Of a stretch of DNA of 64,000 nt, positions 1 through 64,000 are shown piece after piece; the stretch's first letter is position 1, and the number at the start of each line of letters is the position of its first letter. This DNA comes from Ruditapes philippinarum (taxonomy: Eukaryota). The DNA lies in assembly GCF_026571515.1 (NCBI RefSeq), contig NW_026855093.1, positions 62,001 to 126,000 of the forward strand, read 5' to 3'. The notes beneath the pieces were generated by a model. The model saw nothing but the letters and a program-made list of their open reading frames with translations, made no database searches and was not told where the DNA came from. Both the position numbers and the translations under genes were made by a program.

Positions 1-320
1 TCGTCCGTCCACATTTTGTTTCTTAACACTCTAGTGATCACTTTTTTGCCTCCATTGTAACCAAACTTATAGGAATATCCTGGAAATTAACCAAAAATGA
101 TTAGATGATTTCTAGCTCAAGTTCGAATATGAGGAAAAATGGTCAACAACTAGATCAGAGTGCCAAAAAAATTAATAACCCTCTTTATTTTAGCGTTTTT
201 AGATAGGATGTTATATCTGCTTTTCATTTCATAATTAAAAATTTTAATTGTTTCTTTAAATAACAGCCTTTATTATAATTATCAAGTGAGTGATATAAGA
301 GCAGAAATGACCCTCTTGAT
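1..320 (+). mobile_element. Degenerate pearl/HINE-like non-autonomous element (5' truncated by window edge)
   Basis: GTCC microsatellite at 1-10 and a 3' end 'aagtgagtgatataagagcagaaatgaccctcttg' resembling the GTGAGCGA...hairpin...CTTG terminus of bivalve pearl-like elements. Confidence 0.45.
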
Positions 321-378
321 GTCTTTGATTAAATGTGTTTGCACTTTTATAAGACTTATTTTAATTTAATTTTCCAAG

Positions 379-1081
379 CTATTCCGCTGATTGGATCACG
401 CTTCTCCCAAAAAATGGTGCAGATGTTAATACCAGTTCAAACACCGACGACAAAAGATTTCTCTACTGCAATCACCAGTTTGTGCAAGGATATATCGTAT
501 AAATGCATTATATGTTATACGATTGGAGAGTTATGCGACAAGTACCCTCTTGCTGTTATCTGCCCGGTATCTTCAAGGCTCGAGCCAGATGTTGACCTTG
601 CACTTAATGAAATACGGTGTAAGATTTTATCATACGTATTCTTTTATCAATAAATTGAACATTCCATTCAGGTTAGGGTAATTTCTGGTTTGATGTTAAA
701 TCTATAAGATTTTTGTTCAATAGAAAATTAAATATAAATTCTAAGTAATAATTGAATTCTAAATTGTTATTTCTGTGTTATGTGCGGCTACAGTTAGAAA
801 AGCATATCTATACTCCAGGTTGTAACTTTAGAATGTGTAATAATAAAAACACCTTTATTTCAGGGAAAGGCCCGTTTGTTGTGCTTCTACTCCATTCCGG
901 TTTAGAGAGCTCTTTACCTAGACTACCATCAGCTTCTAAACTTGCAAATAGGGACAAATACAAGAGTATTGAATTCATTGACATCGCTTATACCATGGAA
1001 GCAAAGTTATACAAGTGTCAGATGAATGAGTCTGCAAAACTTCAATTGCAAACATTTTTCGCCAGATTCTACAAGAAGTAA
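379..1081 (+). CDS. Last two coding exons (379-618, 864-1081) of an uncharacterised gene that starts left of the window
   Basis: AG|379 and 618|GTAAG, then TTTCAG|864. Both junctions are phase 1 and the join is open to TAA at 1081: ...YPLAVICPVSSRLEPDVDLALNEIRWKGPFVVLLLHSGLESSLP...IDIAYTMEAKLYKCQMNESAKLQLQTFFARFYKK*. Alternating beta/alpha pattern. Confidence 0.7.
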
Positions 1082-3439
1082 CCAAGCGTTTTGATCGCAT
1101 GACTTTCTGATTTTGTCTACCAGATAAAATTACAATATATTATATGAATGTGACAAAACAGCAAGTTAAAGATGCATTTCTTAATTGTGACCACGCCGAA
1201 TATTTTAAATAACTTGGTCCATCTTTTAGCAATCATTTTTAAGGAAATATTTAGGATAAGTATTGACTTAAGTACAGACTATGACCGACAGCTGTGTTTT
1301 CTGATCTTGGTCTTAACATTGGCATGTGTAGCGATAGTTATTACAAGTGCAAGTTATAAATTAAAATATATTCATTCCGGATAAGATTGAAAGTAAAGTT
1401 ATTTGCTTACTTGCTGCAAACATGTATCAATGCAGTCATGTGATTTAATGCAGATGCGACACAGACAATGATATAATTCGTTGTTTCAAATTTGTATCAT
1501 AACCGTTAAACATTAGAAACGTAATTACACTTTTTCGCGTGCTTTTTTTTACCACAATGGTAATTTAAACCTTATACATTATAGAGTGAATGTAAAGTTC
1601 AATTAAACTTACTTTGTACTTTGAATAAATAATTGTTGTTGTTTGCGAAAATATTACTAAAATTATTACAATTTATGAATTTGTTTGTTTTGCATGTTCA
1701 GCCATAAAAAAGAAAAATTACCCTCCGCATTTTTTGGGTGACCGCAACAATTAAAATGATAAATAAGGCGGGTAATACTCTTTTTATATTTGAATGTCCA
1801 TAACAATTACGAAAATCACAAGGAGGGCACATCCACATACATGGGTTTTGGCAAAAGGTAAGATTGGTAGCATTACCCACGTTCTTATGTTTCCGAAGCA
1901 ATATAAAGGATAATAAGAACATAATACCAATTTTTTACATAGGTATTGTCAACAGTAAAAATAATTATGAGGGTAAGACACTCCCTTTTCTTAGGTGTGC
2001 GCAACAATAAAAAAAACAATATTGTAGAGTGTATAACCCCTACCTTTACTGCCTGCATCCGTTTAAACAGCAATTAGGAGGTTAACACCATTCCCCTTTA
2101 CTTAAGTGTGCGCTACAATTAAAACAATAATAGGGAAGGTGACATGTTATTGTATTTTCAAACAGTAAATGGAAATCCCTAAATAGCGTCTAAAGCACCT
2201 CCTTAGTTATTTATAAATAAAATAAATTGTTCTGATAAATGGAAATAAAAATGTATCTGACTAAGATTTAGTCATCTGTAAAGAAAGATCAATTTTCTTT
2301 GAATGGTATCTTTTCCTGTGTCGGACCTATAAATATCGAAAATTACAAAAAAAGAAAACTGTGTCAACAAAATACATATTTACTTTCCGCTACTTTTATA
2401 ATTTTCAGAAAAATGATAATAGTATGACAGTGAATAGGTTTATATTGCAAAATCTTTAATTCCATCAATAATTATTTCAAAAGTATCTATTGTCAATTGT
2501 GAAATTATTATCTATGAAAAAGTCAATGCTGTTGTTTAGAAATAACAACTAATTCTTAATCTGTTTCAAATCGAAAAAGCCTCATAAGAAAATGACATAA
2601 CCTCGTCAAAATGTGTCGACTTTGCCGTAATAATTTCTACAACACCACATAAACGGAAAAAACATAAACATAAAACTTTCCATTGACTGCATAGAAAATA
2701 AAAATAGGTCGTTTAAATTTTGGCACCAAGCATATTTGTTGTGATCAGAAAAACAAATTATTGTCTTTATATTGATCGTTACTTGCGATGGTAATTATGA
2801 TAATAATCACAATATATTAACGTTATCAATGTACCCTGTCTTGCAGGCTCATACAATATATTGTGGTCCCTGTCTGTCGATGACAAGCACGTGTAACTAC
2901 CAATCACTGTACCTTACATATATTTTAACTCGAACCTATCTTGTGATAACAGGAAGTAGACCTGTTTTGGGATAACAGGAAGGAGACCTGTTTAGATACT
3001 GTGAATATAATACATATTAAAAATAAACGGCACACAAACAGTTGCTATTCTCGTAGACTTTCATGAAGGTTAATCACAGTTTATTTAAATCCATACTCGA
3101 TAGAAATAAAAAATAAAGGCACCGCCATATTCTGTGATCATAAGCAAAAAAACAAATTATTGTCTTATATATGTTACTTGATTAAAAGAATTAGATCACA
3201 ATAAAAAAGAGTATCTTGCGGCTCATCAATAAGTTCCTGTTTGTCATGAAAGCATGTAATACCAATGCATACCTTATATATAAGTCGCACCTATATTTGT
3301 AACAGTAGTAGACTGGTATCATATATTTTTCTTTTAACAAATAGCTCAGTATGAATGTTGTAAGACAAATAAGTCTTTAATAAGAACACAATAACGATAT
3401 AACACGCATTGGTATTTTATATAGTGTTTGTATTTATAT

Positions 3440-6400
3440 TTAATCATCGTCGCCATCTTTCTGTATTCTGTCAGCTGCATACTGCATTGTTTGTCTTAGG
3501 GCAAGTAACAGCGGGATGTTTGTCTGAGTTTCTATATCAAAATCAACCTCATAATTTTTGACCGGATGAATTAATGCCTGCTCGATCCCGAACATTTCAC
3601 TTGCTGTATTTATGGCATCCTTAACCTTAACGCTCCAGAACATTTTCGTGATATCTTTCGCTACTTCATTACACAGCTCATCGACTTTTGTCAAAATCAA
3701 GATCCGTGGGATATCTGTAAAATAAATCAGTATTCTTACTTTAACGGATAAGTGTAACTAGCTTTAATAGGTTTTGGCATCACTTACCATTTTACCAGAC
3801 TAACTATAGGTAACGATGCTAGGTGGATGTGATCACATAAAATATGAAATGAAATATAATGAGGGGAGAGAGTAATTTAATGAACGCAGTCTTCATAATA
3901 TATTTGATACTTCAATAAAATATAGAAAAATGTAATCCCTTAAAAACTTCGAAAGCGAAAAAAAATGTTGCAGGCTCGGTTTGATTGAGCATGTTCATGG
4001 ACGGTAATGAAAAGTGCAAGTTACCGTCCAAACCCCATGGTACCGACATAAGCAGATTTCAACATTTTAACAATAAAATGTGAATTTTGAATTTAGAAAC
4101 ATTCGCAGATGTGTTCATATGGAAGTTTTCATTGCGCGTGCCCTATACGAGAAAACAATGGGCGAAACTTAACAAAATGGAGTTTTAAAAGGGAATCAGA
4201 GGTTATGAAGCCCCCACGTGTGTTGTCGAATTTATAATAAAAGACAAATATAACTTATTTAGCGTGTCTTCCTAAACCTAAAAAGAGAAACATTAATTAA
4301 AATAGCTTAAAATCTAAAATCATTTATATTATTTTCATGAATATTTCTCACACATTTCTGTCGTTTGTTTACTATCCCTTTGCGATATAATTCATGAATC
4401 AACATTGCATTTAAGGTTTACTATTAAATAAATTCGATTACGTTGTTAATAAACCATACTCGCAAAATTTTGTAGACTCTCTTGAAAAGTATCAAATAAT
4501 AATGGCTCATGTCTTTTGGTTTGACCTGTTTAATTAATTTTCTGGCACATATTTAAGAAAAAAAACAAAAAAAAAAACAAAAAAAAAAAAAAAAAAAAAA
4601 AAAAAAACAACAAAAAAAACAAGAAAATAGATAAGAAATAAAAAATAAATAAATGAAATTAAATAAAAAAACAAATAAAAAATAGAGGACAGTGATGTCG
4701 TTACATTCAACTGATTTGTAGATTGAAAGAAAAAGGAAACACTCTGCTAACTTCACTACATAATGATAGTTAAACATGTACTTGTGTGTCAGTGTCTAAT
4801 TCGTGGATACGATTCAAGGAACTCCACTGTGACTAAAAGCATATAATTTGAATTTCTTTTTTAGATCGAATGGGGCACTTAAAAAATATATACATAAAAA
4901 AATAACAATATACATAATATAGATCAGAAATCGTATTTTGTGTTATTCTTAGCCCGAATTAAGTGAAAAGCACTGCAACGCTTTTAAAACTTTGGACATT
5001 TTTTCGCAATTAGAATAATTGTTAAGGTAAAACGGAGTGATCGAATAATCTAAAAAATTTTCACACAAAGTAAATGGTCTAGACCTTTATCCAATGGAGC
5101 ATTTATTTTGAAAATATAAATTCTTGTCTCGTCATACCAAAAAGCTCAGTGGAATGTAAGAAATGAACACAGTTTTAAAGTATACAAAATACGTACGTTC
5201 TCGCGTTATTTTTTCTTGTAATTGCTTAATCTTCTGTTCATACGCTGATGGAATTCCAGCGTGTATGGCTTTTGCACTCATAACAAAGGTAACGCAATGC
5301 ATTTGGTCTTGAAATGTTGGGTTGTGTCTATAATAGGGGCTAGTCTTATCGATTGGACCGGCAGGATTAAACTGCAATAATATCATAATGTTTAACTAAA
5401 TGACGTCATTCCTTTATCAATGATATATTTTGTTCATAAACATATGACCACAATATAAATGATTCAAAATATAAAACACTATTCATATCAAGACTTTGAA
5501 ATAATAGCATATAAGAGCATGACCTTATGTTAAATGTTACAAATGTTAAGCGTTGGTTTTCTCAAAAGACGGACGCTTACATTAACAATTAGTTTAGTCA
5601 TAGCGATATAAAAATTCAAGTACTAAAAAAACTGTTAAAATCTTCCGCCAGTTAGTTTATGTATCTCTTATCATTTCCTTATGCCCTTTCACAAAGATCA
5701 ACAAGATAAAATTGCGGCACGTACACCTTTCTAGATCTAGAGGGTCGAACACGATAATGCTTCTTTATTTCCGTTTGCTGTCCTAAATGTTACCAATTAA
5801 ATGCAAGTGTACAAGTTTCTAGATTGTTAATAATGACAATCTAAAATATACGACTACTAACCCTGTATCCATTTTTGATATGCCCTTTTATTAAGAATGT
5901 CAGGTCATCTGTATGAAAGCCGTGTCCATCACTTGGCTCAATTCCCATTGAATCAAACAAGCGGTATCGTCTTAACAAACTCCCCTCGGTATACCGTTCG
6001 AGCTGTTAGGGGTAAATCAGATTTGAGTATACAATCTTGAAGACTTTTAGGTAACTACTAAAAATGGATGTTATATATTTCACAAACAATTATGCTTTGG
6101 AACATCTATTAAGTATATAAACCCCTGACACAACTTGTTCCTTGGTATATTACACAGGTACTTTTCCACACTGCATTTACCCTATTTATCGTTTTGTACA
6201 CAACAGATTTTTTTACACATTTTTGTATATGAATACGAATATTAGTACAACCAATATAGTCAACACACTATTTAAATACATACTTCATATACAGTCATAA
6301 ATTACACGACACATTTATGAATCATATATTAAGGTTTGTTTGTTTAATTGATTTGGTTTAACGTCACACCGACACAGTATAGGTCATATTGCGAGATTCA

Positions 6401-9400
6401 TGCTTTACTGATGGAGGAGCATTATATCAGACACGCGGGCACCTGAGTAGAATCACCGAAGTTCCATAAGCTAGCTTGGTAGATTCCACACATGAAATAA
6501 TCCAAAGTCATTGTCGGGATTCGAACCCAAGTGGTTTGTAGTCAACGACCTTAACCGTTGGGCCACGGACGCCCGATACATTTATGCATAATTACACATG
6601 TACGTATCATTGTACATTGTAATTACATATTTGTATATAGAAATGTGTGCGTTACACAATAGTTCTTACATATTTGTGAATAACATACTTAGACATTACA
6701 GCAGGGCTCACACTGGCTCAAATAAAATAATAGCCAATAATTTTAACTTAAAAAAAATAATAGCCAAAAGTTCAGCGGACTATTCACGAATTAGCGATTA
6801 ACAACATAAGCAGTTGATTAAATAAACATTACATTTATATCTTTCAGTTTTATAAGGATTCTCAAATAAACTGATACATTTGTGTATATTGATAACTATC
6901 TGTTTTTAAATAGAACCACAACTTTAATTGTTATTATAGAACAGAAAAAAACGTTATAATTAGTATAATTACTGTATAACAATAATATTAAAGATTCATT
7001 ATAACTTTACATAATGCTGTTATCAGACAACTTTTTTTGTTTGTTCTAATCAAATTTTGTCAGCTATTTTGTAACCACTGTCAATTTCCACATTTCACTC
7101 AGAACTGGAGTAGATCTAGGTCATATTATTAGCCTATAGAAATAATACAAGTTTGCAAACTCATTCACAGAATGCAGCCTTTTTTTCTGAATAATTTACT
7201 GAAAAATATCATCTTCACCAATGTAATACAAATTTTCTGCCATAGAAGTAAAGATTTTTTAAGAGAACATAGCTTATTTCACCTTTAAATAAATATCAAA
7301 ATTATCGGTGTCGCGAAAATATGTGACAATCGGATTTTTCCTGTTTTCTGAAGAAATAATCACAATTTTGGTTGTTGTGCAAATGGTTGTTTGGAATTCA
7401 ATACTTTTTAAATATTTTACCATTGTTTTCCACTGGCGATTTAGTCAAGTAGATTAAAACAAAAAAAATATTAAAATTTGCAATTACTGTTTACTGGAAT
7501 TCACGGTAAATTTTGGGTAAGTCAATATCCAGTTTATCAATTTTAAAACGATTTTTATGGCTAATTTACGGATATTTGACGGCTTTTATAAATGCTGGAC
7601 AATATCTTCAAAGTACTTATACAATTATACATCTTGCATGTATTTTATCACCTCGGGCAATCTAGTTAGCAGCACGTGACCTGTAAAAAGTTGACACTCA
7701 ATTAAATGCACCCCGCTGGTGTTAATTGGGTCTACTGCATTCATTATCGATTTTTACACCTTATATAAACACTGTTGGAAGTAAAAAATAATCGCCAGAT
7801 TTTGTAGCCAAAATGCAAAAATAATCGCCAATCTTATAAAATAATCGCAAATGGCGACTATGGCGACCGACAGCGTGAGCCCTGATTACAGGTTTGAACA
7901 CAACACGTTATACATTACACTATCCATCGCAGCTGACACGTTAGACATAACACATTTGAAAATGACATAATATACATTTTGAATAAAGATAAAACCTTAC
8001 ATCTAGTGTCCAGCTCACATCCCTTCTTTCCCCTGTTCCTGCCATTGAACATATTCGTCCTTTCCCAATACTTATAATGGAATTGATAAAACTGGATTTT
8101 CCTGCTCCCACTGGACCTAGAATCAATAAATTTGGCTTTTTCTCCGACTGTAATTCTCTAATTTCGGATAATACGGATCGTTCAAGCTGTGATAAAATGA
8201 AATATTTCATACAATTGCACTGCTCTGTAATCTATATCTGCACGTGATCGTCAATTAAGTTAATGTATCTTCTAGGGTAACTATGTTAAGTCATATCTTA
8301 ATTTGAACTCAGTTTCAATTCATACATGTATATTCTGCAAAATTTATTTATACTTCCTTAAGCTTTGACTAAATGTGAGATTTCTTTACTGCATTACATT
8401 CTTCAAAAACCCACTTTCGTTTTGTAACATCAAATGTTCATATCGAAAAGTTGTGCTGTATATAATATTGAAACAAAAGTAAACTTAAATCAAAAATTGA
8501 ATCTAAACCACCTGGAAGGTATCCTTTCTATTAAAAATGACGAATACGTATAACGCATACCAGGCAAGCTTAAAATGACATTAAACCTATCAAAATGTAA
8601 ATGTTGCAGGTCACGTAAAAATGATTTCAGATCTAGCCATGTAACTGGTTTCAATTTCATAGTATAATTAATAACCCATGTTACGACCAGCAAATGCTTA
8701 AAGATCCTGTAATACAAATTTTTATGGTCTTATATCATAAATATGTACTCAAATCAATTTTGTAAGTTCCAAAAAGCATTATTAAGAAAGATATTACCGA
8801 ATTTAACATTTCATGTAAATTAAAGTAGGTAATAAAAAAATATTTTCTATAAAGTCTAAGTCAATTTTTTTCAATAAGAAATGAATGCATATATTTTAAT
8901 GATTACATATAATATGTACAAATATTTGCAGTACATATTTTACATATTCTTCGACGTTCGGAAAATTGTCTTATAAGCGTAATTATATACATATATATAA
9001 TTCCACTTAAGTGTGGTATACAACCTCAACATACAGGACCTTTAAATAACCTTCGGAATGCATAGATCCCTGGCCTGTTAACCGTTATCGTTCAATACAA
9101 AAAAGAGCTGGAGAGTCTTTTCATATATCAGGCAGTAGTTATATTTCATTCTATCTTTTATTGTTCAATGCATGCCCACTGTTTTAAATAAATTGCCAAT
9201 TTAGCTTAAATCGACTACAAAAATAATTAACATTATGTCACTTTAACAAACGGACCAGTATTGTTGTATTAAATGTTTTATTTCAGATTATAGTTTGAAA
9301 TTGAATATCGGAAAGGCGTGCTCATATGAATCATACTCTCCCAATGGAAATATAGAAGACAAGATTAAAAAATTCTGACCCCATAACAATTATTAAAAGT

Positions 9401-10830
9401 TTTTTGTTTAAAATATTAAGAATATTGGTCTTGTAATTTGCAGGATTACATTCCAGTCAATTACGCTAGTATTATCTTTAAAACACTCGTACCTTAGTGT
9501 AATCATTTACGGGGTTACAAATCCTCTAACTTTCGAATACGGACACGACGAAAATATCTTTAAAAACAATTAAGAATCAACTAAGGAAAGTGATTATCCT
9601 TTTTCCGTTTTGAGTAAATTTCATTCAAATGAATTGCGTTATCCCCACTGCTTATAAAGCAATTGGTTGGTTAAGTCCGTCTTATTTTTCCAAATGAATT
9701 TAATCGGCCGAACCAGTAGTAGCACATAACAAAATATGTCAATAGAAATCGGTAAACGACCAGGAAAAAGTATTCTATGAAGAAAGTTGTGCCCATTATT
9801 TTATGATATTATTTCAGAATCAAAAGTATATTAGCAAAATAAACGAACAAACTAAACAAAAACTAATAAAATTCAATAAAATCAAATAAATAACATTAAT
9901 AAAAAAAAACAAAAAAACTTTCAGTTTTCTTTGATTTAAATTTAGCGAATAGTGATGTATGAAAGACGATGAACATCCAATGACATCATCTCAGAGTACT
10001 TTGTATTCAGGTGGAATGACAAACATATAAAAGAAAGTTACCTCGGCGCTCCAATTTGAAGGTTGCCGCCATGGGCCAGTAGCACTGAACATTTTGGCCC
10101 GATAAATTTTTCTAAATATGTGATGTCCTGATAAAATTCCTAAAAAATGTTCAATCTCGACTGCTGGCTGTCGTGCCGGAGAAGCATCTAAAACTTTTAT
10201 CAAGAAAAGTGTCAATACAAAAGGAGCAATAGGGGAATGTTACACTACATTATGCATACTAAATGTAATATTGGAATCTGTAAATTTATTAATTTCTTAA
10301 TGTTCATTGACTAAATCGTATTTTGAATAAGGTATCAATTAAAGATCTATAATTTACCGTTGATCCAATGTCCAAATGTAGAGTGTTGTGTTAAAGTATA
10401 TATTTACATATAGTGCGTAGTGCAAATATAATTAATAATTTATTAATTAATACTACCGCAAACTATAGCTCTTGTTACTATTCCTTAGTCTAACTTTACC
10501 GAACAAACTTGTACATGAACTCTTCTTATACATGGTTCAATATATTCTTTCAATACAAAATATTCTATTTCTATAATGCGTATTAAAATGATTAAAATAA
10601 AGAAATAAGTCCGAACAAATGTACATATTCCTTCATTATTTGTTATCTGAACAATTTCACTTTTTGTTAATTAACAAAATAATATAAGAAAGAAACCGCA
10701 ATAAAACATACTGTTTAATAATCTTTAAACGATTATTGTATATGAAATTTAGTACCTATTTCAGTATAGTTGACTTCAGAGAGTAACTGAGAAAGAGAAA
10801 TAGTGCTTTACCTGACTGTTCTTATCCCAT
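3440..10830 (-). CDS. IFI44L: IFI44/IFI44L-like P-loop GTPase, copy A; TAA at codon 3 (pseudogene, or a 275-aa isoform starting at Met39)
   Basis: Exons 10830-10812, 10187-10042, 8186-8001, 6002-5862, 5371-5197, 3714-3440, all GT-AG and phase-consistent (942 nt). Motifs: PWR linker, G1 GPVGAGKSSFINS, G3 DSMG, GHIKNGY|FNP, MHCVTFV, G4 LTKVD, PVKNYE. Exon 1 reads ATG GGA TAA. Confidence 0.9.
3935..4215. mobile_element. Dispersed hairpin-rich repeat ('family X') copy
   Basis: Core 'gcaggctcggtttgattgagcatgttcatggacggtaatgaaaagtgcaagttaccgtcc' recurs about 8 times in the window, in both orientations. Confidence 0.75.
4555..4683. repeat. Poly-A/A-rich low-complexity tract
   Basis: About 130 bp of A-runs. 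The paralogous site in unit 2 (16226-16260) is only about 35 bp. Confidence 0.85.
6335..6575 (-). mobile_element. tRNA-derived SINE (older copy, predates the duplication)
   Basis: Minus strand has an A-box-like TGGCCCAACGG, B-box GGTTCGAATCC and an AAAC-rich tail. Paralogous copy at 17898-18141. Confidence 0.85.
6702..7884. mobile_element. Non-autonomous TIR DNA transposon (P/hAT-like), 1183 bp, only in copy A intron 3
   Basis: Terminal inverted repeats CAGGGCTCACACTG / CAGCGTGAGCCCTG, flanked by a 7-bp direct repeat ATTACAG. Multiple subterminal AAATAAT(A/C)GCC motifs. Absent from unit 2. Confidence 0.9.
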
Positions 10831-11115
10831 TGTGTTCTAAATAAAGGTATCGTTCGCTGTTTGTCACTCGTAAAATTTACAAGGAGTTAAAAAAACTAAA
10901 CTTTACTTTCTAAATGTGTGTTGGCAAATTAAGAATTAGTTTTAAGCATTTTTATACTCATATTTCTTTAGAAAGTAATGTCATAAAATAAAAACGCCAA
11001 ACTTATCGTTAAATAAATTGTTTAAAATAATCAGTGAAGAAAATTTCTAAACGAATTGCATAATTCAAGATGCGCATTAAGTTATGAACCAAATGCCGAT
11101 GAGTACACCCTGCAC

Positions 11116-11210
11116 GAAACTAAAAGTAGAAGGCGAAACCGATAAAGTCCGGGATATTCAGAAATTTTCGTTTTTTTTCTTTTCTGGGAAGTAGAAATTG
11201 AAAGTAAAAC
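11116..11210. promoter_or_regulatory. ISRE/GAS/kB-like motif cluster upstream of IFI44-like copy A
   Basis: GAAACTAAAAGT (11116), GGGATATTC (11151), TTCTGGGAA (11182-11190; TTCN3GAA) and GAAATTGAAAGTAAAAC (11194), about 290-380 bp upstream of the ATG. Confidence 0.6.
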
Positions 11211-13373
11211 ACAAAGTCAAAAAATGATTTCAACGAAATAAACATGATCAAACCAGAACAACGTTAATCTAAATGTTTGAGAAAACATTACAAAATAATG
11301 GTAATATAGGTTAAAGTAATATTGTTTAACTTTAAATTGTATAGTTAAAGTATTGACTTAAGTACAGACCATGTTTTCTGATTTTGGTCTTAACATTGGC
11401 ATGTGTAGCGTTAGTTATTACAAGTGCAAGTTATAAATTTAAATATATTCATTCCGGATTAGATTAAAAGTAGAGTTATTTGCTTACTTGCTGCAAACAT
11501 GTTTCAATGCAGTAATGTGATTTAATGCAGATGCGACACAGACAATGATATAATTCGTTGTTGCAAATTTGTTTCATAACCGTTTACCATCAGAAACGTA
11601 ATTACACTTTTTCGCGTGTTTTTTTTACCAAAATGTTAACTTAAACTTTATACATTATAAAGTGAATGTAAAGTACAATTAAACTTACTTTGTACTTTGA
11701 ATATATAATTGTTGTTGTTTGTGAAAATTATTCCTAAAATTATTACAAACGTTTCGTTTATGAATTTGTTTGTTTTGCATGTTCTGCCATAAAAAAAGAT
11801 AAAATTGCCCTCCGCATTTTTGGGTGAATGATTAATAAGGCGGGTAATACTCTCTTTATATTTGAATGTCCACAACAATTACGAAAATAACAAGGAGGGC
11901 ACATCCACATACATGGGCTTTGGCAAAAGGTAAGATTGGTAGCATTCTCCACGTACTTATGTTTCCGCAGCAATAGAAATGATAATAAAGAACATCATAC
12001 CAATTTCTTACATAGGTATTGTCAACAATTAAAATAATTATGAGAGTAAGACACTCCCTTTTTTAAAGTGTGCGCAACAATTCAAAAACAATAATGTAGA
12101 GTGTAATAACCCTACCTTTACTGCCTGCATCCGTTTAAACAGCAACTAGGAGGTTACCACCACCCCCCTTTACTTAAGTGTGCGCAACAATTGAAACAAT
12201 AATAGGGAAGGACACATGTTTTAGTATTTTCAAACAGTGAATGGAAATCTCTAAATAGCGTCTAAAGCACTTTCTTAATTATTGATAAATAAAATAAATA
12301 AATAAATTAATAAAAATACTGGAAGAAAAACATCTCTTACAATATGTACACATCCTTTGTTTAGGGTTGTTATTGTTTTAATATGAATTAAAACTATATT
12401 GATATGTTATACTAATTGTTCTGATAAATGGAAATAAAAATGTATCTGACTAAGAGTTAGTCATTCTGTAAAGAAAGATCAAAAAGTTCGGCTGCACGGT
12501 CCTTGACAATTTTCTTTGAATGGTGTCTATTTTCTGTGTCGGACCTATTAATATCGAAATTAAAAATAAACGAAAACTGTGTCAACAAAATACATATTTA
12601 TTTTCCGCTACTTATATAATTTTCAGAAAAAATGCTAATAGTATGAAAGTGAATAGGTTTATTATGCAAAATTTTTAATACCATCAATAATTATTTCAAT
12701 AGTATTTAATAAATCAATAACGGATTGTCTATGAAAACTTCAATGCTGTTGTTTAGAAAGAAAAATATTTCTTAATCTGTTTCGAATCGAAAAAAATTTA
12801 TAAAATCCTCATAAGAAAATGACATAACATCGTCAAAACGTGTTGTTTTTGCAATAATATTTTTCTTCAACACCACATAAACGGAAATAATTTAAAATTA
12901 TATGGAAAATAAAAATAAGATCGTTTAACTTTTTGCACCAAGCATATTTGTTGTGAACAGTAAAGCAAATTATTGTCTTTATATTAAGCGTTACTTGCGA
13001 TGGTTATTATGATAATAATGACAATACATTTTCGTAATCACTGTACCCTGTCTTGCAAGCTCATACATTATATTGCGTTCTCTGTCTTGCGATATCAAGC
13101 ACGTGCAACTTCCAATCACTGTACCTTACATATATTTTAACTCAAACCTTTCTTATGATAACAGGAAGTAGACCAGGAAACTGACTTGTGTACATACTGT
13201 GAATATAATACATATTAAAAATAAACGCCACGCAAACAGTCTTCATTTTCTTAGACGTTCACGAAGGGTATTGCGTTTATTTAAATAACTCGAATACAGT
13301 TACAAAATAAGCACCGCCTAATAAGACACTACAGTTTATTTAAGTTAGAAGAACTTAGATACAATAACAAAAG

Positions 13374-15051
13374 TGTCACAAAGAAAACAATTTCGTAAAT
13401 GCTAAGAAGTGTTTTCAGTCCTTTGATTTTTGTAGTATTCTATTTTCCTGCCAAACCACAGCACAGTTTTATACCAAATCCAACGTAAATTATTGTATCA
13501 TATTTTTGTAAAATTCAGAGTTATCGAGTGAAATTACTTATTTCAGTATTTTTATAGATTGCTTAAGTTTCTTGGTATCATTTCAAGCATTTTAACATAT
13601 TCCTCATAAAATTCGGTCAAGTAATAAGAAAGTTAGATTTTTGTGATAAGGTGCAAAATTTTTTATGTTCTACAAATTTCATATTACGGGCCTGCATATT
13701 TTGTTATACACGCGTTCTGGAATGCAAGAAAATCGTAAAAGTTATATTTCACGCTTTCCACTCAGGGTAACTATGCCTATATAATGAACGAATTTTAAAT
13801 CTTCTTTGGGGACTCGTATATAGATGTTTAAAATCACACAAGGTCATTTTGACAGACATATTTATTCTTGTTGTGTAAAATTGTTAAGCTTGTGCAAGAT
13901 AAATCTTTCTTTTCTTGTTGTTTTATTTAGTTAATTTTTGTTATTTCAGAAGATCGTAATTCAGTTAATTTGAAAGAAATTCGTTTTATAGAAGTTTTAT
14001 TTTGCATTTTGTCGGTAATTTTTCGTTCTCTAATTTTTCGTCTTCTGTAGATTTATGGCTCTAGTGTTTCAGTCATTTCTTGAATATTGGTAATCTTTTT
14101 ATTATCATTGATAGTTGTTGTTATGTATGGAAGGCCGTTAACGCATTGAGTGCACGTTATTTTATCATGCATATGTTTCATTTATATTTACTAAATAAGT
14201 TTTCATGTTCTCGTTTCACAGTAAAAGTTAATTATAATTAAGTCTGCTGCAGATGTTCTTTTTTTATATAATTCTTATTTCTTTAAGTAATTTTCATATT
14301 ACATTATCAACATTTTTTTGTACGAAATTATAGGGATTCGATTCAATGAATGATTTCGTCGATATTTATGTGGTATCCGGTCTGGCTTCATGTTTTATAT
14401 CTAAAAACGTATTTTATTTTACCTGTGTGTATAGGATCCATAAGGGACATTATATTTTAGAAGCTTTGGTTTTAGAAATCCGACAAAGGTCCGGCTATTC
14501 CGAAGGGAGATACTTATATCTTTATATTTGTGTACCATGGACATTTACCATGTTTTATATTTTGTAGCTTTCACCCTCAAATTTGAATCACGCATGTGTT
14601 CAACATAGCGAGGACAGTGGAGATTGTGACGTAGTGACGCAAGCCCACATCCGCAGTATTGGATCTACAATCTGTAGACAGTACAGAATCGATCTTTCTG
14701 CTTTGGATGGGTCACATCTGGAGATTGTGACGTAGCGACCACACATCCACAGTCTTGGATATACACTCTGTAGACAGTACAATATCGATCTCTCTTCTTT
14801 GGATGGGTCACATCTCGAGCATCATTGAATATTTGTTTTGAGATACGCCACCGGAAAAAATGCTATTCGTCAGGACATTAGAAACGTGACACGGAACTTT
14901 TTTTTTCTTTTATTCATTTCATACCAATCACTTTCACTATAAATATTCATTTATTTTGTAAATAAATGTTAAATAGTTTGTACCGAGTTGTGCTTTATTT
15001 TGTATGGTAGTTGTGGTCAGCCTGTGTTCCATCGTAGTTCATATTGTGACA
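13374..15051 (+). mobile_element. Solo LTR (1678 bp) of an LTR retrotransposon
   Basis: TGTCACA...TGTGACA termini, 5-bp TSD AAAAG (13369-13373 and 15052-15056), AATAAA near the 3' end, internal tandem duplication of about 100 bp (14618/14718). Absent from unit 1. Confidence 0.85.
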
Positions 15052-15269
15052 AAAAGGAGCACCGCTCAATAAAGTCTCTGTATGTAGAAAAATGCATAAT
15101 CCAAATATATCTATTTCGGCATAAGTCCACGACAATTTTATTATAACATGGTACCATACATTATTCTTTTAACAAATAACTCAGTAAGTATGTTGTAACA
15201 CAAACACGCTTTTATTAAGAACACAATAAAGCCATAACATGCATTTGGTATTTTATTAAGTGTTTGTAT

Positions 15270-18200
15270 TTAATCTTTCTGTATTCTGTCTGCTGCATAC
15301 TGCATTGTTTGTCTTAGGGCAAGTAATAGCGGTATGTTTGTCTGAGTTTCTATATCAAAATCAACCTCATAATTTTTGACCGGATGAATTGATGACTGCT
15401 CGATCCCGAACATTTCACTTGCTGCTTTTATGACATCCTGAACCTTAACGCTCCAAAACATTTTTGTGATATCTTTCGCTACTTCATCACACAGCTCATC
15501 GACTTTTGTCAAAATCAAGATCCGTGGGATATCTGTAAAATAAATCAGTATTTGTTTTACTTTAAGGGATTAGTGTAACTAGCTTAATAGGTTTTGGCAC
15601 ACTTACCCTTTTACCAGACAATCTATAGGCAACGATGATAGTAAGACGTGATCACATAAAATATGAAATAAAATATAATGGGGGGAGAGAGCAATTTAAT
15701 GAACGCATCCTTAATTATATTTTTGATACTTTAATAAAATAGAGAAAATTGAATCCCTAAAGAACTTTAAAGCGACAAAAAATGTTGCAGACTCGGCTTC
15801 ATTGAGCATGTTCATGGACGATAATGAAAAGTTCAAGTTACCGTCCAAACCCCATAGCACCGGCTTTAGCAGATTTCAACATTTAAGCAATAAAAATGTG
15901 AAATATTGAATTTAGAAACATTCGCGTGTCTTCCTAAACCTAAGAAAAGAAACATTAATCAAAATAGCTTTAACACTAAAATCATTTATATTCTTTTCAT
16001 TTATATTTATAACACATTTCTGTAGTTTGTTTACTCTTTGCTTTATAATTCATTCATCAACATTGCTGCATTAAGGTTTACTATTAAATAAATTCGATTT
16101 TTGTTGTTAATCAACCATTCATGAACAATTTGGTAGACTTACTTGAGAAATGTCAAATAATTTTGGCTCATGTCATATGATTTGACCTTGTTTAATTGTT
16201 TGTCTGGCGCATCTTTACTCACACGAAAATTAACAAAAATAAAACAACAACAACAAAAGTAATGGTGGACAGTGATGTCCCTACATTCAACTTATGTGTG
16301 AGTCGAAAGCAAAAGGACATAATCGGCTAATTTCACTATATAATGATAGGTAAACATGTACTTTTGTGTCAGTGTCTAATTTGTGGATTATGGATTATGT
16401 TAAAGGAACTCCACTGAGCCTAAAAACATAAAATTTGAATTTCTTTTATAGAAGTCCAAAAAAAGTGTAAAGCGTTGCTACGCTTTTATATTTTAGGACA
16501 TATTATAGCAATTAGAAAAGTTATTAAGGTAAAACGGAGTGGGCGAATAATCTGAAAAAAATTCACACAAAGTAAATGGTCTAGACCTTTATCCAATGGA
16601 GCATTTATTTTGAAAATAAAAATTCTAGTCTCGTCATGCCAAAAAGCTCAGTGCACGTGGAGACCCTATAAGGGGAATGTATGAAATGAATACGGCTTTA
16701 AAGTAGACAAAATACGTACGTTCTCGCGTTATTTTGTCTTGTAATTGTTTAATCTTCTGTACATACGCTGATGGAATCCCAGCGTGTATGGCTGTTGCAC
16801 TCATAACAAAGATAACACAATGCATTTGGTCTTGAAATGTAGGGTTGCGTCTAAAATAGGAGCTTGTCTTAGTGATTGGACTGGCAGGATTAAACTGCAA
16901 TAATATCATAATGTCTTACTAAATGACGTCCTTAATCATTGATATATTTTGTTCATAAACATATGACCACAATGTAAATGCTTCAAAATATAAAACACTA
17001 TTCATATCAAGACTTTGAAATAATAGCATATAAGAGCATGGCATTATGTTAAATGTTACAATTAGCGTTTGTTTTCTCACAGGACGGATGCTTATATTAA
17101 CAATTAGTTCAGTCATAGCGATATAAAAATTCAAGTACTAAAAAACTGTTAAAATCTTCCGCCAGTTAGTTTATATATCTCTTATCATTTCCTTATGCCC
17201 TTTAACAAAGATTTACAAGATAAAATTGCGGCACGTACAGCTTTCTAGAGCTAGAGGGTCGGATACGATAATGCTTCTTTATTTCCGTTTGCTGTCCTAA
17301 ATGTTACCAATTAAATGCAAGTGTACAAGTTTCTAGATATTTAATAATGACGGTATAAAATATAAGACTACTAACCATGTATCCATTTTTGACATGCCCT
17401 TTTATTAAGAACGTCAGGTCATCTGTATGAAAGCCGTGTCCATCACATGGCTCAATTCCCATTGAATCAAACAGGCGGTATCGTCTTAACAAACTCCCCT
17501 CGGTATACCGTCCGAGCTGTTAAGGGTAAATCATATTTAAATATATACTATCTTGAAGACTTTTAGGTGTTTACTACAAATTAATTTAATTTGTTTCACA
17601 AACAATAATGCTTTGGGACATCTATAAAGTATATAAACCCCTTACACAATTTGTCCCTTACGACACAGGTACATTTCCTCACTGCATTTACCCTATTTAT
17701 CTTTTTGTAAAAAAATTGTAATCTTTTTATACCATTTTTGTATATGAAAACAAATATATGTACAACACGTTTATTCATCTATATATTACAAACAGCCGAC
17801 CTTTAAGTATCGAACCCATAAAGTAAACACATTATCTAAATACATACTTTACATACAGTCATAAATTACACGACACATTTATGAATCATATATTTAGGTT
17901 TGTGTGTTTGATAGATTTGGTTTAACGTCACACCGACACAGAAAAGGTCATATTGCGAGGTTCAAGCTTTACTGATGGAAGAGCATTATTTCAGGCACGG
18001 ATGGGCACCTGAGTAGAACCACCGAAGTTCCATAAGCTTGCTGGATAGCTTCCACACATGAAATAATCCAAAGTCTATGTCGGAATTCGAATCCAAGTGG
18101 TTTGTAGTCAACGACCCTAACCGTTGGGCCACGGACGCCCGATATACATTCATACATTTATGCATAATTACACATGTACGTATCATTGTACATTGTAATT

Positions 18201-21200
18201 ACATATTTGTATATAGAAATGTGTTCGTTACACAATAGTTCTTACATATTTGTGAAAAACATAGGTTTTGAACACAACACGTTATACAATACACCATCCT
18301 TTGCAAATGACACGTTTATTTGTTTGTTTTGGGTTTTACGTCACATCGACACAGTATAGGTCATATCGCGACGTTCCAGCTTTACTGGTGGAGGAAGACC
18401 TCAGGTGCCCTTTCGTGCATTATTTCAGGCACGAACGGGCACCTGAGTAGAACCACCGACGTTCCGTTAGCTAGCTGGATAGCTTCCTCACATGGAAGAA
18501 TCCAAAGTCCTTGTGGGGATTCGAACCCACAGCGGTAAGGGGCAAGTGGTTTGACCACTCGGCCACGGACGCCCCCAAATGACACGTTAAACATAACACA
18601 TTTGCAAATGAAATAATATACATTTTGCATAAACATAAAACCTTACATCTAGTGTCCAGCTCGCATCCCCTGTATCACCTGTTGCTGCCAGTGCACATTT
18701 TCGTCCTTTTCCAATACTTAAAATGGAATTGATAAAACTGGATTTTCCTGCTCCCACTGGACCTAGCATCAACAGATTTGGCTTTTTCTCCGGCTGTAAT
18801 TCTCTTATTTCGGATAATATGGATTGTTCAAGCTGTGATAAAAGGAAAATAATTCCTACAATGTCACTGTTCTTTAACCAATATCTGCATGTGATCGTCA
18901 ATCAAATTTATGTATCTTTCTTGTTTATTTAGGGGAACTATGTTAAGTTATATCTTAATTTTAATTAAGTATATTCTGCAACATTTATTTACACTTCCTT
19001 GTTTACTGCATTTATTCAACAACCAACTTTCGTTTTGTAACATCAAATATTCATTTCGAAAAGTTGTGCTATATATGATATTGAAACACAAGTAATCTTA
19101 AATCAAAATCGGATCTAAATCATGTGAAAGGTATTTTTTCTATTGAAAGCGGCGAATACGTATACCGCACACCAGGCAAGCTTAAAATGACATTAAAACT
19201 ATCAAAATGTAAATGATAAGCGTGCAGGTCACGTAAAAATAACTTCAGATCTAGCCATGTAACTGGTTCCAATTTCATAGTATAATTAATAAGTTAAATG
19301 TTGATGCTCCACATCAAAGACACCGCCAAATGATTGTGAACAGTCAATCAGCATTGAAATATGTTCTTTATTACAGTTGAATATCCGAAGCACATGTTCT
19401 TTGTATGTGCTTGTTGTTTAATAATTAAGTTGCATATTTTTGTGAAAAAGTAGAAACTAATGCATAAATTTACAAAGTAATGCCATGTCTGAAATTTCTT
19501 TAATGTTTGTGTGTTGCGACAAAGATTGAAACGTATGGTCGAAGCAAAATAAATTGGATAACAATTAAAAATGAAATGATTGGTATACTTTAAATAAATT
19601 CAAGACAATATGTGCCGAGAATATGTCCATTTACATATTGGTACGAATTGCATAATGTTCGAATGATTTGAGAACGAACTGTTTTGCAGTGATCTCCCCT
19701 TACTGGTCGTAGCGTAACCGCGGCGCAGAGTTTGGCGTACTTTCTTAACGGTTATGGGAGAACCCCCTTTCTGATAGTGGGCGTGCGTGGTTTAGGCTTT
19801 TTAACTTGTAATCTAAGGATTCGACAAGTGATATTAATCAAAGATGTCCTGATTTCCTTCCGCCCCGTCAACGAAGACTAAATGCTAGCATACGGAGAAT
19901 TATATTAAATTTGGCGACAATTTAAGGCGGAGCCGAACTTCAACAGAGGCGGAGCAAATGAAGTGAATAACACTGCCTCAGTCGTTACCTCTCTCAACGG
20001 TTAAGTGTCAGAACGATCGACTATAGTCTGGCTCATTGACACGTTATTTATTATGATGAAAATGATAATAAATTAGATGATGATAAAAAGAATATGATAT
20101 TCAAACATGGCAATATCATTTCAGTTAAACGTTTATTCTAATCCCTTAAAGCTGTGTGACATGTTTTACATCAGAAAAGCTATTTTTATTAGAAAATTTG
20201 GAAACAATATAATTTTGTTAAAATATAACCAAAATACACAAATCATGTCTAAACTTTCCCGATTGCTGTATAGACAAATGCATATCTACTAGACGTGCTT
20301 GAGGCGTCTTAAAACCCATGTGACGCACAACAAATTCTTAAATATGCTGTAATGGTTTTAAATATCATAAATATGATGCTCAAATAACATTTTTATATAT
20401 TCTTCGACGTTTGGAAAATTGTTTATAAGCGTAATTATATATATATATATAAGTTCATATATATGAAGTTCACTTCAGTGTGGTATACAACCTCTACATA
20501 CAGGATCTTTAAATAACCTTCGGAATGCATAGATCCCCGACCTGTCCAATCATAATTATAACCGTTATCGTTCAATACAAAAAGAAGAGCTGGAGAGTTT
20601 TTTTCATATACCAGGCAGTAGGTTATATTTTATTCTATCTTCTATTGTTCAATGCCCGTTGTTTTGAATAAATAGCCAATTTAACATAAATCGACAACAA
20701 AAATAATGAACATTATGTCACTTTTACAAACGAACCATTCTTGTTTTATTGAATGTTTGATTTTAGATTATAGTTTGAAGTTGAATATCTTAAAGGCGTG
20801 CTCATATGAATCATACTCTCCCAATGGAAATATAGATGACAAGATTAAAAAATTCTGACCCTATAACAATTATTAATTTTTTTATTATTTAAGATATTAA
20901 CAATATTGATCTTGTAATTAACAAAACTTTATAATTTACAGAATAACCAATCAATTACGCTAGTATTATCTTTAAAACACCCCTACCTTGTAAGTGTTAT
21001 CATTTACGGGGTTACAAATCCTCTCACTTTCGAATACGGACACGACGAAAATATCTTTAAAAAAAACAACAAGAAACAAATAAGGAAAGTCAATATCCTT
21101 TTTCCGTTTTGAGCAAATTTCATTCAAATGAATTACGTTTTCTCACTAACCAGATAGAAAAATCCTTAAATGTTACTAAAAATAGCGGTGTTGGAAAATC

Positions 21201-23247
21201 TTATCTCACATGGGCTTATCTCACACTCAACGTGCAGCACTTCTAAATAATACGCGATTCACTCCTATTTTAATAAAAATGAAACGTCAAAAGGTCAAAA
21301 TGTATTAAATATTTGTGAGGTAATCTATTTAATTGTCTACGGAATCAAAACAGATTGATATTAACTTTCACACTGCAATGAGTCCTACTCAACCTAGGTC
21401 CGCCCTTTCCAATATCGATTTGTTACTAAAAATAGCACACTTTAAAATATCGAAACATTCTTCCTAAAATAATCGGATATTATGACGCTTTGCCTGAAAA
21501 ACATTCATGTTTTTTGTTATGATAACGATGTTTCTTGATGACGAATCTTATTTTGATATATTTTAATTGAATATTCGGCCAAAATAACCGAAAAAGTAGA
21601 AAAATCTTTGCAAACGGTAAACGCTTTTTTGTCAACCATTGAAGTATGGACTGAATTCCTTATAAACACTTATATTATGGCACTTTCCGTTTTTAATATC
21701 GATGTGTTTTATCATGACAACCTTGCTCTTTGATGAGGGATCTTATATGAATTTATTTTCATTAAATTTTTCTCACATAAACTTGGTCAGAAGAATTTTT
21801 TGCGGACGTACATAATGCTTTTTAATCCTAAGCCCCGCCCCCTTTTCAAAAATAGGTACGTTGTAATGCGCGTAGCAAGTAGATTCACTGATATTTGTGT
21901 GTCCAAATGAGTGAGAAAAATAATCAACCATTGGGTTAGCTAGAGCATAGGGAAATTCCAACCCTCGGGCAATCGGTTCCATCGGGAACTCGCCAAGGCT
22001 CGTTCCCGGTGGAACCGATCACCCTCGGGTTCGGATTTCCCTATCCTCTATCAAACCCAATGATAGATTCTATTAATCCCCACTGCTTATAAAGTTAATT
22101 CCGTCTTATTTTTCCAACTGAATGTAATCGGCTGAACCAGTAGTAGCACATAACAAAATATGTTAATAGAAATCGGTAAACGACCAGGAAAGAGTATTCT
22201 ATGAAGAAAGTTATGCCCATTATTTTAAGATATTCTTTCATAATCACAAGTATATTTGCAAAATAAACAAACAAACCAAACAAAAATTAATAAAATTCAA
22301 TAAAATTAAATGAATAAATAAATAAAAAAAAAACAAAAAAACTTTCAGTTTTCTTTGATTTAAATTTAGCGAATAGTGATGTATGAAAGACGATGAAAAT
22401 CCAATGACATCATCTCAGAGTACTTTGTATTCAGGTGGAATGACAAACATATGAATGGAAGATACCTCGGCGCTCCAGTCTGAAGGTTGCCGCCATGGGC
22501 CAGTAGCACTGAGCCTTTGGGCCCGATAAATTTCTCTAAATATATGATGTCCTGATAAATTTCCTAGAAAAGATTCAATCTCGACTGCTGGCTGTCGTAC
22601 CTTGAAAGCATCTAAAACTTTTATCAAAGAAAAGTGTCAATACAAAAGGAGCCATAGAGGAATGTTTCACTAAAATATTATTACAAAATTTAATATAGGA
22701 CTATGAGCATACATTTAGATTTATTAATTTCTTAATATTCATTTACTAAATCGTATTTTGAATAAGATACCCTTTAAAGGTTTATAATTTACTGTTCATT
22801 ATCCAGTGTCCAAATGTAGAGTATTGTGCTATAATATAATTACATCTTGAGCGTAGTGCAAATATAATTAATAATTTATTAATTAATACTACCGCAAACT
22901 ATTACTATTCCTTAGTCTAACTTTACAGAACAAACTTGCACATGAACACTTCTTATACATGGTACAATATATTTTTTCAATAAAAAATATTCTATTTCCA
23001 TAATGCGTATTAAAATGATTAAAATAAAGAAATAGATCCGAACTATGTACATGTGTCTTCATATATCGTTATCAGAACAATTATAATTTTTGTAAAATAA
23101 TACAATCATGTAAGAAAGACACCACAATAAAACATATTGTTTATTAATTTTTAAACGACTATTGTATATGGAATTTAGTAAGTATTTCAACATAATTAAC
23201 TTAATGAGAAAGAGAAACTGTGCTTTACCTGACTGTTCTTGTCCCAT
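15270..23247 (-). CDS. IFI44L: IFI44/IFI44L-like P-loop GTPase, copy B, intact, 309 aa, N-terminal MGQEQS
   Basis: Exons 23247-23229, 22611-22466, 18832-18647, 17516-17376, 16894-16720, 15532-15270 (930 nt, open frame, GT-AG). Motifs GPVGAGKS, DSMG, MHCVIFV, LTKVD, PVKNYE. Confidence 0.93.
15750..15925. mobile_element. Family X repeat copy (paralogue of 3935-4215, internally deleted)
   Basis: Same gactcgg...gagc / ggacg...ttaccgtcc core. Confidence 0.7.
17898..18141 (-). mobile_element. tRNA-derived SINE (older copy)
   Basis: Paralogue of 6335-6575. Confidence 0.85.
18317..18576 (-). mobile_element. tRNA-derived SINE, young insertion with TSD
   Basis: A-box TGGCCGAGTGG, B-box GGTTCGAATCC, central hairpin CTCAGGTGCCC...GGGCACCTGAG and AAAC tail. 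12-bp TSD AAATGACACGTT at 18305-18316 and 18577-18588. Empty site in unit 1 at about 7934. Confidence 0.93.
19293..20312. mobile_element. Insertion of about 1 kb private to unit 2, bounded by TTAA at both ends (unclassified DNA element)
   Basis: Interrupts 'tataattaataa|cccatg', which is uninterrupted at about 8673 in unit 1. Ends ttaaatgttgatgctccac...gaggcgtcttaa show only imperfect inverted similarity. Confidence 0.55.
21148..22075. mobile_element. Insertion of about 0.93 kb private to unit 2 with a long subterminal palindrome (Crypton-like non-autonomous element)
   Basis: Absent at about 9640 in unit 1. Imperfect hairpin of 134 bp at 21929-22062. No TIRs. Confidence 0.65.
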
Positions 23248-23537
23248 TGTTTTCTAAATAAAGGTACCGTTCGCTGTTTGTCACTCGTAAAATTTACAAG
23301 GAATTAAAGAAACTAAACTTTACCTGCTAAATGTGTGTCGGCAAATTAAGAATTACTTTTTAAGCATTTTTATTCTCATTATTTATGCAAGTAATGTCGT
23401 AAAATAAAAACGCCAAGTTTATCGTTAATTAATAATCAGCCAGGAAAATTTCTAAACGGATTACATAATTCAAGAAGCGCATTATATGTATTGAAACAAC
23501 TAATATAATCAATCCAGACCAAATACCGATGATGTAC

Positions 23538-23630
23538 GAAACTAAAAGTAGAAGACGAAACCAATAAAGTCCGGGATATTCTGAAATTTGCGTTTTTTCT
23601 ATTCCTGGAAGAAGAAATTGAAAGTAAAAC
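23538..23630. promoter_or_regulatory. ISRE/GAS/kB-like motif cluster upstream of IFI44-like copy B
   Basis: GAAACTAAAAGT (23538), GGGATATTC (23573), TTCCTGGAA (23602-23610) and GAAATTGAAAGTAAAAC (23614). Confidence 0.6.
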
Positions 23631-36392: not shown

Positions 36393-39300
36393 TTAAGTAA
36401 AATTGTTTGCATCTTTTTTACAGATATATTGAAATTTGTAAAACTTGAAACAAGGATAGTCATTCCACATATTATATGGGGATTCAAATCCCATAATAAC
36501 GCAGTTCTGCACTCTTCCTCCATTTGGCTCTCCTGATCTAAAGTATCTGAAAAAGACAAGCATGTAATACATACAAAATTTTTCAATAAATTGAATCATT
36601 AACACACCTTTATCAGACTTCCTACTTTTGGGCTGACATCTCAAATCTAATACCTCTTTAAACATTTCTCAAGTAAACAACTATTGCTAATATGTCGTTA
36701 TAACAATAGGGTTCGATAAACGATTTGCAATTTGTGAACCCCTGACCTCGGATTCATTAAAATAATGTAACGAATCAAGATCAGAATGACAATTAGTCAT
36801 TCAAAATCAAGGTATAAAAGGTAGTTTTTCCTCTCTTATTTTACATTTTCTATCCACCGTTTTTAATGTCCCAAAACCATATATACAGCGGTCTAAGGTA
36901 CAAAAATATTCCTTATTAAAATCCATTAATTTTGAACCTTGACCAACATGGGTCAGGTTGGAGATTTATCATGTGCTCTAAATGTCGTAGTGAACACGTG
37001 ACACCGTAAAATACACACGAAGTGAACAAATTAGACTTGTTTCACTTGCACTCTCCGCCATGTTTGTAATAGTAACTGCAAAGGCATGTTCTTGTCACAT
37101 GATGTCTTCAAACATAAATTGGTGATGATATCTGCATTTCAATTTTTGATAAACGTAAGTTTACATATTTTACATTCAAAATTATATCAAGCCAGGCAAA
37201 CTGTCTCTCCGTTGAATCTGGTGATGCTCCCCGAATAGGGTTTGGACACAGAAAAGTACACCTCTTGTAGATTAAGAGTTAAGTCCCGGATAAAGTTTAA
37301 AGTGCAATTATTCAAAAATTAGGCAAGGAAGAGTAACTTGAATGTTCTTTGTACCACACTTTTACTCGATGCCATCTATCTATCGGCAAAGTTTCTTGTT
37401 GATATCTCCTGTAGTTTCACTGTTATGTCCCACACAATGTTTACAGTTTAAAATTGAAAAACGGCAATAACTCCAAACATAGGCAAGTCAGACTTGCGTT
37501 TCTTTGCACTGCATATATAAGCTATGAGATCTATCTACTTACAAATTTTCATGTTGATATCTCATAGTTTCAGCGTTATGTCCCGGAAAAAAATCATGGT
37601 GTAAACGTGAACAAAGGGCAATAACTTCAAAATAAGGAAAGGCAGAGTTATGGTGTTTTACACTGCACAGTGTCTTGCTGAAATCGCTTTTACTTTCAGC
37701 TTTATGTCCTGGAAAATATTCTTAGTGTTAAAATGAACAAAGGGCAATAACTACAAAATTAGCCAAGCAGAATTTTACTGCATTGCAGTTTTACTCGATA
37801 AGATCTATCTTACTATTTAGTTTCTTGTTGATCTCTCTTATGGTTTATAGTAATGTTCTGGACAAATTCCAAAGTAAAAAAGTAAACAAAGGGCAACAAC
37901 TCAGAAATTATTCAAGGCAAAGTCATTGTTCTTCTGCTATGCATTTCTACTCAATGATATATATATACCTGATATTTCGTACAGTTTCAGAGTCAAGTTC
38001 AGTACAAAGTTTATAGTGTCAAATTGAATAAAGGGCAATAACTCAAAAATCAGGCAAGCAGAGCTACAGTTCTTTTGATTTGCATTTTTACTCAAAAAGA
38101 TCTATCTATCTTCCTGCTAAGTTTCTTATTGATATCTCTAAGGTTTCAGAGTTACGTCCCGGACAAAGTTCAAAGTGTAAAAATAAACAAAGGGCAATAA
38201 CCCTATACTTAGGGAAAACAGATATACGTTTTTTTGCACTGCATTTTGTCTCAATGAGATCTATCTACCTACACGGTTTCTTGTTGAGAACTTTTGTGGT
38301 TTCAGAGTTATGTCCCGGACAATGATCAAAGTGAAAAATTTAAAAAATGCAATATTTCCGAAATTAAGGCAGTAAGACTTACGGTCTTTAATTGTGGTTT
38401 TTCGTTGAGCATTAAAATCATATAAAATTTATTTCGGAACCCATCAAGCTTTGTTTTCATTTTTGAGGGTCCAAAATAGATATCAAATGCTTTTTGTAAC
38501 TAAAATAACAAAGTTCTGCCAAAATGTCAAGAAAATGGTGGTATGAAATATAGAGGTCTTCTGACATTGTTGAATACAATATTGATTATATTGGACTCAT
38601 AAAAGCTACAAAACCTATATCAAACTCGGCTAGAACCTCGTCCAATATAGTATTTACAGCTGTGTACTGTAATTACATTTAGTCTTGTACTGAAAAATGT
38701 ATAGTTTAGATATTATCCATATGATTAACTCCATATCACCCAAAGTAGGCCTATATCACCAAAGAAGTGAGTTCCGTAAATTTAAATAAATGTAAGTTAA
38801 AAATGGCATATTTTTTTAGTTTGTCTTACAATTAGCATGACATATTTTTCTGTAATTATCAAAATTTGTTTATTTTAATTTACTTAATGTTATCATTTAG
38901 ATGAACAAGAGCCACAGCCGGGAGGTTGCAAACACGACTTTTAAAGGTTGGAATAGTCTGAGTTTTCCTTAGAATTTTATGGTATTAATTAATCTTAAAG
39001 TACAAACCAAATTTATTGTTGTGTTATGTGGTCATGTCTCACTTTTGTCCTTTTGTTATGGGTCATTGAACTGGTTTAAAAACAGAAAACGTGCTTTCGC
39101 CTCGTGTTCGTCTTCAAATGAAGAGTACTTCGGCAATGACTACGAAAACGGCTGAGAGCAAAACGAATTGTTACTTAGTCTCTAGTTATAATATGTTTTC
39201 ATAGATATTCATGGGCCAAAAGAGCGAGATCTTAATTCATTAATTAGAATGAGAATTTGTGGTTATTGATCATTCAATCATTCAATAATAAAAGAAGTAA

Positions 39301-41162
39301 AACTAATTAAAATGAGCATACGTACGTAAAAAGGCGCAGTTTGACCTGTTCGAAATGAAACCCTGTTTTTTTTCTTCTTCCTCATCAGAGTATCCAATCC
39401 GCGTAGATCTGGTGATCCTAAACTTTTCGGCGACAAAATTATTCTCTTCTAGACTTTCAAAGTCTGCAAAAGTTGCTCCAAGAAGATTACAATCGACACG
39501 TGCTTCACTGAACGTGTTCTTATTTTTTATAAAAAGATAACAACGTGCTAAAAATTGTGTCCAGCCCTGTGGACATATTTTGATATCATTAAGATCATTA
39601 ATCACTTTTACTTGGGATTTCTTTAAACTTCAAGTTCTGCCTTCTGTGCATTAATCAAAATATTTTGACTTTCCATAAGCTTCTTATTTTGAATTAATGC
39701 TTCGGTCATTTCTCTTAGCTTCGCTTGGATTTTGTCATCAATATCTGTAACCATCGATTCAAAATCAGATTTCACATCTCCAATGTTGCCTATTACTTCA
39801 GTTTTAAACTTAGAATAATTCTTGATCAACAGGCTGTTTTGTAAATTTACTTGATTTGTTAAGTCTGAGAACTGTCCGTTTAACAGATCAGTTTCTTTAC
39901 TGAACTGAATAGTAAGTTTTTCAACTTGATCCCTAGTCCATTTTTTCTCACTTTCGATTCCAAGCGACACTAGCATTTTGCTTTATTACCCCTCACTTTT
40001 TTCGTAATGCTAATTTCCCATAGGCCTCTGGGTGTTAGTCTTACTGTTAATGCAAGTGTACCACGTGACTACGAATTTTGTACTGTTACATAGGTAACAG
40101 TATTTTTTAACAGTATAAAATCTGGTCACGTGGTCTTTTTTCTAAATAAAATGAAATAAAACGGCCGCCATTTTTTTCTCGATTCATTCTTATTTTCGAC
40201 GATAGGGCATCGCCGAAGTAACTATTACTCTGATAAAATTTAGTTCTTTGCACCCTAGAGTCCCTTTCGCGTATTAAATATCTTTTTGTTGAATAGTCAA
40301 CAGGAAACATCCGTTTACAACGGAAGTAATTGTAATGTAAATAATTTTGTGTCAAACTGGAACATGCAGACAATTAAAGCATACAACAAAGGATAATTTA
40401 ACAATTTTAACCAGTGAAACGTTACAGATAGAGTTGGTGGACAGACATCTGTAGGATATCATCGTTATTTTCTAAATGCACTTTGTCAAAAACCATGCGA
40501 AGAATATTCTGGATGCAGAAGGATCAGATTTCACAGATCATATTCTTATAAATGGGTTAGTGTTTTGTTTTCTGAATAAAACACAGCTTATTTTATGTTT
40601 ATGACTGGTAGATATCATCACTTGCCTAAAGAATAAAAGAAAAATAGCTTCTCAAGTAGGCCTACAGTGCACTTAAAACTTGCAAGGTAAGGACAGTTTA
40701 GTTATTGCTTCTCGTGGCTTATTTTTGTTACAGTTAGATTTAGTTGCCAAATTCAGATCATCACAGTATTTGTTCGGGTTCGGCTACGCCTCGGGTAACA
40801 GTATTTTCCTCGGGATGATATTTTTACTGTTACCCACAAACCCATGTGTTATTTATATAATGTTTATCAATTTTGAAAATTTCTTTTTTATTTTTGTGTT
40901 CTCCTTTCTGTTTTAAAATCTCGAATTTAGGGCACATCTGTTCCTTCATGTGTATGACAGTATTATTAAGCTCTTCGTAATTTTGTTGCAAGTTTGTGAA
41001 CATTTCATTCGCCAGTTCGTTGTCATTATTCATACGCGTTTCTACAAAACCGATTCGTTTTTCGACCATTGTTAATCTCTTCCTCAGAGTTGCGTCAACA
41101 AACGACATTGCAGAAAATACAACAACAATTGTAACGTATTTGAGATAAATTTCCATCACCAT
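36393..41162 (-). pseudogene. Secreted coiled-coil + C-type lectin (EPN/WND, mannose-type) pseudogene
   Basis: Exon 1 about 41162-40841 (signal peptide + coiled coil). Exon 2 about 40043-39326 (coiled coil, then CPQGW...CYLF...ARVDC...RIGYSD). Exon 3 36546-36393 (GEPNGG..NCV...WNDYPC...YICK). Frameshifts near 39980, 39629 and 39330-39370. WIG is changed to RIG. Confidence 0.85.
37190..38380. repeat. Degenerate tandem array of about 150-bp units within a HINE/pearl-like element (intron of the CTL pseudogene)
   Basis: Recurrent 'aaagggcaataact...gatctatct...gtttcttgttgatatctc...ttatgtccc' at about 37460, 37613, 37740, 37889, 38031 and 38190. Confidence 0.8.
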
Positions 41163-41721
41163 ATTTTGTCTTATTTAACAAACTTTAAGGATGTAGAAAA
41201 CATTTATGAACACTTTTTTTTCGTCGTACACTAAAACACTTAATTTTCTTTTAAAACATTTCTTAAATGAGGAAAAAAACTTTAACAAATTAGATCATGC
41301 GTACCACTTAAGATAAACATGTTTGTAATGAAACTTATATTTTGTGTTTCCGGTACTTAATATATCACTTGAATAGTGAATGCGTTTTAATTTATAGTGT
41401 TTCGTGAATATAGCTCTCTGAATTTGACCTTTGCTCTACACATATTTTACAACGCTTAATTTTATTGTAAACGTTGTTAATTGGAGATCTTTTTAAAGAT
41501 GCATTGTTTTTCTTGTTTATTTGATGACCAGTTCAGGCACTATAATAGTGCTATATGTAATGGTGTTTACATACATACAAGAGGAGAGGTATTACAAACG
41601 GGCATTATTTTTAAATCATTTTGCAATAAAAGTCACATTATTATGGTAATTCTTATTTCAATGCCATATCAGTTCAATATTTTAAAGCATCGATTGCTAA
41701 GTGATTTCATTTATTCAATTT

Positions 41722-41890
41722 TGTTTTGGTTGGGTTTAATTTGAGGTCATTTGGCGACTTTTCAGTTTTAAAGGTAGAGGAAGACATCAGGTGACCCTCC
41801 GTATATTATTTCAAGCACGAGCGGAATCCTGAGTTCTTTACTCATATGAAAAAAGTTCCTGGGGGGACTTCGAATTGACACCAGTAGGAA
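41722..41890 (-). mobile_element. Degenerate tRNA-SINE copy
   Basis: 'gaggaagacatcaggtgaccctccgtatattatttcaagcacgagcgg...cctgag' matches the SINE at 18317-18576. Confidence 0.7.
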
Positions 41891-44800
41891 AAACTAGAAA
41901 ACTCATAGAAGTTTAGAAATGACCCGATGACAAGCGGTTTTTAACCAATGCAGTAAACTTGTTTTAATTTTAGAAATATTAATAACTTTGTCATATATTT
42001 TTGAATTATGGGCGTGTTTATTCGACCGATTATTTTCACACATTAATTATCTAGATAGAGAGAATAATAATGCGCGTTTAGGCAAAAAAAATCACAATCA
42101 TTCCCTAGAAATTGTTGGTTCTAGGAACGAATTATAGAGAGTGCGTCTATAACTTTTTAAGGATTAAAACCATTAACTTAATGCAAAATGTAGGTTTAAT
42201 TGAAAAAATGTTTGTTGAACAAAGCATTGTTTGAATATGTTCCAACATTAGTTGAAATTATCTTATATCTACTTTTTATGATATCAGAAACTTCTTGCCA
42301 ATGTAAACACACTTTGTCACTTACCAAATATGTCATGGTATTAAGTTTGTTTATTTTTCTCTTTTCTACAACCAGGCAGCTTTTCCGTAAAGGCAGATAT
42401 TCTATATAAAAATGTAAAGATTTATATTTATATACATGTTAATATGTTCAGCGATTAAAATTGTATACTGACTGAAATAAATACAATACTAATATAAATA
42501 AGTGTGAAGAGCACAGATATGACTTTTGAAAATAAAATATAAATAATTGAATGTGCATGTTAACAATTTAATAAATACATTGAATGCAAATAAAGTCATT
42601 ATCAAAACTGTTATTTGGTGATAAGTACACAAAACAAGCAGATATATTTCTAAAATATAAATTATAACAACAAGTATGAAAAAAACAGACATGTTTTATT
42701 GTGAAAAAACAGATATAGACGTTTTATCTTATTATAATATTATAACTTTTCTTTTTTGCGCAAAATGTGGCGTCTATTAACGTAGACGTTTGTTTTATAC
42801 GTTAACGTCATTTTCTTTATGTATCAACTGACGAAGCCAATAAAGCGAAACATGTTTTGATATTTAAATTTGTGTTGGTTTTGATCTATTTGTCCTATAA
42901 AATATAAATACTACAGGCTATGAATGTAGACACTGAATATATCACATATCTTTCTGCTTCTAAAACAACATCCTGATTTTTTAAAACTAAAATAGCTTCA
43001 AAATATCACACTTTACGAATGTACCGATACTATTGTTTTTTTTTTAATTTTACGCTCTTTATTTTAAATTCAAGAACGCGTCAAAGAAAGTCAAAAAGAT
43101 TTTGAGAAAAAACACCGTATTACTTCCGTTCTCTAACAAAGGTAAAATAGTATCATACAATATACTAATGTACAGAACTAGCAAATCGATTGTGCTAGTA
43201 ACATTTTGTACTGCACTCTGAATCTATCTTCGTTTTAAACCTTTTCTATAACAAATATCTACCTGTGTCTCCAGAGATTTAGAATAGATTGAAACACAAA
43301 GGAATGTCTCATCATTTATGCAGATGTGACACCCTTTTGAAAACTCATTGTATTGCGTTTTCCCTTCTTTATGCAATTGTCTGACAAAAGGCCTAGCTGG
43401 TAACTTTCAAATTGTCATTATCCTCTTGGTAAAATGAACAACGGATAAAACAACAGATGAAAAATTACGTTCAAATGTATTTGAATATAAATTATAATTA
43501 AGCTATATTGGGTTTTTGAAGGGAAATTGAATTTCATATATGAGATATTTGATATAAGTCAAGAGAACAGTACATTATTTGCAGAAAAAGTGGTTTATAA
43601 ATAGTTAATCAAATGGCAATGGCTGTTCATGCCCATAAGATGCATGGATCTATAGGCATTTCTTTCAGGCGCGATCAGTTTTTTTTTAATAATTGTAAAT
43701 TTCAGCCTTTTAACGGAAATAGGTGAAGTTTAAATACAAGCAGAAAAAAACGCCATAATAATTATAATTGTTCATCAAAAACGACTGTCAGCAGAGATAA
43801 TACGTGCAATGTGAAAAATATCTTTAGAAAACTAAATTTAATGTCTTCAACTTCGTCATGTCTTAATCTAAGAAGCACCCTTTTATCAAGAATTATGTTT
43901 TAAAATAAAACAATAGCAGCGTTACGAAAACTTATTTTGATATACAAATGTATAACAATTTTAACATTTATGACACGGTCATATGGATTATTGCTTATGT
44001 AAGTAATTTGTGAAATAGTAAAAAATCAAATTCAGCTGATGAATGTATCTTTGACGGATTATTGAGTAGTACATACGTTTTTAGGAAACTCTGATTGATG
44101 AAAAACATATATTATTTAAGATTTGTTCCATGCATTAATTTTTTTTTTATCAAAAACGTATTTATATAAGGAGAAAAATAAATGGCCGTATCTTTCGGAT
44201 GAGCTTGACTGACTGATAAGATTATGCAACTCGGTCTGATACCTGACACATGTTCTCCATATGCATGACCGACATTCACGAGCATTCTTTCCAGCTTTTA
44301 CAGGTGAATTTAGAATGATAACTCTGGATCATCCCTCAAATACTCTCTAATTATTTGGATTTATTATAATTAATGAATGGTGTATTATACCACTTTATTA
44401 ACAAAAACGATAACTAAATTGTGTCCAGACTCTATACTGCCTGTGGCTCAATTTTTCATATTAAAATGCCTTATGCTTGAACGATCAAACTTCAACGCAG
44501 GGAAATTTCATTGCACAATATCAACAAGTTGGGGAAAAATTTCTCCTGAGAAAAAACCTTTCTTGATCTTAGAATATGCCACACAAGATAGTAATCCGAT
44601 CTAGCATATTTTCCCTACATTTCATTTTGATGTCTTTCATTCAACTTATCGTACAAAAATTGGTTATGGGGAGTTTTTAAAAAAAATATTTCAAGCTATA
44701 CTAGATTTTAATATTTGAAAAACAGGACACTTATAAGAATGTTCAGTTTGGTTTTATGGTGCAGCAACACAGTTAAAAATAAGTTTAAATAGTTGTACTG

Positions 44801-45149
44801 AATAAAGCGTACGTAATTCTTTCATCGAAATAGATGTTATTTTGTTTTGTGACTAGCGACACAATAGACAAAAACAAAAAAATATATATTTACTACACGA
44901 AAATGTAGACGGTAACCCCAAATTTATTTTCACTTATACACCGAATGTTTTGTTTTACTTACTTACATATAAGTATATATAGCATATTTTAAGATCATTC
45001 GTAGTTCTGTTAATTTGAAATCTCTTATGTAGTTTTCATTATGCTATTTGACCAAACACTTATTTTCAAATCATTGTAAACACAACAATAGAATGTTGCT
45101 TTGTCATTTTTATCGTTGTTTTCGTCTATTATGATAAAATAGAGAAAAA

Positions 45150-45300
45150 CGGAATCCCTGAATAACACCTATTAAAGAGGCAAAATTAACAATGTTGTAG
45201 ACTCGGTTTGACCGGTTTTGTCATGGACGGTTCTAAAAAATGCAAGTTACCGTTTACACATCCTAGTACCGGTTCGATCAAAATTTAAAAAGTTTAGCAT
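45150..45300. mobile_element. Family X repeat copy
   Basis: 'gactcggtttgaccgg...catggacggtt...gcaagttaccgt' core. Confidence 0.7.
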
Positions 45301-46789
45301 GACATAGTGAAAGTTAAACCATATAAGACTTTGAAGATTCTTCGTGAAAGACAAATGTGATAACAGTCCTGTTTAGAGCGGGAACTAAAACTTAAACATC
45401 GCTTTGCATGTCCCTCCTGTTTGATCAGTGGAACATATTAACCAACTCTTCTCCCATCTGTCTTATATTGTTGATGTTTCACAAAAACATTTCATCAGTT
45501 GAACGTTTCAACCAAATATTTTTTTATTTGTCTTCTGTCTTTGATGAAACACAGCCAAATTAGTTTTATGACATTGTAAAATAAACAAATGTTAACTAAT
45601 TATTTAGATTCATAACAGATGTCTGTTTTAACGAAATTAAAATTACATTTTCTTAAATGCGTGATGCCTGCCTTGCTTTGCCTGTCAAATTGATGGTTAT
45701 TCATACAATATATTGTTTTTCTGTAGCACGTTCTATAATTATTGCTTTAAATTTACTTTAACAAGCAAATACCACGCCCTGTGCAAACACTTGAAGAAAT
45801 TTAAATTAAATGATTTGTTCACGCCCCTGCTGTCTCCTTAGGGCTTTAGCAGTTATATATATACAGTCGAGTTAACAAACGACCGTATATGTTGACGCAG
45901 GTTCCAGAGTAACACCTGTAAGAAAAGATGATAACTTTCAGGTTTGCTTCCATGATTTGGACTTTGGAAGGTATGTTGTTAATCATATTTTATTTTCCTT
46001 TCATATTTTTATCTGTTTATGTCTGGAGGTTAGTACGATGCGTTTTGCTATTGTTTTTATTTTTTGTCTTGATTTTAGAAAGAGAGAACACTTCCAAAAT
46101 GCGTTTAAAAGAAATATGTTAGTATATTTCTTGAAAGGCAAATTGCGCGTGCCCCAAAACATTGCTTACCGGTTATAACCATACATTGAATAGCAACGTA
46201 CTATTTTATTCTGGAACATTTTTTATTCTGTTTACGTATAATATTATGTGTTTTAAATGAAAACAGAAATTCAATAGACCAACCATAATATTATGGAAAC
46301 AATTCTTATAATGGAACAAATGAATTTTATAAAAGTTCTTCATAATGCACAACTTTATACCTTTTGACTAAATATTTACATCGGCTTAACATTGTTCAAA
46401 AATAATCGTAAGCCCATCCTGGTGTTGACGTGTATTACTCTTTAAGCTTTAACTTATAGTGGTCGACTGTTTTGTTTGTTTGACTGTTTGAAGAGTAAGT
46501 GTCCAGTCAAGAAGTCTTTCTTCGTGTATATTAATTCAGCTGAATTTCAGAAATGCTTTGATATTACCTGTGGTGCCCGTTTCCTTTTTGTCTTTGACTC
46601 ATTTCCACTCTAAGTGATCTGCACGTGTTATTTATATTAATTACTTATCTTATCTATAGACCAATTAAAGACCATTCATGTCAAAGTTGGTTAAAGAGAT
46701 ACTGTTTGAAGAAAAATAAGACATTATTGTACTGAAGATTGTATCAAGTAAGATCTAAAATCGTTAAAGTTTGAAATTTGTAAACAGAA

Positions 46790-47765
46790 ATAAACCAAAA
46801 CTATCTTTACATTTAGCGGTCTGTTCCTAAACTTGAACACAACTTGTATAAAATGATGTTACATTAGTGTACAATACGTTTACTCCTTTGATTTTTAGAT
46901 ATTTAACAGACAATATTAAAATATTAAGTGATCTGAATACAAATTAAATTTCAACCTGTATTTCATTTGTTTAAGCCGTGTTCTGATTTCTTTTAAATCA
47001 AGTGACCCCTCATGTGCAAACCATTTCTTTGCAAAATCAGAGATGAAAAGGAGCTAAACTATGTAAACAATTAGTGGCCTAGACCCAAATTAAAATTCAA
47101 CCTGTATTGAAACATGTTACATCTGCGTACGAAGTTCAATCCTTTGGCTGTATGAAGAGTAATCAAGTAGAAGCAACATATTTTTTTTGCTAAACTGAAG
47201 TTGAAAATGGGCGAAACTATTTTAAAATTTAATGGCGTTTATTCATATTTGGTCTTGACTTGTATTTTATGATGTTTCAACAAACTACCAAAGCCAATTT
47301 CATCGAATTGCCTCCTTTAAAAAATATCATCTAAAAACATTATTTTGTGCAAAATTGAAGATGAAAAGGGGACAGAACTGTAAATGGTTTGCAACCAAGT
47401 TTGAACTTGACCTGTGGTTTTTGATAAAACACCTGTGTATCAAAATAATAACAATCTATTGACTTCTTCAGGAGTTATCACCTGAATTCTTTTTGCGAAT
47501 ATCTGACGATGAAAAGGGGCATAACCACGTAATTTTATACTAGTCTGAACCCAAATTAGAAAATGATCTGTTTTTTATAATGTAGCATATGTGTACCAAA
47601 TATTATAACGATCTGTTGACTCCTTCAAGAGTTATCGCCCTGAAACCATTTTGTACCAAATTCTGAAAATTAGAAGAGGCATAACTTTGTTAAAAATTAG
47701 AGGTCTGAACCAAAATTCTAACTTGACTTTTATTTTATGATGTTACACATATGTACCAAAAATTC
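46790..47765. repeat. Degenerate tandem array of about 160-bp units
   Basis: Recurrent 'gatgaaaaggggcataac...ccaaatt.gaacttgacctgtatttt.tgatgtt' at about 47041, 47201, 47361, 47509 and 47671. Confidence 0.75.
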
Positions 47766-50678
47766 CTTAAATTTCTCCTGTTTTTTATATTATAAATACC
47801 TCTGAATTAAGGAAATTCTAAATATTGAATTCCGAACGATTTTCTGGTAAAATTTGGGTTCTTAAATTTACTTCCAAAATCCGGAAATTGAAAAAGGGTG
47901 AAGGAATATAATACTTGTGAAACCATAAAAATGGCAATATCTTCCAATTAGCAGTTAACCATTTATCTTTGACACCTATTAGAATCACAACCTGTCAACC
48001 ATGTCAAACACATGATTTAAGTGTGAAAGTAGCATGATGTGATATTATTTAAGATTAATAGCAGACAGGTACTTCATGAAATGTACTAAAAGATAAATTG
48101 TGATAATTAACATTATCCTATAATTGTTTCAACCAATCAATTAGTAGGTGATAATGAAATTAAAAAAAGACAGTTTTTTAAAGTCCTATAACTTTGCCAC
48201 TTAATAAATTTCATGAACTTCATATATTTTTCGACATGCCTTACTGAAACAATTTATGTTTTATGTTTCTAGTTGTTCAGATAATTCTAAACTTCTGAAT
48301 CGCGGAATTCGAAATTCCGTTTTTTTTGCTAGTCCCACATATGTTCGGTTTTCTGTAGTTATACTGTACTTTTGCGCTTAAAGCAATACTTGCTGCTTTA
48401 TTAAGATGGAGTGAAACAATTTTAAGGTTTTTAGCTGCTATGTAAGGATTTATTAGATTGGCCAAGTAAATTTTGGAGTCAAGCTTCGACATATGCATCA
48501 TATAAAAAGCTGGAATCCAAGCTTCTGCTTAAATTGGGATGGGTTTGGTGTTCTAGGTTGTTTTCTTTTGTTTCCTCAGTTGCGATTGTTCCGTATTTGT
48601 AATACCCTGCCGACTATCATTGTTTTTCTTTCAACGGCTACCAACAGAAATTGATACTGAAACTTCCACTATTTTTACAAAATCTATATGTTTTGTAATT
48701 GTTTTTATTTTATTTTCTTTGAAGGCCACATTCATGTCCAATTTGAAAAATCTGTTTCATATAAGAAATGAGGATATTGTTATGTTTTTTTATAGAAGAA
48801 ATAAGGATATGTTTCTGTAATTTGTTTTGTATATTTGGTTTTTTTATATAACTACTGTTGGGGCACCTATGTTTTGCGGATAAACATTTACCATAGTTAT
48901 ACGTTAATCATCTGAACTTGACAAACTATGAAAGAGACATACATTGAAGTTGTGAATGTGACAAAATTACCTGATATTAAATAGATTTGATAAAGAATAT
49001 TATAAAAGTACTAAAACAAAGTAATAGCATTCTGTTTGTATATGTTCATTTTAAATCATTTAGAATTTTATCAACTTTTGTTTTCAGGCAGCATTTTTTA
49101 TGCAAATCAAAATGATACATTGTTATATTTTTCAATAATTGAAATAATTATATGAAAAATGATTCCATTTTTGACCTATCAATCTAAATTATTTGTATTT
49201 TCTCTCTGCATCTGGTCGCTGTCAAAATGTCATAACTGCTTTAAAACAAAATAAATATCTTTGCCAAACGTTTTTAAATCAAAGTCGAATCAAAATTTTG
49301 ATAAATGCTGTTGACAATTTAAATCAAAACACTTTTTATTTTCATTTTTAAAACAGCCTAGACGAAGGCAATAATTTTAATCTGACTGTTTTTTTCCTTA
49401 AAAATATATTGCTATTCTCACTAGATCAATTTGAAATAAAATTACTGATGAAAGGAAATGACAGTTCAATTTGTATTATTATATTAAATATTTTGATATT
49501 ATTTTGTATCGTTACGTAAATAAAGTGCAATGTAACCATACATACATGCATCGACCTCAATAAAACATAAATGTTTACCACAGTCATGCAAGAATTGATC
49601 GCACTTTACAGAATAGTGCAATATATGTTGAGAAAAATTGGCGCGCGTTTAAAAATAACGGAAGTCACCGAAATATTTGAGGTAAATATTTCGGTTATTT
49701 CTGATTGTATTCTACTGTAACTTATAAAGTTCTTGGATAGATGAACTTGCAATTAAATGATCAGGATGGGGCGGTAAGCATTTATATGTATGCCAGTGTA
49801 ATTTGTGTCCATGTGCGCTGAAGTTCTCGGAACAGATCCTGTTTACTTTTTATTTGCTCTACTTGTCTCTGGCACATTCTTTCTGTCAGAAGCGACATAT
49901 TGTCATTGGTATTGTTCCTGTATTTCACTTATATGAATAATTGTTTTACATTCTTTTAACAATTGACTAGCGAAGAGACTGCTCCGCCGACTGATTCACG
50001 TGACCCGGCCATTTAGTACCTTAGACAAAAGACGGTACCGACGTTAATGGGAAACTATTCTGCCACTAAATTTACTAATGAATTTACCATGATATATAAT
50101 TTGGTATACATAAAATTTTAATGCTTTTTTGAATTGTTCAATGTATTATGGTATTTAAAAAGTAACACATAACTGAATTCATGCATTACTGATGAATAAA
50201 TTTTAAACGTTTGGCAAAATTTAAATGACATGTCTTTGAACGAGTCTTCGAATGCGTTAGAAAAATTATAAGTCGTCATTATTTTACCGGAACAAAGAAT
50301 CGTACCTTGTTTGGTTTTGATAAAACAGAACAAATTGAATTTCTACTTTTGCAATCTTTTTCTGATATATAAATTTAATATTCTGTTGTTTTTCATGTGC
50401 CAGATTCTTGTCAGAAAAGAAGAAACGATGTTTCAATTTAAGATTATGAAACGGTCGTTCAATATTCATATCAATTGTAAAGCAAAAGGTTTCATATAGC
50501 AGTAACAAAACAGGTACATTTTTGTATGCTTCAGTCATTTATATCAGGAGTAACTAAACAAGTTAATCATTTAATTTTCATCTACAATTTTTACCATCGA
50601 AAGCAGAACAGATAAGTCATAATACTATAAAAGCATATTTAATTATGATAGATAAAATTAAATCAGTTATTTTCCTAT

Positions 50679-53600
50679 TTAAACCTCATCACTATAAGTC
50701 TCTACACTGCCATGATCCTCGTTGTGTAATACATATTCAACTCTATCTGTCGCGTAATGCATTGCCTGTCTTAAGGCAAGTAATATCGGGATATTTGTAA
50801 TTGGCCCTACGTTGAAATCCTCTTCATAATTTTTGACCGGATGAATTGATGCCTGTGATATCACAAACACTTCACTGGCTATTTTTACGGCTTCATAAAT
50901 TTTCTCACTCCTGAACATTAGGGATATGTCTCTCTCAACCTCGTCGCATATATTTTCGACCTTTGTCAGAATAAGGATCCGAGGAATACCTGTAAACATA
51001 TTTGAAATCAATATCACTTATGAATGGAGAACATATATTTTTTATCTAGGAATTGTTATGACTTTTACATGCTATCTCCCTAATGCGGATGCACCAAGTT
51101 GCATAACTGTACGTCTACTTGCTCTTGGTCGTGACTGACCACTCAAAGCAAACACTGTAATGCATTTTGATTGTATTTCTTAAAGTAACTTCATTACTAT
51201 CAAGATCTTTTAGTATTTGAGACTTGTTGAACTGACTATTGTTTAAGTTACTTTTATAACTTTAACAACTGTCTTTTGTTGACAAACAATTTTTCACCAA
51301 TAACTTAATACGTCAATACTTGATTGGAAATTTCATTGCTACAAGAGCCAGTCAAACAGGGTGATTTTATATTTCCGATCTTTAAAGATCGTTCAGCGCG
51401 ATATCATTGTTGTGCTTGTTGTTTTTTTAGTTTTTTTCCTATTCGGCGGCTATTTTCCTCACTTGAATACTGTTTAATCACCATAAGGCTATGTGGCCTG
51501 ATATTTAAATTTTTCTTTTCACGTCACTGTGATATGCAGGCTTCATAACCTCTGTTCCCCTTTCAAAATTCCATTTTATTCAGTTCCGCCCATTGTTTTC
51601 TAGTTTAGGGTACACACATTTTTTTTAGGAATGGCACAAACGTGTCACAATGAAGGTTTCATGATACCCGTCATATGAACACATTTGAGGATATTTCTCA
51701 ATTCCAAATTTTACCAGTTCATGATAAATGTAAAAACTGCTAAAGCCGGTGCTAGGGGGCTTGGACGGCAGTTTGAACTTACCAGTACCGTCCATAAACA
51801 GACATTTTCAATTTTGCCGTGTTGGGTTTTCTTTAGGGATTTTTATTTCTCTCTCTATTTGAACAAAGAAATATAGTTTGTCATGAAAGTGTTTACCAAA
51901 TTCAGCATAATGATATTATGTTTTGGATAGTTGCTTGAAAATGTTTAAATGTTAAATATGCAATGCAGAAATAATTAATCTTTAATTGACAATTTCTTTT
52001 GCACTGAATTTCTACTCAATAAGAACTTACTACCTACTAAGTGTCTTATTGATATCTCTTGTACTTTCTGAGTTAAACGTGTAAAAAGGAAAAACAGGAA
52101 TTTGCGTTCATTGAACGCCGCCTTCCCTTGTTGATCTTGTTTATCATTTTTTACATTAGACGTTAGGCAATACAGGCTGACAGTTCTTATGCACTTCACT
52201 CCTACTCAGTAATATGTCTACCTAATAATCCGTTGTGATATCTATTGTAGTTCTAGAGTGTTGTCTCTGACACGAATATGCGGAAGGGCGAATTGACAGA
52301 CTAATCGACATACAGACAGAAAATGCGGCAACTATATGCTCTCATTTCAGAGAGCAAAAAAAACTTTATATATTAACAGCAAGTTTTGTTATCCCCCGCC
52401 GATGGAATCGGAAGGGGGGGGGTATTGTTTTGGCGTTGTCCGTCCGTCCGTCCGAATTTCGTTTCCGCGCTACTTCTCTGCAACTACTGGCTGGAATTCA
52501 ACAAAACTTTATGGGAATCATCAATATCAAGAGGAGATGCGCATATCGTCGGCTTGTTCCGGTCCGACACTTTAACTCAGAGAAATGGCCCTTGATTAGT
52601 TATGCAGTATGCATATTGAGTAAAAATCGTTTCCGCGCTACTTCTCTGCAACTACTGGCTGGAATTCAACGAAACTTTCTGGGAACCTTCAATATCAAGA
52701 GGGGATGCGCATATCGTCGGCTTGTTCCGGTCCGACACTTTAACTCAGAATTATGGCCCTTGAATAGTTATGCAGTATGCATATAGAGTAAAAATCGTTT
52801 CCGCGCTACTTCTCTGCAACTACTGGTTGGAATTAAACGAAACTTTATGGGAACCTTCAATATCAAGAGGGGATGCGCATATCGTCGGCTTGCTCCGGTC
52901 CGACACTTTAACTCAGAGTTATGGCCCTTGATTACTTATGCAGTATGCATATAGAACAAAAATCATTTCCGCGCTACTTCTCTTCAACTACTGGCTGGAA
53001 TTCAACGAAACTTTCTGGGAACCTTCAATACTAAGAGGAATTGCGCATATCGTAACCATATTTTGGTCAGACACTTTATCTCAGAGTTATGGCCCTTGAT
53101 TAGTTATGCAGTATGCATATAGAGTAAAAATCGTTTCCGCGCTACTTCTCTGCAACTTCTGGTTGGAATTCAACGACACTTTATGGGAACCTTCAATATC
53201 AAGAGGAGATGCGCATACCGTCGGCTTGTTCCGGTCCGACACTTTAACTCAGAGTTATGGCCCTTGATTACTTATGCAGTATGCATATAGAACAAACATC
53301 ATTTCCGCGCTACTTCTCTGCAACTACAGGCTGGAATTCAACAAAACTTTATGAGAACCTTCAATACCAAGAGGAGATGCGCATATCGTAACCATGTTTT
53401 GGTCAGACCCTTTATCTTAGAGTTATGGCTCTTGATTAGTTATGCAGTATGCATGTAGAGCAAAACTCGTTTCCGTGCTACTTCTCTGCAACTTCTGGTT
53501 GGAATGCAACAAAACTTTATGGGAACCTTCAATACCAAGAGAAGATGCGCATATCATTGCCTTGTTGGGGTCAGACATTTTAACTCAGAGTTATGGCCCT

Positions 53601-56600
53601 TGATTAGTTATGCAGTATGTATATAGAAAAATATTTGTTTCTGCGCTTCTTCTCTGCAACTACTGGCTAGAATTCAATGAAACTTTATGGGTACTTTCAA
53701 TACCAAGAGGAGATACACATATCGTCGCCTTGTTTGGGTCAGACATTTTAACTTAGAGTTATGACCCTTGATAACTTATGCAGTATACAACCAGAGCAAT
53801 ACTCGTTTCCGTGCTACTTCTCTGTATCTACTGGCTGGAATTCAATGAAACTTTATAGGATACAAAGAGGAGATGTGCATACAGTCGCCTTGTTGGGTCA
53901 GACAGTTATAACTCAGATTTATGGCCCTTGATTAGTTATGCAGTATGCATACATCTCATTGGCATTTCCAGATATTACTATTTAACACAGAGTTATGGCT
54001 CTGTTATTGCCCTGAATATTTATCAAGTTCAAAGAATATTACTGTTTATGCCATGATAAATATATAAATAAAGCCTTATGTCTTCAGTTGTTATGTTAGT
54101 GATAACCAGTACTAGGCGGGGGATATAAATTCAACGAATGTGCTTGTTTCATTATGCATTACATCAGTTGTTCTTTTTACTTACTGTTTCTTCTAAATTT
54201 ATCAAATATTATTTTAAAAAGGACACCTATTTGCACACAAAACCTCTGCATCTAATCGGTAGCAGTATGTTCCGCTTTAGCAATGCAGCAATCACCCAGA
54301 TATATTTCCAAGAATTTCAATGTGAATTGATGATTCATAATATTGCGTCTATAATTCTTTTAACAATTCTCTAAATTATATTTTTTTATTGCCTTCTGCC
54401 ACACTTTTATAACATCTTATGTTTTAACTAATGTGTTTTTATTGTTTAAGTTAAAAATGTATAAAATGTGAATTTAAATAAACAATGCCTTATCCTTAAA
54501 CGCACTTTCTTTCAAATGGTAATTATATACAGCGGACAGAACAATAAATATAAGAAACCATAACTTACGTTTATCTTTAATTATTTTTTGTAACCTTTTC
54601 ATTTTTTGTACGTATGCTCTCGTCATACCAGTGAGTATGTTTTCTGCACTCATGACAAAAATGATACAGTGCATCTGGTCATACACATTTGGGTCGCGAT
54701 TATAATACGTGCTTTGGTCAGATATCGGCCTGTCTTTAATGAACTGCAAAAAGTAAAGGCATAATAATACGTCAAGTTTATTTCTCAAGCAATTGAATAA
54801 GTCAATCGGAACACTTAAGTCGGAAGAGGTAAAATATATCTTAGTTCAGCACGGCCTGCTCTCATTAGACATTAAAGAAGTTTTGATATAATGGTAAATA
54901 TTGGTACTTTAAGTGCTAAGAAGATATGAGGAAATGTTTGGGCATAGAAAGTACATAAGATGAGGAACAAGATCAACCAGGATGTGTGACATTTTATAAA
55001 CGAATCACAAAAGTAATAACAAAAAGGAATTGGATTATAAAACTATAAGGTAAAAAGATGAAAATTTATCAAAATACCTACAATAAAAATTGGTTGTAAG
55101 AGAAGGTAACAGAAGAACGGGGTATGGAAAAGGGGGAAGGGTAAAATTGAAAATATCCAGCGGGAAAGTGATATACTTACCAAAGACGACAAGCAAGTAG
55201 TGACACAAAAGTCACTAAAACTTCCCTGCTATGCGAAATTATATCAGTTGTTACGGTAAATCGTAAAATGAGTAGCCCAAAAAAATGCTCATGTAGATAA
55301 ACTTAAAAGTTAAACCAAATGGCCACAACAAAAGAATCCAAAAAGAAAACAGAGCAGCAATTATCACACCTTCAAGGACAGAAAGGAGCCAGACATAAGA
55401 CGCAAATAAAGAAAATTAAGAACCAAATTGGTTTAATGAACTGTTCATTATAGAGTCTTTCATTTCTTCCGTCATATGTAATCCAAGTTGGAAAGCGTGG
55501 TGCCCAATTGTAAAAATAAATAGTATGGTCCTAACATTAATAAATGTTAAAACATTTCATTATTTAAAAGAGACAAACCTTGTCCCTTTTGTATGTAAAT
55601 ATGCACGTCCTTTCGACAAGTATAGGTATAAAAGTAATCCTCTTTCTGTATCTAATTTTGCTTCAAAATAATTATTCAAGAGCTGCTACTAATATGTGAC
55701 ATTACTGAGTGAAAATCAAGGTGGTGAATAGGTTATACGTCGCACCAACACATTATATGTCATATTGCGTCTTCCAAGCTTTACTGTTTTGGATGTTCTC
55801 GAATGCTCCTCTCTGAATTATTTTTGCACGATCTTGAAAAGAACCACCGACATCAGTAACATAACTAGATATATATCTCACGTGAAATAATCCAAAGTCA
55901 CTTGCGGGATACAATTCCGCAGAAATGAGGGGGTAAGTGATTTTAAGTTACAACCTTAACCTTCGGCTACCGACGTCCCTGTGCAGAAAACTGGACATGG
56001 ACACATATCGATAAATAATTTAACGATATGCTGTAAAATGTAATTTTAGTAACTTGCAAACTGTTTATCTCTGAGGATAATATAATATATGACCTTTATT
56101 GATTTACGAATGTCAATATTGTTTTAATGCCCTCGGGCATATAGTAATTGAACCGTCCGTCCATCTGTCCGTACAAACCATACACATACATCCTTCTTTA
56201 ATGAGTCTGACACGGCGTCGCAGTATCAACAGATTCATCGTTGATGAATTCAGACGATATTCGGAGTCAGTAGTAATGTATGAGTTTAGGAAGCACGAAG
56301 GAGTATTGGAGCAAAATGTGTTGCCTTTTACTAGTGGATACTCGTGCAATCACAAAAGTCATAGACCAACCGGAGGCAAGGTCATCAGAGACATAGGTAG
56401 AGATATCAGTATTGATTGTTCTATATGTCCAGATTTAGAATCCAACGAGATTGAAACAACTTCAGCATTAGAAGAATGGTTTCAAGGTAAAGGATCGATG
56501 CCTATCGTTCCACCTGGTTTTTCCATCTCCTTCAACCTTTCAGAAGTTTTCTCAAAATATTGGGACAGATTGGGAGTTGCTTGGACATGCACTTAAAATA

Positions 56601-59600
56601 CCAAGGGTAAAGTTGGAACACATTAGAGATGAAAATGGAAGTAATGTCAAGCAAATATTTAAGATATTGGTTGAGTGGCGTGACATGAATGATGGTGATG
56701 TGTTTCTACAAGTGTTAATAACAGAGATTCAGAAGCTATCGGAAGTAACAGTTAACTGGGATGGAATCAGAAATATTGTGGATGAATTGAATGCCAGGTG
56801 AAGGTCGGTCAACACAAATGTAAATCAATGGTTAGTTAACCTGTAATTATATCGAGACAAGATCTGAATGGTCGTGACTTGGTTAAATGTTTAATTACCG
56901 TAACCTACAGGTTTTTAAATCAACTAGCATGTGTCAAATTTAATGTACATTTCTTAATATATAAGTTAATAAGTCTGTGGATTTGGACTATTTGCAGTCA
57001 TTTATTACACAGTCTATTATGACGGTTGTATTCTCATTGTCATAATTTCTTAAGTGTAGAGAAGTGTTTTATCTAAATTATCTATATTTGGCAGATTATT
57101 TAAGTGGCATTTTTCTTAAGTTGGGCAGTTTTTGAAGGTTCGTGATTCAAACTGCTTGGCAGATGATTTTAAGCAATTATCTCGAGGTAAAGTCTAGAAG
57201 ATTTTAACAACATAAATAATGTCCGTTATTACAATCTACAATTATATCTATATCTGTAACGCTTTTTTCTCTAATTTTAAAAGTAGATAAAGCATATCCT
57301 TGTTTTATTTTTCTCTTGATAACGAAATTCATGATTTATGATATTGTTTTAATTTTCATATTTCTTCTGTGAAGAAGTTTATTTTTATTTTCAATAACAT
57401 TTTTATGCCCCCGTACATATAATGATTGAACCGTCCGTTCGTCTGTCCGTACAAGCCAGAGCTACATTATGGGGTTTGGTCTATTGTTCTCATAACAATA
57501 GATGTCTTTGTTGTCATTCATTCCGTTTCTCTTGTGTTTTTTCTGCATTGTTGGGTAAAAAGAACAAAAGAAATAACAAAAGAAAACCCCCATTATGTAG
57601 CTCTGGTAAGAACTTCCGTCCGTCCGGCTGTCGTACGAGGTTAACCTAGAACGGCAAGTTGGAATTTTCTTAAGTTCTACCTGTACCAATGGCTTCTTAG
57701 TTTACACTCTTACTAATCAATACTAAGAACATGATCTGGTCAGGTTACATAACTATGTCTTCATTGATGCCAACACTATAAAGTGTTGAGAATTGAGTAC
57801 CGCTCAAGCCGGTGCTAGGGGGCGTGAGGGATGTTGCACTTATTCATTATCCCTCATGTACAGACTCAATCAAACCGAGTCTGCAATTCTTATGTTATTT
57901 TGTTGTGATTAATGCTTCCGAGGGATCACTTTGTTTCCAGAATTCCATATTTACCAAGTTATTGCCATTTTCAGCAGTTAGAATATGAAAAATGGTTAAC
58001 CTAAAACGGCAAGTTGGAAATATTTTAAATTCTATCTATACTAATGGCTTCATAATTTCCACACTAACTTATCAATTCAAAAATATGATATTGCCAAGTT
58101 ATATAACTGTGTCATCCATATTTCCCAGTTATTTCCCTTTTTTTCACTATGAAAATAAAGCCTTGTCTGGTTAACCTATTCATGCAAGTTGGATTTATCG
58201 TAAATTTCTCTTAATTGCTTAATTTATTTAATGATATCTTGCATATTTGGTAGGTGGATACCTTTAATGGTCCTATATTTTTTATAGAGTAAGTGGTCTC
58301 TATGGACAAAGTCAAGGTCACTGGTTAAGAAAATAAATTTAAACATTTTTGCTCATACAGCCTTTATATTTTGGTTGATGTCTTTCATGTTTCATACAAA
58401 CAAGCCAAGGGAGGTCCTCCTTCTTTGGGTATAGTAAGGGGTCATTTGGGTCAAGGTCAATGTCACCAATGTTTAAAATAGATTTTACATTTTTTCAGGT
58501 GGTTTAATCATATTCTATAGACAGATGTCATTTATAATTGATAGGAACATAAAATTTGATGGAGTTAGTGGTGAGTTGGGTCAAGGTCACCAGTGCTAAA
58601 AATAGATTTTACCACTTTTGCTCATACAGCCTTTATTTATTGAGAGATATATTTCATATTTTGTAGGAAGATAACTTGCATGGTATTCATCCTTTTGATT
58701 AGGGTAGGGATCAGTGGGTCAAGGTCACTTGTGCTAAAAATAGATTTTTACACTTTTGGCCATACAGGCTTTATTTATTGACAGGTGTAGGTGACTGCCA
58801 AGAATTGGAGCCGGGGCATTTGTGTTTAACAAACACGTTCTTGTTTATAAATAATATTAATATGTTAGTACTTACCCTGTATTTATTTTTGATATGCCCT
58901 TCAAACAAGAGCGTTGCATCGTTTTCGAGCATACCAATGCTGCCATCTGGTTCAATTCCCATACAATCATACAAATTAAATCCGCGTAGAAATCCCTCGT
59001 GAGTGTATTTAGTAAGCTTTAAAAATAAATTGTTTTCAAAAACGTAAATATTCGATCGTTATTTGTTCAATCCATTATGTGTACTAAATGGTATACAATA
59101 ATGTGTGCTAACATATAGTCTGTTTATGTTAAATAATAACAAAAATCCCCCTGCATACCGATTTAAGTGGTATTCAGTCTTAAGAAAAGTCTAGAGCAAT
59201 ATCATTACTGAAGTAAAGAACACTAGGAAAACAATATTTACTTAAAGAAGCAATATTTTTATTAAATTTATCTAACGCATGTTCTTTTTCTTTAAATTAC
59301 TAAATTTGTGTAAATAACAAGGAAACTTTTCTAAACTGAACACACTACAAAATGTTGAATTTCAGCATCTTCCGCGGAATAAAAAAACTGAATGTTTACA
59401 GACTGTTTGATGGAGTTTGTTAATTTATGCGGTGAGTAGTACACAACAAAGAACCTCTTTATTTAAATCCAACATTACAATATGAATTTTTTATCTTACT
59501 TCTACTGTTGTGCTTTCTATTCCGGAGAATGCTGTGTCTGCCATGGCATATTTTCGTCCTTTTGCAACGCTTAAGATTGAATTTACGAAACTAGATTTTC

Positions 59601-59685
59601 CTGCACCTACTGGACCTAACACTAACAAATTATGTTTTCTCCCCGGCCTCAATTGAGTTATTTCATTTACAAGAGACTGTTCAAG
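50679..59685 (-). CDS. IFI44L: IFI44/IFI44L-like P-loop GTPase, copy C (four 3' exons; 5' exons not identified in window)
   Basis: Exons 59685-59500 (186), 59016-58876 (141), 54743-54569 (175), 50989-50679. Same internal exon sizes and phases as A/B, open frame. Motifs GPVGAGKSSFVNS, DCMG, GHIKNKY, MHCIIFV, LTKVE, PVKNYE. Confidence 0.92.
51528..51860. mobile_element. Family X repeat copy
   Basis: Colinear with 30692-31065. Confidence 0.8.
51995..52365 (-). mobile_element. Fragment of the same HINE-like family as 37190-38380, including its GACA-microsatellite end
   Basis: 'tgcact...ctactcaat...tacctactaag...ttgatatctc' units followed by 'gacagac...gcggcaactatatgctc'. Confidence 0.6.
52384..54149 (+). 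mobile_element. Helentron-associated (HINE/DINE/pearl-type) element carrying about 9 tandem 168-bp satellite monomers
   Basis: Subterminal IRs TATCCCCCGCC (52390) / GGCGGGGGATA (54115), GTCC microsatellite, 3' hairpin and T-rich ends. Monomers start at 52461, 52629, 52797, 52965, 53133, 53301, 53469, 53637 and 53805. Confidence 0.9.
55725..55980 (-). mobile_element. Degenerate tRNA-SINE copy
   Basis: 'agctttactg...gaaccaccgac...gaaataatccaaagtc...gggat...ttaaccttcggctaccgacgtccc' matches the other SINE copies. Confidence 0.65.
56190..56801 (+). pseudogene. Death-domain gene 3' fragment (possibly COR C-terminus + death domain), one frameshift, antisense within an intron of IFI44-like copy C
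   Basis: ...CNH...CPD...LEEWF...PP, frameshift at about 56517, then VFPSPSTFQKFSQNIGTDWELLGHALKIPRVKLEHIRDENGSNVKQIFKILVEWRD...LITEIQKL*. This is the death-fold pattern (IG.DW..LG..L; F..L..W). Confidence 0.75.
57400..58846 (+). mobile_element. HINE/pearl-like element with internal repeats of about 135 bp and a nested family X copy (57800-57925)
   Basis: 5' TTTTATGCCCCC + GTCC/GTCT microsatellite. 3' GGGGCAT + hairpin GTGTTT-AAC-AAACAC + CTTGTTT. 'gtcaaggtca...aaaatagatttt' repeats at about 58311, 58449, 58579 and 58717. Confidence 0.75.
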
Positions 59686-60959
59686 CTGAAAATAAACAGT
59701 ATGGTACTGATAATGAACGAAAATTGAATTTAAATGATGAAAATATATCTAACTTAAAAACAATAGAGTTTATTGACTGAGTTACATGTGATAAAAACAT
59801 AACAGACTAAAAATAATTCTTTATTAAATGCAACTACATATAGTTAGAGCCTTAATTGAGTTGCAATTCTAATATAACATCAAAACCAAAAAAGTACTAA
59901 CGCCCAGTCATTAACGTTTGTACTATATCAAACAAATTTTCATTCCAGTTTGTGTGTGAAAAAAATGCCATTGACGATGGTTAATTTTGCCTATGGCGCA
60001 AATATATTGTTTTAGCTATATTTTGAATAAATTGATTTAATAAGTTTTTGCATTTCGCTAAATTATCTTGTTCTTATAAAAACTATTTGTCCAGCGTATG
60101 TCATTTTGTCTTAGATTAACTGCGTCACATTTAACATTTTCACCATTGCTAGAATTGTATTAATGTTATTATTTTGCTCACACTGAATACAATTCGTTGT
60201 CTCAATCATGAATGATTTGCATGCATGTAGCATCGACTTATAGACCTCTGTGAAGTCCCAGCTCTGCCGGGTCATTTTGTCTCAACAACCAGAATAAGGA
60301 AAACTGTTTGGTGGGAAATATTTAGTGTTCGAGCTGTCAAATGTAGCATGTAACATAGCTAAAGGCACCTGCAAAATTATTTAAAGAATGCTTCTTGTGT
60401 AAAAAAAACCCAAAATTAGGATCCCCTTTTTCTATAAAATTATGGCAAAGCATCTTATTTTTCGATATGGCTTTCCAGGGTTAATTTTAAAAGATGAATC
60501 ATTTTTGTATTCAATTTAAATTTCGAGATAAAAAAACGCCTGGGACGTGAGTTAAAATTAAAGGGGGTATTTTCACACTTGCCACAAATTGTATTCCGGG
60601 GTTAACTCAATTTCGAAATAAAACCAAATGCCAATGCCATTATAAATAAACTACAGTAACTAAATGTTATTAATTGACTTGATATAATCAAACTTCAACT
60701 ATTTATATGCCAATCAACTTTCTCAACTTTTGCATCATATGTTTGTGTGTCATTATTATATGAGGTAATTTAATTAGTTTTCAATGTTGACTTACTGTTT
60801 TATCAAAACAGCTGAAGGACGAATTAAACCCTATAAATGAGGTGTACACAGATTTTGTGCTAGAGAATTGAATGACCCCCCTTTCCAGATTTCAGAACAT
60901 GCAGCGTGTTTTTCAAATTTATATTGGATTTCTTGTTAAACTTCATACCATGTGTGTGA

Positions 60960-61935
60960 CCCGTGACTATCAATGACAGCTTTGCAGTGCCTTCTTATAC
61001 TCCCTATTAATTTTCTCCTTTTTCTTAATAATCTTTTAACTGGTATGGCTGCCCATCCGTGACCAACATTGCTACAAGCTCCTGGATGTTTCTGAGCTGC
61101 ACCTTATGGAATAATTTCAAACCTGCAGCTCATCCCACAGGTGGTATATTCGATTTAAGTCAGGTGAGCGAGCTGGCCAGTCCATGATCTCAATAGACTT
61201 TCTCTCTAAGAAGTCCTGGACCACCCTGGTCCTATTGGGGCGAGCATTTTCGTCCAATAGAATGAAATGATCGCCGACTTCTTCAGCATACAAGCTAACC
61301 CGGTTGTCTAAAATGTCTTCTATGAATCGCTGACCTGTCAATGTGCCTCTATTTAGTACAGCCAGGTCGGTTCGTCCATCCCAGCAGATGCCTCCCAGCA
61401 CTTAAATTGACCAATCTCCGCAGTGGTCATGCTCAGCAATATTTGCAGCCTGAAACCGTATATCTTGTCTTCTCTCGACTCTAGTATGCCTATCTGTGAG
61501 GTCATCAGTGAACACCAGTGTTGCGTCAACCATGTTATCCATCCATTCAAAACGGGCCTAGCAATGTCCTCACGTCAAGGTCTGCTTGACCGAAAATTAC
61601 CTTATGCAGCCTTCGACGTACCGTCTTCGTGGAAAACGGACCCGCGCATCATTAGCAAGGTTATTTCCAAAAGAAGTTTCTGTCACAAACCTTGCACGAC
61701 GTGCCTAAACGACCAACGACGTCGACCGATCCTGAGATGGTGTTTTGACTCTTTGCCGACTTCCAGCATTCTTCCCTTTGGGTGTACCATGTAGTCGGTA
61801 TCTCTCCCAAGCTCTGGCGGTGATGTTGACCAAGCGTCGCACCAACCTGGCGGAAGTTGGTCCCCTGCTGCACCATCCATACAGCCCTCTATTACTCTCT
61901 TTCTCTGAAATGCTGCCTAATGTTAGCATTTGCAA
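60960..61935 (-). mobile_element. Degenerate Tc1/mariner transposase
   Basis: HTH-like MVQQGTNFRQVG, VFTDD, GGICWDGRTDL...DENARP...WPARSPDLNRIYHLW. Multiple frameshifts and the catalytic Glu is lost. Confidence 0.9.
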
Positions 61936-63099
61936 TATCTAGGTGACAGATGTAAGATATGTAAGATACTGAATGAGAATAAGTCGGTAATGTCGTTGTA
62001 TAAAAAAATACATGTGAGTGTACAGCCTATCAAAAACATGATAATTTTGGGGTGCATGCTTTTCAGTTCTACCTAGACGAGTTGTGACGGATTGGTCAGC
62101 ACGGATTCATGTCAGGTGACTCAAATATTGCTGAATCTGAATTTTCAAAAGTGGAAAAATATGGAGGGCGATCGTTGCCAAAATTCCAGACATGTAATGT
62201 GTTCCTTTTGAAAACTACTTTTGAAAATGCGAACATGTATGTCTAGCATTTTTGATTGTATTCGTGCACAGAAAATGATATGCCTCTTAATCCAATCTTT
62301 TAATTGAAGGCAACCGCTTTTAAATAACAAGTTTACATGTAAATCTTAACAACTGACCTAACATGGAGAACAACAACAAATTTACAAGTTCGTATCTTCC
62401 ATTGCATATAATACATAAGCATGTTTACACACTTGTAGATATCTATCTGTACCTGAAAAATACAAATGAAATGTAAAACTCGAATACAGAAATTATAATT
62501 TAATAAAACGTGTTTGCAGTCGTAGAACTACAACAGTACGTTTACACAGTAACATGTTTAAAATGACAAAATTAGATTCACAAAGTTAAACGATTTTAAG
62601 TCATGCATGACGCCCCGCCCTCTCTGAGTATTTACGATCTTTTATTAAGGAAATGTACGGACTGGTATAATAACCGTCGCCTCTCTCCTATTTCTCAATA
62701 AAGTGAAGGAAAACACGGCGTCCATTCTAACTTTGGTTTTTTTATTTCTATAAAAAGTCAAATATTTTTGGTATCCAATGAAAGATTACTCCATTCGCTT
62801 TCTATGAGTGCCTCGGAAATAAAAATGAATTAAATAGATGTATTGAATTTTTTGTTTCAAAATTTATCATTTTTTCCTCTAAAAATAACACTCTCGAATT
62901 GGTAAGAAAAACACGGCGTTCCCTCCAAACCTTTTTTTATTTCGTTATCAATTATGATAATTTTGGATTGAAATAAAAGTGTGCTTCATACGGTTTATGA
63001 TATATGATTATATAATACCTAGAAAAATAAAAATGAATTAAATCAAAATGAATTAACTTTTCGTTAAAAAGTTTATCATGTTACTTTCTGTAAAATAGA

Positions 63100-63375
63100 G
63101 AAAATAAGAATCCCTAAAGAACGCTCAAAACGATAAAATTGAGAATGTTGCAGGCTCAGTTTGAATGAGCCTGTTCATGGACGGTAATGAAAACAGCAAG
63201 TTACCGTCCATGCCCCCTAGCACCGGCTTAAGCAAAATTCAACATGAACTTTTACAATTTTGAATTTTGAAACATCCGCAGATGTGTTCATATGGCGATT
63301 TTCATGGAACCTTCAATGTGACACGTAAGTGCCATACTATGAAAAACGGCATATGGTCCCCAAGTAAAAAAACAA
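63100..63375. mobile_element. Family X repeat copy (a further copy begins at about 63975)
   Basis: 'gcaggctcagtttgaatgagcctgttcatggacggtaatgaaaacagcaagttaccgtccatgccccctagcaccggc'. Confidence 0.8.
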
Positions 63376-64000
63376 AACATGGCGCCCCTACTTACTTTTT
63401 TCATTTGTTGGTCAGTTTTGATAATTTAAGGGGCCTAATTATTTATTTATGGGCCTAATATTCAATTATTTATTTGTTTTCTGTTAGTTCCTTATCAGTT
63501 TCTAATTATTTATTCTTAGGTAGTGGTTTGCCTGCCCGTGCTCTGTCTTGTGCCATTTCCTGTTTTTGTTTGGGTTCCTCTTGGGGTCCTTGCCGCTGGC
63601 TCTTGTTGCTGGGTCGGGTGGGGGCTGCGTTCATTGAACGCCGCCTTTCCTTGATGATCTTGTTTATCATATTTTTTGATAATTTTAGACTCAAGTAAAA
63701 AAATCCTTTATGAACTTTCTAGTGATGCCTTAAACATGAATATTAATTACGTAGAAGTATTAAAAATTTTGTTTCAAACTTATCGTTGTTTATTTTTTCA
63801 CTCTTAAAACCACACTCATATATTCGGAAAAAAAATCACATCGCTTCCTTCAGATACTTTATTCAAAAAAGAAAATGAATATTGAATGACAGTGAAGACG
63901 TAGCTTTGAACAAGTATATTAAAAATCTGGAAACAAAGTGATCCCCCGGAAGCATAAATCACAACAAAATTACATTAGAATTGCAGACTCGGTTTTATTG

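Follow-up and report, generated by a model that had tools for sequence, protein, structure and literature searches.

A cluster of ISRE-, GAS- and kB-like motifs beside two duplicated IFI44-like genes of Ruditapes philippinarum

Two tandemly duplicated IFI44-like genes of Ruditapes philippinarum each carry, 5' of the start codon, three co-oriented ISRE-like sites, one GAS and one kB-like site matching its consensus at 9 of 10 positions, all in 88 bp. This block is probably (we would put it at about 0.65) a promoter-proximal, immune-inducible control module of both genes, with IRF as its main input. An IRF-driven inducible element is well supported by the sequence because the cluster is non-random, lies beside the first coding exon and contains sites of the type that mollusc IRFs activate in ISRE reporters. 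The block is thus offered as a well-founded prediction from one duplicated promoter, and it fits a picture that was already expected.

Results

Composition of the motif block

The window (the whole 64,000-nucleotide stretch that was analysed) was searched with patterns for GAS, ISRE/IRF-E, kB and Ets-IRF sites that were consensus strings, not matrices from a library. In the copy beside gene B (copy B), the block opens with an ISRE/IRF-E-like site, GAAACTAAAAGT, at 23538..23549 (+), which has one mismatch to GAAANNGAAASY and is identical in the copy beside gene A (copy A, 11116-11127). The next site, GAAGACGAAACC at 23551..23562 (+), also has one mismatch to GAAANNGAAASY, and its copy A counterpart (11129-11140) differs from it at one spacer position only. 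A first-pass annotation of this DNA had listed one ISRE-like site besides the full one; such a site exists, but the count falls short, as these two were found. The kB-like sequence in the same annotation is the 9-mer GGGATATTC at 23573..23581 (+; copy A, 11151-11159), i.e., the 10-bp consensus minus its last C. Against the 10-bp GGGRNNYYCC it scores 9 of 10, the tenth base being T or A.

The GAS palindrome reads TTCCTGGAA in copy B (23602..23610), where it is the sole TTCCNGGAA in the window, and TTCTGGGAA in copy A (11182-11190). Both copies fit TTCN3GAA as well as the stricter TTCYNRGAA, and, as had been reported, the half-sites are kept while the spacer is CTG in copy B and TGG in copy A. 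A gap of 3 bp, also as annotated, separates the GAS in both copies from the full ISRE/IRF-E, GAAATTGAAAGT(AAAAC), which matches GAAANNGAAASY exactly at 23614..23625 (+) and is identical at 11194-11205. The motif layout is therefore the same in both duplicates (23538-23625 and 11116-11205), in agreement with the earlier claim. The genes lie on the minus strand, and the block is situated 291-378 bp 5' of the ATG in copy B and 286-375 bp in copy A.

One extra full ISRE match (23208..23219, +) is located ~10 bp within intron 1 of gene B; its core is retained in copy A (10791-10800) with an altered 3' end, and it may be a chance pyrimidine tract. The Ets-IRF composite element has the consensus GGAA-NN-GAAA, with a spacing of 2. 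The GGAA-to-GAAA spacing is 3 in both copies of the block, and on inspection we dropped the Ets-IRF composite reading for this reason; a heat-shock-element reading was likewise dropped on spacing. Rfam models gave 0 matches at E<=1 over 22300-24600, and a repeat search around the block revealed no terminal repeats and no transposon anatomy.

The duplicated IFI44-like genes

The tandem duplication spans 1258..23786 (unit A, 1258-11349; unit B, 11348-23786), and its units are 91% identical over 7333 aligned columns. The copy A block (11116..11205) ends 144 bp from the junction at 11348/11349, so that copy A inherited little upstream DNA beyond the block. Gene B (15270..23247, -) has six coding exons (23247-23229, 22617-22466, 18832-18647, 17516-17376, 16894-16720 and 15532-15270), is intact and has a translation identical to P0034 (XP_060586350.1, 311 aa); a frameshift suspected in its exon 2 was dropped once the true acceptor was placed at 22617. 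Gene A (3440..10830, -) also has six coding exons (10830-10812, 10193-10042, 8186-8001, 6002-5862, 5371-5197 and 3714-3440) and equals P0032 (XP_060586349.1) save for a TAA at codon 3 (10822-10824, -), a codon that is Gln in both gene B and RefSeq isoform X1. All introns of both genes are GT-AG. RefSeq places the two genes under one name, as isoforms X1-X5; isoform X1 may have been modelled with exon 1 of gene B, and translation of gene A from an internal Met would yield the 275-aa isoform X4, which lacks the N-terminal peptide. Because codon 3 is a stop in this assembly, selection on copy A may be relaxed.

Between the block and the start codon, a 69-nt segment (23254..23322, -; 96% identical between copies) is probably a spliced 5'-UTR intron, judging from its donor (CAG|GTAAAG in B, AAA|GTAAAG in A) and the acceptor before 23253. 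Intron 2 of copy B alone holds a 933-bp insertion (21143-22075) with an 81-aa open frame without Pfam match and a perfect 10-bp kB site at 21950-21959.

The IFI44-like identity given in the first-pass annotation was borne out. A Ruditapes philippinarum RefSeq protein with the name interferon-induced protein 44-like matches the last exon at 100% identity, the top atlas matches (score 0.98) are named IFI44-like, and a profile of 20 clam-type proteins retrieved TLDc-bearing IFI44-like proteins of scallop, oyster, abalone, lamprey, fish and lizard at E<=1e-52, these relatives being 10 of the 150 listed matches, picked by length. TLDc was present in 10 of these 10 longer relatives, chosen as they were by length, and absent from the four clam proteins scanned (P0034, P0032, P0036 and P0017). 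Genes A and B accordingly belong, on these similarities, to the IFI44 family and encode short TLDc-less IFI44-like proteins. With IFI44 and IFI44L, which combine TLDc with a GTPase-like domain, they share the RefSeq name and the C-terminal P-loop GTPase-like domain, whereas they lack TLDc and begin instead with a short MGQEQS peptide, which we take to resemble a myristoylation signal. Proteins P0003-P0036 form an expanded venerid subfamily of short IFI44-like GTPases, many of which begin with MG and a proline-rich stretch; such starts suggest membrane anchoring by myristoylation of the MG-starting members. Searched with an IFI44 alignment, prokaryotic genomes gave nothing beyond weak generic P-loop matches at 28 loci (E 3e-5 to 1e-3), and viral contigs gave no matches. 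The promoter pattern had a sole match among metagenome contigs (L001, 5001-5051, -), on a marine contig of unrelated coding DNA; this contig shares no BLAST similarity with the window and does not match IFI44 coding sequence, and we set it aside as chance.

The window holds other features. A third, older IFI44-like paralog (50679-59691, -) matches P0017; none of its first exons was found in 59400-64000, and its 5' end lies beyond the window. Open frames on the opposite strand of an intron of this paralog (56093-56801, +) include a Death domain (PF00531, E 1.2e-5). Divergent gene(s) at 26013-33493 (+) start with a short exon of hydrophobic character, followed by Cys-rich ones near 26910 and 27417. 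A TSP1 domain (PF00090) is encoded at 31437-31748, and another exon, at 33200-33493, has no Pfam match. A gene at 36393-41174 (-) has signal-peptide-like, coiled-coil and C-type lectin exons (PF00059, below cut-off), and a degenerate DDE_3 (Tc1/mariner-type) transposase remnant is found at 61117-61938 (-; PF13358, E 1e-7). Tandem arrays occupy 52459-53951 (period ~168 bp) and 37298-38389 (period ~160 bp).

Frequency of the motifs in simulated sequence

The first-pass annotation had cautioned that AT-rich DNA yields such motifs by chance, which is accurate for the single motifs but not for their combination. The window contains 11 ISRE cores (10-11 expected), 9 kB 9-mers (7-8 expected) and 40 loose GAS sites, somewhat above the 25-26 expected. 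In 150 simulations for each Markov order, the expected number of GAS sites lying no more than 5 bp from an ISRE was 0.03-0.07 per 64 kb with loose patterns and <=0.007 with strict ones. When AT-matched Markov models were trained with both blocks excluded, three ISREs fell within 100 bp in 2 of 400 simulated windows at order 2 and 0 of 400 at order 5; with a strict GAS added, the counts were 1/400 and 0/400, and three ISREs together with GAS and kB sites occurred in 0 of 800, these criteria having been set post hoc, after the block was seen, and a genome amounting to many windows. Nowhere else in the 64-kb window do as many as two such ISREs share a 100-bp stretch. The cluster is non-random and statistically unusual. 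Copies A and B were treated as one origin and not two, in line with the earlier remark that the duplicates are not independent.

Comparison of the two copies

The aligned blocks match at 89 of 97 columns (92%) vs 91% for the duplication, so there is no conservation peak. None of the 8 substitutions lies in the 45 motif columns (hypergeometric 0.005). When the same 45-column mask was slid along the duplication, it stayed intact at 136 of the 6822 other positions (0.02), where mask positions overlap and the mask was itself defined post hoc from the motifs seen. Reduced masks gave 280/6822 (0.04) for the three ISREs plus GAS and 447/6822 (0.07) for the three ISREs. The GAS with its adjacent ISRE alone was intact at 1466/6822 positions (0.21, not significant). 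We regard these values as modest evidence for selection acting on the motif cluster, and, because of the last of them, the copy comparison provides no evidence for selection specifically on the GAS. The contrast between a changed spacer and retained half-sites, which had been put forward in favor of the GAS, is present, but it amounts to 2 substitutions and is a weak argument.

Transcription of the locus

Reads and contigs from runs chosen by species label were aligned to copy B only (22300-24100); depth is not comparable across bins, because most reads are A-type and fall partly below the 90% threshold on copy B. In run X1 (contigs; RNA presumed), the joint of exon 1 and exon 2 had a depth of 489 vs 16-49 for intron contigs, showing that an A-type gene is expressed and spliced. 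The exon 1-side 25 letters in this run stop exactly at the acceptor before 23253, and these contig ends suggest an upstream non-coding exon. Run X16 contained A-type as well as B-type contigs, and the two forms are thus not confined to this assembly. The block was covered by contigs of neither X1 nor X16, in data where filtering may leave holes that prove nothing.

Sampled at ~4-5%, raw RNA runs X23 and X24 contributed 18 and 28 reads, respectively. The A-type GAS spacer was present in all 14 reads at 23601-23606, and no motif-column difference occurred among the differences listed for reads at the block (50 others lie beyond those listed). Ten of the 14 block reads were oriented as the 4 exon 2 reads at 22544, i.e., in gene sense, and 4 were antisense; 6 reads extended a median of 54 letters past 23632 into A-type flank. 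Read depth on the block reached 6.5 plus 2.4 and the intron bins at 22910-23214 were empty, a pattern that argues against DNA contamination. The block is transcribed at a low level, mostly in gene sense, as would be expected from a long first exon, from transcription flanking a promoter or from read-through. Because RNA reads cross it, the block may lie in or adjoin the 5' leader rather than upstream of the transcription start, or the start may be elsewhere.

Discussion

We propose that nucleic-acid sensing, by RLR-MAVS or cGAS-like/STING-TBK1 routes as in known pathways, would activate clam IRFs, which would bind the GAAA repeats of the block and turn on the IFI44-like genes directly. A JAK-activated STAT homodimer at the GAS would supply a second, cytokine-relayed input; we consider that STAT use of this site falls a little short of an even chance. 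Rel may help at the kB-like site, although we think its use there doubtful. The mechanism would differ from that of ISGF3 in relying on clam IRFs and a STAT homodimer to read the sites. ISGF3 requires STAT2 and IRF9, which to our knowledge are vertebrate-specific. The first-pass annotation had spoken of a STAT/IRF-driven antiviral regulon: the sequence favors its IRF element, but the STAT/GAS part is weaker (P 0.21), a regulon goes beyond one duplicated promoter, and "antiviral" is carried over from oyster data.

Mammalian ISRE reporters respond to oyster IRF2 and IRF8 (PMC5557890, PMC5869526), as do IFN-beta reporters (PMC5557890), and CgIRF1 and IRFs of scallop, shrimp and amphioxus bind ISRE (as cited in PMC13524488). 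Oyster IFI44 is up after poly(I:C) and virus (PMC12943528, PMC7064767). ISRE activation by mollusc IRFs and IFI44 induction in oyster are thus already published. In shrimp, IRF binds an ISRE within the Vago4 5'-UTR (PMC4602278) and IFI6-16 drops upon IRF or STAT knockdown (PMC9144789), and in amphioxus the promoters of viperin and Mx are STAT targets (bioRxiv 10.64898/2026.08.17.745176). Two sets of observations count against an IRF-centred reading. After poly(I:C), one IFI44-like gene of the Manila clam changed by +11.07 and one IFI44 gene by -25.60 (PMC7430831), neither being mappable to genes A or B; and in Nematostella, 40-60% IRF knockdown, or STAT knockdown, left cGAMP-induced genes undiminished, the authors turning to NF-kB (PMC8713801).

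The block might be an inert chance cluster of A-rich words that was copied once by the duplication, with the real promoter elsewhere, e.g., at a distant shared non-coding first exon. The near-chance frequency of the individual motifs, the ~91% identity that the copies would show anyway and the selection of the block out of a genome-wide scan would all agree with this view, but a cluster seen in at most 2 of 400 simulated windows that also sits less than 400 bp from the ATG of an ISG homologue, and whose motif columns are spared by substitutions, makes it unlikely. A shared upstream exon could account for isoforms X1-X5 under one RefSeq name, yet so could mis-joined exon 1 reads around the codon-3 stop of gene A. 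Similarly, the high-coverage run X1 has no contig over 23276-23946, but this hole says little, as run X16 lacks the same region and filtering may have removed contigs.

It is also quite unlikely that the element is real and has other readers, i.e., Rel/NF-kB at GGGATATTC or Ets-/BCL6-type factors at GGAA and TTC-GAA, serving basal, tissue-specific or antibacterial rather than antiviral expression. GGAA is retained in both copies, oyster IRF1 is active in the LPS response too (PMC13524488), the Nematostella cGAMP responses do not need full IRF or STAT levels (PMC8713801), and expression differs greatly between runs without known treatment. Three of the five sites are nevertheless IRF-type, the incomplete kB site occurs at chance frequency, and GGAA and GAAA are one base too far apart for Ets-IRF. 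That the copy B block is an enhancer of the divergent plus-strand gene, whose first visible exons are near 26013, with its proximity to the IFI44-like gene incidental, seems very improbable. Splice-bounded Cys-rich open exons do lie on that strand (~26013-26051, 26910-26992 and 27417 onward), head-to-head at ~2.4 kb, and the 4 antisense reads among 14 would suit such a role; the block is, however, ~8x nearer to the IFI44-like ATG, and it was duplicated and retained with gene A, which has no such neighbor.

If the block is an IRF-centred control module, it bears on whether molluscs rely on a relay resembling interferon, in which a secreted signal works through JAK-STAT, or on cell-autonomous IRF induction only. 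An oyster IFN-like protein and receptor have been claimed (PMC8218723), while reviews see no evident homologue of type I IFN in oyster or molluscs. In a compact native element with IRF and STAT sites the two inputs would be separable by point mutation, giving a readout for the missing cytokine. A broader proposal is that the GAS+IRF-E(+kB) grammar predates interferon and that IFI44-like genes and other bivalve ISG homologues are under the joint control of clam IRF and STAT, with the same cis code as vertebrate IFN-responsive composite genes; this is tentative and, in our view, probably too strong. If it were true, a bivalve antiviral regulon would be readable from genomes, and the 88-bp block could be used as a native reporter in the search for the antiviral cytokine that activates STAT in molluscs.

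Among invertebrates, native antiviral genes are controlled via IRF or STAT sites in the promoters of shrimp Vago4 (PMC4602278), oyster CgIFNLP (cited in PMC13524488) and amphioxus viperin and Mx. The Vago4 ISRE lies in the 5'-UTR (PMC4602278), where the clam block may lie too. The work cited on those promoters concerns one factor class each, whereas the clam block has putative IRF, STAT and kB-like sites within 88 bp, beside an effector gene. The mollusc assays considered here relied on ISRE or GAS reporters of mammalian origin in human cells, or on the CgIFNLP promoter, and the invertebrate cis-element literature covered, which leaves out most subscription journals (and with them much shellfish immunology), yielded no native bivalve GAS+ISRE composite or IFI44 promoter. 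The closest counterparts are vertebrate. Human GAS-ISRE composites have spacings of 0 to ~415 bp in either order (PMC10287828), a range that includes the 3-bp gap in the clam; the composite promoters of APOL6, UBE2L6, TRIM69, PARP14, STAT2 and IRF9 (PMC10287828) likewise place a GAS beside an ISRE at an ISG-type gene, and an NF-kB site within ~40 bp, comparable to the kB-like site of the clam block, is also a known layout (PMC10287828). The clam block differs in consisting of predicted sites in a protostome without recognised type I or II interferon. Vertebrate IRF1+GAF composite promoters would follow the same logic as that proposed here, and, as far as its sequence tells, the clam block is a known kind of element in a new lineage.
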